NCBI GenBank assembly: GCA_050789245.1
Contig: JBOZRR010000029.1
Coordinates: forward strand, 5,556 to 69,555
Direction of reading: 5' to 3'
Source: Bryobacteraceae bacterium
Lineage (GTDB): Bacteria > Acidobacteriota > Terriglobia > Bryobacterales > Bryobacteraceae
Length of the DNA stretch: 64,000 nt
In this document: piece after piece, positions 1 to 64,000 of the stretch
Position numbering within the stretch: the stretch's first letter is position 1
How the letters are laid out: every line of letters starts with the position of its first letter
Notes under the pieces: model-generated
The model's database searches: none
What the model saw: the letters and a program-made list of their open reading frames with translations, nothing else
Told to the model about the DNA's origin: nothing
Position numbers and translations under genes: made by a program

Positions 1-266
1 ATCTCGTTCAGCTCCTCATCGTTCGCAATGGCAGACCACCAGCGCTGCCGGAGGCTTGCCGGCCGGCGGCCTTCGGTAGCTGGCTCCATCTCGTTTGCAC
101 GGTGTTTGATCCAACTGACGATGAAATCGGCTGTCCCCTCCGAGCGCTCCCGGACGTGGTCCAGAGCCTGGCTGACCTGGCTGTGGATGTGCAGGCTGGA
201 AAGGACGAGTACGGCGAGCACCACCATGCCCACCAACGAGACCGTCAGCCTGATCTTCACCGACAT
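1..266 (-). CDS. N-terminal part of a membrane protein running off the left edge (possible sensor partner of the adjacent sigma-54 regulator)
   Basis: Reverse-strand ATG at 266, 7 nt after the stop of the upstream regulator. Translates MSVKIRLTVSLVGMVVLAVLVLSS... (one hydrophobic helix) and stays open to position 1. Absent from the ORF track because it is truncated. Confidence 0.45.
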   Translation of the reverse strand, partial: MSVKIRLTVSLVGMVVLAVLVLSSLHIHSQVSQALDHVRERSEGTADFIVSWIKHRANEMEPATEGRRPASLRQRWWSAIANDEELNE

Positions 267-273
267 TTGCGTG

Positions 274-1668
274 TTACTCGGCGTCGGCCGCGCCATACTC
301 CTTCAGTTTGTTGAACAACGTCTTGATGCTGATGCCGAGGATTGCAGAAGCGCGCGTTCGATTGCCGCCCGTGTGGCGGAGCGTCAACTCGATCAGCGCC
401 CGCTCGGCCTGGGAAACGGTCGACCCGACCGGCAGCGTGACCGCGTCCAGCGGGGTGGATGGATCGTCTGCCGGGGTGTCCTGGGTTCCCTGCGTGAAGC
501 GCGGCAGATGCTCCGGCCGGATCTGTCCCTGTCCTGCGAGGATGACGGCACGCTCCAGAGCGTTGCGCAACTCGCGGGCATTTCCGGGCCAGCCGTGGGA
601 CTGGATCGCTTCGGCGGCCGTGGCGGACATCCCCGTCACGTGACACTGGTGCCTCTCATTGAGCTGCGGAATGATTGCATTGCAGAGCGGTTCCAGGTCC
701 TCCTTGCGTTCGCGTAGCGGCGGCAGGTGAACGTGGAAGACGTTCAGCCGGAAGTAGAGGTCTTCGCGAAAAGTGTTGTCCTTGATGGAGTCGCGGAGGT
801 CGCGGTTGGTGGAGGCCAGGACGCGCACGTCCACCGCGGTCTCGCGCGGCGCGCCGAGACGGCGGATTCTTCGCTCTTCCAGCACACGCAGCAGCGTGGC
901 CTGCGTGGCCAGAGGCATATCGCCGATTTCGTCCAGCAACAGCGTGCCGCCGTCCGCGAGCTCGAAGCAGCCCTGGCGCCGCTCGACGGCACCCGTGAAT
1001 GCACCCTTCTCGTGGCCGAAGAGCTCGCTTTCGATCAGCGTCTCCGGCAGCGCGGCGCAATTCACCGCAATGAAGGGTCCGGAGGCGCGCGGGCTCAGGC
1101 TGTGAATCGCTCGGGCCACCAGTTCTTTCCCAGTACCGCTTTCGCCGGTGATCAGCACAGTAGCCGATGTCGGACCCACCTGGCGTAGTAACGAGAAGAC
1201 CTCACGCATCGCGGGGCCGACGCCCACCAGGTTTCCGAAGACGCCCTTGCCTTCAAGCTGGCGCGACAGACGTTCATTGTCCGCGCGGAGCCGCCCTTCC
1301 TCGAGGGCCCGGGAGAGCAGCAGCTTCAATGCACCGGGTTGAAGCGGCTTTTCCAGGAACCAGAACGCGCCGAGCGTGTGCACCATCTCGATGGCTGTTT
1401 CGAGGTTCCCGAAGGCCGTCAGCATGATCGCCGGCGGAGCGCCCGGCAATTCCTGGAGTTTCTTCAGCAGTCCGGCACCGTCGAGGCCCGGCATCATCAG
1501 GTCGGTGACGATGGCATTTGCCTTGAAGCTCTCGAGGTGGGACAGCGCCTCCTGCCCGTCGGAGGCGGTGCGGGCCTCATAGCCCCAGGACGTGACCATA
1601 CTCGCCAGCGCATTGCGCTGGTTGGCCTCATCGTCGACGACAAGGACTCGTCCGCGGCGTGATTCCAT
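274..1668 (-). CDS. sigma-54-dependent response regulator (NtrC family: receiver + AAA+ + Fis-type HTH)
   Basis: Receiver RVLVVDDE...VTDLMMPGLDG. Walker A GESGTGKEL and GAFTGA-type loop ESELFGHEKGAFTGA. C-terminal HTH NRTRASAILGISIKTLFNKLKEYG. Start moved to the internal ATG (MESRRGRVLVVDDE) because the upstream 65 codons are low-complexity. Confidence 0.9.
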   Translation of the reverse strand: MESRRGRVLVVDDEANQRNALASMVTSWGYEARTASDGQEALSHLESFKANAIVTDLMMPGLDGAGLLKKLQELPGAPPAIMLTAFGNLETAIEMVHTLGAFWFLEKPLQPGALKLLLSRALEEGRLRADNERLSRQLEGKGVFGNLVGVGPAMREVFSLLRQVGPTSATVLITGESGTGKELVARAIHSLSPRASGPFIAVNCAALPETLIESELFGHEKGAFTGAVERRQGCFELADGGTLLLDEIGDMPLATQATLLRVLEERRIRRLGAPRETAVDVRVLASTNRDLRDSIKDNTFREDLYFRLNVFHVHLPPLRERKEDLEPLCNAIIPQLNERHQCHVTGMSATAAEAIQSHGWPGNARELRNALERAVILAGQGQIRPEHLPRFTQGTQDTPADDPSTPLDAVTLPVGSTVSQAERALIELTLRHTGGNRTRASAILGISIKTLFNKLKEYGAADAE

Positions 1669-1720
1669 TGTTTCTATTTTCCGATAGGATGAGGGCGAAA
1701 CGCAGGAGGAAGTGCAGGAT

Positions 1721-2977
1721 ATGGCTGGAATCAGGCGGAGAGAGTTCATTAAGACCGCGACTGTCGCCGGTGCGATGACGAATTCGCCGGCCGTGCTGGC
1801 CGCTGGTCGGAGTCCGAACGACACCATCGGAGTGGCCGTGCTGGGCGTCGGTACCAGAGGCATCTATCTCCTCGAGCAGTTCCAGGACTGTCCCAAGACT
1901 GAGATCCGCGCAATCAGCGATCTCTACACGCCAAACGTCAAACGCGCCGTGGAGACCGCGAAGAACAAGAATCTGCGCGTCGAGAAAGAATGGCGCAAGG
2001 CGATTGAGTCGAAGGACATCGACGCCGTGGTGATTGCCACTCCAGACTTCTGGCACGCGAAAATGACCGTGGCCGCCGCGCAGCTCGGCAAGGATGTCTA
2101 CACCGAAAAGGGCCTGTGCCGGACTCTTGACGAAGCGAAACAGATGCGCAAGGCGCTCGTCGAGAACAAGTCGGTCTTTCAGCTCGGCCATCACCAGAAC
2201 TCGGAGGCGCCCTTCATCAAGGGCCGCGAGATTTACAGCAGCGGACGCCTCGGCAAGGTGCCGCTGGTGCGCACCTACATTGACCGGACCAGTTCCTTTC
2301 CTGAGTGGCAGTTCTACACCGCGTACAACATCAACCAGCGGCCGGCCGACGCGAGCGCGCAAACGATCGACTGGGACCGATTCTTGGGCGATGCCGCGCC
2401 CAAGCGCCCCTTCGACGTCGAACGCTTCTTCCGCTGGCGGTGCTGGTGGGACTACGGCACGGGTATTGCGGGCGACCTGATGAGCCACCAGTGGGACGGC
2501 GTGAACTGCGTGATGGGCATGGGCATCCCCGAAGCCGTGATGACCCAAGGCGGGTTGTACTGGTGGAAGAACGACCGCGAAGTGCCCGACATGTGGCACG
2601 TCATGTTCGATTACCCTTCGAAGGACTTGGCCGTCCAGTTCAACTGCACATTCCACAACCGCCACATGGGTACAAATACGTTCTTCCTGGGCCGTGACGC
2701 CACGCTGGAAGTCCACTCGCCCTGGTGCCGCGTGCATGGGGCCGAATGGAAGCTGGAGAACCAGGGCCGCAAGGAGCCGGACTACGAGATGAAGCGCGGC
2801 GAAATGGAAGTCACCTCGCACATGCGCGATTTCATCGACTGCATGCGCAGCCGCGCGGAAACCCGTTGCGGCGTCCAGCGCGCCTGGGAAGAGGCCGTCA
2901 CTATCGTGATGTCGGTAGAGAGCTTCCGGCGCGAGCGGAAGGTGAAATGGGACCCGGCTCGGGAGGCGATCGTCTAG
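1721..2977 (+). CDS. Gfo/Idh/MocA-family oxidoreductase with twin-arginine (Tat) signal
   Basis: MAGIRRREFIKTATVAGAM Tat-like leader, then Rossmann VAVLGVGTRGI. AGGAGGA lies 10 nt upstream of ATG 1721; the ORF track starts at GTG 1712. Confidence 0.85.
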   Translation: MAGIRRREFIKTATVAGAMTNSPAVLAAGRSPNDTIGVAVLGVGTRGIYLLEQFQDCPKTEIRAISDLYTPNVKRAVETAKNKNLRVEKEWRKAIESKDIDAVVIATPDFWHAKMTVAAAQLGKDVYTEKGLCRTLDEAKQMRKALVENKSVFQLGHHQNSEAPFIKGREIYSSGRLGKVPLVRTYIDRTSSFPEWQFYTAYNINQRPADASAQTIDWDRFLGDAAPKRPFDVERFFRWRCWWDYGTGIAGDLMSHQWDGVNCVMGMGIPEAVMTQGGLYWWKNDREVPDMWHVMFDYPSKDLAVQFNCTFHNRHMGTNTFFLGRDATLEVHSPWCRVHGAEWKLENQGRKEPDYEMKRGEMEVTSHMRDFIDCMRSRAETRCGVQRAWEEAVTIVMSVESFRRERKVKWDPAREAIV

Positions 2978-3657
2978 TCGCCGGTGCTGCCTTGCGTGTC
3001 CAGCATGTAGCCGATGCCGCGGACCGTGTGAATCAACTTCGTGGGGAAGTGGTCGTCGATCTTGGCGCGCAGGTGCCGGATGTAAACGTCGACGATGTTC
3101 GTCAGGCCGTCGTACTCAGTCTCCCAGACGTGCTCGACGATCATCGTCCGGCTGAGCGGCCTCCCCTGGTTGCGCATCATGAACTCGAGGATGCTGAACT
3201 CCTTTGGGGCAAGGTCGATGGGCTCGCCTGAGCGCGTCACCTTGCGGCGGATGCAGTCCAGCACCAGGTCGCCCACCTCCAGGCGTTCCGGCAGCGCATG
3301 GCCTCGGCGCACCAGCGCGTGGACGCGTGCCACCAGTTCCTGAAAGGCGAAAGGTTTTGGCAGGTAATCGTCGGCGCCGAGCTCGAGGCCTCTTACCTTG
3401 TCCTCGACCGACGACTTGGCGCTGAGGATCAACACCGGCGGGCTGACCTTGCGGTTGCGGAGGCGCTCCAGGATCGTGAAGCCGTCCATGTCCGGCAGCA
3501 TCAGGTCCAGTAGGATGACGTCGTAGTCGGTGTGTGCGGAAAGTTCGAGCGCGGTTCTGCCATCGCCGGCAATGTCCACTTCGAAGCCTGCCCCTGAGAG
3601 GCCTCGTTGGACAAATTCCGCGATGCGCTTCTCGTCCTCGACTACAAGAACTCGCAT
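2974..3657 (-). CDS. OmpR/PhoB-type response regulator (receiver + winged helix)
   Basis: MRVLVVEDEKRIAEF...ILLDLMLPDMDG receiver; C-terminal LAPKEFSILEFMMRNQGRPLSR...VDVYIRHLRAKID...IHTVRGIGY. Internal ATG chosen. No kinase gene adjacent. Confidence 0.9.
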   Translation of the reverse strand: MRVLVVEDEKRIAEFVQRGLSGAGFEVDIAGDGRTALELSAHTDYDVILLDLMLPDMDGFTILERLRNRKVSPPVLILSAKSSVEDKVRGLELGADDYLPKPFAFQELVARVHALVRRGHALPERLEVGDLVLDCIRRKVTRSGEPIDLAPKEFSILEFMMRNQGRPLSRTMIVEHVWETEYDGLTNIVDVYIRHLRAKIDDHFPTKLIHTVRGIGYMLDTQGSTGD

Positions 3658-3712
3658 ACCTGTTTGCAGTTCATTCTCCCAGAAACGATCCGAATGGTAA
3701 ACCGGGTGAGTT

Positions 3713-5251
3713 CTAAAGGACTGGCCCGATTCTCCAAGGAACGAACTCATTGTGCCCCAGACGCTCGCTTGCCGGCTTCTCGCCGGAGGCCACGCGGAGG
3801 ATGGCGTCGAAGATTTCGCGGCCGACCGATTCTACCGTGCCGTCTCCGTCGGCGATTTTTCCGGCATTTATGTCCATATCCGCTGTCATTCGCCGGTAAG
3901 TCGTCGAATTGCTCGTGACTTTGATGGTGGGCACGGTCGGGAAGCCCGTCGTGCTGCCGCGCCCGGTGGTGAAAACAAAGACGTTGGCTCCTCCGGCGGC
4001 CAAGCCGGAGAGCGAAACCGGATCGTAGCCGGGCGTGTTCATGAAAACCAGGCCTGGCGATGTGATGCGCTCGGCGTAATCCAGCACTTCGTTCAGCATG
4101 CTGGTGCCGCCCTTGGCGACCGCGCCCAGCGATTTCTCGACGATGTTCGTCAGCCCGCCTTCCTTGTTGCCCGGAGAGGGGTTGTCATCGAAGCTGCCGC
4201 CGAACCGCGAGAGATAGGCTCTGTACTGCGCGATGATCTCAAGCAGCCGCTCGGCCACGGCGCGTGAGCGGGCGCGGCGGACCAACAGGTGCTCAGCGCC
4301 GACGATCTCCGGAGTCTCGGCCAAGACGCTCGAAGCGCCGAGTTCGGCTAGTAGATCCGACGCGAAGCCGAGGGCCGGGTTCGCCGTGATGCCGGAGAAG
4401 GAGTCCGAGCCGCCACACTGTAATCCCAGAACGATCTTCGACGCAGGCACCGGGACGCGCGGCTCGGCGCTGATGCGCTCCATCATCTTGCCGATCGTGG
4501 CGCGCGCCGCATCCACGGCCGCCTGAGTCCCTCCGGCATCCTGCATCGTGAAGCCGGAGATCCGCGATGGATCGGGGTTATTCGAGCCGAGATAATGCTC
4601 CACCTGGTTTACTTCGCAGCCGAGGCCCAGCACGATGGCGCCACCGACATTCGGGTGGTTCAGAACGCCGGCCAGCGTCCGTTGAAGCTGCGCCGTATCC
4701 GGACCAATGGAGTGGCCGCAGCCTTCGCCGTGCGGGAAGGCTGCGACGCCGTCGACGTTCGGCGGCAGCACGGCGCCCGCGTAGCTCCTGGCGATGAGTT
4801 CCGCGGCGTAGGCGGCGCAGTTCGACGCTGCCACGACGGCGATGTAGTTGCGCGTCCCAACGCGGCCGTCGGCGCGCGGATAGCCGAGGAACGTCGGCAT
4901 TTCCGAGGGCGGCGCGGGCAGGGAATGTTCGGCGGCGGGAAAGTCGTAGTTCAGCGCGCCCGCGTCGAAGGCGACGTTGTGTGTGTGGACATGTTCGCCG
5001 GGCACGATGGCGGTCCGGGCCAAGCCGATGTGTTCGCCGTAACGGCGGACTGCCTCGCCCGCGGCGATCGCTCGGATCGCCACCTTGTGGCCGGCAGGCA
5101 CGGGTTGCGACAGCGAAACGCGAACGTCCCCCAGGATCACGGTTTGCCCGGAGGGCAGCGAGAGACGGGCGACAGCGACGTTGTCGCTGGGATGGAGCAG
5201 AATTGCAGCGGACTCCGCGGCCGGCGGCGGCTGGATCTCAACGAAACTCAT
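3713..5251 (-). CDS. UxaA-family sugar-acid dehydratase (altronate/galactarate dehydratase-like)
   Basis: N-terminal SAF-like ILLHPSDNVAVARLSLPSGQ. Long C-terminal domain with GLQCGGSDSFSGITANPALG and FTTGRGS blocks typical of UxaA/GarD. Start set at MSFVEIQ. Confidence 0.8.
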   Translation of the reverse strand: MSFVEIQPPPAAESAAILLHPSDNVAVARLSLPSGQTVILGDVRVSLSQPVPAGHKVAIRAIAAGEAVRRYGEHIGLARTAIVPGEHVHTHNVAFDAGALNYDFPAAEHSLPAPPSEMPTFLGYPRADGRVGTRNYIAVVAASNCAAYAAELIARSYAGAVLPPNVDGVAAFPHGEGCGHSIGPDTAQLQRTLAGVLNHPNVGGAIVLGLGCEVNQVEHYLGSNNPDPSRISGFTMQDAGGTQAAVDAARATIGKMMERISAEPRVPVPASKIVLGLQCGGSDSFSGITANPALGFASDLLAELGASSVLAETPEIVGAEHLLVRRARSRAVAERLLEIIAQYRAYLSRFGGSFDDNPSPGNKEGGLTNIVEKSLGAVAKGGTSMLNEVLDYAERITSPGLVFMNTPGYDPVSLSGLAAGGANVFVFTTGRGSTTGFPTVPTIKVTSNSTTYRRMTADMDINAGKIADGDGTVESVGREIFDAILRVASGEKPASERLGHNEFVPWRIGPVL

Positions 5252-5279
5252 TTCAATACCCTCCCGGAGATGCGGAAAC

Positions 5280-5837
5280 TCAGCGGACCAGCGCCGTCTC
5301 CATGATCTCTTCACCTGTGTGAACGTGGTAGCCGCCCGTCACCGGATGGATCAAAAGACCGCCCTCGGTTGGGGCGGGGAAGTCCTCGATGCGGCGCACG
5401 AGCTTGAACTTCGAATTCTCGGCGGCAGTCACCCATTTGCCCACATGGATGTGCATGTGGCACTGGGTTCGCACCTTGCTGCCGTTGTAGGCTAAACCCC
5501 AAGAATCAGAGAACTTCTCCTTCGCCACCTCCACCGCGCGCTTCCACAACGCGATTCTGTGGGCCGCGTCCATGGCGTGCATATGATGCGCGCCTTCGTC
5601 GTGGGCACGCGGCAGCACCAGCCACCGGCCCGGCTTGCGGGGGTTGATGTCCTTCAGAACAAAGAACTCGACGTCGCGCGGCTGCTTTTCGGCTTCGCCG
5701 CACAGGGAACAGGCTCGCGCCTTCATTGACTCCGGATTCGCCGGGTCGCAGGCGCACTGGCTGACATCGGCGCCGAGCGGAGCCAGCAAACACATGACGA
5801 AGATCGTTGTAAGAGCGAACTGCCTCATCGCCGCCAT
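5280..5837 (-). CDS. HIT-family (histidine triad) protein with N-terminal signal/anchor and Cys-rich segment
   Basis: Histidine triad CHMHIHVG. Hydrophobic N-terminus ALTTIFVMCLLAPLGA followed by CACDP...CSLCGE. The start is ambiguous among ATGs at 5855, 5837 and 5828. Confidence 0.7.
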   Translation of the reverse strand: MAAMRQFALTTIFVMCLLAPLGADVSQCACDPANPESMKARACSLCGEAEKQPRDVEFFVLKDINPRKPGRWLVLPRAHDEGAHHMHAMDAAHRIALWKRAVEVAKEKFSDSWGLAYNGSKVRTQCHMHIHVGKWVTAAENSKFKLVRRIEDFPAPTEGGLLIHPVTGGYHVHTGEEIMETALVR

Positions 5838-5848
5838 TATACTGGTGA

Positions 5849-7393
5849 GTGTCATTACCCGGCTCTGGGCCCACCGTGGAGCCCGCCTCGGGGCTGCGCG
5901 GCCGGTTCGCTTGGCTGGCTGTTGCCGCGCTCTTTGCCTGTTACGGCTGGCTGGCCCTTCAGGGGCTCGGCGAGGTGGGATTCTTAGGGCCCGACGAGCC
6001 GCGTTACGCGTTCATCGCCCGCCAGATGCAGCAATCGGGCGATTGGATCACCCCAAAACTCTGGACGGAGGCCGGCGTTCAGCCGCCGAGCATTGAACCC
6101 TGGTACGAGAAGCCGCCGCTGCTCTACTGGCTCGCCGGGGCGGGATATGCGTTGGGGCTGAGTCCTGAGCGGGCCGCACGCGTGCCCGTCACGTGCCTGG
6201 CGCTCGTCTTTCTTCTGCTCTACTGGTTGGCCCTGAAGAAGTTGGAAGACGCGGGCACGGCGACGATTGCCTCGCTCGTGATGTCGACCTCCGCGGGCTG
6301 GCTGGCGTTCTCGCAGGTGGCTGTGACCGACATTCCGCTGGCAGTCACCTTCTCCGGCGCGATTCTCGCCGCCGTGTTGCGTTTGAACGGCGGCGGAATC
6401 TGGCTGACGGGTGCCGCCGGAGTTTGTTTCGGATTGGCGCTGTTGGCCAAGGGCCTGGTGGCCGGTGTGCTGATTCTGCCCGTCCTGTGGTTCGCGCGGA
6501 CGCGCTGGAAGGAGATGCTGGCCGTCTTCGCCGTCGCCGTGCTGGTGGCGGGGCCGTGGTACGTGGCGATGATCTCGCGACATGGCATGGCCTTCATCGA
6601 CGAGTTCTTCCTGCGCCACCACTTCTCACGATTTTCCTCAAACGAACTCCAGCACGTTCAGCCTTGGTGGTTCTACGTCGTGGTGCTGCTGGGCGGGCTC
6701 TTCCCTTGGACATCCCTTGTGGCGGGGCTGCGGCCGTCGCTTTGGAAAGCGCCGCACCGCCGTATTTTCGCCGCGGTTTTTCTGTTTGGCTTCGTGTTCT
6801 TTTCGGCGTCCACCAATAAACTGCCAGGCTACTTGCTACCGCTTTGGCCGTCGCTGTGCCTTCTGGCGGCCGTGGGGTTGCGGGCCGCGTCCGACAAGCA
6901 CCGCAGTCTGACTGTTGCCGGCCTGCTCTTGTCGCTGATCCCGCTTGTCGCCTCCGTGCTGCCGCAGGCGCTGCTCGTCGGCGTGCGGCGCGCCGAGTGG
7001 GGTGCGCTGCCGTGGGAGTACGTCGCCATGGCGCTGCCGTTCGCCGCCCTGGCCCGCTGGCTGGCGCTGCGCGGAAAACTGACGGCGGCCGTGACCGTGG
7101 TGGCTGTGGGCGCGGGGCTGGGAGTCCGGTTTGTTCAACTGAGCGCATACCCCGTGCTGGATGAGATCGTTTCGACGAAGAGGCTGGCTGCGCGTGTCCG
7201 GCCGATGCAGAAGGAGATTTGCATCGAGCAGATGCACCGCGCCACGCGGTACGGACTGAATTTCTACTTGGGGCAGCCCCTGCCCGAGTGCGCTGTCACG
7301 CCGGAGGCCACGGTCCACCTGACGCAATCCCCCACCGGGTTGTACCAACTGGAACCGCTTCCGGGCAGGAAGCCGGCTGGCGATCCAGAATAG
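5849..7393 (+). CDS. GT-C fold glycosyltransferase, family 39 / ArnT-PMT-like
   Basis: Polytopic membrane protein with early GPDEPRYAFIARQM loop (the DE motif of ArnT/PMT enzymes) and more than 10 hydrophobic helices. GTG start as in the ORF track; an alternative GTG lies at 5876. Confidence 0.75.
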   Translation: MSLPGSGPTVEPASGLRGRFAWLAVAALFACYGWLALQGLGEVGFLGPDEPRYAFIARQMQQSGDWITPKLWTEAGVQPPSIEPWYEKPPLLYWLAGAGYALGLSPERAARVPVTCLALVFLLLYWLALKKLEDAGTATIASLVMSTSAGWLAFSQVAVTDIPLAVTFSGAILAAVLRLNGGGIWLTGAAGVCFGLALLAKGLVAGVLILPVLWFARTRWKEMLAVFAVAVLVAGPWYVAMISRHGMAFIDEFFLRHHFSRFSSNELQHVQPWWFYVVVLLGGLFPWTSLVAGLRPSLWKAPHRRIFAAVFLFGFVFFSASTNKLPGYLLPLWPSLCLLAAVGLRAASDKHRSLTVAGLLLSLIPLVASVLPQALLVGVRRAEWGALPWEYVAMALPFAALARWLALRGKLTAAVTVVAVGAGLGVRFVQLSAYPVLDEIVSTKRLAARVRPMQKEICIEQMHRATRYGLNFYLGQPLPECAVTPEATVHLTQSPTGLYQLEPLPGRKPAGDPE

Positions 7394-7394
7394 G

Positions 7395-8636
7395 TTACGA
7401 GCGCCGGTTCGATCGCGCCACGACACGCGCCGGCTGTGCCGCCGCCGCGGCGGCTTCTGCCACTTTGACCCCTGGATGGGCCAGGGGAGGCAGCATCATC
7501 TCGATCGCTTCGCGGTCGAGACCCTCCGAGCAGCGGACGAATGAGCATCCCGAGCCGTCAGGACGCGAATCCACCTCGATCAGGTCCCCTGCTTGCACCT
7601 GGTGAGACGCGATGAGGTTTGAGATCGGCTGCACCACGAAACGCTCAACGGCGCGCTTCAGGTGGCGGGCTCCATATCGGGCATCTGTCCCTTCCTCGAG
7701 CAACAGCCTCCGGGCCGCCGGCGTCGTCCGGAAGACGAATGCGTTCGCGCGCGGCGCCATCAGGATTCGACGTTGCACGTAGGCGAGCTCAATGTCGAGA
7801 ATGCGGTTCAGCTCCGCCTCGCCCAGTGGCTGGAAGACCACCACTTTGTCGAGTCGATTCATGAACTCCGGCGTGAACTTGCGCCTCGCGGCCTCCGTCC
7901 CAGCCGCCGCCAGTTTGCCGGCCAGCTTCCCCGGGTCCTGCGCGCCGGCGGGCATGCCGAAGCCGAGCCTCGGGCCGGCAATCGACTCCATTTCACGCGC
8001 GCCGAGGTTCGACGTCATGAAGATGATCGTTTGCGAGAAGTCTACTTTGCGGTTGTCGCCGAGCGTCAGCGTCCCCTTGTCGAGAATTCCCAAAAGCAGG
8101 TTCCAGAGCGAGTCGGAAGCCTTCTCGATCTCGTCGAACAGCACGAAGCTCAGCCGCAGATCCTCGGTGTGGTACTGGTTCAGAGTCTCCTGGCTCAACA
8201 GCGGATGGGTTTCGCGATGGCCTAGATAGCCCGGAGGCGAACCGATAAGCTTCGCGATCTCGTGGCTGTGCTGGAACTCGGCGCAATCCACCTTCACCAT
8301 CGCGCGGGCGGTGCCCAGCAGAGCCTCCGCCGTAGCCTCGACGATGCGCGTCTTGCCGCTGCCCGTCGGGCCGAGAAACAGCAGATTTCCCGCCGGACGG
8401 CCCGGCGCGGCCAAGCCCGTCATGAACATCTGGTAGATGTTGACGATTTGCGCGACGGCCTCGTTCTGGCCTACGACACGGGCACGAAGCTCTCGCTCCA
8501 GGTTCAGGGCATCCGGGCCCGTACGAGCCGGGTCCAGCACGTCGTCACGGCGCCGAGGGCGGCGGACGGGGTCCAACAGGACGGCGGCGGGCATGCCCTG
8601 GGGAGTGGGTCGTGGAATCTGCGCGTTCATCTTCAC
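7395..8636 (-). CDS. single-module Clp/Hsp100-type AAA+ ATPase (D2-like module only)
   Basis: VVGQNEAV, Walker A GPTGSGKT, GSPPGYLGH, Walker B VLFDEIEKA, sensor FMTSNLG, RPEF-like TPEFMNRLD, GARHLKR. There is no N-domain, D1 or middle domain. Confidence 0.8.
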   Translation of the reverse strand: MKMNAQIPRPTPQGMPAAVLLDPVRRPRRRDDVLDPARTGPDALNLERELRARVVGQNEAVAQIVNIYQMFMTGLAAPGRPAGNLLFLGPTGSGKTRIVEATAEALLGTARAMVKVDCAEFQHSHEIAKLIGSPPGYLGHRETHPLLSQETLNQYHTEDLRLSFVLFDEIEKASDSLWNLLLGILDKGTLTLGDNRKVDFSQTIIFMTSNLGAREMESIAGPRLGFGMPAGAQDPGKLAGKLAAAGTEAARRKFTPEFMNRLDKVVVFQPLGEAELNRILDIELAYVQRRILMAPRANAFVFRTTPAARRLLLEEGTDARYGARHLKRAVERFVVQPISNLIASHQVQAGDLIEVDSRPDGSGCSFVRCSEGLDREAIEMMLPPLAHPGVKVAEAAAAAAQPARVVARSNRRS

Positions 8637-8673
8637 TCCTTAGAGACATCCGGCGCGCCTGGCGTTTCCGCCG

Positions 8674-9399
8674 CTACTTCTTCGGCGGCTTGGACGGCCG
8701 GATTTCGACGTGGCTGATTAAGGTTCGTTCAGGCATCGCCAGCACCATGGCCACGGCTTCGGCGACATCTTCCGGCGCGATCTTCCAATCCGCCTGGCCG
8801 CTGCGGCTGAACTCCGTGCTGACACTTCCCGGCAAGATCGTGCTGACGCGAACATTCTCGTACCGATGGTCGAGCATGATCGCCTCGCCCATGCCCACCA
8901 GACCGAACTTCGAAGCGTTGTACGCCGCTCCGCCCGCGAACGGGTTCTTGCCGGCCAGGCTGGCGATATTCACGATCCAGCCGCCGCCCCGCTTCCTGAA
9001 TCGAGGCAACGCATTGTGGCAGCAGAAGTAAACGCCGTTCAGGTTCGTCTCAAGAACCAGCCTCCAATCCTCCGGTTTCATCGCGGCCAGGTTGCTGAAG
9101 ACGCCAACGCCCGCGTTGTTCACCAGAATGTCGAGCCCGCCCAGTTCGGCGTCGATCCCCTCGAACAGCCGCTGCACGTCGGACTCACTTCTCACATCGG
9201 CCGCAATCCCGGCAATCGTTAGCCCGCGTGAACCGTATTTCGCGCGCAATTCCCCGACAGCCCTGCCTGTCGATTCGGCCGTCCGGCCATTCACCATCAC
9301 GGACGCGCCGGCATCGAGGAATCGCTCGACGATGGCCCGCCCAATGCCCTTCGTGCTGCCTGTGACCAAGGCGGTTTTCCCGTTCAGATTCAGTGCCAT
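8674..9399 (-). CDS. SDR-family oxidoreductase
   Basis: GKTALVTGSTKGIG, NNAG, and a YNASK catalytic Tyr-Lys. Start set at MALNLNGK. Confidence 0.85.
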   Translation of the reverse strand: MALNLNGKTALVTGSTKGIGRAIVERFLDAGASVMVNGRTAESTGRAVGELRAKYGSRGLTIAGIAADVRSESDVQRLFEGIDAELGGLDILVNNAGVGVFSNLAAMKPEDWRLVLETNLNGVYFCCHNALPRFRKRGGGWIVNIASLAGKNPFAGGAAYNASKFGLVGMGEAIMLDHRYENVRVSTILPGSVSTEFSRSGQADWKIAPEDVAEAVAMVLAMPERTLISHVEIRPSKPPKK

Positions 9400-9494
9400 G
9401 GCTCCATGATGGCTCCGGAATGCCTCGCCGGGCAAAACGTCGCTCGGAGTACAATTAAAGACGTGGATGCCCTAAGTCCCTGGAGAGCAAGCGG

Positions 9495-10334
9495 ATGCCC
9501 GCGATGAGCCTGTTCTGGCTCCGGCTGGCCGCGCTGCTTTTGAGCGTCGGGCTGCTGGACGCGATCCTCACCCTCCTCAAGAAGCAGACCCGACTGTACA
9601 AGCCGGCGTTGCTCTGCTTTCAGGCGGCTGTGATCTTCCAGTTCGTCGCCATCGTCGAGCATTCCGTCGCCATGCGCCATCTGGCGGCCAACAACTTCTT
9701 CGAGACGGTGACGCTGTGCGCGTTCCTGTTTGCCGTCGTGTTCCTATTCATCCACTGGCGGTATCAGTTCGAAGGCCTCAGCATCTTTGTCTTCCCGCTG
9801 GTCTTTCTGATGACCCTGATCGGCTCGATGGGCACGCCGGTCTCCGGTTGGGCCGACGCGCGGGTCCGCGACGCCTGGCTGTTGGCGCACATCCTGTTGG
9901 TCCTGCTTGGTTACGCAGGGCTACTGATCAGCGCCGGGGCTGCCGTCTTCTACCTGCTGGCCGAGCGCCGGTTGAAACGCAAAACGCGAACCGACGGCAC
10001 GCTCTGGGCCATGTTCCCGTCGGACCGCCTGCCGCCGCTCGAAACGCTCGACTCGCTCATCACGCGCTCGATGAGCATCGGCTTCGTCGCCATCACTCTC
10101 GCCGTCGTGGCGGGCTCCACCTGGGCATTCATCGAATCGGGAACGAAGTGGATCAGCGAGGCCAAAATCGCCGTCTCCCTCATCACCTGGGGTTTCTACC
10201 TGCTGATGGTCTTCCTGCGCATCTCGGCCGGATGGCGCGGAAGGAAGGCGGCCGTGCTTGCTCTGACCGTGGTTGGGTTCGCGGCACTCACCTGGGCCGC
10301 GCACGTCGGGCTGAGGCCCCTGCTGCAGAAATGA
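9495..10334 (+). CDS. cytochrome c assembly protein family membrane protein (CcsA/HemX-like)
   Basis: About 8 hydrophobic helices. It sits directly upstream of hemA, as in many hem operons. The family call comes from general resemblance only. Confidence 0.55.
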   Translation: MPAMSLFWLRLAALLLSVGLLDAILTLLKKQTRLYKPALLCFQAAVIFQFVAIVEHSVAMRHLAANNFFETVTLCAFLFAVVFLFIHWRYQFEGLSIFVFPLVFLMTLIGSMGTPVSGWADARVRDAWLLAHILLVLLGYAGLLISAGAAVFYLLAERRLKRKTRTDGTLWAMFPSDRLPPLETLDSLITRSMSIGFVAITLAVVAGSTWAFIESGTKWISEAKIAVSLITWGFYLLMVFLRISAGWRGRKAAVLALTVVGFAALTWAAHVGLRPLLQK

Positions 10335-10347
10335 GCCGCGCGTCGCG

Positions 10348-11622
10348 ATGAAGGTTTTGTTGACAGGATTGAGCCACCACACCGCGCCGGTCGACGTGCG
10401 CGAACGCGTGGCATTCCCCGAGTCCGCGCTGGGCGAGGCATTGGACGATCTTCGCGCGCGAAACGGCGTTCGCGAGGCCATGATCCTCTCCACCTGCAAC
10501 CGCGTGGAGGTGGCGGTGACGGCCGAGGACAGCGCCTCGCCCGACGAGGTGGTCCGCTTCCTGGCGGCGCGTTACAGCCTCGATCCCGCTTGGCTTCAGA
10601 CGTATCTCTACCGCTACGAGGACCAGGAGGCCATCCGGCACCTGTTCCGCGTCGCGGCATCACTCGACTCGATGGTTGTCGGCGAGCCGCAGATCCTCGG
10701 ACAGCTCAAGCAGGCGTACGTCACGGCGCGGGAGCGTGGCACCGTGAACGGCTTTCTCGACGCCATCGTGACGCGGGCGTTCAGCGTCGCCAAGCGCGTC
10801 CGGTCGGAGACGGGCATCGCGCGCAACGCGGTGTCGGTTAGCTCGGCTGCGGTCGATCTGGCCCGGCAGATCTTCGGGTCGCTCAACGACAAACGCGTCC
10901 TGCTGATCGGCGCGGGCAAGATGAGCGAACTGGCCGCGCGCCACCTGCATGCCGCCGGCTGCGGATCGATCCTGGTGACCAACCGCACACACCAGCGCGC
11001 CGCCGAGATGGCCGAACTCGTCGACGGCCATGTCATCGAATACGACGGCTACCACTCGCGCCTTCATGAGATGGACATCGTGCTGACGTCCAGCGGCGCG
11101 CCCGACTATCTGTTGAAGAAGGACGAGATGCGAAAGGTGCTCGAGAAGCGCCGCAACCGTCCGATGTTCCTGATCGACATCGCCGTGCCGCGCAACATCG
11201 CGCCGGAAGTCAACGAGATCGAGAACATCTACCTCTACGACATCGACGACCTCGGCAATGCCGTCGAACAGAACCGCCGCGCGCGCCAGGAAGAGGCGGT
11301 TCACGCCGAGCAGATCATCACGTACGAAATCGACCGGCTGATGGAGCGACTGAAAGTGCGCGAGGTCGCGCCTACCATCGTCGGCATCCAGCAGCAGCTC
11401 GACGAGATCAGCCGCGCGGAGCTCGACCGTGTCCGCGGCAAGCTCGGCGAGCTCACGCCGCAACAGGAAGAAGCATTGCAGACCTACACGCGCGGTTTGC
11501 TCAACAAGATCGCGCACGGGCCGATGGTGGAACTGCGCCGCGCGGCGGCCCGGCCCGAAGGCGACCGCGTCATCCGCCTGGTGCGCCGCATGTTCCGGCT
11601 GGAGGAGCAGGGCGAAGAATGA
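10348..11622 (+). CDS. hemA: glutamyl-tRNA reductase
   Basis: LSTCNRVE active-site Cys block, GAGKMSEL NADPH site, full-length 424 aa. The stop overlaps the hemC start (ATGA). Confidence 0.95.
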   Translation: MKVLLTGLSHHTAPVDVRERVAFPESALGEALDDLRARNGVREAMILSTCNRVEVAVTAEDSASPDEVVRFLAARYSLDPAWLQTYLYRYEDQEAIRHLFRVAASLDSMVVGEPQILGQLKQAYVTARERGTVNGFLDAIVTRAFSVAKRVRSETGIARNAVSVSSAAVDLARQIFGSLNDKRVLLIGAGKMSELAARHLHAAGCGSILVTNRTHQRAAEMAELVDGHVIEYDGYHSRLHEMDIVLTSSGAPDYLLKKDEMRKVLEKRRNRPMFLIDIAVPRNIAPEVNEIENIYLYDIDDLGNAVEQNRRARQEEAVHAEQIITYEIDRLMERLKVREVAPTIVGIQQQLDEISRAELDRVRGKLGELTPQQEEALQTYTRGLLNKIAHGPMVELRRAAARPEGDRVIRLVRRMFRLEEQGEE

Positions 11623-13256
11623 AGACTGCACTGATCATCGGGAGCCGCGGCTCGCAGCTCGCCCTGTGGCAGGCCAACTACATCAAATCGTGCCTGGAAG
11701 CGCTGGGCGCCGAAGTCCGCATCGAGATCATCCGCACCACCGGCGACAAGATCACCGACGTCCCTCTGGCCAAGGTCGGCGGCAAGGGACTCTTTACGAA
11801 GGAGATCGAGGAGGCGCTGCTCGACGGACGCATCGACCTCGCCGTACACAGCCTGAAGGACCTGCCCACTGAACTGCCCGCCGACCTGACGCTGGCCGCC
11901 GTGCCCGAACGCGAACTGCCTTACGACGCGCTGCTCGGCGCGAAGCTCAGCGAGATTCCGCACGGCGCACGCGTCGGAACCAGTTCCCTGCGCCGCGCGG
12001 CTCAGTTGCGTGCTCTACGGCCGGACCTAGTGCTCGAAAACATTCGCGGCAACCTCGACACGCGAATCCGCAAGCTCGATGAGGGCCAGTACGACGCCAT
12101 CCTGCTGGCCGCCGCGGGCCTGCGGCGACTTGGCTGGGAGAATCGCATCGCCGAGTTGCTGCCGCCCGAAACTATGTGCCCGGCCGTCGGCCAGGGTGCG
12201 CTGGGCATCGAGACCCGCGACCAAGGCCCCGCGCTCGAGATCTGCCGCAAACTGGAACACGCTCCCACGCGCGCCGCGGTCGAGGCCGAACGCGCACTTC
12301 TCGCCGGACTCGGTGGAGGCTGCCAGGTGCCCATCGGCGCGCACGCCACGGTCGAAAGCGGCCGCCTCACGCTACGGGCCGTCGTGGCGCATCCCGGCGG
12401 CGGCACGATTCTGCGCCAGCAATGCGAAGGTGCGGCCGACGATGCGAAATCGGTCGGGACGCAGGCCGCGAAGGCCCTGCTCGACGCCGGCGCGCGCGAC
12501 ATTCTGGTGGAAGTCTATGGCGAAACGCAGCCGCTCAAGGGCAAACGCGTCGTCGTCACCCGTGCCCGCGAACAGGCCGGACCCTTCGCCGATCAGCTTC
12601 GCCGCCTCGGCGCCGAGGTCGTCGAACTCCCCGCCATCGAACTCGCCGCCATCGAGTTCACGCCCGTCGATCTCACCGCTTACGACTGGTTGATCTTTAC
12701 TTCCGCCAACGGCGTACGCTTCTTCTTCGGCACGCAGGGCCGGCCGGTGAATCTTCATGCGAAGATCGCCGTCGTCGGACCGGCCACCGCCGCCGCTCTC
12801 GAAGAGTTCGGCCTCACAGCCGCGATCGTCGCAGAAGAACACGTCGCCGAAGGCCTGCTCGACGCGCTCGCCAACGTCGACCTCTCGCACAACAACATTC
12901 TGTTACCCGTGGCCGCCTCGACGCGCGACGTCCTGCCCCGCGAACTTACCGCGCGTGGTGCAAACGTCGCCACGCTACCCGTTTACAGGAACACCGCTCC
13001 GGAAGGCCTCGAACAAGCTGCCCAGGCCCTCTTTACGGCCGGGCCCAAGCCCGAATGGATCACATTCATGAGCCCCTCCGCCGTGAAGAATATACTCGCC
13101 GCCGCCGGCCACGACGCGCTCTCCGGCGTGAAGATTGCCAGCATCGGCGGCGTCACCTCGGAGGCGATTCGCAAGCACGGCCTGACCGTCACTGTCGAAG
13201 CCGATCCGTCGACCGCCGAAGCCCTGGCCGAAGCGATGGCGAGATCAGAACTCTGA
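11619..13256 (+). CDS. hemC: fused hydroxymethylbilane synthase (HemC) / uroporphyrinogen-III synthase (HemD)
   Basis: Residues 1 to ~300 carry IGSRGSQLALWQA, VHSLKDLP, GTSSLRR and GGGCQVP (HemC). Residues ~310-545 carry RVVVTRAREQA...FTSANGV...ITFMSPSAV (HemD-like). Confidence 0.9.
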   Translation: MKTALIIGSRGSQLALWQANYIKSCLEALGAEVRIEIIRTTGDKITDVPLAKVGGKGLFTKEIEEALLDGRIDLAVHSLKDLPTELPADLTLAAVPERELPYDALLGAKLSEIPHGARVGTSSLRRAAQLRALRPDLVLENIRGNLDTRIRKLDEGQYDAILLAAAGLRRLGWENRIAELLPPETMCPAVGQGALGIETRDQGPALEICRKLEHAPTRAAVEAERALLAGLGGGCQVPIGAHATVESGRLTLRAVVAHPGGGTILRQQCEGAADDAKSVGTQAAKALLDAGARDILVEVYGETQPLKGKRVVVTRAREQAGPFADQLRRLGAEVVELPAIELAAIEFTPVDLTAYDWLIFTSANGVRFFFGTQGRPVNLHAKIAVVGPATAAALEEFGLTAAIVAEEHVAEGLLDALANVDLSHNNILLPVAASTRDVLPRELTARGANVATLPVYRNTAPEGLEQAAQALFTAGPKPEWITFMSPSAVKNILAAAGHDALSGVKIASIGGVTSEAIRKHGLTVTVEADPSTAEALAEAMARSEL

Positions 13257-13261
13257 GGTCT

Positions 13262-14086
13262 TCACAGGCCCGGCTGTGGCATGGTTGGCTTGTACCGTTT
13301 CAGGCGCCGCAAATCGCGCTTGGCAATGCCGCCGTACTCCCGGCACCCCTTCCCTCGTTCAAGCAGTCTCTCCGCATAAAGCCGGAGTTCGGGTAGAGCC
13401 TTTGAACTGGCCGGCATTCGAAGGTCTGTCAGCATGAACGTGAGCGTGCCGCCGGTCATTCCAGCCAGACACACGTCGCGCGATGTTAGCAGCTCAGGTT
13501 TGATCCGTCTCCCGACTTCAACCGAGTCGGCCGGCACCCATTCGGCCTTAATGCCTTCCGATGCTGTAATCGCGATTCCATAGCTCGACGCAAGGTAGCC
13601 TATCGGGACCGGGGAATCCGGCTGAATCGTCTGCGCTCGCCGCAGCAACTGCTCAAGCCGCGCATAGCTCACAAATAGGAACACCTCCGCCGCATTCATC
13701 AGGACGAAGAAGTTGTCTGGATTCTCGCCGATGTGCCGTTCCCAGATCGATTGCAGCCTGGCCGTTTCCTCCGCACCCACTCGCAGCAGGGCAAACGACG
13801 CGCTCACCGAGACGCCCTGGATCGGACGGTTCTCCACCAGCCAAAGCGCATGTGTGCGCAAGCGCTCCCGCTCATCGCTCCGCTCGTAATGCTTGACCAG
13901 GACGTCCCGGCTGTCGGCGTCTGCCGGGTTCTTCAGAATCGACGCCTCGAGTTCCTTCGCCTCCTCCGGCGTTACCCAGCGCGCGGCACGCCGCTCCTGC
14001 GGGGGCGGGAGACACTCCCATTCCGGCGGCATGGTTTGCCCGAAAAGCGCGCCTGCCGCAATCAGCCACGCGAACAGCCTTGGCAT
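13262..14086 (-). CDS. hypothetical exported protein
   Basis: Signal-like MPRLFAWLIAAGALFG. Coding-like composition, no recognised motif. Confidence 0.5.
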   Translation of the reverse strand: MPRLFAWLIAAGALFGQTMPPEWECLPPPQERRAARWVTPEEAKELEASILKNPADADSRDVLVKHYERSDERERLRTHALWLVENRPIQGVSVSASFALLRVGAEETARLQSIWERHIGENPDNFFVLMNAAEVFLFVSYARLEQLLRRAQTIQPDSPVPIGYLASSYGIAITASEGIKAEWVPADSVEVGRRIKPELLTSRDVCLAGMTGGTLTFMLTDLRMPASSKALPELRLYAERLLERGKGCREYGGIAKRDLRRLKRYKPTMPQPGL

Positions 14087-14138
14087 ATCCCCGGCTTACC
14101 ATGGGCCGCCGGATAGGTCAACCGGAACCGGCCGCCGG

Positions 14139-14684
14139 CTAGCCCGCCGCCTTCATCCGCTCCAGCACTTCCGCCCAGTATTCTTTCCGCGCCTTCACGT
14201 CATCGGCGCTGGAGAGCTTATTGTGCTGCACGGTCACCTGGCACCTATCCTCGCCCTTCGCGTAGAACCCCACGTCCACCCGTGTGCCGTCGTCGAACGC
14301 CAGGCGCACCCACTTCGTCGGATTGACCGTGGTTACCTTGTATTTCGCCGCGCCCGTCAGCTTCTTGCGCAGCTTTGCGTCGCTCCACTGCTCGAAGGCT
14401 GCTTCGATGGGCAGCGCCATCGTCCGGCTCAGGTTCGCCGAGAAGCCGTCCGTCTTCTGGTGCACTTCGCGCAACCCCTTGGCTTGCTCGTAGCCGACGG
14501 TCACCATCTGGCACCACCACGGTCCGATCTTGTACTTGTCATGCACAAGCTGGGCAATTTCCTTGTGCGAAAGCTGGTTCGCCTTGTCGCTGTCCAGCGC
14601 TTCGATCCATTGGTCCCAGCCGCGCCCAGTCTTGGCTTTCACGGCCTCGGACGAGATGCCGCCGTAGGATGGTTCACCGGCCAT
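14139..14684 (-). CDS. SRPBCC/AHSA1-like domain protein with small N-terminal helical domain
   Basis: C-terminal FSANLSRTMALPIEAAFEQWSD...VTVQH resembles the Aha1/SRPBCC fold. Start moved to MAGEPSYGG. Weak family call. Confidence 0.5.
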   Translation of the reverse strand: MAGEPSYGGISSEAVKAKTGRGWDQWIEALDSDKANQLSHKEIAQLVHDKYKIGPWWCQMVTVGYEQAKGLREVHQKTDGFSANLSRTMALPIEAAFEQWSDAKLRKKLTGAAKYKVTTVNPTKWVRLAFDDGTRVDVGFYAKGEDRCQVTVQHNKLSSADDVKARKEYWAEVLERMKAAG

Positions 14685-14746
14685 TGATCCCTCCCATCGG
14701 AACTTCAACAGCATTTTGATCGACCTGTCGAGTAAAATCCAGTCCA

Positions 14747-16132
14747 ATGGCCTCTTCCCCATCGCTTCTCCGCCAGCTTGGCCTGTTCAGTGCCATCGCC
14801 CTGGTGATCTCGAACATGATCGGGACGGGCATCTTCACGACCACCGGGTTCCTCGCAGGCCAACTCGGTACGCCCAAACTCGTTCTCATCATCTGGATGG
14901 TCGGCGCGGTCTTCGCTCTGGCCGGCGCTCTCTGCTACTCCGAGCTCGGAATCAATTTTCCGGCCTCCGGCGGCGAGTATGTCTACCTCACCCGCGCCTA
15001 CGGCCCCACCTGGGGCTTCATGAGCGGCTGGGTCAGCTTCTTCGCCGGATTCTCCGCGCCCATCGCCGCCGCCGCGCTCGCCTTCTCCGACTACCTCGGC
15101 TACTTCCTGCCTGCGCTGCGCCAGGAGAGCGCCTGGTTCCGCTGGCAGATGGGCGACATCGGCTTGCAGATGGGCTGGGCGCAGATCGCAGCAGCCGGGA
15201 TGATCCTGGTCTTCACCATCCTCAACTTGTTCGGTGTGCAGTTCATCGCGCGCATCCAGAACCTGCTCACCAGCGTGAAGATCCTGGTGATGTTCGCCTT
15301 CATCGGCCTGGGATTCACCATCGGCCAGGGCGATTGGGCGCACTTCTCCATGGCGACCGAGCGTACCGTCACCACTTCCATCCCCGCGCAGTTTGCCATC
15401 AGCCTGTTCTGGATCTACGTCGGCTACAGCGGCTGGAACGCGGCGACCTACGTCGCCGAGGAGCTTCGCAAGCCGGAACGGACGCTTCCCTGGGCCTTAA
15501 CCTTCGGCACCATCTTCGTCGCCGTGCTGTACCTTCTCTTCAACGTCGTCTTTATCTACGCCTCTCCGCTCGAGGACATGAAGAACGTCATCGCCATCGG
15601 CTCGCTCACGGCCAAGGCGCTGTTCGGCCCCGAAATCGCAGGAATCTTCTCCGGCCTGCTCGCGCTCTCTCTGATGTCCACCGTGAACGCCATGGTCACC
15701 ATCGGCCCGCGCCTTTACTACGCCATGGCGAAGAACAAGGCATTCCATCCGGTGGCCGCGAAGATCCACCCCGAATGGCGCACGCCCGTGCCTGCCATTC
15801 TCTGCCAGGGCGCCTGCGCCATGCTGATGACTCTCTTCAGCTTCGGCCTTCTTATCGTTTACATCGGCTTTTTGCTGAACTTTTTCGCCGTGCTCGCCGT
15901 CGCCAGCCTGTGGAAGTTCCGCGGCCGGGAGGGCTGGCAGAAGCTCGGTGTGGTCAGCTTCGCATGGCCCCTGATGCCCGCTCTCTTCGTGCTGCCGGGC
16001 GTCTGGATGACCATTTACGGGGCCATGCTCGCGCCTGCCATCTCGATGGCCGCCGCGCTGACGCTTGCCACCGGCGCCGCCGTTTACCACTTCAAGATCC
16101 GCCCGCAGGCCAGCGCGGACGTCGCCGTCTGA
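14747..16132 (+). CDS. APC-family amino acid permease
   Basis: About 12 TM helices. N-terminal ALVISNMIGTGIFTT and YSELG..FPASGGEYVY blocks are typical of APC transporters. Confidence 0.9.
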   Translation: MASSPSLLRQLGLFSAIALVISNMIGTGIFTTTGFLAGQLGTPKLVLIIWMVGAVFALAGALCYSELGINFPASGGEYVYLTRAYGPTWGFMSGWVSFFAGFSAPIAAAALAFSDYLGYFLPALRQESAWFRWQMGDIGLQMGWAQIAAAGMILVFTILNLFGVQFIARIQNLLTSVKILVMFAFIGLGFTIGQGDWAHFSMATERTVTTSIPAQFAISLFWIYVGYSGWNAATYVAEELRKPERTLPWALTFGTIFVAVLYLLFNVVFIYASPLEDMKNVIAIGSLTAKALFGPEIAGIFSGLLALSLMSTVNAMVTIGPRLYYAMAKNKAFHPVAAKIHPEWRTPVPAILCQGACAMLMTLFSFGLLIVYIGFLLNFFAVLAVASLWKFRGREGWQKLGVVSFAWPLMPALFVLPGVWMTIYGAMLAPAISMAAALTLATGAAVYHFKIRPQASADVAV

Positions 16133-16146
16133 TATCGTCGGAATTG

Positions 16147-17061
16147 ATGCCGATCGTCCTCGACGGGAAAGCCGTCAACCAGCAGATCCTTGACGAACTG
16201 AAGCCCACCATCGCGCACCTCGCCGCCACGCGCCGCCCTCCGGGACTTGCCGTCATCCTGGTGGGCAACAACCCGGCCAGCGAGATTTACGTCGGCTCCA
16301 AAGTCCGCACCTGCAACGAACTCGGCATGCGCAGCGAGGAGCTTCGCCTACCGGATACGATCAGCACCGAGGAACTGCTCGCCCACATCGACGCCTTCAA
16401 CCTGGACCCCGGCATCGATGGCATTCTCGTCCAGATGCCGCTCCCGCTCCAGGTGGATTCCCGCGCGGTGCTGCTCGCGATCGATCCCGCCAAGGATGTC
16501 GACGGCTTCCATCCCATGAACGTCGGCAACCTGGTCGGCAATATCCCCGGCCCGCGCCCGTGTACGCCGGCCGGCGTCATGGAACTGTTGAAACGAAACA
16601 ACATCCAGATCAAGGGCAAACGCGCCGTGGTCGTGGGCCGCAGCGACATCGTCGGCAAGCCCATGGCCCTGCTGCTGCTGCACCAGCACGCCACGGTCAC
16701 CATCTGCCATTCGCGTACCGCCGATCTGCCCGGCGAAAGCCGCCGCGGCGAGATCCTGGTAGCCGCCATCGGCCGCACCGGCATGATCGATAAGGACTAC
16801 ATCGGCGAAGGCGCCGTCGTCATCGATGTCGGCATCAACCGCGTCACGGACCGCGACGAAGCCGCCCGCCTCACCGGCAACGATCCCGTTCGCATGGCCG
16901 GTTTCGACAAGCGTGGAAGCATCGTCGTCGGGGACTGCCACCCCGTTGACGTCGCAGCCCGCTCCTTCGCTTACACGCCCGTCCCCGGCGGCGTGGGTCC
17001 GCTCACCATCGCCATGCTCATGCGGAACACCGTGGAAAGCGCCGAGCGCCGGCTCAAGTAG
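16147..17061 (+). CDS. folD: bifunctional methylenetetrahydrofolate dehydrogenase/cyclohydrolase
   Basis: MPIVLDGK...LAVILVGNNPASEIYVGSK...GILVQMPLP...DVDGFHP...VVVGRSDIVGKPMA...PVPGGVGPLTIAML. This is the real 3' part of the 781-aa track ORF. Confidence 0.95.
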   Translation: MPIVLDGKAVNQQILDELKPTIAHLAATRRPPGLAVILVGNNPASEIYVGSKVRTCNELGMRSEELRLPDTISTEELLAHIDAFNLDPGIDGILVQMPLPLQVDSRAVLLAIDPAKDVDGFHPMNVGNLVGNIPGPRPCTPAGVMELLKRNNIQIKGKRAVVVGRSDIVGKPMALLLLHQHATVTICHSRTADLPGESRRGEILVAAIGRTGMIDKDYIGEGAVVIDVGINRVTDRDEAARLTGNDPVRMAGFDKRGSIVVGDCHPVDVAARSFAYTPVPGGVGPLTIAMLMRNTVESAERRLK

Positions 17062-17070
17062 AATCAACCA

Positions 17071-17676
17071 ATGCTCCGAGTTGGGCTCACCGGCGGCCTC
17101 GCCACGGGAAAGAGCTTCGTGGGCCGGATCCTCGAAGACCTCGGTTGCCGTCTGCTCAAAGCGGACGCCCTGGGTCACGAGGCCATCGAGCCCGGCGGCC
17201 CCGCCTTCGAATCCGTCCTCGCCGAGTTTGGCCGCGAGATGCTCGACGAAACCGGGCACATCGACCGCCGCAAACTCGCGGGCGAAGTCTTCGACAAGCC
17301 TGACCGCCTGGCCGCGCTCAACGCCATCATCCACCCCGTTGTCATCGCCCGCGAAGAGGAGTGGATGCGGCAGGTAGAGGCCGCCAACCCCCGCACGATT
17401 GCCATCGTTGAAGCGGCTATCCTGATAGAGACGGGGAGCCATAAACGCTTCGACAAGCTGGTGTTGACGGTGTGCAGCCGGGAACAGCAGATCGAGAGGG
17501 CGATGAAGCGCGACAAGCTGACTCGGGAGGAAGTGTTGAGCCGCCTCGAACGCCAGATGCCTCTTGACGAGAAACGCAAGTTCGCCGATTTCGTCATAGA
17601 TACATCGGGCGAGAAGTCCGCCACGGAGCGGCAGGTGGAACAGCTCTACGTCGCATTGCAGAGGTTGACCCTATGA
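17071..17676 (+). CDS. coaE: dephospho-CoA kinase
   Basis: P-loop GLTGGLATGKS and typical length. Overlaps the next gene by 4 nt. Confidence 0.9.
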   Translation: MLRVGLTGGLATGKSFVGRILEDLGCRLLKADALGHEAIEPGGPAFESVLAEFGREMLDETGHIDRRKLAGEVFDKPDRLAALNAIIHPVVIAREEEWMRQVEAANPRTIAIVEAAILIETGSHKRFDKLVLTVCSREQQIERAMKRDKLTREEVLSRLERQMPLDEKRKFADFVIDTSGEKSATERQVEQLYVALQRLTL

Positions 17677-18824
17677 GAAGCAGACTGTTGATCATCGCCG
17701 CCCTCCTCGTGGGCGGCTTCGTCCTGGGCACCAGCAGCAGCCGCTGGGGGATGCGGAGCTGGTTTCCGGCCAGCACGCCGGCCTCAGGCGCCCTGTGGAC
17801 CGAACCCGACGTTGTTCGCGGCGCCGGCCTCAGCTCGGACGAACTGAACAACATCGAAGTCTACAAGCGCAATCGCGCGGCCACAGTCAACATCAGCTCG
17901 GTGGTCTACCGGCAAAACTGGTTCCTGGAGATCTACCCGCAGCGCGGGTCGGGCTCGGGCTTCGTCATCCGCAAGGATGGCCTGATCCTCACCAACAATC
18001 ACGTCGTCGCCGGACGCGCGCCGGAGATCCAGGTCACCCTCGTCGACGGCGCCAAGTACAAAGCCTCCGTCATTCATCGCGATCCCGCCAACGACCTGGC
18101 GCTAATCAAGATCCAGCCCAAGGGCGAGCTCGGCGTCCTCCCTCTCGGCGATTCCGACAAGCTTCAGGTGGGCCAAAAGGTACTCGCCATCGGCAACCCC
18201 TTCGGCCTCGATCACACCCTGACCACCGGCATCATCAGCTCACTCAATCGCAACCTGAACGATGAAAACAACCGCACGCTCGAAGGCATGATCCAGACCG
18301 ACGCCGCGATCAACCCCGGCAATTCCGGCGGTCCGCTCTTCGACTCCCTCGGCAACGTCATCGGCATCAACACCGCCATCTACGGGCCCGGCGGCAACAT
18401 CGGCATCGGCTTCGCCATGCCCATCAACCGCGCCAAGCTCATGCTGGAGGCCTACAACAGCGGCAAGAAGTTCGGCCGTCCGCGCCTTGGCGTCGACGTC
18501 GCGCATATCTACGGCGATCTCGCTGTTGAACTTGGTCTCCCCGAACAAGGCGGCCTGCTGATTCAGAGCATCTTGCCCGGCTCAGCCGCCGATACCGCCG
18601 GCCTGCACGGTCCGCGCCGCGTCGTCGTCGTCGGCAACTTCCAGATCGGCATCGGTGGCGACCTCATCCTCTCCATCGACGGCCAGCCCGCCGACCGCGT
18701 CGATGCCCTCACCCGCGCCATGTCCCGCAAGCGTCCAGGCGATAAACTGGATCTCGTCGTCTTCCGGAACAACCGGAAAGTGCCCCTCGCGGTCACGCTC
18801 GGTGAATGGGAAGGCGAACTTTAG
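17673..18824 (+). CDS. HtrA/DegP-family serine protease with one PDZ domain
   Basis: TNNHVV (His), DLALIK (Asp), GNSGGPL (Ser). C-terminal PDZ-like LIQSILPGSAADTAGL. N-terminal anchor. Confidence 0.9.
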   Translation: MRSRLLIIAALLVGGFVLGTSSSRWGMRSWFPASTPASGALWTEPDVVRGAGLSSDELNNIEVYKRNRAATVNISSVVYRQNWFLEIYPQRGSGSGFVIRKDGLILTNNHVVAGRAPEIQVTLVDGAKYKASVIHRDPANDLALIKIQPKGELGVLPLGDSDKLQVGQKVLAIGNPFGLDHTLTTGIISSLNRNLNDENNRTLEGMIQTDAAINPGNSGGPLFDSLGNVIGINTAIYGPGGNIGIGFAMPINRAKLMLEAYNSGKKFGRPRLGVDVAHIYGDLAVELGLPEQGGLLIQSILPGSAADTAGLHGPRRVVVVGNFQIGIGGDLILSIDGQPADRVDALTRAMSRKRPGDKLDLVVFRNNRKVPLAVTLGEWEGEL

Positions 18825-18836
18825 GAGATTGCCGCA

Positions 18837-19463
18837 ATGAAGCAGTTGTGTCTGGTCCTCGCTCTGCTCGCCCTGCCTGTGTTTGGTGCGGATAAGCAGC
18901 TTTTCAATGGGAAGAACCTCGATGGCTGGAAGATGACCGGCCCGGGGCGGTTTGTCGTCGACCCCGACGGCACCATGCACACCGAAGGCGGAATGGGCCT
19001 GCTCGTCTATGAGAAGCAGAGCTTCGGCGAGAGCGTGCTGAAGGTCGTCTACAAGACCACCGGCGGGCGCGACAACTCCGGCGTCGTCATCCGAATGCCG
19101 GAGCCCGCCATCGACCCCTGGTACGGTGTTCACAACGGGTACGAAGTGCAGATCGACGCCGGCGGCGACGAATGGCACTCCACTGGAGCGCTCTATTCCA
19201 TCTCGAAGGTCACCTCGCGTGAACAGAAGGGCGCCAACGAATGGAACGTGATGGAGATCGAGCTCCGCGGCCCCGTCACCATCGTCAACGTCAACGGCAA
19301 GAAGGTGAACGAATACCGCGAAGGCCAGCCCGTGCCGGAGCGCAAGATCTGGTACGAACCCGTCCGGGGCGCCCGTCCCGAGGTCGGCTACATCGGGCTT
19401 CAGAACCACGACGGCAACTCCAAGGTAGTCTTCAAGGAGATCAGCGTCCGGCCGCTGAAGTAG
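18837..19463 (+). CDS. DUF1080 (3-keto-disaccharide hydrolase-like) domain protein, exported
   Basis: Signal peptide. LFNGKNLDGWK...NSGV..R...YEVQI.D......TGALY...NEW....I...G....VNG...GYIGLQNHD...V.FK.I pattern. Confidence 0.85.
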   Translation: MKQLCLVLALLALPVFGADKQLFNGKNLDGWKMTGPGRFVVDPDGTMHTEGGMGLLVYEKQSFGESVLKVVYKTTGGRDNSGVVIRMPEPAIDPWYGVHNGYEVQIDAGGDEWHSTGALYSISKVTSREQKGANEWNVMEIELRGPVTIVNVNGKKVNEYREGQPVPERKIWYEPVRGARPEVGYIGLQNHDGNSKVVFKEISVRPLK

Positions 19464-19533
19464 AAAAGGCAGCCCTTACTTCTCAGGCGCGAATGCGGGA
19501 CGCCTCTCGCGCGTCCTGCATCTATAGAGAGGA

Positions 19534-20472
19534 ATGTCTCCGATGCGATGCGCGTTCGTGCTGGCCCTGGCCGGCGTCCTGATGATCTCCGGCTGCAAGC
19601 GCGAGGCCGCCCATGCGCGCGTCGACGCCGCGCTCGCGCCCCTGGTGCCGTCTGACGCCGTCGCCCTCGCCTGCCTGCGCCTCGACAAGCTGAAGGACAC
19701 GCCCTTTTACGCCAAGTACGTCGAGGGCAAGAAGATCCCGCAACTCGAACAATTCGCCGAACAGACCGGTCTCGACGTCCGCAAGGACATCTGGGAACTT
19801 CTCTTCGTCGCCCGGTCCGGCGATCGCAAGCCCATGGTGATGATTCGCGGCAAGTTCGGCGGCCAGTTCGGCCTGGAGCCCGAGTTCGACAAGCCCGGCA
19901 TCCAGAAGATGAACTACAAGGGCTACTACATCATCTACTCGAACGGTCCCGGCGTGATGTTCATGAATACCGGCGCTGCCGTAGCGGGCGAGATCGACGA
20001 TCTGAAATCCGTTATCGATAACCGCGACAAGCCCACCTGGGGGCCTCCGAAGAGTCTGCTCAACGTGGTCGGCACCCTGCCGGGCAGCGCGCAGTTTTGG
20101 TTCGCGACGGAGAAGGGTGGTTCGTTGCTGCCGGAAGTGAGGGAGGACGGGCCGATTGGGAGTTATCTGAAGTTGGCGCAATCCCTGGGCGTGGCCACGA
20201 TGTCTGTCGACCTGCGGCAAGGCATCGACCTCGCCGCCGAAGGCCGCTATCCCGACGAAGCCTCCGCAAAGAAAGTGCAGGAGGCCGTCAAGGGCGTCAT
20301 CGGCATGGCGCGGCTGCAAACGCCGGACTCGCAGGCCGATCTGCTGCGCCTCTACGACGCCATCCGCGTCGGAGGCGAGGACGGCACAGTCCGCGTGACC
20401 GTCAAGACACCCTTCGACCTCGCCGAAAAGCTTATTTCTTTGCTACCGGGATCGCGTCGCCCAGGTTCATAG
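19534..20472 (+). CDS. hypothetical lipoprotein
   Basis: Lipobox LMISGC after a hydrophobic leader. No recognised domain. Confidence 0.6.
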   Translation: MSPMRCAFVLALAGVLMISGCKREAAHARVDAALAPLVPSDAVALACLRLDKLKDTPFYAKYVEGKKIPQLEQFAEQTGLDVRKDIWELLFVARSGDRKPMVMIRGKFGGQFGLEPEFDKPGIQKMNYKGYYIIYSNGPGVMFMNTGAAVAGEIDDLKSVIDNRDKPTWGPPKSLLNVVGTLPGSAQFWFATEKGGSLLPEVREDGPIGSYLKLAQSLGVATMSVDLRQGIDLAAEGRYPDEASAKKVQEAVKGVIGMARLQTPDSQADLLRLYDAIRVGGEDGTVRVTVKTPFDLAEKLISLLPGSRRPGS

Positions 20473-20830
20473 AACCGCCGCCCTCGCTCACGTAGTTGCG
20501 GTTCCACGACGGGATTTCTACGACAATCTCCGCGTCGTTCGACGTGATCACTGCCTGACAGCCCAGCCGCGACCCCAGTTGCAGGTCCGCGGCCATCTCC
20601 ACCCGGTCGGCCTCGTCGTCGTCCATGTCCGTGATCCACTGTTCGCCCTGCTTCACCACGACGTGGCACGTCGTGCAGGCGCAGGAGCCGCCGCAGGCAT
20701 GCTCCAGGTGAATGCCAAAATTCTCTGCAACATCAAGAAACGACCTGGGTTTTCCATGCCCGTCGTAGGGCATCGAGTCCAGGTCGAACTCCACCGTCTG
20801 GCCAGAGGGTTGAAACGTGATCTTCGCCAC
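20432..20830 (-). CDS. fdx: ISC-type [2Fe-2S] ferredoxin (adrenodoxin-like)
   Basis: HACGGSCACTTCHVVV...GCQ cluster ligands. GTG start (VAKITFQP) chosen because the upstream 40 codons of the track ORF overlap the argS start region. Confidence 0.85.
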   Translation of the reverse strand: MAKITFQPSGQTVEFDLDSMPYDGHGKPRSFLDVAENFGIHLEHACGGSCACTTCHVVVKQGEQWITDMDDDEADRVEMAADLQLGSRLGCQAVITSNDAEIVVEIPSWNRNYVSEGGGSMNLGDAIPVAKK

Positions 20831-20870
20831 GACCCCAGTATATCTCAATCTAGGACTAAAGTGGTCCGAT

Positions 20871-22853
20871 ATGGCCCCTGCTACACTGGAATTCGTGTTT
20901 GAGCAGTTAGAATCCCGCCTTTCCGCCGCTCTCGCGGCCCACTTGAAATCCACCTATGGTGTTGATCTCCCTGTAGTTATCGAGCAGCCGAAGCAGTCTT
21001 CGTTCGGAGAAGCGGCGCTGCCCGTGGCCTTCGGCCTAGCCAAGCAGTTGAAGAAGGCTCCGCGCGCCATCGCCGAGGAGATCGCCGCATCGTTCCCACG
21101 AGTGGAAGGCGTCTCGAAGGTCGAGGTCGCCGGCGGCGGGTATCTGAACGTCCGCTTCGACCGCGGCGCCTATGGCCGCTCGCTCGTCGAATCGGCCGGC
21201 GTCGCGCCCGCGTCCGTGCCCGGCAAGGTCATCGTCGAACACACGAACATCAATCCGAACAAAGCCGCCCACATCGGCCACCTGCGCAACTCGGTTCTGG
21301 GCGACACGTTCGTCCGCATGCTGCGCGCCACGGGCCATCCGGTCGAGGTGCAGAACTACATTGACAACACCGGCGTGCAGGTGGCCGACGTCGTCGTCGG
21401 CTTCCACCATCTCGGAAAGAAGTCGCTCGCGGATGTCCGCGCGCTCGCCGCGCTGCCGAAGTTCGATTACTTCTGCTGGGACCTCTACGCCCGCACGTCG
21501 GCCTATTACGGCGAGAACCCCGAGGCCATTCAATGGCGGCGCGATACGCTGCACGCCATCGAGCATGGAGAAGGCGAGATCGCCGAACTCGGCCACCTTG
21601 TAGCTGACGCCATCGTCGAGTGCCACCTCGATACCATGTGGCGGCTCGGCATCGCTTACGATGTGCTGCCGCGCGAGAGCGAGATCCTGCACCTCCAGTT
21701 CTGGGCCACGGCCTTCGAACAGTTGAAGCAGCGCAACGCCATTTACTTCGTCGAAGACGGCAAGAACAAAGGCTGCTGGGTGATGGCCGCGTCGCACTTC
21801 AAGGAGATGCCCGGCGAGGAGGCCGGCGATGACGACGCCAAGGTCATCGTCCGCTCGAACGGCACCGTCACCTACGTCGGCAAGGACATCGCTTACCAGA
21901 TGTGGAAGTTCGGCCTGCTCGGCAAGGACTTCCACTACAAGCCGCTGCGCACCTATCCCGGCGGCCACGTCGCCTGGGTCGCCACCGATGAGCCCTGCGA
22001 TCTGCCCGCGCCCCCCTTCGGCGGCGGCACGCAGGTCTACAACGTCATCGACTCACGTCAGTCGTATCTTCAGGACGTCGTCGTCGCGGGACTGCGCGCG
22101 CTGAGCTATAACGATCAGGCAGATCGCTCCATCCACTTCAGCTACGAGATGGTCGCGCTCTCGCCGCGTACTTGCGTCGAGCTCGGCATCCCGCTCTCCG
22201 AGGAAGACAAGAAGCGGCCGTATGTCGAAGTCTCCGGCCGCAAGGGCCTCGGCGTGAAGGCCGACGATCTCATCGACAAGCTCATCGAGAAGGCCAAACT
22301 CGAAGTCGACTCACGCCACCCCGATAAGGCCGAAAGCGAGCGCCTGGCCACGGCCACGGCCATCGCCATCGGCGCGCTGCGCTACTTCCTACTGAAGTTC
22401 ACGCGTAACACCGTGATTGCGTTCGACTTGCAGGAAGCTCTGAGCTTCGAGGGCGAGACCGGCCCGTACGTGCAGTACGCCGCCGTGCGTGCGCGCAACA
22501 TCTTCCGTAAACTCGTCGAGCGCGGCCTCGAAATTCCCGACTTTTCCTCGACGCTCTCTCGTGAAGCTCTCGAGCGCCAGCTCGAGGCCGAGGACTTCTG
22601 GCAGCTCGTGCTCAACGCCTCGAAGGCCGGAAAAGCGCTCGAGAGCGCGTTGTCGGCCGGCGAGCCCGGCCACGTCGCGAAGTACGCCTTCCAGTTGGCG
22701 CAGTCGTTCAACGCGTTCTATCACGACTACCCGATTCTGGCCGAGGAAAACGCCGAGAAACGCACGTTCCTGCTGTGGCTCGCGGCGTATTTCCGGGCGC
22801 AGCTCGAACGGACGCTCGAGATTCTCGGCATTCCGGCGCCGGAATACATGTAG
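20871..22853 (+). CDS. argS: arginine--tRNA ligase
   Basis: HTNINPNKAAHIGHLRN (HIGH) and the class I architecture with a C-terminal anticodon-binding DALR-like domain. Start set at MAPATLEF. Confidence 0.95.
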   Translation: MAPATLEFVFEQLESRLSAALAAHLKSTYGVDLPVVIEQPKQSSFGEAALPVAFGLAKQLKKAPRAIAEEIAASFPRVEGVSKVEVAGGGYLNVRFDRGAYGRSLVESAGVAPASVPGKVIVEHTNINPNKAAHIGHLRNSVLGDTFVRMLRATGHPVEVQNYIDNTGVQVADVVVGFHHLGKKSLADVRALAALPKFDYFCWDLYARTSAYYGENPEAIQWRRDTLHAIEHGEGEIAELGHLVADAIVECHLDTMWRLGIAYDVLPRESEILHLQFWATAFEQLKQRNAIYFVEDGKNKGCWVMAASHFKEMPGEEAGDDDAKVIVRSNGTVTYVGKDIAYQMWKFGLLGKDFHYKPLRTYPGGHVAWVATDEPCDLPAPPFGGGTQVYNVIDSRQSYLQDVVVAGLRALSYNDQADRSIHFSYEMVALSPRTCVELGIPLSEEDKKRPYVEVSGRKGLGVKADDLIDKLIEKAKLEVDSRHPDKAESERLATATAIAIGALRYFLLKFTRNTVIAFDLQEALSFEGETGPYVQYAAVRARNIFRKLVERGLEIPDFSSTLSREALERQLEAEDFWQLVLNASKAGKALESALSAGEPGHVAKYAFQLAQSFNAFYHDYPILAEENAEKRTFLLWLAAYFRAQLERTLEILGIPAPEYM

Positions 22854-24284
22854 TCTCGCCGGGTTCACGTAGATGAACCACTTCTGGTCGCGATAGACGC
22901 AGGGCCATTCATCCTGTTTCGCGAGCGCCGCGGCCAGGGGCTCGCCCGCGCCTACGAGAATCGCATCGGTCGGATAGGCGTTCACGACGCCGCGCCAGGT
23001 CTCGGCGGGCCGCACGCGGTACATCTCGAAGACTCGCTCCACCCAGCGCATTTCGTACGCCGTCTCGTAGCGGCTGTCCGAGGCCACCTTCACCGCCGGC
23101 CAGAGTTTCCACGTGATGTAGGGCGCCTCGCTGTAAAGCGTCATCAGGTTGCCTTCGAAGTGTTGTTCGCGCATGTACTCGACGGCGCCCACCGGAAAGT
23201 GGCTCAAGCTCAGGCGCCACGGCTCGTTCTTCGCGGCGGCCCATAGTGTGAAGGGGATCAGCGCGAGGCACGCCCAGCCGGCCATGCGAGGCTGTTCCAT
23301 CACAGCAACGCTCACCTGGCGCCCCAGCCATGTGCGCCCGAGCTGCGACGACACGTACACCAGCCACGCCAGCGCGTAGAACGGCAGAAGCTTCATCACG
23401 CGCATCGAACCGAGCGCGAGCCCCAGCACGATCAGCGCGCCGTCCATCCGCCGCCAGCCACGCTTTTGGGCCGTGTAGACGAAGACGCCGAGCGTCGCCC
23501 AGAACATCACGGCGCGGAACGGATCCACATCGATCATCCAGCGCGGACTCCACTCGGTGATGATGGGCCGCTGTACCGTCAACGCGTGGATCAGGAACCG
23601 GTAGAACTGCGTTCCGTACGGATTCACGGCGATCAGCGCAGCCATCGCCGCCAGCACAGCCGGGATGTGCAGCCAGGGCTGCTTCTTCCATATGCGCTCG
23701 GCCGCATAGCCAACGAGCACCGCGAAGGCCACGGAGACGCCGCCATGAAGGTTGACCCATGCGACGTACAGCGGCAGCCAGGCGGCAATCCACCAACGGC
23801 CGCCGTGCGCATCGAGACGCAGAAACCATAGCAGCGCCAGCGTCAGAAGCACCGAATACGTCTGTGCAGTGACGGGCACCATCGTGTACGTCGCCATGTA
23901 AGCGCACAACGCGACGGCGGCCCACAGAACCGGAGCGCGAACACGTCCATTGCGCAGCATCGCGGCCACGCCGGCAGCCAGCAGGAAGGCCAGTAGCCAA
24001 TGCAGCAGCAGAATTCCCTGATCCCCGCCGAGTTCATAGGCCTGGAGGCCGATCCACCCGGCGCCCCATTCGTGCTGGATGGCTGGGACGGCCTTCGCCG
24101 TGTAGCTGAAAAGCTCCTCTGTTGGAATCCGGCCCAGCTTTGCGGCCTCGCGCATCAGCGCCATCTGGTGGATCAGATCGGGATGAAGCGCCGTTCGCGA
24201 AACCAGCAACAGGTAAACCGCGCAGAGCAGGCTCACAACGGCCCACGCACAGAAGCGACGGGCGCCGCGGCGGTCTTTGCTCAA
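22389..24284 (-). CDS. polytopic membrane protein, paralogue B (GT-C-like?, family unassigned); the last ~155 codons are antisense to argS and doubtful
   Basis: Homologous along its length to 24281..25834 (HQMALMREA, HEWGAG, VNLHGG, EWSP, C-terminal soluble domain). TTG start at 24284 overlaps the upstream stop (TTGA). No in-frame stop until 22389. Confidence 0.65.
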   Translation of the reverse strand: MSKDRRGARRFCAWAVVSLLCAVYLLLVSRTALHPDLIHQMALMREAAKLGRIPTEELFSYTAKAVPAIQHEWGAGWIGLQAYELGGDQGILLLHWLLAFLLAAGVAAMLRNGRVRAPVLWAAVALCAYMATYTMVPVTAQTYSVLLTLALLWFLRLDAHGGRWWIAAWLPLYVAWVNLHGGVSVAFAVLVGYAAERIWKKQPWLHIPAVLAAMAALIAVNPYGTQFYRFLIHALTVQRPIITEWSPRWMIDVDPFRAVMFWATLGVFVYTAQKRGWRRMDGALIVLGLALGSMRVMKLLPFYALAWLVYVSSQLGRTWLGRQVSVAVMEQPRMAGWACLALIPFTLWAAAKNEPWRLSLSHFPVGAVEYMREQHFEGNLMTLYSEAPYITWKLWPAVKVASDSRYETAYEMRWVERVFEMYRVRPAETWRGVVNAYPTDAILVGAGEPLAAALAKQDEWPCVYRDQKWFIYVNPARLHVFRRRNAENLERPFELRPEIRREPQQERAFLGVFLGQNRVVVIERVERLRQLEGVLRDVAGLAGRQRALERFSGLRGVEHELPEVLGLELALESFTRERRGKVGNFEAALDEFTEDVARTHGGVLHVRAGLALEAQSFLQVERNHGVTRELQ

Positions 24285-25834
24285 GGAATGACGCCCTCGA
24301 ACTTCTGGCTCGACCAGTCGACGGCGGGCAGTTCGAGCCCAGGCCGCGCGTAGAGGCGCCAGTTCCTGTCGGTGTAGATGCGACGCCACTCGTGTTGCTT
24401 GTCCATCACCCGGCTCAACTCCTGGAGGTTGGTGACCAGGATCAGGTCTGTCGGGTACTCGTTGACGATCTCGCGCCACAGGCGGCCGGATTTGTCGCTG
24501 TAGGCATCCTGCGCCTTCTTGCCCCACGTGGTGTCGTAGGCGGCCTCCCAGCGGCTGTCCAGACTCACCTTCACGCTGGGATAGAGCTTCCAGGACACAT
24601 AGGAGCCGCTGCCGAAGTCCGTCATCACTTTCCCGTTGAATCCCCGGGCTTTCAGGAAGTTCACGGGGCCAACCGGGTAGCCCGCGTAGGTGTCGCCATT
24701 GCCGATCACTTTCAGCTTCCACGGAGTCCTGATAACGGCGATATATAGCAGCAATGCCAGAGCGAGCAGCGATACGGCGCCGATCGGCTGAATGTTGCGC
24801 AGCGTCAGCCTCCCGATCCGGCGTCCGAATGGCGTTCGGCCCAACGCGGCGGGAACGATCATCAACCACGCAAGGCCGTAAAACTGCGCGATGCGCATCA
24901 TCCGGAACGATACAAGCCCGAGCAGCAGCACAATCAGCCCGCCGGGCACGTTGCGGAACCCGCGCGACCTGAACGTGTAGAGCAGGAGACCGAAGGTCAC
25001 CAGGAACAGCACCGCGCGCAGCCGCTCGATCTCAAACAACCAGTACGGGCTCCACTCGGCCAGCACCGCGCGTTTATCGCGCACGGCCGTGTGCAGGAAG
25101 TTCAGGAACTCCGTTCCGTACGGGTTCACTAACAGCAAGCCGGCCATCGCTACGCCGGTGATCGGCAGGTGCCACCAGGTCTCGCGGCGAAGCATGCGTT
25201 CCAGCGTGTGTACGCCGAGGATTCCGAAGCTGACGAGCAGCCCCCCATGCAAGTTGACCCAGGGGATGAACAGCAAAAGCCACGGCGCGATCCACCACTG
25301 TCGGCCCTCGCGGTCGAGCGCGAGGAAGTGGAGCAGGATCACGCAGAAGAACACAGAGTACGTCTGGGCGATCTGCGTGTGCATCGAATAGGCGATCAAA
25401 TGGGAGGTGAGCAGCACACCCGCCCACACCCACGGCGCGCGGGCTCCGGTTCTTTTCAGATACAGCAAGATGCCGGCGGCGATTGCGCCGACCAGCAGGA
25501 AGTGGAAGACCACGAACGCCTTGCCGCCTCCGGCAGTGGCCAGAGTGATCGCAATAAGCCCCGCGCCCCATTCATGGTGAATCGATGGGGATACCCGGTT
25601 GGTGTACGCGAATAGCTCCTCCGTGGGGACGTAGCCCAATCGGAACGCCTCACGCATCAAAGCCATCTGATGCCACACATCGACATGGATGCCCGTCGCC
25701 GCCACGCACACCAACGGCAGCGCGGCCACGGCCGCAATCAGCAGATATTTTGAGGCCGCACGAACGACGCGCCGCTGGCGGAGGCGTTCTCCGGCAGCGG
25801 CGCGTGTAGCAGAAATGGCGGAGGACTCCGTCAC
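24281..25834 (-). CDS. polytopic membrane protein, paralogue A (GT-C-like?, family unassigned)
   Basis: At least 10 hydrophobic helices plus a C-terminal soluble domain (GKVMTDFGSGSYVSWKLYPSVKVSLDSRWEAAY). GTG at 25834 overlaps the stop of the upstream oxidoreductase (GTGA); the track start is 25915. Confidence 0.7.
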   Translation of the reverse strand: MTESSAISATRAAAGERLRQRRVVRAASKYLLIAAVAALPLVCVAATGIHVDVWHQMALMREAFRLGYVPTEELFAYTNRVSPSIHHEWGAGLIAITLATAGGGKAFVVFHFLLVGAIAAGILLYLKRTGARAPWVWAGVLLTSHLIAYSMHTQIAQTYSVFFCVILLHFLALDREGRQWWIAPWLLLFIPWVNLHGGLLVSFGILGVHTLERMLRRETWWHLPITGVAMAGLLLVNPYGTEFLNFLHTAVRDKRAVLAEWSPYWLFEIERLRAVLFLVTFGLLLYTFRSRGFRNVPGGLIVLLLGLVSFRMMRIAQFYGLAWLMIVPAALGRTPFGRRIGRLTLRNIQPIGAVSLLALALLLYIAVIRTPWKLKVIGNGDTYAGYPVGPVNFLKARGFNGKVMTDFGSGSYVSWKLYPSVKVSLDSRWEAAYDTTWGKKAQDAYSDKSGRLWREIVNEYPTDLILVTNLQELSRVMDKQHEWRRIYTDRNWRLYARPGLELPAVDWSSQKFEGVIP

Positions 25835-27132
25835 ACCTTGTCCGGCACGGCGTACGGCTTGCGGTAGTCGCGCGTGAGCAGCTTCGAGGCTTCCGAGTCG
25901 CCCTTGATCGCCCACGTCGCCGGATCGAAGCTGAGCGCGCGGCCGACGCGGTAGCTGATATTCGCCAAGTGAACCAATGCCACCGATTTCACGCCGATTT
26001 CAACGTCGGCGGTCAAGTCCGTGTGCTTGCGGCTCTTCACGCCCGCCAGGAAGTTCTCCATGTGCTCCTGCGTGTCGGAGCGCGTGGCCTTCTCCTGCAT
26101 GGCGACTTCGCGGCTCTCGCCCTTGTAAATGGTGAAGCCCCCGCCGTCGAGCACCATCCAGCCGTCGCCGCCGTAGAACAGGTTGCCCACGGTATTGCCG
26201 CCGCGCGGCTCCATGCCGGATTCACCGCCGGTGATGATGCCTCTCACCTCGAAGACAATCTCCTTGTCGCCGTAGTTGAACGTGGCAATCTGGGTGTTCG
26301 GCGTCTCCTGGTCGTCCACGTAGACGTACTTGCCGCCGGTGGAAACGGCGCTCGTCGGCAGATCGACGCCAAGGCCCCAGCGGGCGATGTCCATCTCGTG
26401 AATGCCCTGGTTGCCGATGTCGCCGTTGCCGGTATCCCAGAACCAGTGCCAGTTATAGCGGAAGCGGTTCTTCGTAAAGGGCCGCATGGGCGCGGGCCCC
26501 AGGAACATGTCCCAATTGATGCCGGCGGGCACCGGCTCCGCGGGCGTCACGCCGATCGACTTCCGGCGCTTGTAGCACAGACCCTTGGCCATGTAGACCT
26601 TGCCGATCGCTCCTTCGTTCAAAAGCTGCACGGCCTTCTGCATGTGCGGCTTCGAGCGGCTCTGTGAACCGATCTGCACCATCCGCTTGTACTTGCGCGC
26701 CGCTTCCACCAGCTTGCGGCCTTCCCAGACGTTGTGGCTGGCCGGCTTCTCGAGATAGACGTCCTTGCCGGCCTGCACCGCCCAGATGGCGCCCAGCGCA
26801 TGCCAGTGGTTCGGAGTGGCCATGGACACCGCGTCGATGTCCTTGTCCTCGAACATCTTCCGCATGTCGTCGTACTCTTTGGCCTTCGTGCCGCGCAGCT
26901 TCTGGATCAGCGCCACGCCGCGCTCGCGTGCGGCCTGGTTCACGTCGCAGAGCCCGGCCACCTCGCATGTTTCGATTCGGGCGAGGGTGGTCATGTGATT
27001 ATTGCCGCGCCCGCCCAGGCCGATCACGCCCATGCGCACGCGGTCATTCGCGCCCAGAATCGGCCGGGCCGCGGTGGCGATGGCCGCCGCTCCGGCTCCA
27101 TGCATAAAACTACGTCTGCTCAGGATCTCCAT
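25831..27132 (-). CDS. Gfo/Idh/MocA-family oxidoreductase with Tat signal
   Basis: MEILSRRSFMHGAGAAAIA leader, Rossmann MGVIGLGGRGNNH, EKP motif. Confidence 0.9.
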   Translation of the reverse strand: MEILSRRSFMHGAGAAAIATAARPILGANDRVRMGVIGLGGRGNNHMTTLARIETCEVAGLCDVNQAARERGVALIQKLRGTKAKEYDDMRKMFEDKDIDAVSMATPNHWHALGAIWAVQAGKDVYLEKPASHNVWEGRKLVEAARKYKRMVQIGSQSRSKPHMQKAVQLLNEGAIGKVYMAKGLCYKRRKSIGVTPAEPVPAGINWDMFLGPAPMRPFTKNRFRYNWHWFWDTGNGDIGNQGIHEMDIARWGLGVDLPTSAVSTGGKYVYVDDQETPNTQIATFNYGDKEIVFEVRGIITGGESGMEPRGGNTVGNLFYGGDGWMVLDGGGFTIYKGESREVAMQEKATRSDTQEHMENFLAGVKSRKHTDLTADVEIGVKSVALVHLANISYRVGRALSFDPATWAIKGDSEASKLLTRDYRKPYAVPDKV

Positions 27133-27185
27133 AGCCGTTCATCATATACCCCAACGGGGCTACAATCGGGGGACCAGGAGGCGCT

Positions 27186-28196
27186 ATGCAAAACCATCCG
27201 ACTCGTTCTTCGCGCCGCGGCTTTCTGAAAGGCGCGCTCGCGTCGCCGCTGGCCGCGCAGGTGGTTGCCCAGACGCAATCTTCGGCCAATGGCATCCCCA
27301 CGCGGCCGCTGGGGCGGACCGGAGTGCAGGTCTCCATACTCGGCATCGGCGGCTCTCACGCCAGCCGCCTCCGTGAGGAGGCCGATGCCTCGCGCTTCTT
27401 CCACACCGCCGTCGACAACGGCATCACGTTCATGGACAACGCCTGGGAGTACGCCGGCGGTCGCGCCGAGGAGATCATGGGCCGCGCGCTGGCCGAAGAC
27501 GGCCTCCGCAAGAAGTGCTTCCTGATGACGAAAGTCTGCGAGCGCGACTACTCCGGCGCCATGACGCAGCTCGAAGATTCTCTGAAGAAGCTCCGCACCG
27601 ATTACCTCGACCTCTGGCAGTTCCACGAGTGCAACTACCACAACGATCCTGAATACCTGATGGAAAAGGGCGGCCTCCGCGCCGCCATGGAGGCCAAGCG
27701 CCAGGGCAAGGTCCGCTTCATCGGCTTCACGGGCCACAAGCATCCCGACATCCACAACAAAATGCTCCGCCTGGATTTTGCCTGGGACGCCTGCCAGATG
27801 CCGAATAACGTCATGGATTCCGGCTTTGAGTCTTTCCGCCAGCAGACCATGCCCTTTTGCCTGGAACGCGGCGTCGGCATTGTCGGCATGAAGGGCTGCG
27901 GCGGCGACGGCCGCATGGTCCGCGACGGCCATGTCACCCTGGAGCAGGCCTACCGCTACTTCCTCTCGCAGCCCGTCTCGGTCCAGGTGGTCGGCCTGTC
28001 AAACCTCGAGGAGTTGAACACCGCCATCCGCTTCGGCCGCGAGTTCAAGCCCCTGACCGACGCCGAAATGCGCGAGATCTCGCAGCGCATCCGTCCCGTG
28101 ATGACCGACGGCCGTTACGAGCTCTTCAAAAGCAGCAAGCGATACGACTCCGGGTTCCACCGCAAACAGCACGGCTTCGACACCCAGGGCGTCTGA
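27186..28196 (+). CDS. aldo/keto reductase with Tat-like signal
   Basis: SSRRGFLKGALASPLAAQ leader. AKR blocks GITFMDNAWEY, DYLDLWQFHE, GFTGH. Confidence 0.85.
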   Translation: MQNHPTRSSRRGFLKGALASPLAAQVVAQTQSSANGIPTRPLGRTGVQVSILGIGGSHASRLREEADASRFFHTAVDNGITFMDNAWEYAGGRAEEIMGRALAEDGLRKKCFLMTKVCERDYSGAMTQLEDSLKKLRTDYLDLWQFHECNYHNDPEYLMEKGGLRAAMEAKRQGKVRFIGFTGHKHPDIHNKMLRLDFAWDACQMPNNVMDSGFESFRQQTMPFCLERGVGIVGMKGCGGDGRMVRDGHVTLEQAYRYFLSQPVSVQVVGLSNLEELNTAIRFGREFKPLTDAEMREISQRIRPVMTDGRYELFKSSKRYDSGFHRKQHGFDTQGV

Positions 28197-28261
28197 ACGC
28201 CTTTGTCCGGGAACATCCCTGATCCTGCCGGCGTCTACTCCGGCGGAGAAGGAGGCCGGAG

Positions 28262-28906
28262 ATGTTCCTCCGATTCGCCCGCTGGCTGGTGTCGGTGGCG
28301 CTCGCCGCAACGTTCCTGTACCTCGGCTCGCTTTACTGGCAGCACAACCAGCCGTTTGTCTCCATCAGGACCTCCCGTCCCGAAGCGGGCGTGCCGAAGG
28401 AACTGTCTGGGACGTCTCTCCAGATTCTTCACTTTTATGCCGCTCCGGCCTCCATCAACACTGAAGAGGAAGCGACGATTTGTTACGGCGTTCTGAACGC
28501 CGCCCGTGTTGAAATCGACCCGCCGGTCCAATCGCTGAAGCCCTCCGTGAACCGCTGCATCTCCGTGGCTCCGAAGCGGCCGACCCTATATACGCTGACC
28601 GCTGTGAGCGCCGAGGGTGCCGTCACTTCGGCATCGTTTACGCTGCCCGTGGTGGCGCCCCCGGCGCGCTGGCTCTTTGCCGATACCAGCTCCCGCGAGA
28701 TCCGCCGTGGCGATCCCTTCACGGTCTGCTACGGCGTCCGCAATGCTTCGCGCGTCGAACTGAAGCCCGTCGCCCCCGCGCTGCCGCCCATCCCACGCCA
28801 CTGCTACCGCTTCTATCCGCCCGCCAGTGTGAATCTCACCCTGACCGCCGACGGCCCCGGCGGCCCCGCCGAGCCCCTGCCCTTCGCCGTAAACGTCAGG
28901 CGCTAA
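28262..28906 (+). CDS. hypothetical membrane-anchored protein with two internal repeats
   Basis: N-terminal TM helix. Repeat 1 has ..[23 protein letters not shown]; repeat 2 has ..[22 protein letters not shown]. Confidence 0.6.
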
Positions 28907-28922
28907 AATAGAAGTTCCACCC

Positions 28923-31574
<2,652 letters not shown>

Positions 31575-31594
31575 AACGGCTCAAATATCAACCA

Positions 31595-31620
31595 CAAGAG
31601 GCGCCTTCGGGCGCCTCTTG
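31595..31620. terminator. strong GC hairpin between convergent acnA and the 103-codon gene (bidirectional terminator candidate)
   Basis: CAAGAGGCGCC-TTCG-GGCGCCTCTTG is a perfect 11-bp stem. The flanking U-tracts are weak on both strands. Confidence 0.6.
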
Positions 31621-31624
31621 GCGT

Positions 31625-31933
31625 TTAGTCGTAGTTCCAGAACTCCGAGTCGCGCATCTCCGTGACGGAATCGTCGGGGTGCTTGTAGAAGCCGTCCAGC
31701 GCGACGGTCTGCAGACGTGGGAACCAGCAAGAGTCCAGGCAGCCCTGGACGACGACCTTCAGGCTGCCTTCCTGGCCGGGTTCGACGATGACTGAAACAG
31801 TGCCTTTGCGCTTTCCGACAGTCACAATCTCCGGACGCACATCATTCATCTCGCGGAGACGCCCCCAGGGAAGCGCCCGGAGTGCCCGCCCCCGGGCCTC
31901 CACGATCTGGCGAAATTGTTCGTAGTCCTCCAT
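31625..31933 (-). CDS. hypothetical protein, third gene of the MNT-HEPN operon
   Basis: ATG at 31933 lies 1 nt after the HEPN stop (31935-31937). Coding-like, no recognised motif. Confidence 0.55.
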   Translation of the reverse strand: MEDYEQFRQIVEARGRALRALPWGRLREMNDVRPEIVTVGKRKGTVSVIVEPGQEGSLKVVVQGCLDSCWFPRLQTVALDGFYKHPDDSVTEMRDSEFWNYD

Positions 31934-31934
31934 C

Positions 31935-32348
31935 CTATGACTCTGGCGCGGATGCAATGCGATCCTCGACTGCTCTGCAAATGCGTTGTGCGATGTCGAG
32001 CCAATCTCGCGACTCCTCCACCGAGGGTTCTTCCGGTGCGCCCGGATATCGAAAGAGTGTGGCGAAGCCCGTCAGTGCGAGGCCGGGTTCGATCACGGTT
32101 CGCAAGGATTCGTCGAGGGCAATTACCGGACGCGCGAGCTCGGTTACGTTGTGCGTGAGCGGATAGGGTTCGCCTCGGGAGACGAGGAAGGCCTTCAGTG
32201 CCTTCTCCGCAGCCTGCTGAGCGTGATAAAGGGAAATCCCCAGGATCGGAGGTTCACTCTCAATCCCGAGTTGCGCCAAACGCAGGTCCTCACGCGCAAT
32301 TCGGAGCCATTCCCTGGCTTCTTCAGGCAGCTTGCGGCTCTGCTTCAT
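31935..32348 (-). CDS. HEPN-domain protein (toxin-like partner of a minimal nucleotidyltransferase)
   Basis: REDLRLA...YHAQQAAEKALKAFL...LTHNVTEL helical HEPN pattern. Overlaps the upstream MNT gene by 26 nt. Confidence 0.8.
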   Translation of the reverse strand: MKQSRKLPEEAREWLRIAREDLRLAQLGIESEPPILGISLYHAQQAAEKALKAFLVSRGEPYPLTHNVTELARPVIALDESLRTVIEPGLALTGFATLFRYPGAPEEPSVEESRDWLDIAQRICRAVEDRIASAPES

Positions 32349-32670
32349 ACAGGAGCTTTCCTTCCCTCAAGGCGATGGCCGGAAGCGACATCAACCAGCC
32401 TGTTCGCTGCTCAAATGCAGAGCGGCGGAAACGCACAATCTCGATGGCATAAGGAATGTCCCAAAGCGCGGAATAGATCTCTCCAGCCCAAAGCGCCTCG
32501 CGCGGGGCGCTGTCCGGCAGGACGATCAGGAAATCAATGTCGCTCTGAGGCCGGGCATCACCGCGCGCGGTGGAGCCGATCAAGTAGACCCGTTCCGGGT
32601 GCAATTGCGCCACCATGATCCGTACGGCCGACTGCACGGCTTCTTCGCGAGTCATTGTCCTTCCCAACAC
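32323..32670 (-). CDS. minimal nucleotidyltransferase (MNT family)
   Basis: LIGSTARGDARPQSDIDFLIVL matches the GSxxRGx(5)SDxD signature. Confidence 0.85.
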   Translation of the reverse strand: MLGRTMTREEAVQSAVRIMVAQLHPERVYLIGSTARGDARPQSDIDFLIVLPDSAPREALWAGEIYSALWDIPYAIEIVRFRRSAFEQRTGWLMSLPAIALREGKLLYEAEPQAA

Positions 32671-32700
32671 TGTAACGCGGACGCGGCGCGCCGGGACGCG

Positions 32701-32860
32701 TTACCTCCGGTGACCTCGACTTTCCTGCGCCGGTGGGGGGGCGCGGATCTCCGTCACGATGACGTTCGGACGGCGGTATTCGCCCTCAGTGCACCGGAGA
32801 TGTCGATCCATGGTCCGGGCCGTCGCCTGTAATGCCAGTCGTCTCACGCCGAGCATTATT
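32701..32860 (-). pseudogene. decayed C-terminal remnant of a second lysyl-oxidase-like gene
   Basis: Two reading frames match the intact gene at 34068..34790. DDWHYRRRPGPWIDISGA aligns with GDWYYKQLPGQWIDITGV, and EGEYRRPNVIVTEIRAPPP aligns with EGENRYPNFIETEIHVPNP. They are separated by a frameshift and a deletion of about 25 codons, with a stop just upstream of DDW. Confidence 0.7.
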
Positions 32861-33058
32861 TGGATATGTCGCCGGTCACTTTCTGCTCCGCCGAAAGCGC
32901 GGCAACAGGCGCTCCGAGGATGATGGCGGATTTGCCATGGGCCAAGTACCGCGAGACAGATGAACATGATATCGATTGAAAATGTACACTGTTTCTGCAC
33001 GAGTTCGGGCACGGTTCCGTCATATACTGCAGCTACAGGCGAGAAAGGAGCCGTTGGC

Positions 33059-34009
33059 ATGAAGGTCGCCATTCGTCTCTTGTTGCTGATTGGTGCGGTG
33101 CTGCTGGCGCAGGCTGCCCCACGCGAGGCTTTCTATTCCCGAGCCACCAGTTTTGGAGGGCAGATCGTTCCGCTGTTCGCGAATGGCTACCTTGTCTACC
33201 TTCACCAGGAGAAGCGGCTGCAAGTGTTTCGGCCCGACACCGAACTCGCTTATGACTACGACGTGCCGTGTCCTCCGCAGACGAGCCACTGTGGACTCGA
33301 AGCTGTGGCGGTGAGTCGTGAAGGTGTCGTCGCCTTGGGGATCGGGTTCCTCACGAAGAACGGCTATGCGAGCGGCATTCGGCTTATAGATGCGAAGGGC
33401 GAGGAAATCCGCTTCATTAGTACGGGGCGATATGGCTCGCGGCAGTTGGCCTTCGACAAGCATGGCGCTATATGGTCGATCGGGTGGCAGCGAGACGAAT
33501 GGGCAAATGACAGGCAGAGCCGTGACGACTACAACATTGCGCGCAAGTACTCGCCTCAAGGCAAATTGGAGGGCGAGTTCTTGCCGAAGTCGCTGTGGAC
33601 GGCCAAGCTCGGTCCCAGTCTCGGCGGGCGTGGCTACTGGACCATGTACGCCGCGGATGACCGGATCGGCGCCATCTTCAATGAAAACATGATGGGGGCG
33701 ACGCCAGAGTGGGTAGAGTGGGATCTGAACGGCAACGTGCTCCGTCGAGTTCTCCTTCCCAAATCGTACAGTTCGCTGCCCCGCGCATTCACGCGCAATG
33801 GGACGCTCTACGCTCAGTTCCCGGCCGCGGGCGAAGGCAACGAAATGGAGTTGAAGTCGCTGGAGCCTCAGAGCGGAGAATGGATTCCCGTCCGCTCGAA
33901 CCTGCCCAGCCACTTGAAGGGATTCCTGCTCGGAGCGGACGGTGATGATCTGGTCTACCGCGAAATCCGCGACGGGATCGTCCGCCTGGTTTGGGCGAAG
34001 CCCGAATAG
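33059..34009 (+). CDS. hypothetical exported protein
   Basis: AAAGGAG RBS 8 nt before ATG 33059. Signal MKVAIRLLLLIGAVLLAQA. Beta-rich composition, no recognised motif. Confidence 0.6.
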   Translation: MKVAIRLLLLIGAVLLAQAAPREAFYSRATSFGGQIVPLFANGYLVYLHQEKRLQVFRPDTELAYDYDVPCPPQTSHCGLEAVAVSREGVVALGIGFLTKNGYASGIRLIDAKGEEIRFISTGRYGSRQLAFDKHGAIWSIGWQRDEWANDRQSRDDYNIARKYSPQGKLEGEFLPKSLWTAKLGPSLGGRGYWTMYAADDRIGAIFNENMMGATPEWVEWDLNGNVLRRVLLPKSYSSLPRAFTRNGTLYAQFPAAGEGNEMELKSLEPQSGEWIPVRSNLPSHLKGFLLGADGDDLVYREIRDGIVRLVWAKPE

Positions 34010-34067
34010 GAAAACGGCCCGCGCTTTGATGGGCGCGGGCCGTTCTGATTCGGACCTCCTGAGCAGC

Positions 34068-34790
34068 TCAGTCCTCGACCACTGCGACCTTATTGCGCGG
34101 GTTGGGGACGTGGATCTCCGTCTCGATGAAGTTCGGATACCGGTTCTCGCCCTCTTCGAAGGTGTAAGGCTCGGAGAAGTTGATCTCGGCCCGGACGATG
34201 TAGTCGCCTTCGGGGACCCCGGTGATGTCGATCCATTGGCCGGGCAGTTGCTTGTAATACCAGTCGCCCCAGCCGGACGTGATGCCCTGGTTCTCGCAGG
34301 TATAGCCGCTGCTCTTGCCGCCCCAATACTTGAACGAATCCTCAAAGCAGAAGCCGCCTTTCCAACTCTCCACCACCAATTCGCGCGTGTCCTTTTTCAG
34401 CAGTTTGTAAACCGTGAATTGCTTGATGTGATAGTGCTGGTGGCACTCGGCGAAGTAGAAGTAGTCCTTGTAAGGATTGTTCGGGTCTTCGCGGTTGCCC
34501 ACCACCAGGTCGCCGTCGCCGGCATTGAGGATCACCGTGTCGAAGCGCAGGATGCGCCGGTAGCCCGTTCCAAAGATCGAGCCCTCCAGGAACGCGCAGC
34601 CCGTCGGTTCAAAGTAGCGGTCCACGATCTCCATCTGGGAGACGAAGCGCTTTGGATCGAGCGTCAGATCCGGCTTGCCGCCGTTGTCATAGACGGGAAA
34701 ATCGCGGCCGACCGAGGTCCTTTGGGCCAGGACGGCGGGCGCGAGCGAGAGAAAAGCCGCAAGCGCGGCGACAGGTATTTTCAGGTTCAC
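34068..34790 (-). CDS. lysyl-oxidase-like copper amine oxidase (LOX catalytic domain), exported
   Basis: CHQHYH (Cu His triad), WKGGFCFED (LTQ Lys position), GDWYYKQLPGQWIDITGVPEGDYIV (LTQ Tyr position plus the conserved QWIDIT block). GGAGGA RBS and GTG start at 34790. Signal IPVAALAAFLSLAPAVLAQ. Confidence 0.85.
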   Translation of the reverse strand: MNLKIPVAALAAFLSLAPAVLAQRTSVGRDFPVYDNGGKPDLTLDPKRFVSQMEIVDRYFEPTGCAFLEGSIFGTGYRRILRFDTVILNAGDGDLVVGNREDPNNPYKDYFYFAECHQHYHIKQFTVYKLLKKDTRELVVESWKGGFCFEDSFKYWGGKSSGYTCENQGITSGWGDWYYKQLPGQWIDITGVPEGDYIVRAEINFSEPYTFEEGENRYPNFIETEIHVPNPRNKVAVVED

Positions 34791-34869
34791 AAATGGCTCC
34801 TCCAGTTGCCAATTGCGCAAGAATGGCACAGAAGCGATCGTCTCGCTATACTTTTTGGTACTTTTTCGA

Positions 34870-36123
34870 TCAATCGTTCGTGCCGGATGCCGGCTTCGCC
34901 ACCTCAGCACCGAAAACGTACGTTTCGCCGAACATGTTCGATCGAAAGATCACCATTTTGCCGTCTGGGGTGAAGCTGACGTTCGGCTCTAGTCGGTAGT
35001 TGTGCTTCGACATGTTCACGAGTCGCGTCGAGCGTAGGACGCCGGGGCGGACAAAGCTCGGCTCGGTGACGCCGCGATTCGGAAGCAGCTCCGGACGGAA
35101 CAGGTAAATCCACTGGCCGTCCTTCGCGTGAGCCACCTGGCCCGAGTCGCCGCCGTCGCCGGCCATCAGCGCGCCGTCTCGCGTCGCGTTGAAGTGGATC
35201 GACCATTCGTCGCGCTGAAGGCTGTACCAGCGGCGCTCGCCGGTCTCGACGTTGTAGGCGGCCAGCCAGAAGACCTCGCCGCGCGGCGTCTGCAAGTCGT
35301 ACCAGATGGTCTTGCCATCGGCGCTCCAGAACTCGTGGCCCCAGATCTCCATCTCCATGGTGCGCGTGTGAATTTTCGTGATTTTGCGGGACTCCACGTC
35401 GATGGTCCACAGCCGGTCCACCTTGTGCCAGGGCCCTTCGTGGCAGAACATCAGCAGATTCGGATTGGCGGGCGAGAACAGCAGGTGGTTCAGCCAGTCC
35501 GTGGCGCGGTGGATCACTTTCAGTTCGCCCGTCTTCGTGCTGATGGTGAACATGGCCATCGGCAGGCGCGCCGCCAGGCGGTCCTCCATCATCTGGCCCT
35601 TGTTGCGCGGCTGTTCGAGCGAATGGCCCTGCGAGGCGCTCTGGCGCTGATTCTGGTTGTAGTCGGCGCCGTCGCCTTCGATGTAGGTGCCTGCGAGCAG
35701 GGTTTCGTCGGCGTTGATCGTCGAGATCGAGCCGCGGCGCGGCAATTTCGCGATTTCGCGCGACGTGCCCGCGTCCATTTCGGTGCTCCAGACGGCGCCG
35801 TCTTTCGTGTAGTAGACCGTGGGACTCTTGCGGCCAACCTCGATGACGCGCACGCGTCCGTCGACGACTTTCCTCGACGCGCGCGTCGAGAGATCGAGGA
35901 GAAATACGCCGTCCGGCGTCGAGTAAATCATCCGCAGGCCGTCGGGCGTGTAGCCGTTCTGGTTGAAGTACAAACTGGCGCTGCCGGGCTCCTTCGTGAG
36001 GCGGTGCACGCGGTGGCCGGTGTCGGGGTCCACCCAGCTTTCAGGCGGCTCGGCGGCCGTTGCGAGGGCCGTCGCGGCCAGGATCAGTATCGGTACCCGC
36101 ATCCCAATTTGGCTCCAGTTCAT
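34870..36123 (-). CDS. oligogalacturonate-lyase-family beta-propeller protein, exported
   Basis: FCHEGPWHKVDRLW, HEFW and SFTPDGKMVIFRSN match conserved Ogl-family blocks. Signal MRVPILILAATALATA. An alternative ATG at 36102 has a better GGAG spacing. Confidence 0.75.
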   Translation of the reverse strand: MNWSQIGMRVPILILAATALATAAEPPESWVDPDTGHRVHRLTKEPGSASLYFNQNGYTPDGLRMIYSTPDGVFLLDLSTRASRKVVDGRVRVIEVGRKSPTVYYTKDGAVWSTEMDAGTSREIAKLPRRGSISTINADETLLAGTYIEGDGADYNQNQRQSASQGHSLEQPRNKGQMMEDRLAARLPMAMFTISTKTGELKVIHRATDWLNHLLFSPANPNLLMFCHEGPWHKVDRLWTIDVESRKITKIHTRTMEMEIWGHEFWSADGKTIWYDLQTPRGEVFWLAAYNVETGERRWYSLQRDEWSIHFNATRDGALMAGDGGDSGQVAHAKDGQWIYLFRPELLPNRGVTEPSFVRPGVLRSTRLVNMSKHNYRLEPNVSFTPDGKMVIFRSNMFGETYVFGAEVAKPASGTND

Positions 36124-36181
36124 GTAATCTCGTAAGGGGCCGAGATCGCCCCTAAAGATTCAGGTCTAGAGGTCCTCAATC

Positions 36182-37723
36182 ATGCCCCAGAATGGCGTTT
36201 CGCGTCGATATTTCTTTTACGGCTCCCTGCTCGCCGGCGCCGTCCCCGTTGCCGGTTTCGGCAGCACGCCCAATCTGAAGTTCATGGGCTACAAATCGCC
36301 CATGGAGAAGCTCAATATCGCAGGCATTGGCGCCGGCGGCAAGGGCTACAGCGATCTGATGGGCTGCGCGACCGAGAACATCGTCGCATTGTGCGATCCC
36401 GACGCGAAACGCGCGGGCCGCACATTCGAGCGTTTTCCCGACGCTCCGCGCTACACGGACTTCCGAAAATTGTTCGACAAAGAGGCGAAGAACATCGACG
36501 CGGTGATCGTCGCCACGCCGGACCACATGCACGGCACGATCACGATGTGGGCGATGGAGCGCGGGAAGCACGTCTACTGTCAGAAGCCGCTGACGCGCAC
36601 TGTGTGGGAGGCGCGGCAGCTTGCCGCCGCTGCGCAGAAATACGGCGTCGCAACGCAGATGGGGAACCAGGGATTCTCGAACGAAGGCACGCGGCTTTGC
36701 GCGGAGATGGTGTGGGCCGGCGAGATCGGCAACGTCACAGAAGTCCACGCGTGGACCGACCGGCCGATGTGGCCGCAGGGCGTGACGTCGATTCCGGCGC
36801 CGAGCGACGTGCCGTCGACGCTCGACTGGGAGTCGTGGCTGGGCATCGCGGACCAGCGGCCGTACACGAACGGCGGCTCGGGCTACCCGACGCAGTGGGG
36901 CAACTTCTACGAGCCGTTCAACTGGCGCGGATTCTATGACTTCGGCTGCGGCGCTCTGGGCGACATGGCGTGCCACATTCTCGGAGCGCCGCACATCGCG
37001 CTGAAGCTCGGCACGCCGTCGAGCGTCGAGTGCGTGATGAAGGAAGGCACGAGCGAGTTCATGTTCCCGAAGAAATCGGTGATCCGCTTCGACTTCCCGG
37101 CGCGCGGCTCGATGCCGGCGATGAAGCTGTTCTGGTACGACGGCCTGAAGGAGACGCCGAAGATTGCGGGCGTGCCGGAAGGCGAATTCCTGGGCGATCT
37201 GCCGTCGCGTCCGTTCCGCAGGCCGCAGGGCCAGCAAGGCCAGCAAGGCGCGCCGCAGGCTGCACCGGCGCAGATGCCGCCGCGTCCGGCGACGGGCTAC
37301 GTCGGACGGATGTTCAACTACGAGGAATTCCTGAAACTGAAGGACGATCCGAACAAGCGCGTTCCGCCGCCGGACGGGAGCCTGTTCGTCGGCGACAAGG
37401 GCATGCTGACGACTGGGACGTACGGCGAGGAGACGCGTCTGATCCCGGTGGAGAAGATGGCCGATTACAAGGCGCCGGCTCCGCTGCTGACGCGCTCGCC
37501 CGGCCACTATCGCGACTGGATCCGCGCCTGCAAGGGCGGCGAACCGTCGTGCTCGAACTTCGGCGTGGCCGCGCCGTTCGTCGAGTGGATGCTGCTGGGC
37601 GTGGTGGCGCTGCGCGTCGAAGGCAAGCTGGAGTACGACGCGGCGAAGATGGCGTTCACGAACAACAAAGAAGCCAACAAGTACCTGCGGCCGAACTTCC
37701 GCAAGGGCTGGTCGTTCATCTAA
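36182..37723 (+). CDS. Gfo/Idh/MocA-family oxidoreductase with Tat-like signal and Gln/Pro-rich insert
   Basis: VSRRYFFYGSLLAGAV leader, Rossmann IAGIGAGGKG, CQKP motif. Low-complexity RPQGQQGQQGAPQAAPAQMPP insert. Confidence 0.85.
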   Translation: MPQNGVSRRYFFYGSLLAGAVPVAGFGSTPNLKFMGYKSPMEKLNIAGIGAGGKGYSDLMGCATENIVALCDPDAKRAGRTFERFPDAPRYTDFRKLFDKEAKNIDAVIVATPDHMHGTITMWAMERGKHVYCQKPLTRTVWEARQLAAAAQKYGVATQMGNQGFSNEGTRLCAEMVWAGEIGNVTEVHAWTDRPMWPQGVTSIPAPSDVPSTLDWESWLGIADQRPYTNGGSGYPTQWGNFYEPFNWRGFYDFGCGALGDMACHILGAPHIALKLGTPSSVECVMKEGTSEFMFPKKSVIRFDFPARGSMPAMKLFWYDGLKETPKIAGVPEGEFLGDLPSRPFRRPQGQQGQQGAPQAAPAQMPPRPATGYVGRMFNYEEFLKLKDDPNKRVPPPDGSLFVGDKGMLTTGTYGEETRLIPVEKMADYKAPAPLLTRSPGHYRDWIRACKGGEPSCSNFGVAAPFVEWMLLGVVALRVEGKLEYDAAKMAFTNNKEANKYLRPNFRKGWSFI

Positions 37724-37731
37724 GTTCGACA

Positions 37732-37770
37732 GGCGCCGTTCACAACTGGCGCGAATATTTTTATTTCGAT
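37732..37770 (+). terminator. weak intrinsic terminator candidate after the oxidoreductase
   Basis: GCGCC-N10-GGCGC short stem followed by GAATATTTTTATTTCG. Confidence 0.35.
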
Positions 37771-37855
37771 TGGAATGAGCGGATTGCGGCCGAACTGCTC
37801 CCGCCGGATTTGGCGGGTTGCAGGTTCGGCCGCGCTACGTTTTGGCGTGCGTGGC

Positions 37856-38647
37856 TTATGTGCGCTTGTGGGGGGACTTGCGCTGGAGCCACATGCGGAG
37901 GGCGAGCGGAAGACGGGTCCAGAGGGCGACGAATAGGCTGTACTTCCAGCCGGGGATGACGAAGAGCTTGCCGGAATCGAGGGCGCGGAGGGATTCGCCG
38001 ACGACAAACGCGGCGGGCATCCAGAGCGGGCTGGGGATTTTGCCGCGGTCGACGCCGAGCACGTCGTGGAACTCGGTGTAGGTGAAGCCGGGGCAGAGGG
38101 CCTGAACGACGACGGGGGAGCGCATGGCGTCGAGTTCGACGCGGAGGCCTTCGGTGAAGTCGTTCATCCAGCCCTTGGTGGCGCAGTAGGAGACGTTGCC
38201 CTGGCTGCGGGCGAAGGCGGCGACGGAGCTGACGTTGATGACGGCTCCGGAGCGGCGCTCGATCATGCCGGGGAGGACGGCGCGGGTGAGGCGCATGGTG
38301 GCGAGGACATGCACCTGGACCATGTCCTGCTGGCGGGCGTAGTCGGCTTCGTAGAAGCGGCCGAGGGTGCCGAAGCCGGCGTTGTTGACGAGGAGATCGA
38401 CGGAGGGAAGGGAGGCGAGGTGATGGGCGAGAGACTCGGTGGCGGCGGGGTCGGCGAGATCGGCCGGGAAGAGGGTGACGGTGATGGGATGAGCGGATTC
38501 GAGCTGCTGTTTCAGGTGCTGAAGGCGGTCAGCGCGGCGTGCGGTGAGCAGGAGATTCCAGCCTAGGGCGGCGAGCTGCCGGGCGAAGGTTTCGCCGAGG
38601 CCGGAGGAGGCGCCGGAAATCACGGCAAGACGGTTTTGTTGCGGCAA
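37856..38647 (-). CDS. SDR-family oxidoreductase
   Basis: VISGASSGLG, NNAG, and YCATK catalytic Tyr-Lys. Confidence 0.85.
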   Translation of the reverse strand: MPQQNRLAVISGASSGLGETFARQLAALGWNLLLTARRADRLQHLKQQLESAHPITVTLFPADLADPAATESLAHHLASLPSVDLLVNNAGFGTLGRFYEADYARQQDMVQVHVLATMRLTRAVLPGMIERRSGAVINVSSVAAFARSQGNVSYCATKGWMNDFTEGLRVELDAMRSPVVVQALCPGFTYTEFHDVLGVDRGKIPSPLWMPAAFVVGESLRALDSGKLFVIPGWKYSLFVALWTRLPLALRMWLQRKSPHKRT

Positions 38648-38668
38648 AGCTGGTGTGTCTCCCCCTGC

Positions 38669-38674
38669 TATAAT
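38669..38674 (+). promoter_or_regulatory. -10-like TATAAT hexamer upstream of the CorA-like gene
   Basis: GCTATAATCGCACC then GTG. The hexamer ends 7 nt before the candidate GTG start at 38682. No convincing -35 was seen. Confidence 0.25.
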
Positions 38675-38681
38675 CGCACCC

Positions 38682-40388
38682 GTGGAAGCCCAAGCACTGC
38701 ACCTGCATAGCTACTTCCTGTTCCCGTTTTCGGTGGACAAGGAACTGGTGATGCAGGACCACCAGAAGGTTTGGGACGAGTCGTCGCATTGGATCGACGG
38801 GCTGGACGAGTGGATCGCGGATCACGGGCACGCGGCGGGGTCGCCGGTGGCGGGGAAGCTGGGGCGGTGGCAACGCGATTCCTACAAGCGTTTCGACATG
38901 GACTCGTTCGCTTACCAGGACATGGTGTTCTTCCACAGCTTCGTGCGGCGGGTGTTCTTCGACACGGGCGAGGCGTTCAGCTCGACGTACGCCGGCGAGT
39001 CTCTGGTGCGCTGCTACATCATCCCTCTGACGGCGTTGCAGGAGACGGGACGGAAGCTGATGCTGGAGGCCGAGGATGCGCGGGGGCGTACGGCGGCGGT
39101 CCACATCACGGATCTGCGGCTGTTTCTGTTCGCGAACGGGATCGGGATTCTGACGATCGGGGTGGATGCGTTCCACCTGCCGGTGTCCCAGGCTCTGTGG
39201 ATCAACGAGATGATGCGCAAGGTGTACCCGTCGAGCGGGCGCCAGTTGCGCGAAGGGCGGACGCCCAATCTGGTGCGGCTGAAGCTGGAGGGCGGCGGGG
39301 AGCCGCAGGTGCTGGTGGAGGAGCAGTTCCAGAGCTGTGTGATGCGCAGCTTCGCGCCGCCGCTATCGAAAGTGATTACCGAGCTTCTGTACTTCGCGAA
39401 CTACGCGAAGCAGGAGTTCGAGCCGGTGCTGGACGAGCGGATGATCGTCTACACGTATCTGAGCGTGGATCCGGCTTCGGTGGACGCGGACTACGACCAG
39501 TCAGAAGAGTACGAAATCCTGATGTCGCGCCTGCTGTATGTGGACCGCTTCGGCGAGGGGTACCGCTATGAGAGCGACTTCACGCGCGACCAGATGCGGC
39601 AGCACGTCTACCGGCGATGGGCGCACCAGGGCACGCTGTACGGGTTCACGTCGTATTCGAACGTGACGCTGACGATGGGGCGGTTCGACTGCGACGAACA
39701 CCAGTTGAGGGAAGGCTTCCTGGTGCACCGCATGTTCATGTCGCGGTACTACCTGACGGTAATGGTCGCGCTGTTCTATCGCGCGACGCTGCTGGACTTT
39801 TCCGAGAGGACGGCGCTGGTGTCGCGGCTGTTGTACAAGAAGTACGGCACAGTGGACATCGAGGAACGGGACATCCGGCTGGTGGGCAACATCATGGCGG
39901 AGTTCCAGCACTTCTCGAACTATTGGTATTTCTCGGAGCTGGCGAACAAGGACGAGGAGATCGAGCACTTCCAGATGCAGTGCACGGCGTACCGCCTGGA
40001 TCCGATGAAGCGCGAGATCGAGCAGGAGATCGAGAAGCTGTCGAACTACCTGGACCGGGTGTTCCAGTTGAGGAACACGGAATCGATCAACCGGTTGGCG
40101 ATGCTCTCGATGATCCTGGGCGCTGGCGCGATGGTGACCGGGTTCTTCGGGATGAACTTCGGGCGGACGTTCGAGGAGATGTTCTTCAACCCGAAGAACG
40201 TGATCTGGCCGCACTCGACGGCGATCTTCGCGGTGACGACGATCGTGGTGGGGTCGATGCTGTTCGCGGTGTTCCTGGTGATGTCGAACTGGACCGACTA
40301 CCGGTCGATTTTGCTGCCAGAGAAGAGAAGGCCGCAGACGGAGAGCCTGAGGCGGACGCTGGAGAAGGTGGAGCAGGAGGAGGAGTAG
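38682..40388 (+). CDS. CorA-superfamily protein: unassigned ~480-aa N-terminal region + C-terminal 2-TM GMN pore
   Basis: C-terminus LAMLSMILGAGAMVTGFFGMNFG, then a second TM IFAVTTIVVGSMLFAVFLV. The N-terminal region has no motif I recognise. The start is ambiguous: GTG 38682 (coding-like codons follow) or ATG 38751. The track start at 38544 overlaps the SDR gene. Confidence 0.7.
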   Translation: MEAQALHLHSYFLFPFSVDKELVMQDHQKVWDESSHWIDGLDEWIADHGHAAGSPVAGKLGRWQRDSYKRFDMDSFAYQDMVFFHSFVRRVFFDTGEAFSSTYAGESLVRCYIIPLTALQETGRKLMLEAEDARGRTAAVHITDLRLFLFANGIGILTIGVDAFHLPVSQALWINEMMRKVYPSSGRQLREGRTPNLVRLKLEGGGEPQVLVEEQFQSCVMRSFAPPLSKVITELLYFANYAKQEFEPVLDERMIVYTYLSVDPASVDADYDQSEEYEILMSRLLYVDRFGEGYRYESDFTRDQMRQHVYRRWAHQGTLYGFTSYSNVTLTMGRFDCDEHQLREGFLVHRMFMSRYYLTVMVALFYRATLLDFSERTALVSRLLYKKYGTVDIEERDIRLVGNIMAEFQHFSNYWYFSELANKDEEIEHFQMQCTAYRLDPMKREIEQEIEKLSNYLDRVFQLRNTESINRLAMLSMILGAGAMVTGFFGMNFGRTFEEMFFNPKNVIWPHSTAIFAVTTIVVGSMLFAVFLVMSNWTDYRSILLPEKRRPQTESLRRTLEKVEQEEE

Positions 40389-40392
40389 GGGG

Positions 40393-40587
40393 TTAGTCTT
40401 CCTCGAGCGGGACCTTTCTAACGACTCTTTGCAGGCGGCGGGCATTCGGGTCGTCGGGGTCCAGGCTCTGCTCGACGAGGGTATAGAGGATTTCCAGGCG
40501 CTGCTCAGGAGTCAGCGAGCGGTAATACTCGATGTCGGCTTCTTCGGCCTCCTGGTGGGAGCGGTACTTTCGGACAACCTTCTCCAC
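40393..40587 (-). CDS. small 64-aa protein, copy 1 (putative antitoxin-like partner; nucleotidyltransferase partner lost)
   Basis: GTG start. VEKVVRKYRSHQEAEEADIEYYRSLTPEQRLEILYTLVEQSLDP. The first 44 codons are nearly identical in DNA to copy 2. Confidence 0.55.
   Translation of the reverse strand: MEKVVRKYRSHQEAEEADIEYYRSLTPEQRLEILYTLVEQSLDPDDPNARRLQRVVRKVPLEED
40456..40587. repeat. 132-bp direct repeat, copy 1
   Basis: Matches 41818..41949 with 2 mismatches by manual alignment. It begins exactly at the GTG start codon of the small ORF. Confidence 0.85.
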
Positions 40588-40632
40588 CGTCTGATTGTAT
40601 GCCGAGGGCTCGAAAGCAATCGAGGCCGTAGG

Positions 40633-41247
40633 TCAAAGTTGAGGGTTGCCGGATTGCCCAATCGTCCAAAACAACGCGCCCTCGCCACGATATGCTTCGA
40701 CGACCAAGCCCGTAATCCCAGCGACCAAGCTCCTGGGTGGAGGGTTGTGGAGTTTGTCCTCAAGCCAGCGCAGCGGATCTTCAGATTGCGTCTCCAGGAG
40801 CGCGCCGACCAGGAACGGACTCTCGGCGAGCACCAGCGCATCGTTGATTTCGTCCGGCCTTTCGCTGCCGCCGTGAAGCACCACTAGCTTGTCGTAGTAG
40901 TCGTCCGCGCAGCCAACGATCTGCATCGCATGAACGTGGACGCCGCATTTGGCCAGACGGGTGTGCGTGGCATTCAATCCGAAGATCGCAATGTTTCCGA
41001 TCTCCCGGTGGATGTGACGGAGGATAAAACTCTCCTCTTCACGAAAGGCGGTCAGGTCTTCGAACCCGCCAAGGACTGCCGCGGTCAAATCGGATGCGTC
41101 GGATGGAGGGCACTCAGCAGGTAAGAAGGTGAAAGTGTGCCCTTGCTCCAGCGGCAGAGATCCGATGGATTCCCAGAAGGCCCCTCCCAGACTGAGCGTT
41201 TTCCGGATGTAGCCGGAATCGACGTTTCCAAACCAGTGCAGCGGCAT
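40633..41247 (-). CDS. hypothetical protein (204 aa)
   Basis: Coding-like ORF between the two repeat copies. No signal peptide and no recognised motif. Confidence 0.5.
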   Translation of the reverse strand: MPLHWFGNVDSGYIRKTLSLGGAFWESIGSLPLEQGHTFTFLPAECPPSDASDLTAAVLGGFEDLTAFREEESFILRHIHREIGNIAIFGLNATHTRLAKCGVHVHAMQIVGCADDYYDKLVVLHGGSERPDEINDALVLAESPFLVGALLETQSEDPLRWLEDKLHNPPPRSLVAGITGLVVEAYRGEGALFWTIGQSGNPQL

Positions 41248-41360
41248 CTCTTCTTTCTGCCTAGTTCACCACGGAGGCGAGTGGTGCAGGCTTCGAGCTC
41301 GGATCTGAGTCTGAGGGGGATATGGATGGGGCTTTACTTCCTCGGCAACCTTCTGGCCAG

Positions 41361-41813
41361 CTAGTCCCCGATGCGCCGGAGGCGCTCCACGTCGGCCAAG
41401 TCTTGGGTACGCCCGGTGGCGAGCTTGTTTCGGATGAGGGTTTCCCGCCCAAGGAAGTGGATCGTCAGCCCGTCAGTCGGACCAGTTGCCTTGTTTTCCC
41501 ACGCCTCGTCGAAGGCGACGCCGGAGATGGACGTGAGAAGGTCGATGCGAAAGGGTGCGACACCGAGTTGGATGATCCGGCCGGCCTGAGTGAAGTCCTC
41601 CGCTGTGAGGCCGAGCGAACCAAATCCGAACTCCACGAGCGCCTTTACGGCGCGAGTGCCATTTGCAAGAGTCGGGCGGATGAGCAGATCGAGATCGCCG
41701 GTGAAACGCGGATGCCCGTGGTGGGCGAGAGCGTGGGCGCCGACGACGATGAAGTCAACTTCGTGAGAGAGGAAGCTTCTTAACAACTCTCTGAAGTCTG
41801 TGGGAAGCGGCAT
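41361..41813 (-). CDS. small nucleotidyltransferase-fold protein (DUF6036-like)
   Basis: DFRELLRSFLSHEVDFIVVGAHALAHHGHPRFTGDLDLLI...IQLGVAPFRIDLLTSISGV matches a pattern recalled from a widespread small NTase-like family. The family name is unverified. Confidence 0.6.
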   Translation of the reverse strand: MPLPTDFRELLRSFLSHEVDFIVVGAHALAHHGHPRFTGDLDLLIRPTLANGTRAVKALVEFGFGSLGLTAEDFTQAGRIIQLGVAPFRIDLLTSISGVAFDEAWENKATGPTDGLTIHFLGRETLIRNKLATGRTQDLADVERLRRIGD

Positions 41814-41949
41814 CTTTGGGGTCCAGGCTCTGCTCGACGAGGGTGTAGAGGATTTCCAGGCGCTGCTCAGGAGTCAGTGAGCGGTAATACTCGATGTCGG
41901 CTTCTTCGGCCTCCTGGTGGGAGCGGTACTTTCGGACAACCTTCTCCAC
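41755..41949 (-). CDS. small 64-aa protein, copy 2 (upstream partner of the nucleotidyltransferase-fold gene)
   Basis: GTG at 41949. Same N-terminal 44 residues as copy 1. The 3' end overlaps the NTase-like gene by 59 nt. It lies inside the spurious 266-aa track ORF. Confidence 0.55.
   Translation of the reverse strand: MEKVVRKYRSHQEAEEADIEYYRSLTPEQRLEILYTLVEQSLDPKDAASHRLQRVVKKLPLSRS
41818..41949. repeat. 132-bp direct repeat, copy 2
   Basis: See 40456..40587. The two copies are spaced 1362 bp apart. Confidence 0.85.
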
Positions 41950-41953
41950 GAAA

Positions 41954-42391
41954 TCATTGTACGACCGAGGCTTCGATGCTCGTGAAGGGCGGTGCAAGGC
42001 GCCCGGTGATGGTGCAGGGGCCGGGGGCGGTGGGGTGCTTGCCGGTGAGGCGGAAGGCACCGGTGGGGATGCGGAAGGACCAGACGCCGTCGCGGGACGC
42101 GCAGTCGCCGGAGGCTTTGATTTCGGCGCTTTCGACGGTGGTGCCATCTTGGGCGATGACGTCGATGAGGCGCGAGAGGCGGATGCGGTTGTCGGGCAGA
42201 AGGACGATGGCGACGCGGCGGTTTTCGGCGTCCAGGAAGGCCTCTTCGACACCGCGAATGCGCTTGATTCGGGGTTCGAGGGAGGCGAGGCAGGAAGCGC
42301 AGTCAGAGGGCTGGAAGCGAAGGACGACTTCGCGCATCTGGGCGGAAAGCGGCGCGGTGAGGAGGAAAGCCAGGACGAAAGCTCGGGGCAT
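41954..42391 (-). CDS. exported HMA-like (ferredoxin-fold, CxxC) domain protein
   Basis: Signal MPRAFVLAFLLTAPLSAQ. VVLRFQPSDCASCLASLEPRIKRIRGVEEAFLD...VAIVL resembles the heavy-metal-associated beta-alpha-beta-beta-alpha-beta layout. Confidence 0.6.
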   Translation of the reverse strand: MPRAFVLAFLLTAPLSAQMREVVLRFQPSDCASCLASLEPRIKRIRGVEEAFLDAENRRVAIVLLPDNRIRLSRLIDVIAQDGTTVESAEIKASGDCASRDGVWSFRIPTGAFRLTGKHPTAPGPCTITGRLAPPFTSIEASVVQ

Positions 42392-42475
42392 ACAGGACCC
42401 AGGGGCTTGTTTGAGGATATACGGTTTGGTGAGTTGGCGGGACCCGGAGGTCCCGCGCAGGCGTGGACGCCTACC

Positions 42476-43243
42476 CTACGGCGTTGTTCCGGCCAAGGGG
42501 ATGTGTTGGGATCGGAAGTGAGCCAAGATTCGGTCACGGCGGGCGAGAATGGCATCGATCTGCAGGCCGACGAGAAGCCGGCCGAGCTCGGATTTGAGTT
42601 GCTTCTTGTCCAGGGCCTGGAGGGCGGCGAGGAACTGAGGGTCGCAGTTCTGGAGAAGCTCCGGGCGGCGGATTTCGGTATGCCAGCGGAAGGCTCGGGA
42701 GTGGTCGATGAGCCAGAGCTTCCAGTCCTTGTCGATGAGCATATTGTCGAGGTGGCGGTCGGGGTTGCCGATCAGCTCATCGAAGACGCGCATCCGGTCC
42801 ATCTGGGCCTGCCAGGCGGCTTCGTCGGGAGCGGGGATGCTGTCGAACCACTTCTTCGAGGCGGGGAACTGAACGTCGTCGACCCACCACGTGAGCGCGG
42901 AGGAGACGCCGTTGACACGGCGGTCGATAGAGACGGGGACGGAGTCCAGGCCGAGCATGCGGCTGAGGCGGTAGGCGGCGATGTTGCCCTTGTAGGAGTC
43001 CACTCTGTTTCGCTGAACGCGCTCAGCGTTGAGCGGCATGGCGAGGCCGCGGTGGATGGACTGGACGTGGGCGTCGTGGGCGAGGCCGCCGAGCGCGAGT
43101 GAAGCCCGGAGAGAGCCGGTGATGCCTTTGCCGGCGGGACGGGTTCCGATGATCTCCGCGTGATGGAGAAACCGCTCCTGCTCCGCGTCTGGAGGCGCGG
43201 CCAGGAGCGGTGCAAGCGCAAGAACGAGCGCCAGACCGCGCAT
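42476..43243 (-). CDS. exported PI3/PI4-kinase/HipA-like paralogue 1
   Basis: Signal MRGLALVLALAPLLAAP. Core FDELIGNPDRHLDNMLIDKDWKLWLIDHSRAF. The start overlaps the stop of paralogue 2 (TGATG). Confidence 0.75.
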   Translation of the reverse strand: MRGLALVLALAPLLAAPPDAEQERFLHHAEIIGTRPAGKGITGSLRASLALGGLAHDAHVQSIHRGLAMPLNAERVQRNRVDSYKGNIAAYRLSRMLGLDSVPVSIDRRVNGVSSALTWWVDDVQFPASKKWFDSIPAPDEAAWQAQMDRMRVFDELIGNPDRHLDNMLIDKDWKLWLIDHSRAFRWHTEIRRPELLQNCDPQFLAALQALDKKQLKSELGRLLVGLQIDAILARRDRILAHFRSQHIPLAGTTP

Positions 43244-44061
43244 CAGTTAGAGAGACTGGAGGAGGCGACGACCCGAGGCTCGCCGCCGTAGAGCACTTCG
43301 GTTTCACCGCGTTCGGAAACGAGTTGCTCGAAGTGGCGGACGATCTTGTCGCGGCGGGCCATGATGGCATCGATCTGGTAGCTGGCCAGGATGCCCTTCA
43401 TCTCGCGGCCGACCTGCTTCTTGTCGAGAGCCTTGAGGGCCGCGAGCAGACGGCGGTCACAGAACTGCATCCGGGCCGGGTTCTGGAGATCCACGCTCCA
43501 GGTGAAGGCGCGGGTATGGTCGATGAGACGAAGCTGCCAGTCCTTGGTGATGAGCATGTTGCCGGTATTGCGGTCGGGGTTGCCGATGAGCTCGTCGAAG
43601 ACGCGCATGCGGTCGGACTGCTGGCGCCAGGCAAGGGCGTCTGGGGCGAGTGCGCCGGTTTCGAGCCGCTTGGTGCCAGTCATCAGAACGTCGTCAACCC
43701 ACCACGTGACCGCGGCGCGGGTGCCGCGGACGCGGCGCTCGACGGAGACGGGCACCATGCCGAGGCCGAGGAGCCGGTCCAGCTTGTAGGCGGCGATATT
43801 GCCCTGGTATGAGTCGATGAAATTGCGGTTCAGCCACTCCACGAGGCTGCCGCCGGTGTGGACGCGGTGGATGGTCTGGACGTGGGCGTCGTGGGTGAGG
43901 GCGCCGTCGGACAGCGTGATGCGTTTCGACTCCGTGATGCCGCCCGGGGCGGGTTTGGTGGCCGTGATCTCGGCGCCGGCAAGGAAACGTTCCTGGACTT
44001 CGACTGGTGGAGCGGCCAGGGCCAGGAGAGACAGCATCATGGGCGACAGGCTGAAAAGCAT
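43243..44061 (-). CDS. exported PI3/PI4-kinase/HipA-like paralogue 2
   Basis: Signal-like N-terminus. Core FDELIGNPDRNTGNMLITKDWQLRLIDHTRAF. GAGGTG RBS. Confidence 0.75.
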   Translation of the reverse strand: MLFSLSPMMLSLLALAAPPVEVQERFLAGAEITATKPAPGGITESKRITLSDGALTHDAHVQTIHRVHTGGSLVEWLNRNFIDSYQGNIAAYKLDRLLGLGMVPVSVERRVRGTRAAVTWWVDDVLMTGTKRLETGALAPDALAWRQQSDRMRVFDELIGNPDRNTGNMLITKDWQLRLIDHTRAFTWSVDLQNPARMQFCDRRLLAALKALDKKQVGREMKGILASYQIDAIMARRDKIVRHFEQLVSERGETEVLYGGEPRVVASSSLSN

Positions 44062-44136
44062 TCACTGCACCTCAGGAGAGAATGCGTAAATGCCCCCCAG
44101 CCAGGTTCAAAAAATCCCTCCGGACAGACAAGTTTG

Positions 44137-44943
44137 TTACTTGGGTTGCGGTTCGGTGTAGAGGACCGCCGCGTCCCCCTTCTCGGCACAGAGCTTCTGG
44201 AAGTGAGCGACGAGCTTATCGCGCCGGGCGAGCATCGAGTTGATCTGGATGTCTCGCAGCCAGCGGCCGAGCTGGGCCTTCAATTGCTCGCGGGTGAGAG
44301 TCCGCATGGCCTCGAAGAGACGGCGATCACAGCGGGAGAGCCCAGCGGGGTTCTGGAGATCGGGAGAGTAGTCGAAGGCCCGGGTGTGGTCGATGAGGAC
44401 GATGGTCCAATCGTCGAGGATGAGGATATTGCCCCGGTTGCGGTCAGTGTTGCCGATGAGCTCGTCGAAGACTTTCATGCGGGCCGAGGCGCGGGCCCAG
44501 GCGGCCTGGTCCGGCGGAGGGATCTTCTTCTGAATGCGCTCGAGCTCGCGCAACTGGACGTTATCGACCCACCAGGTAACGGCGGCGACGTTGCCGTTGA
44601 TCCTACGCTCGACGGTGACGGGGACCATGTTGAGGCCGAGCATTCGGTCCAGCTTGTAGGCGGCGGCATTGCCCTTCCAGGAATCGATGAAGTTGATCTT
44701 GGGGCCGGTGGCGAGGTCCTTCTTGATGTTGAACTCGTCGATGGCCTGAACGTGGGCGTCGTGGTCGATGGCGCCGTCGCTGAGAGTGACGCGCTGAGAG
44801 TTGGTGATGCCTCCGGGGGCGGAGCGCGTCCTCACGGCCCGAGCGGCGAGCAGGAACTGCTCCTGCTCGGCGTCCTGGGTGGGTAGCGAGGAGGCCGTGG
44901 CGACGAGCGCCACGGACAGCAAGAGACACTTCAGGCTTTTCAT
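44137..44943 (-). CDS. exported PI3/PI4-kinase/HipA-like paralogue 3
   Basis: Signal MKSLKCLLLSVALVATASS. Core FDELIGNTDRNRGNILILDDWTIVLIDHTRAF. AAGGGAGG RBS. Confidence 0.75.
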   Translation of the reverse strand: MKSLKCLLLSVALVATASSLPTQDAEQEQFLLAARAVRTRSAPGGITNSQRVTLSDGAIDHDAHVQAIDEFNIKKDLATGPKINFIDSWKGNAAAYKLDRMLGLNMVPVTVERRINGNVAAVTWWVDNVQLRELERIQKKIPPPDQAAWARASARMKVFDELIGNTDRNRGNILILDDWTIVLIDHTRAFDYSPDLQNPAGLSRCDRRLFEAMRTLTREQLKAQLGRWLRDIQINSMLARRDKLVAHFQKLCAEKGDAAVLYTEPQPK

Positions 44944-44966
44944 GGCGGAGCCTCCCTTGGTTCGAG

Positions 44967-45818
44967 CTACTTGGCGGCGGTGACAGCGAGCGCCGGCTCG
45001 TCGTATAGGACGGCGGCTGCGCCTTTTTCAGAGATCAGCTTCTCAATGTGGGCGACGAGCTTATCGCGCCGGGCGAGGATGGACTCAAGCTGGATGCCGT
45101 TCAGCAGTGGATAAAGCTCCGCGCGAAGCTTGGCGGCGTCGAGGCGCTTGATGCCTTCAAGCAACGAGCGGTCGCAGCGAGTGAGCTTGACGGGATTGAT
45201 GAGGTTCGGGGTGTAATCGAAGGCGCGGGTGTGATCGATGAGGGCGACGGTCCAGTCGTCGAGGATCAGGATATTGCCCTGATTGCGGTCCGTGTTGCCG
45301 ATGAGCTCATCGAAGACACGCATACGGTCCATTTGACGGTTCCAGCGGGCGACGTCGGGCGGGTTCGCGTGCTTCTTGATGCGCTGATCTTCGGTCATCG
45401 CGACTTGGTCCACCCACCAGGTGACGGCGGTGGTCTTACCGCCGAGACGGCGCTGGACGGTGACTGGCGCCATATTGAGGCCGATCATCCGGTCGAGCTT
45501 GTAGGCGGCCACGTTGCCTTTCCAGGAATCGATGAAGTTCAACTTCGTTTGCGCGCCGATCTGACGGGTGCGGGCGTATTCGTCGATGTTCTGGAGATGG
45601 GCGTCGTGGGAGGTGGCGCCGTCAGACATCGTCACCCGAGAGGAGTTGGTAATCCCGCCGGGCGAACCCTTGACTCGGGTGATCTCTGCGGTGAGCAGGA
45701 ATTGGGCCTGTTGCTGGTCGTTCGAAACGTGGAACGGCTGGCTGAAGACCGAACCGGCCGCGAGGATGGCCGTGAACCCCAGCCGTTGAGCGAATCGAAT
45801 CCAATGTTGAATTCTCAT
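44967..45818 (-). CDS. exported PI3/PI4-kinase/HipA-like paralogue 4
   Basis: GAGGAGG RBS 6 nt before ATG 45818 (MRIQHWIRFAQRLGFTAILAAGSVFSQ). Core FDELIGNTDRNQGNILILDDWTVALIDHTRAF. Confidence 0.75.
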   Translation of the reverse strand: MRIQHWIRFAQRLGFTAILAAGSVFSQPFHVSNDQQQAQFLLTAEITRVKGSPGGITNSSRVTMSDGATSHDAHLQNIDEYARTRQIGAQTKLNFIDSWKGNVAAYKLDRMIGLNMAPVTVQRRLGGKTTAVTWWVDQVAMTEDQRIKKHANPPDVARWNRQMDRMRVFDELIGNTDRNQGNILILDDWTVALIDHTRAFDYTPNLINPVKLTRCDRSLLEGIKRLDAAKLRAELYPLLNGIQLESILARRDKLVAHIEKLISEKGAAAVLYDEPALAVTAAK

Positions 45819-45935
45819 CGTCGCCTCCTCTGCAACCATAGGCGAGAATAGGATCGGTTCAGGGGTTAAAGATTTGTGGATATCTTTAGATTGGAGAAGA
45901 AAATACGATTGGCGGCAGCACCCGAGGAAGAAGGG

Positions 45936-46285
45936 TGGTGGAGGCGGCGGGAGTCGAACCCGCGTCCGAAATGGCTCGCCGTGACAAGACTACGTGCGTG
46001 TCCGATTCAGAGTCTCGGCAGTGCCCTTAGAACCGGCAAGAAGGAACACGGCCCAGCCTGGTTGATCTCGGGTCTCAGCCTCAGGCGGTGGCCTGCACCC
46101 TATCCCGCAAAATGACGCTCAACAGGCAACGCGCGGGCTCATTGCCGTGAGCGGCTACCTATGAACTAGGCAGCGTATGCAAACTGCTGATTGGCAGTTG
46201 TAGGTTTTCCGATCGTTTTACGGGAGCTCGGAACCCGGCACGCCTCATCACTTCGATTCCATCCCGTCGAAGCCGTTACGCCCCC
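45936..46285 (-). ncRNA. ssrA: tmRNA (SsrA)
   Basis: 5' GGGGGCGUAACGGCUUCGACGGG and 3' GGGUUCGACUCCCGCCGCCUCCACCA form the tRNA-like domain. An internal tag frame ...GCC AAU CAG CAG UUU GCA UAC GCU GCC UAG lies at 46166..46195. Confidence 0.92.
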
Positions 46286-46330
46286 TTTCCACCTTCATTG
46301 TAGCGGAGAGGTCAAGGGTGGGCGTGGAGA

Positions 46331-46963
46331 CTACCAGAAACGGGCCTCGGTGAGCTCGGCCCGGAAGAATTCGCCCTGTTCGAATTGGGGTGTCCCGAAA
46401 TGCCAGCCGGCGCGGATCTTGACCGGGATGCGGATGCCCTCGACCTCTTCGGTCTCTTCGATGAGAGCGCCGAAGGTGCAGTCTTCCCAGTTGCCATCGG
46501 GGTTGCCCCAGCGGGTCATCCACGCTTCCTTGAGGTTGCCGTCTTCATAGCGGAGGTCGACACGCTCGTCGTTCATCTCGTAATAGAAGCGGCCTGGAGA
46601 TTCCTGTTTCTGGTTCTTCTCGATCCAGTCCGGCACGAAGATGGTCTCCATGGCCATGCGGCCCTTGGCGGAGCGCAGCGTGTTCGGACTGGAGTCGCGG
46701 AGGAAGGGGATGACCTTGAGGATCCGCCAGTCCATGCCGCCGGAGCCGTTGACCCAGGCGTCGAATCCCTTAATGGAAAACGGACTGGAATCGACCTCGG
46801 CATGCCAGATGAAGCCCCATTCGGGCAGGAGGAGTTGATCGGCCGTGAAATCGCGCCACTTGCCCTTCAGACGAATAGAGCCGATCATCGACATCTCGAC
46901 GCCGCCCTGACTCTCCTGACGGTGACTGCGAAGTTGCCAATCCAGGACCTTCAAGCCTTGCAT
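46331..46963 (-). CDS. hypothetical protein
   Basis: Coding-like. Start moved to ATG 46963 (MQGLKVLDW) to avoid overlapping clpS. No recognised motif. Confidence 0.5.
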   Translation of the reverse strand: MQGLKVLDWQLRSHRQESQGGVEMSMIGSIRLKGKWRDFTADQLLLPEWGFIWHAEVDSSPFSIKGFDAWVNGSGGMDWRILKVIPFLRDSSPNTLRSAKGRMAMETIFVPDWIEKNQKQESPGRFYYEMNDERVDLRYEDGNLKEAWMTRWGNPDGNWEDCTFGALIEETEEVEGIRIPVKIRAGWHFGTPQFEQGEFFRAELTEARFW

Positions 46964-47067
46964 CGCAAATATAGTAGCGTGTTCAGGGCTTGGAAGTACG
47001 CGCAGATTTCGTGCGAAAGGGCGTGTGTCAAGCAGAGCGGGCATGAGAGACTGGAGAAACGTAACCC

Positions 47068-47409
47068 ATGTCCACAGCCGCGCCCACTCCATCGTTGGAG
47101 TCGAGCGAAATCGAAGAACTGACGCCGCTCTGGAATGTCGTCCTGTTGGACGATGACGAGCACACGTATGACTACGTCATCGAGATGCTGGTGCGTCTCT
47201 TCTTCAAGACCGTGGATGAAGCCTACAAGCACGCGGTGGAAGTGGACACGGTGAGTCGAACGATTGTCATGACCTGCGACCGGCCAGCCGCGGAGTTCGC
47301 GCGCGACCAGATCCACGGATACGGGCCGGACTGGCGGATGCCGAAGTGCAAAGGCTCGATGTCGTCCGTGCTGGAGCCGGCCGCGGGCGGTTCGTACTCC
47401 GGTGCTTAA
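47068..47409 (+). CDS. clpS: ATP-dependent Clp protease adaptor ClpS
   Basis: LWNVVLLDDDEHTYDYVIEMLVRLF...EAYKHAVEVDT is the conserved ClpS core. Confidence 0.9.
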   Translation: MSTAAPTPSLESSEIEELTPLWNVVLLDDDEHTYDYVIEMLVRLFFKTVDEAYKHAVEVDTVSRTIVMTCDRPAAEFARDQIHGYGPDWRMPKCKGSMSSVLEPAAGGSYSGA

Positions 47410-47418
47410 TCCAGCAGA

Positions 47419-47916
47419 CTAGCTGGCGTTCGCGAGATGCCGGTAGGCGCGGGTGGAGCGCACGGCTTCCATCACCATTTCAGTGAGCGGCCCAAGCGCG
47501 TTCAGCGCAGCCTCGGATGGCGGCGTGTCCCACTCGAAGGAGGCCGCATCGACAACCAGAAGGGTGATTCTCTCCGGGAGAACGCGGCTCTGCTGGCCTG
47601 TTTGGAGGGCACGAGACAAGTTCTGTTCGTGACGGAGGCCGAGGACGTCCGCGGCGTCGATGGCGCTGCCGAGGCGTGAGATCTTCTTGATTGAGCCGGG
47701 GATGCCTTTGCGCGTCTTGCGGGTATCAATCACGATGGCGTGCCGTGCTGGACGCCAGGCGTCGGCGATGTCATTGGCGTCGCCGCGCATGGATTGGACC
47801 GGGAGTCCGTTCCGCCTCAAGGTCTCGGCACAGGAAAGAACGATGGCTTCGTCACCCCACCCCGCGGAGCCAAGGCAGAGAACGATGAGCGGCCGAGATG
47901 CTACGTTCGCTGTCAT
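47419..47916 (-). CDS. HyaD/HybD-like (hydrogenase maturation endopeptidase family) protein, weak call
   Basis: LIVLCLGSAGWGDEAIV...AIVIDT...GIPGSI loosely follows the family pattern (GxGNxxxxDDGxG...DA...PG). Confidence 0.4.
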   Translation of the reverse strand: MTANVASRPLIVLCLGSAGWGDEAIVLSCAETLRRNGLPVQSMRGDANDIADAWRPARHAIVIDTRKTRKGIPGSIKKISRLGSAIDAADVLGLRHEQNLSRALQTGQQSRVLPERITLLVVDAASFEWDTPPSEAALNALGPLTEMVMEAVRSTRAYRHLANAS

Positions 47917-48049
47917 ACAATTCTCCTATCCGGCAGATTAACAGCAGTCCGGGAAACCGCCTAGCCGTACCAAGGTAATGGGAGTAACTTTCTATCCGAG
48001 GGCTACGTCTTGGCGTTACAGCCACTTACGGCTAGTAAGAGAGGGGACC

Positions 48050-48634
48050 ATGAAAATTCTTTTGGCGCTTTTCGCCGTTCTTGTCACACCAATTTGGGCC
48101 GAAGTCGCCGAATGGCGAATCGATTCGGCTCACTCCGCCGCCCAATTCAGCGTGCGGCACATGATGGTATCCACCGTTCGTGGGCACTTCGGGAAGATGT
48201 CCGGAAAAGTGCTCTTCGATCCGGCGGACTTGTCGAAAACCGTGGTTGAGGCGACGGTGGACGTCGCGAGCATCGACACTCGTGAACCGAAGCGCGACGC
48301 TCACCTGAAGAGCCCGGACTTCTTTGAGGTGGAGAAGTTCCCGTCGATGACCTTCAAATCGACCTCCATCAAGCCGGCGGGGTCAGGGAAATTCCTGATG
48401 ACCGGCGACCTGACGATCAAAGGCACCACGAAGCCCGTGATCTTTGAAGTGGAGGGGCCGAGTCCGGCGGTAAAGACGCAGCGTGGAGCCAAGAGCGGCG
48501 CCACCGCGACGGCGAAGATCAGTCGAAAGGATTTCGGGATCCTGTGGAATCGCGCGATTGAGGCTGGCGGCGTGGCCGTCGGGGATGAGGTCACCATCAC
48601 CATCGACGTGGAGATGGACAAGGCCGCGCAGTAA
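48050..48634 (+). CDS. YceI-family periplasmic protein
   Basis: Signal MKILLALFAVLVTPIWA. IDSAHSAAQFSVRHMMVSTVRGHF, RDAHLKSPDFFEVEKFP and LTIKGTTKP blocks. Confidence 0.9.
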   Translation: MKILLALFAVLVTPIWAEVAEWRIDSAHSAAQFSVRHMMVSTVRGHFGKMSGKVLFDPADLSKTVVEATVDVASIDTREPKRDAHLKSPDFFEVEKFPSMTFKSTSIKPAGSGKFLMTGDLTIKGTTKPVIFEVEGPSPAVKTQRGAKSGATATAKISRKDFGILWNRAIEAGGVAVGDEVTITIDVEMDKAAQ

Positions 48635-48657
48635 GAAAAGCCAGGGACCGCGAGGTT

Positions 48658-49542
48658 CTAGGATTCAGACGGTTCGCCGGTCGTTAGGAACGTCTGAGTG
48701 GCCATGTCATGCCACGTCAGGCGTTCCTCGTCCGTCAGCGCCCAGATAAGCCCGAGTCCGGCGGCGGCAATGCTAAGCAACCCCATGCCGATGCGTGCAA
48801 GACGCTGGGTGCATGTGGGGCGCGAGCCGTCGTAGCTGATCAAGCTCAGGCGCGCGCTTTGAAGCCCGAGCGTGTCCTGGCCGCCAACCGCAAACATCAC
48901 CTTGTACGCCATGGCGAGCAGAAACGGCGCTGGGGCGAAGTAATACCAATTCGACATCGCAATCGGGAATTGGCCGAGCCACAGGCGAACCGCGGTCAAG
49001 AAGATGGCGCAGAGCCCCAGGACCACTGCCATATCCAGCGTCGACGCAAGTGCGCGCAATGCGAGAGGCGCAACACTCACCGGTGACTGACTGCGGTCGA
49101 TTTCCCTCGTGAACGGCTGGCTGGGGCGCGCCGGAGCGCTGAACTCCAGCTTGTACTGGTTCTCGGAAGACTTACGGCGCCCGGAGCGCGGCTTCTCGCC
49201 GGCGAGCGGGTCCGATGAGCGCTTGTAGAACTTTGTGCCCGGCGCGGCGCCCACGCCGTCGAGCGAGACCACCTTGGCCTGCTCGCGATGCGCGAACAGA
49301 GCCTGCTGACGGGGCACAAGGCGCTTGGTGACTTCCGGGTTGTGCGCTACCGTCTCGAGACGCCGCTGAATGTTGCGCTCCATCTCCGCGGGCGTGACAT
49401 CCAGGGCGGGAGCGGTGGCTGTGTCGATGACAGGCGTCGCACCCGCCAGTTGCCACGTTCCCTGTGCAGAGAGCCGGCGCTGGCACTTCATGCAACGAAG
49501 GTCGTCGGGGTAGTTGTCAGTTCCGCAGTATCGGCAGCGCAT
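48658..49542 (-). CDS. RDD-family membrane protein with N-terminal zinc ribbon
   Basis: MRCRYCGTDNYPDDLRCMKCQRRL (CxxC...CxxC). The C-terminal half has 3 TM helices ending ...TWHDMATQT (RDD-like). Confidence 0.7.
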   Translation of the reverse strand: MRCRYCGTDNYPDDLRCMKCQRRLSAQGTWQLAGATPVIDTATAPALDVTPAEMERNIQRRLETVAHNPEVTKRLVPRQQALFAHREQAKVVSLDGVGAAPGTKFYKRSSDPLAGEKPRSGRRKSSENQYKLEFSAPARPSQPFTREIDRSQSPVSVAPLALRALASTLDMAVVLGLCAIFLTAVRLWLGQFPIAMSNWYYFAPAPFLLAMAYKVMFAVGGQDTLGLQSARLSLISYDGSRPTCTQRLARIGMGLLSIAAAGLGLIWALTDEERLTWHDMATQTFLTTGEPSES

Positions 49543-49616
49543 TCGAGATGGGAGGATTCAGAACGGGATCTCCTCCCGTGTTGCTCCGTTTTCGCCAACC
49601 GTGCTAGGTTTGAGCT

Positions 49617-52103
49617 TTGAGTTGCTGCCCGCCCAAACCGCCACGGCATTGTCCTTATCTAAGTAACATAATCACCCGAAAATGTCACGAAGTTTTCGCG
49701 CGCAAGTGCGCGGTCTTGTGGCACTTGTTGATCGCTCTGGCGCTGCTTCCCACTGTGCACCCAGATATGGTGGTGGCGCAGCAATTACCCGGAGGGATGG
49801 TGGTGCCAAGGCCAGCGACCTCCTCCACTCCGGTTCGGCCGGTTCAGCGCAAAGTGGTCCGTCCGAACCCGCCGCCGCCCGGCGAGTACCTGGTTGAAGC
49901 AGAAAAACAAGAAGTGGACGGCGCGTTTTATCGTCTCCGCGGCAAAGCCTCGATCGAGAGCGAGGACTTGCGCATCGAGGCCGACGAGATCGACTACAAC
50001 ACGGAGACGAAGATCGCCGAGGCCCGCGGCAGCGTCTACTTCCAGAGCTTTGAGCAAGGTGAGCAGGTATGGGCCGACCGCGCCGAATACAGCTTCAATG
50101 ACAAGCGCGGCTCGTTCTACAACGTGAAGGGCTCGGCGCCGGCGAAGATCGATCCCCGGCCGGGGATTCTCACCACCGGCAATCCATTCCTGTTTCGCGG
50201 CGATTGGGCTGAGAAGCTCGACAATCGCTACCTGCTGTATCAGGGGACGCTGACAAACTGCACCTATCCCGATCCGTGGTGGGTGCTGACGGCGCCCAAG
50301 TTCGACATCATCCCCGGCGACCGCGCTATTGCTTACAAGAGCCTGTTCAAGCTGAAAGGCGTGCCCCTGTTGTGGACGCCCGCGTTCTACAAATCGCTCT
50401 CGGACGAGACCAGGCGCAGCGGCTTCCTGACTCCGAACTTCGGCAGTTCCAACCGGCGCGGCTTCATGTACGGCTTGGGCTACTACTGGGCTATCAACCG
50501 CAGCTACGACATCAGCTATCGAGCGCAGTACTTCACGAAGCGCGGCTTTGCGCATACCGCCGATTTCCGGGGCAAGCCGACGCAGAAGTCAGACTTCGAC
50601 GTGTACGTCTACGGAGTCGACGACAAAGGCCTGCTTCAGGACGACGGCACGCGCCGCAAGGAAGGCGGCGTCCTGGCCACGTTCACGGGCAAGTCGGAAT
50701 GGGGCAAGGGCTTCTATTCACGCGGCGTCGTGAACTACTTGAGCGACTTCAAGTTCAGGCAGGCTTTCACCGAGAGCTTCAATGAGGCCGTTTACTCGGA
50801 AGTGAATTCGATCTTCTTCACTTCGAAGAACTGGTCGACGTACCATTTCAACGCCGTCTTCACGCAGCAGGACAACTACCAGTCCGACAAACCGGGCGAC
50901 AAGATTGAGATCCGACGTCTTCCTTCGATCGAATTCTCGAGCCGTGACCGCGAAGTGACAAAGAAGGAGAGCCCGATTCCCGTCTGGTTTTCGTTCAACT
51001 CCAGCATGGGTCTGGTGCGCCGCACACAGCCGCTGTTCCAGACACGGCGCTTTGTCGAGCGATTGAACCTGGAGCCGCGGATCTCCACCGCCCTGCGTTG
51101 GAAAGAGATTCACCTGATCCCCTGGGCCTCGGTTCGCGAAACCTACTATGGCTCGAGCTTCCAGGACGGCCAAGTGGCCGGCACCAACTACAACCGGTTC
51201 TCGAGGGAAGTGGGCGCTGAGCTCATTCTGCCGTCGCTCAGCCGCGTCTTTTCGGCCCCGTCCTGGACCAAGGCGCGCCAGTTGAAGCACTCCATTGAGC
51301 CCCGCGCGACATTCCGGCATGTGGCGGGCGTCAGCGAGTTCGAACGCGCCATCCGATTCGATGAAATGGAGTTGGTCGCCAACACGACGGAAGTCGAGAT
51401 CAGCGTCGCCAACCGATTCTGGAAGAAGAACCGTGCCGGCGAGGTCAGCGACTTCCTGATATGGGAGGTTTCGCAGCGGCGTTTCTTCGACCCAGACTTC
51501 GGTGGGGCCGTCCGCCAGGGGCAGCGCAACATTGTGCTGAGTTCGTCCCAGATGACGGCCTTCGCCTTTCTGAATGAGCCCCGCAGTTACTCCCCCGTGG
51601 TTTCAGTCCTCAGGGCGCAACCGCGGCCTGCCTTCGGTCTGGAGTGGCGCACCGACTTCGATCCGCTGCGGAACAAGATGACGAATTCGAGCTTCAGCGC
51701 GGATGCCAGGCTGGACAATTACTTCTTCTCGTTCGGGCACAACAAGGTGAGCTGCATCCCGCTCATCAAGCCCGGCCAGCCTGCGATTGACCCCTGCACC
51801 GGAGTTCCGGCCCAGGGCACGGTTCTGTCTCCGCCGTCGAACCAGGTCCGCGGCATGATCGGTCTGGGCCAGGAGAACCGCCGCGGCTGGAATGCGGGCT
51901 TTCTGGCGGTCTATGACTACTCGCAGAGCTTCCTGCAGTACGCAAACTCGCAGTTGACCTACAACACGAACTGCTGTGCCTACAGCTTCCAGTACAGGCG
52001 CTTCGCCTTCGGCGGCAGAAACGAGAATCAGTTCCGGCTGGCGTTCGTCATCGCCAACATCGGAAGCTTCGGCACGCTGCGGCGGCAGGAGCGGCTGTTC
52101 TAG
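49617..52103 (+). CDS. lptD: LPS-assembly outer-membrane protein LptD (OstA family)
   Basis: N-terminal OstA-like beta-jellyroll (LRIEADEIDYN...AEARGSV) followed by a long beta-barrel region rich in alternating aromatic residues and ending ...GTLRRQERLF. The start is uncertain: TTG 49617 as in the track, or in-frame TTG 49716. Confidence 0.8.
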   Translation: MSCCPPKPPRHCPYLSNIITRKCHEVFARKCAVLWHLLIALALLPTVHPDMVVAQQLPGGMVVPRPATSSTPVRPVQRKVVRPNPPPPGEYLVEAEKQEVDGAFYRLRGKASIESEDLRIEADEIDYNTETKIAEARGSVYFQSFEQGEQVWADRAEYSFNDKRGSFYNVKGSAPAKIDPRPGILTTGNPFLFRGDWAEKLDNRYLLYQGTLTNCTYPDPWWVLTAPKFDIIPGDRAIAYKSLFKLKGVPLLWTPAFYKSLSDETRRSGFLTPNFGSSNRRGFMYGLGYYWAINRSYDISYRAQYFTKRGFAHTADFRGKPTQKSDFDVYVYGVDDKGLLQDDGTRRKEGGVLATFTGKSEWGKGFYSRGVVNYLSDFKFRQAFTESFNEAVYSEVNSIFFTSKNWSTYHFNAVFTQQDNYQSDKPGDKIEIRRLPSIEFSSRDREVTKKESPIPVWFSFNSSMGLVRRTQPLFQTRRFVERLNLEPRISTALRWKEIHLIPWASVRETYYGSSFQDGQVAGTNYNRFSREVGAELILPSLSRVFSAPSWTKARQLKHSIEPRATFRHVAGVSEFERAIRFDEMELVANTTEVEISVANRFWKKNRAGEVSDFLIWEVSQRRFFDPDFGGAVRQGQRNIVLSSSQMTAFAFLNEPRSYSPVVSVLRAQPRPAFGLEWRTDFDPLRNKMTNSSFSADARLDNYFFSFGHNKVSCIPLIKPGQPAIDPCTGVPAQGTVLSPPSNQVRGMIGLGQENRRGWNAGFLAVYDYSQSFLQYANSQLTYNTNCCAYSFQYRRFAFGGRNENQFRLAFVIANIGSFGTLRRQERLF

Positions 52104-52408
52104 GAGTCCAGTTCGTCGTCGAGCGGGATCAGCGAGGAGAGTTTCGAATCGAGAGAGGAGATGCGGTCGAGCAACGCCCCCAGTTCTTTTTCGAGGGTGC
52201 GGACACGGTCCGCAAGGTGGAGGGAACTCAGAACGGCGACGCGGGTGGAATCCGTCGTAGCCAGCCGGGCAGCGATCTGGTTCATCAGATCGTCGACAGC
52301 CTGGGCCAGTTCCTCGGTCTCTCCGGGTTCACCACTACTGCGCAGCGTATAGGGCTGCTGGAAGATGGTGACTCTGACGAGCTTCTTGTCCGAGGAGCCG
52401 GAGTCCAA
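52100..52408 (-). CDS. zapA: cell division protein ZapA
   Basis: VRVTIFQQPYTLRS...AQAVDDLMNQIA...VAVLSSLHLADR pattern. AGGAGG RBS plus TTG start at 52408. The track ORF extends upstream through the zapB-like gene. Confidence 0.8.
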   Translation of the reverse strand: MDSGSSDKKLVRVTIFQQPYTLRSSGEPGETEELAQAVDDLMNQIAARLATTDSTRVAVLSSLHLADRVRTLEKELGALLDRISSLDSKLSSLIPLDDELDS

Positions 52409-52421
52409 CCGCGCCTCCTGA

Positions 52422-52718
52422 TTAGTTTTCCGACTGCAGGTCGAGCTGCTCCATTTGCGAGAGCAGGTTCTTGATTCTGGATGCGGCCTGCTTCTGGCGG
52501 GACCGCAGCGAATCGGCTTCTTCCACCACGCGCGCCGCCTGGGCCTTGGCCTCATCGGCTTCGGCGATGGCGGCATCGCGGGCGGAGATGGCTTCGCGGA
52601 GCTGTGTTTCGAGCTCCGCGTTGCGTTCTTTCAACCGGGCCATCACCCCGTTCACTAGTTCGAGCCGAGCTTCGAGCCGGGCAAAAACGTCGTCTTCTTC
52701 TTCACGAATCGGATGCAT
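52422..52718 (-). CDS. coiled-coil protein, ZapB-like
   Basis: Heptad-rich sequence (RLEARLELVNGVMARLKERNAELETQLRE...) immediately upstream of zapA. Confidence 0.5.
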   Translation of the reverse strand: MHPIREEEDDVFARLEARLELVNGVMARLKERNAELETQLREAISARDAAIAEADEAKAQAARVVEEADSLRSRQKQAASRIKNLLSQMEQLDLQSEN

Positions 52719-52740
52719 GGCGGAAGTGATGATCCCTATC

Positions 52741-53097
52741 CTACGCGAGCGCGCTCTTGGCCTGGTTCACCAGCGACGCGAAGCCCTGGGGCTCGTTGGC
52801 GGCGAGGTCTGCCAGAATCTTGCGATTCAGCTCGATGCCGGCCTTGCGCAGCCCGCCGATGAACTTCGAGTAGCTGATGCCGTTCTGGCGGCAGCCGGCG
52901 TTGATGCGCAGGATGAACAGCGCGCGGAATTCACGCTTCTTCCGGCGGCGGCCGACGTAGGCATAACGCAGCGCCTTCTCGACGGCTTCCTGGGCAGAAC
53001 GATACAGCTTGCTCTTGGTAAGGAAGTAGCCTTTTGCGAGTTTGAGGGTTTTCCGCCGGCTATCGCGGCGGTTGGTAGATCTTTTGACTCTGGGCAC
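52741..53097 (-). CDS. rplT: 50S ribosomal protein L20
   Basis: [24 protein letters not shown]...[15 protein letters not shown] start. Confidence 0.97.
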
Positions 53098-53208
53098 GTT
53101 TCTTCTCCTTTTGACTGGATCGGGAAGGAACCGATTCTCGGCTCCGTCTTGCCGGTGGCGCGGGCACGTGCGAAGAGCACCGGCTCACGCGGCGTGGGAT
53201 CCCCTGAT

Positions 53209-53403
53209 TTAGTAGGGGATCATTTCGAGCAGCTTCGCCTGGTCGGCCTTGTCGGCCACCACAGACTTGTGCAGCTCGCGCTTGCGCGACCGGGACTTCG
53301 AGGTGAGCAGGTGACGGGCATACGCCTTGCTACGGACGACTTTGCCGGTGCCTGTCTTCTTGAAGCGCTTGGCCGCTCCCTTGTGGGTTTTCAGCTTGGG
53401 CAT
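53209..53403 (-). CDS. rpmI: 50S ribosomal protein L35
   Basis: [21 protein letters not shown]. Internal ATG of the track ORF. Confidence 0.95.
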
Positions 53404-53478
53404 GATTGTTCCTGGTGATTCCACGGAGCGAGCGCCCCGTGACGAGATCTATCCCAGTGTACCAAACGGGCGGGGGAT

Positions 53479-54309
53479 TCAGGGGAGGTCGGAGTAGGAC
53501 AGAACGCTCTCAGCCTGGAACTTGCGGTAGTTGGAGTACAACTGCACGGTCTCCCGCCGCCAGATGGTGTCGCCGCGCTCCAAGGGGGTGGTGCTGCAAA
53601 TCTCTTTGATCAGCCAGACATCGTCCTTGTGGTGCCAGCGAAAGGCGGCCTGGGATCCTTGCGGCTGATCGCGCCAGGGGTAGGCCTGTTCGAGGTCGGC
53701 GGAGATGAGATGTCCCGTGGCCTGGTCGATTCGCAGGTAGCCGCGCAGGCTGAGGGCCCACTCGTTCGGATTCTTCGGCTTCGGGGCATTGGACTTCGGC
53801 CAGACGGAGAGCACCCAGACCCTATTGCCGGGCTCACCTTCCTCCCGGTCCAACCGGGCCTCATGATGCTGGGCAACCAGCGAGATGTCGAATTTCAGGC
53901 GTTGCCTCTCGTCAGCCGACCGCCGCCGCCGGCGATCTTCGAGCGGCGTCCGGCGTCTGAAATCAACCACTTGCCGGTACCGCAGATCCTCAGCATCTTC
54001 CGCATCCCGGCCCAGGGGCCTGCCGTTGATCTCCGTGAGGCGGAAGTAGGACTCCCCTTCGACGAACGTGACCTCGAAGGTTCGCGTGCCGTCGTCCGCG
54101 ACGCGGCCATCGGGGGCACGGTCCTTGCCAGAGATGATTTCGCGGAAAACGAAGAATTCTGAGCGTTTGCGGTTTAGCTGGTCGGCCTCGGCGGCTTTGT
54201 GGAGAATCTCGGCCGCATCGTCTGCAAGTGCAGGCAAAGAAAGGGCGATTAAGCAGCCAGCGGTACAGATACTGAGCCTGCTAGTCAATGCACCGTCACT
54301 GTAACACAC
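53479..54309 (-). CDS. hypothetical exported protein
   Basis: Hydrophobic leader ...CLIALSLPALA. Charged Arg/Asp-rich middle. No recognised motif. Confidence 0.5.
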   Translation of the reverse strand: MCYSDGALTSRLSICTAGCLIALSLPALADDAAEILHKAAEADQLNRKRSEFFVFREIISGKDRAPDGRVADDGTRTFEVTFVEGESYFRLTEINGRPLGRDAEDAEDLRYRQVVDFRRRTPLEDRRRRRSADERQRLKFDISLVAQHHEARLDREEGEPGNRVWVLSVWPKSNAPKPKNPNEWALSLRGYLRIDQATGHLISADLEQAYPWRDQPQGSQAAFRWHHKDDVWLIKEICSTTPLERGDTIWRRETVQLYSNYRKFQAESVLSYSDLP

Positions 54310-54355
54310 CAGTATTGATTGGGATCAAGGGGGGAGTTGGGAAAAGTAACAAAGA

Positions 54356-54568
54356 TTATTGATTGTTATCCTTCCACTCTTCGTACCAGGCCATCTGGAT
54401 GGCCTCGAGCTTCGGCTCGTTCGACTTGTGTGGGTCGTCGGCGAAGTCTTCGAGTTCGATCACCATCTTTTGCAGGTCGGTGAACCGCACGGTGAGCGGA
54501 TCGGTGTCGGGGAACTTCTCGTACAGCTCGATGCCGATGTCTTCGGCGTCGGTCCAGGAGAGCGGCAT
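54356..54568 (-). CDS. iscX: Fe-S assembly protein IscX
   Basis: MPLSWTDAEDIGIELYEKFPDTDPLTVRFTDL matches the conserved IscX N-terminus. 1-nt overlap with hscA. Confidence 0.85.
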   Translation of the reverse strand: MPLSWTDAEDIGIELYEKFPDTDPLTVRFTDLQKMVIELEDFADDPHKSNEPKLEAIQMAWYEEWKDNNQ

Positions 54569-56421
54569 CAGATCTTCGTCCCTTTCAACGCCGAACGAAC
54601 GGCGGTATTCATCATGTTCTCGGCCAGCTTGCGGGTGGTGGCATCCAGTTTGTCGATGTGCGCCAGGATCAGGCGGTGGTCGTCGGAGTGATAGACAACC
54701 AGGAGTTCGTTCATGGCGAGATCCACAGCTGCACGCTCTTCATCCGAGAGGGCATTCCACGCATCGCTCTGCCGGGCTTTCTCGACGGCGGCGAGGATAT
54801 TGTCAGCCTCGACGCGGGCCTCGCGGACCTGGCGGGCGGAGAAGTCCTCTTCGGCCTTCTCAAAGCTCTCGCGAATCATCGCCTCCACCTGCTCGTCCGT
54901 CAGGCCGTAGGAGGGCTTCACTTCGACGCTCTGCTCCTTGCCCGTGCGAAGGTCGCGGGCGGAGACGCTCAGAATGCCGTTGGCGTCGATCAGGAAACGA
55001 ACCTCGACGCGGGCCATACCGGCCGGAACAGGGTCGATGTCCTTCAGGTCGAAGCGAGCGAGGGAGCGGCAGTCCTTGACCAACTCGCGCTCGCCTTGCA
55101 GCACATGAATCAACACATTGCGCTGGCCGTCAACAGACGTGGTGAAGACTTCGGTGGCGGAGGCTGGGATCGTCGAATTCCTGTGGATCAGCTTCGAGAC
55201 GACGCCGCCCATGGTTTCGATGCCGAGAGAGAGCGGGGTGACGTCCAGCAGCAGTTTATCGTGGACATCGCCGGACAAGATCGCGGCCTGGACCGCGGCG
55301 CCGAGCGCGACCACTTCGTCAGGGTTCAGTTCTGTGTGCGGCTTGGCTTTGAACAGCGCCTCCACGGCGCTGCGCGCGAGCGGGATGCGCGTGGAGCCGC
55401 CGACCAGAACCACTTCGTCGATCTGCTCGGGCGTCACTCCGGCGTCACGCATCGCTTCCCGGCAGGGCTGGAGCGTTCGGTCCACGATGTCGCGGATCAG
55501 GTTGTCGAACAGGTCGCGGGTCAGCTCGCGCTGGTAACCGCGGCCTCGATAGTTGAACTCGATAGCCACCCGCGGCAGCGTGCTGAGCTGCTCCTTGGCG
55601 GCGATAACAGCCTGGCGCAACGTCTGCACCGCTTCGCCGTTCGTCGAAAGGTCCTGGCCCCACTCGCTCTGCAAATCCTCGAGGGCGATCGAGATCAGGC
55701 GGTTGTCGATGTCGTCGCCGCCGAGGTGCGTGTCACCGTGCGTCGAGAGCACCTCGAAGATGCCGTCCTTCAGGCGCAGGATGGAGATGTCGAAGGTGCC
55801 ACCGCCGAAGTCGTAGACCGCGACGATGCCGTCCTTGCGCTTGTCGAGGCCATAGGCCAGAGACGCGGCCGTAGGCTCATTCACCAGGCGCAGCACTTCG
55901 AGGCCGGCAATGCGGCCGGCGTCCTTGGTCGCCTGGCGCTGTGCGTCGTTGAAGTAGGCGGGAACTGTGATCACCGCCTCGGAGATCTCTTCGCCGAGGT
56001 AAGCTTCGGCGTTGGCCTTGAGCTGGCGCAGCACCTGCGCGGAGATTTCGGGCGGCGTCAGCGTGCGGTCGTCGAGATCGATGCGGAGGACACTCTCGCT
56101 GCCCTTGGCGATGTGAAACGGGAAGAGCTTCAACTCGTCCTTGACGTCGTCGGCGCCGCGGCCCATCAAACGCTTGACGGAGTAGACGGTGCGCTCGGGC
56201 CGGTCGATTAGCCGCTGCCGGGCTTCTTCACCGACGATGTAGCCGTGGCCGTCGTCTCGAAGGGAGACGATGCTGGGAACGATGCGGCGGCCCTGGGAAT
56301 CGGAGATGATTTCGGGACCGGTCAAGTCCATGAAAGCGACCAGGCTGTTTGTCGTGCCGAGGTCAATGCCGACGATGCGCTTCTTGCCGGCGGCGCTGAA
56401 GTCGATCTGAAAAGTGCTCAT
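54568..56421 (-). CDS. hscA: Fe-S cluster assembly chaperone HscA (Hsp70 family)
   Basis: GIDLGTTNSLVA, DFGGGTFDIS, VVLVGGSTRIP. Operon context. Confidence 0.95.
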   Translation of the reverse strand: MSTFQIDFSAAGKKRIVGIDLGTTNSLVAFMDLTGPEIISDSQGRRIVPSIVSLRDDGHGYIVGEEARQRLIDRPERTVYSVKRLMGRGADDVKDELKLFPFHIAKGSESVLRIDLDDRTLTPPEISAQVLRQLKANAEAYLGEEISEAVITVPAYFNDAQRQATKDAGRIAGLEVLRLVNEPTAASLAYGLDKRKDGIVAVYDFGGGTFDISILRLKDGIFEVLSTHGDTHLGGDDIDNRLISIALEDLQSEWGQDLSTNGEAVQTLRQAVIAAKEQLSTLPRVAIEFNYRGRGYQRELTRDLFDNLIRDIVDRTLQPCREAMRDAGVTPEQIDEVVLVGGSTRIPLARSAVEALFKAKPHTELNPDEVVALGAAVQAAILSGDVHDKLLLDVTPLSLGIETMGGVVSKLIHRNSTIPASATEVFTTSVDGQRNVLIHVLQGERELVKDCRSLARFDLKDIDPVPAGMARVEVRFLIDANGILSVSARDLRTGKEQSVEVKPSYGLTDEQVEAMIRESFEKAEEDFSARQVREARVEADNILAAVEKARQSDAWNALSDEERAAVDLAMNELLVVYHSDDHRLILAHIDKLDATTRKLAENMMNTAVRSALKGTKI

Positions 56422-56452
56422 GGAGGATTTCGAGGTCGCTCGAGTGGGCCGC

Positions 56453-57091
56453 TCAGGCGTTGTTTGCGGTAAGCTGGCGATCCACTTCGGCGAGCAGATT
56501 ACGGATATAGCGCCGGCGGTTCAGAATGCCGCGAATCTGTTGCAGCACCTGGCGCCGCTCGGCGGCGGATTCAAGAGAATCATGGCGGGCGAAGGCCGTT
56601 TCGAGTTCGCCGTCGCTCCGCGAGAGCATCTCGACGAACTTTCCCCTCGACTCTTCGAGCTGCGGCAGGACCTCAGTATCTCCGGCCTTCAATTCGTCGA
56701 GCGCCATGTTCAGCTCGAAGACTTCCTCGAGCAGTTCTGGCGGAACGTCTCGGGACCGCTGTTCGCCGATGTCGAAGCCGTTCTCCTTCAGGAAATACTC
56801 GGCGCGTTTGACCGGGTCGCGCAAAACGCGGTAGCCGTCGTTCAAAATCGCGGTGGCTTCGAGAGAGTAAGCGCGCTCGCGCTCAGAGGCGCGGCCATAC
56901 TTGTCGGGGTGGAGCATCCGGCTGAGCGCATAGAACTTGCGTTGCACCTCATCGGCGTCCAGCTTCAGTCTCTTCGGGAGGCCGAAGAAGTCGAAATAGT
57001 CCGGGACCGGGTTCTGCAGCGAATTGCAGTAGCGGCAGAAGAGCGACCCGGCTTCCTCGGACCCGCACTGCCAGCAGCTATGGTGTTGCAT
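56453..57091 (-). CDS. hscB: Fe-S co-chaperone HscB with N-terminal Cys4 element
   Basis: J-domain with HPD (LSRMLHPDK) and a C-terminal helical bundle. N-terminal CWQCGSEEAGSLFCRYC. Confidence 0.9.
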   Translation of the reverse strand: MQHHSCWQCGSEEAGSLFCRYCNSLQNPVPDYFDFFGLPKRLKLDADEVQRKFYALSRMLHPDKYGRASERERAYSLEATAILNDGYRVLRDPVKRAEYFLKENGFDIGEQRSRDVPPELLEEVFELNMALDELKAGDTEVLPQLEESRGKFVEMLSRSDGELETAFARHDSLESAAERRQVLQQIRGILNRRRYIRNLLAEVDRQLTANNA

Positions 57092-57417
57092 CAGGCCGAG
57101 AACGAGCTGCCACAGCCGCAGCTTCGCGTCGCATGCGGATTCTCGAACGCGAAGCCGGACTGCATCAGCGACTCCTTGTAATCGAGCGTCAGCCCGTCGA
57201 GAAAAGTCATGCTCTTCGGATCGACGTAGACCTTCACGCCGTCAAAGTCGAAGACATGGTCCGTCGGGCGCGGCTTCGGCTCGAACTTGAACTGGTAGCT
57301 CAGCCCAGAGCAGCCTCCGCCGAGTACGCCGAGGCGCAACCCACCCTCGACGCCCTGCTTGGCGAACGTGGCGCGGATCTTCTCGACGGCTTTCGGCGTG
57401 ACCTGAATCTCGGGCAT
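57091..57417 (-). CDS. iscA: Fe-S cluster carrier IscA (HesB family)
   Basis: GGGCSG...CGCGSSF. Confidence 0.9.
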   Translation of the reverse strand: MPEIQVTPKAVEKIRATFAKQGVEGGLRLGVLGGGCSGLSYQFKFEPKPRPTDHVFDFDGVKVYVDPKSMTFLDGLTLDYKESLMQSGFAFENPHATRSCGCGSSFSA

Positions 57418-57454
57418 ATTACTCTCTCTCCACCGTCATCTTACGCCCGCCGGC

Positions 57455-57862
57455 TCAAGCCTGGACGGTTTCGGGCGAGGAGACGGCCTTCTTCTTATAG
57501 TCCTGAATGGCGGCCTTGATGGCGTCCTCAGCCAGCACCGAGCAGTGAATCTTCACCGGCGGCAGGCTGAGCTCGTTGACGATTTCGGTGTTCTTGATCT
57601 GCAGCGCCTCGTCCACCGTCTTGCCCTTCAGCATCTCGGTGGCGAGCGAGGAACTGGCGATGGCGGAGCCGCAGCCGAAGGTCTTGAACTTGGCGTCCTC
57701 GATGACGCCGGTCTGGGAGTTGACCTTGATCTGCAGCTTCATCACGTCGCCGCACTCGGGCGCGCCGACCAGACCCGTGCCCACGCTGGGGTCCTTCTTG
57801 TCGAGCGACCCGACGTTGCGCGGGTTGTTGTAGTGGTCCAGAACCTTATCGGAATAAGCCAT
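57455..57862 (-). CDS. iscU: Fe-S scaffold IscU
   Basis: GAPECGDVMKL, FGCGSAIASSS, LPPVKIHCS. Confidence 0.97.
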   Translation of the reverse strand: MAYSDKVLDHYNNPRNVGSLDKKDPSVGTGLVGAPECGDVMKLQIKVNSQTGVIEDAKFKTFGCGSAIASSSLATEMLKGKTVDEALQIKNTEIVNELSLPPVKIHCSVLAEDAIKAAIQDYKKKAVSSPETVQA

Positions 57863-57907
57863 GTCGTCCCCTTTTGACCTCGATATCCTCTGATTCCTCA
57901 GTCGCGC

Positions 57908-59125
57908 TTAGTGCGCGGTCCATTCGACCTTCGTCAGGTCGACCCCCTCTTTGACCATCTCGTACAGCGGCGAAAGCTCGCGGAGCTTCTTCACGACGTC
58001 GATGACCTTCTCGGCGGTGTAGTCGATCTCCTCATCGGTGTTGAAGCGGCCGATGCCGAAGCGGATGGAGGAGTGCGCGAGGTCATCACCGGCGCCGAGC
58101 GCCTTCAGAACGTAGCTGGGTTCGAGCGTGGCCGAGGTGCAGGCCGAGCCGCTTGAGACCGCGATGTCGTTGACGCCCATCAGTAGGCTCTCGCCCTCGA
58201 CGTAGGCGAAGCTGATGTTCAGGTTGTGCGGAAGACGGCTATCCATCGTGCCGTTGATGTACACCTCGTCGAGTTCGGCGAAGATGCGGTCCTTCAGGCG
58301 GTCGCGCATCGTGCTGTGCAACGCCATCTCAGCCGGCAGTTCCTGGCGGCAGATCTCGGCGGCTGCGCCGAAACCGACGATGCCGGGGACGTTCAGCGTG
58401 CCGGAGCGCATGCCGCGCTCGTGGCCGCCGCCGTCCATCTGGGCGGTGAGCTGGACTCGCGGATTCTTACGGCGGACATAGAGAGCGCCGACGCCCTTCG
58501 GCCCGTACATCTTGTGGGCGGAGAAGCTCATCAGGTCGATGCCGTCGGCGATGACGTCGACGGGGATCTTGCCGACCGCCTGCGTGCCGTCGGTGTGGAA
58601 CAGGACGCCGTGCTCCTTGCAGATCTTCGAGATCTCGCGGACCGGCTGGACCGTGCCGATCTCGTTGTTCCCGTACATGATCGAGACCAGGACTGTCTTG
58701 TCGGTGATGGAGTCGCGGAGTTGGTCGAGGTCGATCAAGCCGTCGGGCCGGACGGGCAGGTAGGTCACCTTCACTCCGTGCTTTTCCAGGCGCTTGCAGG
58801 TGTCGAGGATCGCCTTGTGCTCCGTGGCGGCGGTGATAATGTGGTTGCCCTTCTGGGCGTACATCTCGACGACACCCTTGAGGGCGAGGTTGTCGGACTC
58901 GGTGGCGCCGGAGGTGATGACAATCTCCTTGGCCGTCGCGCCAATCAGGTCAGCCACTTGTTTTCTCGCCTTCTCGACTGCCTCTTCCGCTACCCAGCCG
59001 AAGCTGTGGTTACGGCTGGCGGCGTTGCCGAAGCTCTCGATGAAGTAAGGCTTCATCGCCTCGAAGACCCTGGGGTCCATCGGCGTCGTCGCGTGATTGT
59101 CGAGATAAATCGGAAATTTCACCAT
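57908..59125 (-). CDS. iscS: cysteine desulfurase IscS
   Basis: [10 protein letters not shown] (PLP Lys), SSGSACTS (active Cys loop), 405 aa. Confidence 0.97.
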
Positions 59126-59155
59126 TTGTTTTATGCCTCGTCCAGCGCTGAATCG

Positions 59156-59623
59156 CTATGTCTGAAGGACCGTCAGAGCGGACAGGGCGGAACGGCCGTG
59201 CTCGGCCGGATGCGCCGCGTCGTCGTCTGACAGGTCGCTGATGGTAATACTGTCGAGCAGTCGGAGGATGCCCTCGTGCACCTTGCGGAGGGGCTCGCGG
59301 ACTGTGCATTTCTGCGACAGGTCGCAGTCGCCGTGCTCGGTGAAGCAACTGGTCAAAATGATGGGCCCGTCGATGGAGCGGATGACCTCGAGCGCGGTGA
59401 TAGTGCGCGGATCGCGAGCCAGCCGGTATCCACCGTTGGTACCCTGCTCGGAGACGAGAAAGCCTTCCTTGACCAACCGCTGAAGCACCTTGGCAAGGAT
59501 CGGCAATGGGATCCGATACGCCTCGGCCACTTCCTTGGCGCTGGCGGCGCCGCGGTCCTGCCGGAGGGCGAGGTGTTTCAGGCTGATCAACCCGTAGTCG
59601 GCTTTCTTGGTCAGCTTGAGCAT
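59156..59623 (-). CDS. iscR: Rrf2-family regulator IscR
   Basis: MLKLTKKADYGLISLKHLA wHTH. Cys cluster TSCFTEHGDCDLSQKC. First gene of the isc operon. Confidence 0.9.
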   Translation of the reverse strand: MLKLTKKADYGLISLKHLALRQDRGAASAKEVAEAYRIPLPILAKVLQRLVKEGFLVSEQGTNGGYRLARDPRTITALEVIRSIDGPIILTSCFTEHGDCDLSQKCTVREPLRKVHEGILRLLDSITISDLSDDDAAHPAEHGRSALSALTVLQT

Positions 59624-59628
59624 GGAGT

Positions 59629-59653
59629 ATCTCGGACCTATTCAGTCCTGGAT
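59629..59653. promoter_or_regulatory. candidate IscR operator (type-1-like)
   Basis: ATCTCGGACCTATTCAGTCCTGGAT contains GGAC-N7-GTCC. It resembles the E. coli type-1 consensus ATASYYGACTRwwwYAGTCRRSTAT and lies 6-30 nt upstream of the iscR start. Confidence 0.3.
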
Positions 59654-59831
59654 TCAATTTAGCACTCGCGCCGAATGGCGTCAACCCCGCGCGCTGCGTC
59701 TTTTCAATGAGTTAAATCCGGACCAAAAACATCCTCTATTGATTGATGCGAGGGATGCCGAAGAGGATTCCAAGGGTGCAAAAGAGCGGCATGATAGACT
59801 GTGATCCTGCACGCGGAGCGATGAGCAGGCG

Positions 59832-61208
59832 ATGATCAGGCTATTCCGGGTGTTTATCCCGACCTCGGTGGTGGGCCTGCTGATTTCCGAGATCCTGCTG
59901 GCATACGCTTGCTACCTGGCGGCGATCTTCTGGATGGAGGAGATCAGCACGCCGATCTACCTGCTCTACGAGACGGGGCTGTTCAGGGTGACGCTGGTAG
60001 TGGCCAGCATCCTGCTGGGCCTCTACTTCAACGACCTCTACACGAACGTGCGCGTGCTCTCCCGAACGCTGCTGGTCCAGCAGTTCTGCCTGGCCGTGGG
60101 GCTAGCGTTTATCACGCAGGCGCTTTTAAGTTACGTGCTGCCGGAACTGGTGCTGGAGCGGTGGAACATGATTCTTGGCAGCACATTGGCGCTGGTGGCA
60201 TTGCCCGCGTGGCGGATGGCATACGCCCACTTGACGCTAAAGCTGATGGGGACGCAAAAGGTGCTGTTCCTGGGACAGAGTGAAACGATCGAGCGCGTCT
60301 CCGAGCGTCTGAAGCAACGGCCGGAGTTCGGGCTGGAGACTATGGGGTATCTGGGGGAGCCTGGCGCGGGGATCGGCGAGTGCCTCGGGAGGGTGGATCA
60401 GGCCAAGGAAGTCTACCAACAGCGCAAGCCGGACCTGATCGCGGTGGGTCTGGAGGAGCGCCGTGGACTGATGCCGGTGCAACTGCTTCTGGAACTGAGG
60501 CTGGGAGGGGTGCGGATCGAGGACGCGTCATCGCTATTCGAAGTGGTGATGGGACGGGTGTCGCTGCGGTCGCTGCGGCCGTCACACCTTATCTTCACCA
60601 CCGAACTCGGGCCGAACGTCCGTCATGTTGCGTTGCAGAGGCTCTATTCGATGATGGTGGCCTTGGTGGGGCTGGTAGCGGCTTCGCCGCTGATGCTACT
60701 GGCGCTGGCGCTGGTGAAACTGAGCTCGAAGGGTCCGGCGATCTACCGGCAGAGGCGTGTAGGACTTCACGGTCGAGTGTTCGAGTTGTACAAGTTCAGG
60801 TCGATGTACGTCGACGCCGAGGCGAGGACTGGAGCTGTATGGGCCGCCGAGAACGATCCCCGAATCACGCCGGCGGGCCGATGGCTGCGGAAACTAAGGC
60901 TGGATGAACTGCCGCAGTTCGTGAACGTTCTGAAGGGGGAGATGGCAATTGTGGGGCCGCGTCCGGAACGGCCGGAGTTTGTCGAGGTGCTCTGCGAGAA
61001 AATTCCCTTCTATGGGCAGCGGCATGCCATCCTGCCGGGGATCACGGGTTGGGCTCAGATCAACCACCACTACGGGGCGACGCTGGAAGACACAGAGGCG
61101 AAGCTCGAATACGACCTGTACTACCTGAAGAACATGTCGTTCTCGCTGGACGCGTACATCATCTTCCAGACCCTAAAGGTGATGCTGCTGAGCCGGGGAT
61201 CGCAGTAG
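59832..61208 (+). CDS. polyprenyl-phosphate glycosyl-1-phosphate transferase (bacterial sugar transferase, WbaP/EpsB-like)
   Basis: 4-5 N-terminal TM helices, a central domain, and a C-terminal catalytic block RRVGLHGRVFELYKFRSM...DELPQFVNVLKGEMAIVGPRPERP. Confidence 0.9.
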   Translation: MIRLFRVFIPTSVVGLLISEILLAYACYLAAIFWMEEISTPIYLLYETGLFRVTLVVASILLGLYFNDLYTNVRVLSRTLLVQQFCLAVGLAFITQALLSYVLPELVLERWNMILGSTLALVALPAWRMAYAHLTLKLMGTQKVLFLGQSETIERVSERLKQRPEFGLETMGYLGEPGAGIGECLGRVDQAKEVYQQRKPDLIAVGLEERRGLMPVQLLLELRLGGVRIEDASSLFEVVMGRVSLRSLRPSHLIFTTELGPNVRHVALQRLYSMMVALVGLVAASPLMLLALALVKLSSKGPAIYRQRRVGLHGRVFELYKFRSMYVDAEARTGAVWAAENDPRITPAGRWLRKLRLDELPQFVNVLKGEMAIVGPRPERPEFVEVLCEKIPFYGQRHAILPGITGWAQINHHYGATLEDTEAKLEYDLYYLKNMSFSLDAYIIFQTLKVMLLSRGSQ

Positions 61209-61272
61209 CCGCCGCAAACGGTGACAGAGAAGGGCCGATCCCGTAGAATAGGGGAGAAGTCCCACCCGTTGA

Positions 61273-61347
61273 GCGGGAGTAACTCAAGGGTAGAGTCACA
61301 GCCTTCCAAGCTGTTGGTTGCGGGTTCGAGTCCCGTCTCCCGCTCCA
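61273..61347 (+). tRNA. tRNA-Gly (anticodon UCC)
   Basis: Manual cloverleaf: acceptor GCGGGAG/CUCCCGC, D arm ACUC-AAGGGUA-GAGU, anticodon arm ACAGC-CUUCCAA-GCUGU, T arm GCGGG-UUCGAGU-CCCGU, discriminator U, encoded CCA. Confidence 0.9.
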
Positions 61348-61352
61348 TGTTT

Positions 61353-62120
61353 TCAATCACTTACAGGTAATTCCCTCAGATAATCTTCGACGGACCAGCC
61401 TGCCGGTTCACTTTCGAATCCGAGCATGGTGTATGCCGCTTCCAGGACCCGAACCGTCGGACCAGGTTGCCGCAACGCCGCCAGCAGAACTGGCATGATG
61501 CGACTGTCGTGACGCTTCGCCAACCCGACCAGAGCCTCCTCCGCAGCATCAAGGCTTTTGTCGTCCAGTCTCCGCAGCAGCGCTTCCCGAATCTCGGGAG
61601 AATCCTCGTCGGTTTGCACTCCGATCCCGAATGTAGCCCAGTCGCGAACTTCCGGATCGGCATCTTCCATCAGTGCGAGAAGCGTCGTCGTCCTCATCGG
61701 GTCGTCTGGCAAGGAACCGAGCGCGCACGCGACAGAGAGCCTTATATTCGCATTCGAATGTGTCAGGAAAGACGCAATCAGCGGAATGGCGCGGGAGTCA
61801 CCCAGGTGTCCGAGTGCGAAGATCGCCGAGCTAAGCGGCCGGGCGGCCTGCTCGCTTTGAATCAACCGGCTCAAGACGTGGTGAGACTCCTGCGGAAAGT
61901 TGTTCGATGACTGATTCGCAGGCTTCCCGATTTGCGCAATGACATCCAGCCCTCGCGCTCGTTCGAGCGGTTCGATTGACTCAGTCCATTGGACGGCCTT
62001 TTCGAAGACCTGCCGGGTGCCGATTCTATGAATCGAACGGACGGCCTCCCACGGAGCATCGCCATCGTATTCGCCTTGCAGGGTCTGAGCAAAAAGGTCG
62101 TCGAGCTCAGCTTGAGTCAT
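61353..62120 (-). CDS. HEAT-repeat protein
   Basis: Repeated PBS-lyase/HEAT-like units (SRAIPLIASFLTHSNANIRLSVACALGSL; DADPEVRDWATFGIG). Start moved to MTQAELDD. Confidence 0.65.
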   Translation of the reverse strand: MTQAELDDLFAQTLQGEYDGDAPWEAVRSIHRIGTRQVFEKAVQWTESIEPLERARGLDVIAQIGKPANQSSNNFPQESHHVLSRLIQSEQAARPLSSAIFALGHLGDSRAIPLIASFLTHSNANIRLSVACALGSLPDDPMRTTTLLALMEDADPEVRDWATFGIGVQTDEDSPEIREALLRRLDDKSLDAAEEALVGLAKRHDSRIMPVLLAALRQPGPTVRVLEAAYTMLGFESEPAGWSVEDYLRELPVSD

Positions 62121-62254
62121 CGATCCGATTCTAGTGAACTCCCACCGGAGATGACCCATTCCTCCGCAAAATCCGTGATCGAAATTCGTCCCCGGCCGCG
62201 CAGGTGTCCTTGAGAGCGCAACAGCGCTCAACACATCACTCGGAGGATTCGAAA

Positions 62255-62785
62255 ATGTTCGGCAACAACACATGCCTGAAGATGGCTCTCACGCTTGGCT
62301 TATTCGCGGCGTTCGCGGCGCCTGGAGCGTTCGCTCAGAAGGGCAGCACCAGCGGCCCCACACAGGTCCGCGACGCCGACGCGGCTCACCGGCAACCCGT
62401 CGTTGGGAATGTCACGGCGAGCATCCCATCCGGAACGCACTACAAGAGCAGCAACATCCTGTACACGGTGCCCGCGGGCAAGAAGTTGGTGCTCGATACC
62501 GTCTCGATGGAGGCCTCGGCACCGGCGACCGGCCAGATGGTGAGCATCACCTTCGTCTGCCAGGGCATGGACAAGGGCATGACCTTCTTCCTGAACGGCG
62601 ACTTCGCCGGCACCTACTGGGGCAACAACAAGTTCGTCAAAACGCAGCAGGTCTTTTGCGTGGTGCCCGAAGGCATGATGGTCTACGCCGACGCGCACCG
62701 CAGCGCCGACGGCAACGGCACTTTCAATGGAGCCGCCAGCGCCACCGTCACCTTCTCCGGCTACCTCGTGGACGCGGTTCAGTAG
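62255..62785 (+). CDS. hypothetical exported protein
   Basis: GGAGGA RBS. Signal MFGNNTCLKMALTLGLFAAFAAPGAFA. No recognised motif. Confidence 0.6.
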   Translation: MFGNNTCLKMALTLGLFAAFAAPGAFAQKGSTSGPTQVRDADAAHRQPVVGNVTASIPSGTHYKSSNILYTVPAGKKLVLDTVSMEASAPATGQMVSITFVCQGMDKGMTFFLNGDFAGTYWGNNKFVKTQQVFCVVPEGMMVYADAHRSADGNGTFNGAASATVTFSGYLVDAVQ

Positions 62786-62811
62786 CGCTTTCGCGCCAGG
62801 CCTCCCCGCGA

Positions 62812-63717
62812 CTACGCCACCGCGCGAGCGGCGAGCAGGGAGGTCTGGACCGGCCGGGTGGAGCGGAATGCCGCCAGTTCGGCTGGGAAGTGGCGAATGA
62901 GTCCCGCCGGAGCCAGCAGAGGCGCCGCTCCAAGCATCTCCCTCATCTGGAGCGCATTTACCATCGAGAATCCGTTGCCTCGATTGGCCATCACCACCAG
63001 TGTCCGCGGTGCATTCGTGGCAAGGCGTCGGACGCGCGGCAGCCACTCCTCCATTTCGTCCAGCCCGTACAGATGCGGTCTGACCCGGGCCTCAGGATCG
63101 AAACTCTGGAAGGCCTCCGGGCTCTGGCGGCCGTGCATGCGCACCACCGCCACGCCGGTGGTGAATAGCGCCGTCGGCGGCGTGGAGCGGAAACTCAACG
63201 GCTGGTCGACATTCACCAGTCCCACGCGGTAGTCGATCAGCGTGCCCAGGGCCTCCTCGCGCAGCCAGCTTTCGTGGCGGAACTCGGCCGCCAACGGAAA
63301 CTCATGAAACGCGCGGCGAAGCTGGATGAGGAACTCGCGGTTCTCGGCGGTGAATCGAAAGGCCCACGGGAACTGCATCACCACGGCGCCCAGCTTCCGG
63401 GCGCGCATCAGTGAGAACAGCCCCGGCTTCCAAGCGGCCACGGCGGTGGTATCCAGGTCCCGGTCGTAGGTGAAGCGCCGTCCCAGCATGGCCGTGAACT
63501 GGAATCGGGGATTCGCTGACACCTTCCGGGCGTACAGACCGGCGATCTCCGGCTTCAGGGGCTCGCAAAGGGTCTGGTCGATCTCCGCCAAGTCAGTGTA
63601 CCGGGCCAGAAGCTCGAGCACATGCCCGTGCCGCCCGTTCTCGGCGCCTACTGCCGCGGCCCAATCGCTCCGTGCCCATCCGGAGGGGCCGATCCAAAAA
63701 TTCTGAGGCGTCACCAT
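62812..63717 (-). CDS. DUF72-family protein
   Basis: IGPSGWA..DW...Y...........L..Y......VEID.TFY-like N-terminus (FWIGPSGWARSDWAAAV...LAEIDQT) and typical length. Recalled family pattern. Confidence 0.65.
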   Translation of the reverse strand: MVTPQNFWIGPSGWARSDWAAAVGAENGRHGHVLELLARYTDLAEIDQTLCEPLKPEIAGLYARKVSANPRFQFTAMLGRRFTYDRDLDTTAVAAWKPGLFSLMRARKLGAVVMQFPWAFRFTAENREFLIQLRRAFHEFPLAAEFRHESWLREEALGTLIDYRVGLVNVDQPLSFRSTPPTALFTTGVAVVRMHGRQSPEAFQSFDPEARVRPHLYGLDEMEEWLPRVRRLATNAPRTLVVMANRGNGFSMVNALQMREMLGAAPLLAPAGLIRHFPAELAAFRSTRPVQTSLLAARAVA

Positions 63718-63894
63718 TCCTGCCTCCTTCGCTCTCTATTTGCCTCAAATAGTAGAACAAAGGGCGAATACAGTCAATGATTATTTTGGGCTGTAACTTC
63801 ACGCTGTCCAGAAACGCTATTTAGTCAATCCCCGTTACGAACGGCGGGCGCGGCACCCCCAACACCCAAAGCCACGCCCGCCTCTCCCCAATCC

Positions 63895-63934
63895 AAAAAC
63901 AAAACGCGCCGCCGGACTCGTGTCCAACGGCGCG
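63895..63934 (-). terminator. intrinsic terminator of the gene entering from the right edge
   Basis: On the reverse strand, CGCGCCG..GGAC-ACGA-GTCC..CGGCGCG is followed by TTTTGTTTTTG. Confidence 0.65.
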
Positions 63935-63958
63935 CTTTCGCGGTTCCTGTGGGCGAGG

Positions 63959-64000: not shown

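Follow-up and report, generated by a model that had tools for sequence, protein, structure and literature searches.

A minimal single-domain lysyl oxidase-family gene with conserved copper and LTQ residues beside an aconitase gene in a Bryobacteraceae genome

Bacterial lysyl oxidases (LOX) are known, yet little biochemistry has been done on them. A 2015 survey by Grau-Bove et al. (PMC4448552) described LOX genes from prokaryotes, without listing Acidobacteria, and our literature searches returned no acidobacterial or other bacterial LOX enzymology beyond a study of the archaeal enzyme HTU-LOX (2019, PMC6452851). A gene on the minus strand of a 64,000-nt stretch of Bryobacteraceae DNA, hereafter the window, raises the question of whether such a bacterium carries a LOX catalytic domain with its copper and cofactor residues in place, and what an enzyme of this kind might do there. 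The reading that we favour, and hold with good confidence on the strength of sequence and homology, is that the gene encodes a minimal single-domain LOX catalytic domain, that its product would carry out the Cu/LTQ chemistry of the family, and that it is a stand-alone accessory gene.

Gene model, catalytic residues and predicted fold

According to the ORF list and its translation, the LOX-family gene occupies 34068..34790 on the minus strand, with 240 codons, a stop and a GTG start. The longest open reading frame at this place runs from 34068 to 34910 on the same strand; the start at GTG 34790, which gives 240 aa, was preferred because a Shine-Dalgarno sequence read from the DNA, GGAGGA (34798..34803, minus strand), lies 7 nt before it and because the closest homologues are 235-250 aa long. 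The GGAGGA is kept in the relatives at two other loci, L007 and L008. Residues 1-22 (34725..34790, minus strand; VNLKIPVAALAAFLSLAPAVLA, followed by QR) display, by inspection and not by a predictor, the n/h/c layout of a Sec-type signal peptide with an AxA-type site, cleavage being predicted between VLA and QR. Conservation across the clade to which the protein belongs (described below) starts exactly at Q23, and Q23, R24, T25, S26 and V27 are invariant. Judged by inspection only, the protein would be exported from the cytoplasm by this predicted Sec signal, which bears out the exported 240-aa protein of the preliminary description. The mature form would have about 218 residues (23-240), and the conserved domain begins within about 17 residues of the cleavage site.

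The translation matched the Pfam profile Lysyl_oxidase (PF01186) over residues 75-206 with 86.1 bits against a cut-off of 20.4 (E 3.2e-24), a match that spans model positions 49-175 of 204 only. In a phmmer search, human LOXL2 (PDB 5ZE3) was matched at E 1.2e-19, and none of the NCBIfam profiles matched the window protein. The E values of the PF01186 and PDB matches confirm that, as far as sequence goes, the assignment to the LOX family is beyond chance. The three key blocks reported earlier, namely the Cu-binding His triad, the LTQ lysine and the LTQ tyrosine with the QWIDIT block, were all found in the translation: CHQHYH at residues 116-121, WKGGFCFED at 143-151 and GDWYYKQLPGQWIDITGVPEGDYIV at 175-199. 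The preliminary description had proposed a profile search with PF01186, which gave the match far above threshold reported here, and a check on the alignment of the His triad, Lys and Tyr; in the HMMER alignments these positions were correctly registered, and the fold comparison also led to LOXL2.

The copper-binding HxHxH motif (H117, H119 and H121; 34428..34442, minus strand) was aligned to H626, H628 and H630 of LOXL2, with CHQHYH lying on CHRHYH. K144 (34359..34361, minus strand), the predicted LTQ lysine, was aligned to K653, and Y178 (34257..34259, minus strand), the predicted LTQ tyrosine and fourth metal ligand of the precursor, to Y689; both residues were invariant in all three of our alignments (A1, A2 and A3). 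In LOXL2, H626, H628 and H630 together with Y689 coordinate the metal, K653 and Y689 form the LTQ, and both copper dependence and LTQ formation between these two residues have been demonstrated (PMC5899467). From the conserved residues we infer, as the preliminary description did, that the window protein is a lysine or amine oxidase.

The AlphaFold2 model, built on a 60-sequence alignment, had a pLDDT of 89.2 and a pTM of 0.82. A Foldseek search with this model against PDB entries to April 2026 gave matches at E <= 0.001 to both chains of 5ZE3 and to no other entry (E 2.8e-13, query-normalised TM 0.64, about 200 columns, 31% identity), the remaining matches being generic beta-sandwich noise. 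The window protein is accordingly modelled with the LOX catalytic-domain fold, in a structure that is predicted and not solved. This Foldseek search returned no prokaryotic LOX structure and no LOX structure besides 5ZE3, and no LTQ-containing, active-state LOX structure was found in that copy of the PDB. In our reading of alignment A1, the Ca2+ ligand position of LOXL2 N727 is a Pro in the window protein; the Ca2+ site is retained in part (D41/L42, E213, N216 and N220) and probably contributes to holding the fold.

Compared with human LOXL2 (5ZE3) and the animal LOX and LOXL1-4 proteins, the window protein shares the Pfam family, the predicted beta-sandwich fold, the HxHxH motif, the positions of the LTQ Lys and Tyr and the QWIDIT block; with LOXL2 it also has two disulfides in common and keeps most of the PDL/E/N calcium-site residues. 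Nevertheless, identity to LOXL2 is only about 31%, SRCR domains and a long propeptide are lacking, and two of the five catalytic-domain disulfides are kept. The window protein further differs from animal LOX in being bacterial, with a predicted Sec export signal and no collagen or elastin context. HTU-LOX of Haloterrigena turkmenica, compared here by its published description and not by direct alignment, is likewise prokaryotic and single-domain, with a hydrophobic signal at the N-terminus and hyperconserved His, Lys and Tyr, but it is archaeal and carries about 50 autoinhibitory residues ahead of the domain.

Conservation, disulfides and distribution

Among 121 close homologues, the four Cys, the three His, K144 and Y178 were invariant or nearly so, and in 60 clade members from seven phyla C65, C116, H117, H119, H121, K144, C148, C165 and Y178 were all invariant. 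In 41 more diverse members, down to 32-41% identity, K144, Y178, the four Cys, D41, W174 and Q185 were still invariant, and the three His were present in at least 90% of these sequences. Across phyla, clade members remain 54-83% identical, and both the start of the mature protein and the C-terminal tail are invariant. A comparison with the 83%-identical relative at L007 gave a dN/dS of 0.12 (dS about 1), the mark of a gene kept by purifying selection and not of debris.

Two deviations were noted within the clade. The Betaproteobacteria branch (L070, L073 and L076-L078) sits on a long stem of 1.14 changes per column and has a basic tail (…VPKRRER), compared with the …HVPDPRxKV that is near-invariant in the rest of the clade. 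In the homologue of an uncultured Solibacteraceae MAG (G445, the genome of L064; contig C175:329-1018) there is one in-frame TGA within the match, which is due to an error of sequencing or assembly or else shows that the copy was broken recently.

The catalytic domain of LOXL2 contains five disulfides (PMC5899467). The window protein has four Cys only, and in the alignment C65-C116 corresponds to C573-C625 of LOXL2 and C148-C165 to C657-C673; the three other pairs are absent, so that the five-disulfide pattern of animals is not reproduced. Since the number of disulfides is known to vary among LOX proteins (Pestov et al., PMC6452851), the two-disulfide pattern is no bar to membership of the family. 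The fold should, by prediction, be held by C65-C116 and C148-C165. Trp and Gly had earlier been seen in place of animal Cys near the LTQ Tyr, and this was right: W174 is aligned to C685 and G184 to C695. The positions of the C663-C685 bond are Y155 and W174 in the window protein, and the equivalent of W174 is Trp in 127 of 141 related prokaryotic LOX domains (taken from the 150 best representative clusters); because this Trp is near-universal in prokaryotic LOX domains, the bond looks animal-specific. The positions of C579-C695 are S71 and G184. Here the equivalents were both Cys in 120 of the 141 domains, both non-Cys in 21 and mixed in none, and in the non-Cys cases position 184 was always Gly. 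Such perfect covariation of the two positions is good indirect evidence, at the level of sequence, that most relatives form a C579-C695-type bond and that the window clade lost both of its halves together.

In a scan of 1.84 billion representative proteins, the wider LOX family comprised 3,296 clusters (50% identity) at E <= 1e-3, many of them multi-domain or tandem-LOX proteins, and 80 clusters at E <= 1e-30. The window clade forms a single 50% cluster, which splits into more than 1,100 at 90% identity, mostly metagenomic. It was found at 71 loci in species-representative genomes, nearly all of them MAGs, from Acidobacteriota (the majority), Verrucomicrobiota, Candidatus Eisenbacteria, Myxococcota, Chloroflexota, Actinomycetota and Betaproteobacteria; the only carriers not labelled as MAGs are Paucibacter soli AS307 and 'Comamonadaceae bacterium 2FH'. 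Several members, from Thermoanaerobaculia or Pyrinomonadaceae MAGs, are already named 'lysyl oxidase family protein' by NCBI. The prokaryotic LOX groups of Grau-Bove et al. resemble the clade in having a LOX domain with or without a signal peptide, a patchy distribution and suspected horizontal transfer, and differ from it in that the present clade is mainly acidobacteriotal (PMC4448552).

As side observations on the wider family, long representatives with two to four LOX-domain stretches are common (P0122-P0270), and about 13% of the 141 domains, mostly in multi-domain proteins, are without at least one of the His, Lys or Tyr; domains of this kind are, judging from these substitutions, likely inactive.

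The gene itself is scattered. The window genome has one PF01186 match only; none of seven other species of the same genus carries the LOX gene, which is present in 4 of 40 relatives and in 10 of 400 other sampled genomes of the phylum. Thus the earlier view of prokaryotic homologues as sporadic stands for their patchy occurrence among genomes and falls for the family as a whole, which is very large in metagenomes. In a quick maximum-likelihood tree, rooted with distant representatives and built without animal, fungal or archaeal LOX, the window protein formed a trio with the metagenomic P0003 and P0004 at 100% support, and the trio was nested within a Pyrinomonadaceae/Blastocatellia group with an SH-aLRT of 80-90, under the threshold of 95. 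Phylum labels were clustered and not monophyletic (9 changes, against a minimum of 6). At 70% identity, the window aconitase, used here as a rough proxy for genome kinship, is closer to its homologue in a 'Candidatus Solibacter usitatus' MAG than to those from Pyrinomonadaceae and Thermoanaerobaculia MAGs (55-58%), whereas the window LOX is 67-70% identical to its counterparts from the same three sources. This contrast and the non-monophyletic phyla fit, without proving, horizontal transfer, by which the gene was probably acquired among soil Acidobacteriota and beyond; tree support is moderate and the genomes are mostly binned.

The locus and its history

An aconitase gene (28923-31574, plus strand) is followed in the window by what an earlier reading takes to be an MNT-HEPN module (about 31625-32670), by a decayed 3ʹ remnant of a second LOX copy (32717-32851, minus strand) and by a gene for an exported protein of 317-349 aa (32960-34009, plus strand), which has no Pfam match and is convergent with the LOX gene. 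Upstream of LOX lie a gene for an exported propeller of the oligogalacturonate-lyase family (Ogl-like; 34870-36123, minus strand; Pectate_lyase22, Pfam E 5e-22), with a signal-like N-terminus, and a GFO/IDH/MocA oxidoreductase gene (36182-37723, plus strand).

The remnant, located by tblastn and blastn of the gene against the window and by a three-way alignment, consists of two blocks with about 79% nucleotide identity to the intact gene; about 50 nt are deleted internally and the reading frame is broken. To the LOX gene of L007 it is only 69-74% identical; being closer to the intact gene of the window, it suggests a local duplication followed by decay. At L007, the nearest relative (LOX 83% identical, aconitase 80% at the nucleotide level), the order is the Ogl-like gene, a glyoxalase gene on the opposite strand, LOX and then directly aconitase, indicating that the adjacency of LOX and aconitase is common to both loci and that about 2.5 kb was added in the window. 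Neither the syntenic locus of L007 nor any other LOX locus examined contains the gene for the 317-349-aa protein, and that gene appears to belong to the stretch added between LOX and aconitase. The seven congeners contained nothing matching window positions 31600-34890, which cover LOX, the remnant and the accessory neighbours, and in the two congener loci inspected (G001 and G005) other genes come after aconitase.

By blastn and DNA alignment, conservation with L007 extends over the 78 nt that precede the LOX start, and since this stretch is kept despite a different upstream gene, it hints at a promoter belonging to LOX itself. Within the 79-nt spacer, a 16-nt block, AAGTACCAAAAAGTAT (34848..34863, minus strand), recurs unchanged in L007 and L008, both with another gene upstream, and may be a promoter or operator element belonging to LOX. 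A consensus scan found no terminator-like site in this spacer after the Ogl-like gene, which makes it possible that LOX is co-transcribed by read-through from that gene. On the other side, a GC-rich hairpin read from the sequence (GGCCCGCGC ... GCGCGGGCC; 34016-34041) lies between the convergent stops; with GTTTTC next to it on the LOX strand it looks like a terminator, one that the consensus terminator scan did not list.

When the ORFs of 72 loci were clustered, no operon partner was found to be conserved across phyla or with the window. Considering that no neighbour is shared across phyla and that the upstream 78 nt are conserved, the window LOX is best read as a stand-alone accessory gene, probably with its own promoter, in a variable region by aconitase.

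Ties to the two flanking genes for exported proteins were considered and dropped. The Ogl-like gene was matched in six of the seven congeners, each time on a different contig from aconitase, and the glyoxalase gene intervenes in L007, leaving a functional tie to the propeller unsupported; a tie to the 317-349-aa exported protein was rejected because it has no Pfam match and was not found near LOX elsewhere. A separate arrangement was observed in 17 Acidobacteriota loci (L022-L054; Pyrinomonadaceae where classified), in which the LOX strand carries, 15-100 nt upstream of LOX, a gene for an exported protein of 127-138 aa, possibly a lineage-specific partner of LOX in those loci. An MFS transporter gene is convergent downstream of LOX in the same 17 loci; this arrangement is absent from the window.

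Proposed chemistry, possible roles and meaning

Cofactor formation and enzyme activity we infer by homology to the animal enzymes. After export, H117, H119, H121 and Y178 would bind Cu(II); copper and O2 would oxidise Y178, to which K144 would add, forming lysine tyrosylquinone (LTQ) autocatalytically; and the mature enzyme would turn primary amines, whether free or as lysine side chains in peptides, into aldehydes, giving off NH3 and H2O2. The genomic context, in the window and at the 72 loci, gave no clue to the substrate. HTU-LOX refolds with Cu2+ into a BAPN-sensitive amine oxidase of relaxed specificity that acts on lysine polymers, glycine, taurine, aminoglycosides and polymyxin, and its native role has been called cryptic (PMC6452851). 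By analogy, our best guess for the window protein is that it oxidises a broad range of amines or exposed lysines, either in the periplasm or extracellularly, and so serves to acquire nitrogen or to detoxify; we favour such a role because HTU-LOX, the one prokaryotic LOX for which we found published assays, behaves in this way.

The protein could instead be a protein-lysine oxidase dedicated to one macromolecule. A secreted or envelope protein of the bacterium, from the matrix, an S-layer or a sheath, would then be its target for cross-linking, in the way that collagen and elastin are for animal LOX. Peptidyl lysine is the substrate of the animal family (PMC5899467), and an identity of 54-83% across phyla is unusually high and suggests a constrained substrate interface. 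However, no lysine-rich or repeat protein adjoins the window gene, the convergent 317-349-aa neighbour lacks such a composition and has no counterpart at the L007 locus, the 72 loci share no partner gene, and bacterial collagen-like proteins were judged unlikely targets by Grau-Bove et al. (PMC4448552). Taken together, we regard dedicated cross-linking as unlikely. A further thought is that the enzyme might serve antagonism, generating H2O2 from environmental amines or lysine against competitors. Quinone-dependent lysine oxidases of marine bacteria, which are unrelated to LOX, offer an analogy. H2O2 is indeed released in the family reaction (PMC6452851), and the gene is accessory, patchy and horizontally mobile in soil bacteria, as competition factors often are. 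Such a function nevertheless seems very improbable, given that neither the window nor the 72 loci hold a linked immunity, catalase or regulator gene and that high conservation with a low dN/dS is a misfit for an arms-race gene.

That the window protein might be a catalytically dead LOX-fold protein, for instance one that only binds copper or serves as a structural element, could be argued from the related domains without His, Lys or Tyr (about 13%), which indicate that inactive LOX-fold domains exist, and from H. turkmenica cells, in which no LOX activity was detectable (PMC6452851). Yet every catalytic residue is invariant in the window protein and in the 60 clade members, which would be unexpected if catalysis were dispensable, and we give this idea hardly any credence.

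The identification of the window gene is correct but ordinary: it adds one more member to a described and NCBI-annotated family. To the preliminary description it should be added that the family is already in the literature (PMC4448552, PMC6452851) and in NCBI annotation. The phylum range of the clade, the evidence for joint loss of a third disulfide and the history of the locus with its decayed second copy are small additions of the present analysis. In the whole family, only human LOXL2 (5ZE3) has a solved structure, and this shows a zinc-bound precursor that lacks LTQ. With a mature protein of 218 residues, two predicted disulfides and at least one named cultured strain (Paucibacter soli) among its carriers, the clade is a convenient object for studies of LTQ biogenesis and of the role of LOX in soil. 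It is a slim prospect that the clade has one specific conserved substrate or partner in soil bacteria and that its small size also makes it a tractable route to structure; were this true, the clade could finally yield an LTQ-containing, active-state LOX structure.

Follow-up and report, generated by a model that had tools for sequence, protein, structure and literature searches.

What do four closely packed paralogous genes, located beside the tmRNA gene of a Bryobacteraceae bacterium, encode, and where do their products act? The window (the whole 64-kb stretch of DNA analysed) contains on its minus strand four consecutive paralogous open reading frames (ORFs), P1 to P4, between ssrA and a gene for a small exported HMA-like protein. 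A sequence-only reading had described the four proteins as exported relatives of PI3/PI4-kinases and HipA. Here, structure prediction, profile comparison and the gene context of related loci are used to reconsider this assignment.

Organization of the array

The features of the locus, in order of transcription, are as follows.

45936-46285, minus strand: tmRNA gene (ssrA), directly upstream of the array, with the tag ANQQFAYAA
44967..45818, minus strand: P4, 283 aa
44137..44943, minus strand: P3, 268 aa
43243..44061, minus strand: P2, 272 aa, with a hydrophobic leader devoid of K/R
42476..43243, minus strand: P1, 255 aa, the most divergent of the four, with DRH in place of DRN
41954..42391, minus strand: HMA/MerP-like small protein, 145 aa, predicted to be exported, with the leader MPRAFVLAFLLTAPLSAQ and a CASC motif

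The longest ORF of P4 (44967-45839, minus strand, 290 aa) starts at 45839; since a strong GAGGAGG sits 5 nt upstream of the ATG at 45818, the 283-aa version was retained. The four tightly packed reverse-strand paralogues of 255-283 aa were thus all recovered, together with each of the conserved blocks previously listed for them. P1-P4 share 42-60% pairwise identity, far beyond chance, and can be aligned over their whole length. Judging from these sequences, the array is a tandem expansion of one gene, specific to this lineage.

The close packing was also confirmed, with 23 nt between P4 and P3, 75 nt between P3 and P2, and a single base shared by P2 and P1, the start of P1 overlapping the stop of P2 (TGATG). 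No terminator-like site was found on the minus strand inside the array block, and P1-P4 are probably transcribed as one unit, of which the HMA-like gene, located downstream on the same strand at 84 nt from P1, may be the fifth gene. The good ribosome-binding sites attributed to the array are present for P4 (GAGGAGG), P3 (GGGAGG) and P2 (GAGGTG) but not for P1, and no Shine-Dalgarno sequence precedes the HMA-like ORF either. Translation of P1 probably relies on stop/start coupling with P2.

The flanking genes are not shared with the rest of the family. The HMA-like protein (19.6 bits against the HMA model, cut-off 24.8; E = 2e-4 for MerP) is not encoded beside other family members, which answers in the negative the question raised earlier of whether the four-gene array and the HMA gene form a conserved neighborhood. 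Adjacency to ssrA is not a conserved trait of the family, and no evidence ties the tmRNA functionally to the array or marks a genomic island, ssrA being a landmark only. There is no antitoxin-like gene of the HipB type inside the array, and neither a Shelph phosphatase nor an NTT gene within the 64-kb window.

Fold and nearest relatives

AlphaFold models were obtained for P3 (pLDDT 91.6, pTM 0.87) and P1 (pLDDT 90.1). When the P3 model was compared with the PDB using Foldseek, the top 24 matches were all Fam20C, Fam20A or Fam20B (E = 1e-9 to 1e-7, TM 0.60-0.72), followed by type II PI4-kinases (PI4K-II, TM about 0.49) and then HipA. The P1 model gave the same ranking, with Fam20C, Fam20A and Fam20B at the top; HipA and Helicobacter pylori CtkA, which belong to the same atypical-kinase branch, were among the Foldseek matches, with TM 0.42-0.53. 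At E <= 0.001, the two models had 223 and 169 matches in the PDB, the top 50 listed all being kinase-fold proteins. Target-normalised TM values for Fam20 reach only 0.4-0.5, because the crystallised Fam20 chains comprise roughly 380-440 residues versus about 250 for the mature bacterial proteins.

Profile comparison led to the same family. For the profile built from the bacterial proteins, the best PDB match was FAM20A (E = 1.1e-8); FAM20C and FAM20B were recovered too. The alignment, which spans profile positions 157-272, superimposes the common motifs FDxLIGNxDR(H/N) and (L/I)DxxRxF, a Cys preceding the C-terminal helices and an RR pair in the last helix, in keeping with the C-lobe signature of Fam20 (DRHHYE-type catalytic loop, DN(G/A)RGF, RR helix).

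For the array proteins, Pfam and NCBIfam searches returned sub-threshold matches only, all to kinase-like families. The Fam20 model (PF06702, gathering threshold 26.8) scored 13.9 bits for P1, 13.1 for P3 and 11.2 for P4, with no reported match for P2; it was matched by 3 of 55 relatives at E <= 0.01, and a tandem-domain relative (P0121) reached 29.4 bits. The commonest weak Pfam match (29/55 members) was PF00454 (PI3_PI4_kinase), with 16.5-23.8 bits for P1-P4 under a threshold of 27.1. Membership in this family was rejected, the match covering only about 40-50 residues around the catalytic loop of a 241-position model. HipA models (PF07804 and HipA_2, PF20613) gave 15.8-19.0 bits against a threshold of 27; given these scores, the export leaders and the lack of a HipB-type partner, this assignment was also discarded. 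With TIGR03843 (SCO1664 family), the alignment extends across some 155 residues (E about 1e-9), and scores of 29.6-37.8 bits, far below the NCBIfam cut-off of 172.4, make this family a distant relative only.

Collectively, these models and alignments support a protein-kinase-like fold for P1-P4, with Fam20A/B/C as their nearest known relatives. The kinase-like fold initially proposed was therefore borne out, and no well-characterised non-kinase family was matched in Pfam or NCBIfam. As the closest family, PI3/PI4-kinases and HipA give way to Fam20, while they stand as the next-best structural matches.

The relationship to Fam20 is nonetheless remote. Identity is only 12-16%, and the large N-lobe insertions and multiple conserved disulfides of the Fam20 fold are not found in the bacterial family, whose single conserved Cys (C205, present in 71%) excludes several conserved disulfides. 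In the literature consulted, FAM20 is treated as eukaryote- or Metazoa-specific (PMC9758233). PI4K-II shares with PI3/PI4-kinases and with the bacterial family the spacing of catalytic Asp, Asn at +5 and second Asp, but is a cytosolic, membrane-associated lipid kinase, whereas the bacterial family is predicted to be exported. HipA, which pairs with HipB, and SCO1664 proteins are cytoplasmic, and neither these nor CtkA have a Sec leader or a Shelph/NTT context. A PAP2-linked PI-kinase-like bacterial family, SEAE1, has been described in a 2026 preprint (10.64898/2026.09.18.752743). Compared by description only, it is reminiscent of the present family by its weak PI3/PI4-kinase similarity, a neighboring PAP2 phosphatase and a nearby SmpB gene, but it occurs mainly in Bacteroidota, has a predicted intracellular location, and differs in retaining a Lys (K140) and in an N221-D241 spacing of 20 residues versus 13 in the present family.

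Conserved residues

The predicted catalytic segments, and additional sites in P3, are located as follows.

45219-45314, minus strand: P4 catalytic segment (D177, N182, D195)
44374-44469, minus strand: P3 catalytic segment (D167, N172, D185); other P3 sites are G45 in the G-loop, and D87 and N92 in helix C
43504-43599, minus strand: P2 catalytic segment (D163, N168, D181)
42689-42784, minus strand: P1 catalytic segment (D162, N167, D180)

Conservation was assessed in 274 relatives, using P3 numbering. The catalytic-loop Asp (D167), the Asn five residues later (N172) and the DFG-like Asp (D185) are conserved in 99%, 98% and 99%, respectively, and all three are present in the four window proteins; the Asp/Asn/Asp layout originally noticed in the array is thus a property of the whole family. 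Helix-C D87 is likewise conserved in 99%, and R113, R188, R240 and R241 are invariant. In ungapped alignments with Fam20B and Fam20C, D87 and N92 line up with two acidic residues in the helix-C motif of Fam20, which we take to be E306 and E311 of human Fam20C.

Unlike Fam20, the family has Asp and Asn as its helix-C acids and no invariant Lys. Candidates for its place are position 66, which is Gln in 86% and R/K in 11%, and position 51, in strand 2, which is basic (R/K) in 94%. Based on a tentative alignment with Fam20C, Q66 presumably occupies the strand-3 Lys position; if Gln truly sits there, canonical ATP handling is not assured. After the catalytic DR, 93% of family members have N and 4% have H, the latter being also the residue of Fam20 itself. 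The idea that DRH (P1) and DRN (P2-P4) mark catalytic variants was hence abandoned, and by this comparison there is no meaningful catalytic difference between them.

Predicted export

As first proposed, a hydrophobic signal-like leader was found by hydropathy on each of P1-P4, such as MRIQHWIRFAQRLGFTAILAAGSVFS/QPF for P4 and MKSLKCLLLSVALVATASS for P3. These N-termini contain 14-17 uncharged residues with a best 10-aa Kyte-Doolittle score of 1.9-2.9, preceded by K/R in P1, P3 and P4 and by none in P2. Applied to 231 full-length members, the same kind of hydropathy rules identified a Sec-type leader (10-aa hydropathy >= 2.0) in about 89%, whereas a control segment taken from within the domain passed in 1%. 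The uncharged run has a median length of 16 residues, K/R precede it in 88%, and AxA-Q-like leader ends are common.

Fusion proteins likewise put the domain on the outer side of the membrane. In P0162, a Pkinase domain is followed by a TM helix (589-607) and then by the family domain, and an ORF of another locus (L072) joins the family domain, behind a signal peptide, to periplasmic PD40 repeats. Leaders and fusions together uphold the export signals initially proposed, and we predict that family members are exported by Sec and that their domain is extracytoplasmic.

Phosphatase and carrier genes in related loci

Clustered at 50% identity, the family comprises about 1,100 to 5,200 groups; it is almost entirely restricted to Acidobacteriota, is unnamed and falls below all Pfam and NCBIfam cut-offs. 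Its association with Shelph phosphatase and NTT-HEAT genes is new, as are the recurrent phosphatase fusions. An exported Shewanella-like (Shelph) PPP phosphatase and/or an NTT-HEAT nucleotide carrier adjoins the family gene in 26 of the 81 related loci, these 26 being dispersed over the family tree, while 55 have neither (the chance rate against which these counts are read being a rough estimate). An exported Metallophos gene of a single subfamily occurs in 19 of the 81 loci, mostly within 300 bp, and of 10 long family members that were scanned, 6 carry a signal peptide and a Metallophos domain ahead of the family domain. These neighboring phosphatases carry leaders too. Their best matches, with E = 1e-34, are Shewanella protein-tyrosine phosphatases (structures 1V73 and 2Z72), versus 1e-10 for ApaH, with weak scores for the ApaH and PrpE tetraphosphatase models; the Shewanella enzymes founded the Shelph group (PMC535813).

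Genes encoding TLC/NTT carriers (-HEAT, -cNMP), which pass the Pfam cut-off, are present in 14-15 loci. NTT-HEAT carriers are a widely distributed family to which no function has been assigned, and the NTTs characterised to date are importers (PMC5381601). Gene orders are operon-like in three loci (L034, L035, L058); in L035, the gene immediately before that of the family member encodes a PAP2 phosphatase. Other common neighbors include Ser/Thr kinases, FHA/GAF regulators and sensor kinases, with Ser/Thr kinase genes lying within 500 bp of a family gene in eight loci; glycosyltransferase and polysaccharide-export genes were not found among recurrent neighbors.

Proposed function and alternative readings

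Fam20 proteins enter the eukaryotic secretory pathway, Fam20C being the Golgi casein kinase, Fam20A a pseudokinase and Fam20B a xylose kinase; their hallmark reaction is the phosphorylation, dependent on Mn, of S-x-E motifs or xylose. Both Fam20 and, if export is correctly predicted, the bacterial proteins cross a membrane into a compartment without ATP synthesis of its own, the latter, in contrast to Fam20, through a predicted cleavable Sec leader; both also occur as sets of paralogues. By analogy, and from the sequences and models, we slightly favor an extracytoplasmic, Fam20-like phosphotransferase system with a linked phosphatase and possibly its own ATP supply. Once exported, each protein would bind a nucleotide together with a divalent metal and transfer phosphate to a substrate of the periplasm or cell envelope. 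This substrate would most likely be a protein, in view of the homology of the linked phosphatase to protein phosphatases, and the Shelph enzyme would reverse the modification. Where present, the NTT-HEAT carrier would act as an ATP(out)/ADP(in) exchanger feeding the compartment, as AXER/SLC35B1 supplies the ER lumen with ATP. The four paralogues may differ in substrate, or act as hetero-oligomers like Fam20A and Fam20C.

Several observations weigh against this proposal. Its mechanism is extrapolated from relatives that share only 45-50% identity, with no partner gene in the window, and most of the 81 loci have neither partner. There is no invariant Lys, and a sugar kinase (Fam20B) is found among the closest structures, as are lipid kinases (PI4K-II). 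The periplasm is not known to keep a pool of ATP, which would leak through the outer membrane.

These structures raise the possibility, which we judge unlikely, that the exported kinases modify a non-protein acceptor, i.e. a sugar (exopolysaccharide, LPS or glycoprotein) or an envelope lipid, with linked Metallophos or PAP2 phosphoesterases stripping the same phosphate. In favor of this, the best structural matches include Fam20B (sugar-bound hydra Fam20, 5xoo/5xom) and PI4K-II, helix C carries Asp as its acid like the Fam20B sequence aligned with it, the four invariant Arg would be appropriate for binding an anionic glycan or a lipid head group, and PAP2 is encoded in L035. However, the recurrent partner is a protein-tyrosine phosphatase homologue rather than a sugar or lipid phosphatase, and the neighborhoods lack glycan genes and point towards protein signaling.

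The domain could instead be mainly a non-catalytic binding or sensor module outside the cytoplasm, a pseudokinase involved for instance in extracellular nucleotide sensing or in regulating the periplasmic portion of membrane Ser/Thr kinases, its copies being ligand-specificity variants. The sensor position behind the Hanks-kinase TM helix in P0162, and probably in P0172 and P0197, would fit such a role, as would the adjacent Ser/Thr kinase genes, the missing Lys and a locus (L068) in which a degenerate copy without catalytic loop adjoins a canonical one, recalling Fam20A/Fam20C. Near-invariance of Asp/Asn/Asp in diverse members including P1-P4 is unexpected for a pure binding module and renders this proposal distinctly improbable.

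Kinase-like families with non-kinase activities do exist (PMC10870513), and the absence of the canonical Lys could reflect another nucleotide-dependent chemistry outside the cell, such as SelO/SidJ-like AMPylation or another transfer. Alternatively, the exported phosphoesterase could trim extracellular nucleotides or dinucleoside polyphosphates for import by the NTT carrier, in line with its weak ApaH and PrpE scores and with the direction of known NTTs. We give either version little credence: the partner is much closer to protein phosphatases, the Asp/Asn/Asp layout is that of phosphotransferases, and pure scavenging leaves the kinase-fold protein without an explained role. Finally, ordinary cytoplasmic HipA- or SCO1664-like kinases with N-termini that are not functional export signals, a reading encouraged by the weak HipA_2 and TIGR03843 matches, the P2 leader without positive n-region and the use of hydropathy rules rather than a trained predictor, are highly improbable given the frequency of leaders relative to the control, their hydrophobic runs typical of cleavable signals, the fusions to signal-peptide Metallophos domains, a TM helix or PD40 repeats, and the lack of a HipB-type partner.

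A broader version of the extracytoplasmic phosphotransferase proposal is more tentative and, in our view, rather doubtful: many Acidobacteriota would possess a three-part system of Sec-exported Fam20-like kinase writers, exported Shelph erasers and reversed NTT-HEAT carriers, with a prokaryotic root of Fam20/FAM198. If true, the delivery of periplasmic ATP by NTT-HEAT(-cNBD) proteins would be the first function for this widespread orphan family, and the bacterial family would be the source of the eukaryotic secretory-pathway kinases Fam20 and FAM198.

Organization of the Array

The four consecutive reverse-strand paralogues described by the sequence-only reading are all present in the ORF listing and share 42–60% identity from end to end, and every conserved block listed by that reading is found in their alignment. 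The genes and their immediate neighbors are:

45936-46285, minus strand: tmRNA gene (ssrA; ARAGORN), directly upstream of the array
44967-45839, minus strand: P4, 290 aa as the longest ORF, 283 aa from the ATG at 45818
44137-44943, minus strand: P3, 268 aa (ORF listing)
43243-44061, minus strand: P2, 272 aa (ORF listing)
42476-43243, minus strand: P1, 255 aa (ORF listing)
41954-42391, minus strand: HMA-like ORF, 145 aa, on the same strand, 84 nt downstream of the array

The packing is as tight as had been described: P4 and P3 are separated by 23 nt and P3 and P2 by 75 nt, while the P2 stop and the P1 start share one base (TGATG). Across the block, the minus strand shows no terminator-like site. 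Because GAGGAGG precedes the ATG at 45818 by 5 nt, the 283-residue version of P4, which is the upper length initially given, is supported. Good Shine-Dalgarno sequences are also found ahead of P3 and P2 but not of P1, a small correction to the earlier description of good ribosome-binding sites; none of good quality precedes the HMA-like ORF either. A scan of the region for sigma-70-like promoters returned no site, a result which is uninformative for this phylum.

The HMA-like ORF encodes a leader, a CASC motif and matches to HMA and MerP below threshold, and is plausibly an exported MerP/CopZ-like protein. Further downstream of the array, and upstream of ssrA, the following genes were noted:

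46331-47092, minus strand: DUF6544/DUF6920 protein, immediately upstream of ssrA
41755-41949, minus strand: 64-aa ORF (MEKVVRKYRSHQEAEEADIEYYRSLTPEQRLEILYTLVEQSL...)
41361-41813: 150-aa gene weakly similar to AbiEii/DUF6036 nucleotidyltransferases, its start overlapped by the preceding ORF
40633-41247: 204-aa ORF without family match
40393-40587, minus strand: other copy of the 64-aa ORF, following the 204-aa ORF
38544-40388, plus strand: 614-aa protein whose C-terminal membrane domain is CorA-like (GMNFG) and whose N-terminal ~450 aa match no family

The two 64-aa ORFs are near-identical across about their first 45 residues, and both regions look like duplicated toxin–antitoxin-type modules. 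A related contig (L083) carries an NTP_transf_2/HepT pair at the equivalent position, along with a syntenic 568-aa CorA-like gene. Since ClpS, YceI, RDD and LptD genes lie beyond the DUF6544/DUF6920 gene, the array flanks ordinary housekeeping genes. A genomic island at ssrA was considered and rejected, as the ssrA 3' end is not duplicated, the G+C content is not anomalous and no integrase is present. Adjacency to ssrA is not conserved: a tmRNA gene stands beside a family gene in only one other locus, from the Bryobacteraceae MAG ACI1 (L033, 9842-11147; tag ADNQQFAYAA). The family gene of that locus lies upstream of ssrA, whereas the window array lies downstream; the product of this gene is the closest locus-derived relative of P1 and P2 (50–55% identity).

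A Kinase-Like Fold Related to Fam20

No Pfam or NCBIfam model matched P1–P4 at or above its cut-off, and all weak matches were to kinase-like families, namely PI3_PI4_kinase (E ~1e-4), HipA_2, Fam20C, FAM198, ABC1 and the SCO1664 family TIGR03843 (E ~1e-9). Among 55 relatives, weak Pfam matches were distributed similarly (PI3_PI4_kinase 29, HipA_2 25, ABC1 13, FAM198 10, Fam20C 3). An AlphaFold2 model of P3, built with a 55-sequence alignment, reached a pLDDT of 91.6 and a pTM of 0.87. When this model was compared with the PDB using Foldseek, the top 24 matches were Fam20C, Fam20A and Fam20B (E = 1e-9 to 1e-7, query-normalised TM 0.60–0.72), followed by type II PI4-kinases (TM ~0.49), then Vps34 and PI3K. 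For P1, the most divergent copy (pLDDT 90.1), Fam20 again ranked first, then PI4K-II, with HipA and Helicobacter pylori CtkA further down. A family profile searched against the PDB also matched human FAM20A (E = 1.1e-8), FAM20C and FAM20B, in alignments pairing the FDxLIGNxDR(H/N) and (L/I)DxxRxF motifs, one Cys and an RR in the last helix. Together, the structural matches and the profile match to FAM20A support a kinase-like fold with Fam20 as the nearest known family. The PI3/PI4-kinase and HipA-like placement initially proposed is therefore correct as to the fold, but these enzymes form the next branch after Fam20.

Although Fam20 would be the closest in mode of action, the family lies outside it by the Pfam criterion, with 11–14 bits for the window proteins against a cut-off of 26.8 bits; it also lacks the large Fam20 insertions and, unlike Fam20, has no invariant Lys. 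Several conserved disulfides are impossible, since only one Cys is conserved. The family likewise falls below the cut-offs of PI3_PI4_kinase, HipA_2 and TIGR03843. SEAE1, a bacterial PI-kinase-like family with a PAP2 neighbor (2026 preprint, 10.64898/2026.09.18.752743), differs in being mostly from Bacteroidota, in its predicted intracellular location, in keeping a Lys and in its motif spacing. FAM20 has been described in a survey as eukaryote- or Metazoa-specific (PMC9758233), a term search of two Fam20 papers gave no mention of bacterial homologues (PMC5865150; PMC7948968), and our literature search returned no account of exported Fam20-like kinases in bacteria. P1–P4 and their relatives are best regarded as a new family of the kinase-like superfamily, acting in what would be an unusual compartment.

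Conservation of the Active Site

Conservation was assessed on 274 sequences comprising family search matches, cluster representatives and the four window proteins (P3 numbering). The Asp/Asn/Asp arrangement recognized by the sequence-only reading is almost invariant, with the catalytic-loop Asp D167 in 99%, the Asn at +5 (N172) in 98% and the DFG-like Asp D185 in 99%. The latter is followed by R188 (98%) and F190 (100%), and helix C starts with D87 (99%) and contains N92 (N 87%, E 9%). All seven residues are kept in P1, P2, P3 and P4. Ungapped HMM alignments place D87 at the Asp of hydra Fam20B "YDRHNAE" and N92 at the Glu of "NAEIAA", positions which we take to be E306 and E311 of human Fam20C.

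No invariant Lys is present in this alignment; position 51 in strand 2 is basic (R or K) in 94%, and at position 66 in strand 3, Q accounts for 86% and R or K for 11%. Q66 is tentatively aligned with K271 of Fam20C. A database search with a Fam20C C-terminal fragment yielded C-terminal fragments only, which are useless for mapping the N-lobe Lys and Glu. DRH in P1 versus DRN in P2–P4 had been read as a possible mixture of catalytic variants; this difference is not significant, since the family has N at that position in 93% and H in 4%, and H is also the residue found in Fam20.

Predicted Export

Export was judged by a hydropathy heuristic on 231 full-length single-domain members. A 10-residue N-terminal window with a Kyte–Doolittle mean >= 2.0 is found in 89% of them, versus 1% for a control segment inside the domain, and K or R precedes the uncharged run in 88%. 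The median length of this run, 16 residues, is indicative of signal-peptide-like leaders rather than membrane anchors, and many leaders end with AxA-Q-like sites. Domain architectures agree with these statistics: one relative (P0162) consists of a Hanks kinase, a transmembrane helix (589–607) and a C-terminal family domain, six long relatives carry a signal peptide, a Metallophos domain and one or two family domains, and a single ORF in locus L072 combines a signal peptide, a family domain and PD40 (TolB-like) repeats. Export of the family proteins is thus a well-supported prediction, and the core interpretation of an exported kinase-fold family holds, sharpened to Fam20-like.

Distribution and Copy Number

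Among 1.84 billion cluster representatives, HMMER retrieved 5,217 proteins at E <= 1e-3, 2,703 at 1e-10 and 1,079 at 1e-30, and every source name seen was "hypothetical protein". When each species is represented by a single genome, relatives are encoded by 492 stretches, the best 80 of which are almost all from Acidobacteriota (Bryobacterales, Terriglobia, Vicinamibacterales, Thermoanaerobaculia) and include a few oddly labelled MAGs. Candidatus Solibacter and Paludibaculum are among the labels carried by matches. Five loci (L005, L017, L028, L040, L070) are labelled Acidimicrobiia, Bifidobacteriaceae or Planctomycetota; their family genes are 46–49% identical to P3, resembling acidobacterial ones, and they are probably mis-binned or mislabelled contigs rather than evidence of real spread outside the phylum.

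Of 83 sequences scanned, 76 have one copy and five have two; four copies occur only in the window and in contig L001, which duplicates it. Neither the four-gene array nor the HMA-like gene, which is not recurrent among the neighbors of related loci, is thus a conserved feature. Because multiple copies are rare elsewhere and P1–P4 are mutually closest (P3–P4 60%, P1–P2 56%), the array represents a lineage-specific expansion. A protein 67% identical to P2 (P0004) shares the downstream toxin–antitoxin and CorA-like synteny of the window, on a contig which stops short of where an array could show. A second gene in locus L002 was rejected as a hidden paralogue (hhalign probability 0.1%).

Two proteins, P0121 (671 aa) and P0147 (898 aa), contain two family domains in tandem, placed in P0147 after a Metallophos domain; such covalent pairing of paralogues would fit domains working as dimers. 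In locus L068, a degenerate 261-aa paralogue (8838-9623, minus strand), its catalytic-loop segment replaced (FRALTGNPKGDYADAF), is divergently oriented beside a canonical copy (10001-10843). This pairing indicates that the family can give rise to pseudo-enzyme partners, and by analogy with Fam20A the degenerate copy may itself act as a pseudokinase partner.

Association with Phosphatase and Nucleotide Carrier Genes

Clustering of the ORFs flanking related loci revealed four recurrent real neighbors. An exported metallophosphoesterase of one subfamily is encoded in 19 loci, mostly <300 bp away or overlapping, and a leader directly precedes the GDxHG motif in 15 of the 16 neighbors having this motif. 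Its best PDB matches are the Shewanella "psychrophilic phosphatase I"/protein-tyrosine phosphatase structures 1V73, 2Z72 and 2ZBM (E = 1e-34). These phosphatases founded the Shelph (Shewanella-like) group within the PPP phosphatases, and Tyr specificity has been reported for the Shewanella enzyme (PMC535813). Supported by both the neighboring genes and the six Metallophos fusions, the link between the family and Shelph phosphatases is strong.

Nucleotide carrier (TLC/NTT) genes occur in 14–15 loci, all above the Pfam cut-off, most having HEAT repeats and a cyclic-nucleotide-binding domain, fused or adjacent. Operon-like arrangements include:

L034, 9965-15607: family gene, small exported protein, Shelph, NTT-HEAT
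L035, 5464-10552: PAP2, family gene, NTT-HEAT
L058, 9917-16775: family gene, NTT-HEAT-cNMP, family gene, then a convergent Shelph gene

A Shelph and/or NTT gene is present in 26 of 81 related loci (a raw count among related loci only), scattered across the family tree; neither was detected in the 64-kb window even at E <= 10. Membrane Ser/Thr kinase genes lie <500 bp from a family gene in eight loci and, within the same distance, GAF/FHA regulators are found in seven and sensor histidine kinases in four. NTT-HEAT(-cNBD) carriers are monophyletic, widespread in free-living bacteria and without known function (PMC5381601); our literature search found no reported function and no later functional work. 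The context in the three loci listed may be the first functional clue for these carriers.

Proposed Function and Alternatives

Collectively, these data define a kinase-fold protein with an intact Asp/Asn/Asp arrangement, homologous to Fam20, predicted to be exported and linked through gene neighborhood and fusion to an exported protein-phosphatase homologue. Judging from these sequence features, the family protein would be an extracytoplasmic phosphotransferase, its acceptors would most probably be proteins that are secreted or belong to the envelope, and removal of the modification would fall to the Shelph enzyme. Where present, the carrier may exchange cytoplasmic ATP for periplasmic ADP, since antiporters follow gradients and AXER/SLC35B1 supplies the ER lumen likewise. 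In growing Gram-negative bacteria, ATP does transit the periplasm, since its release by Escherichia coli is abolished when an apyrase is present in that compartment (PMC6335424). P1–P4 may differ in substrate or form hetero-oligomers, as Fam20A and Fam20C do.

The main alternative is a glycan or lipid kinase, similar to Fam20B or PI4K-II, for which the PAP2 neighbor speaks; protein acceptors are preferred here, and the recurrent partner is a protein-phosphatase homologue. The domain could also serve Ser/Thr kinases as a sensor module without catalysis; the adjacent kinase genes and the Hanks kinase fusion speak for this reading, and the near-invariance of the catalytic residues speaks against it. 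Other nucleotide chemistry, or nucleotide scavenging, is a further rival. A cytoplasmic kinase with misread N-termini is the least likely, given the leader statistics and architectures.

Biological Significance

That animals carry out regulated phosphorylation beyond the cytoplasm (Fam20C, VLK) is well established, and Fam20 kinases are important in human biomineralisation disease. To our knowledge, such phosphorylation is essentially without precedent in bacteria, whose periplasm is assumed to be ATP-free. A large, conserved family of kinase-fold proteins with predicted export and intact catalytic residues, repeatedly linked or fused to exported protein-phosphatase homologues and found near ATP/ADP-type carriers, is a specific candidate for such a process. 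The links to Shelph and NTT-HEAT extend the initial finding; they suggest a function for an orphan carrier family, and the data also suggest a possible bacterial origin of Fam20 kinases. With named candidate genes for kinase, phosphatase and carrier in Acidobacteriota, a phylum dominating soils, the question of periplasmic ATP becomes testable and, if true, a periplasmic writer, eraser and ATP supply would constitute a new kind of bacterial system.
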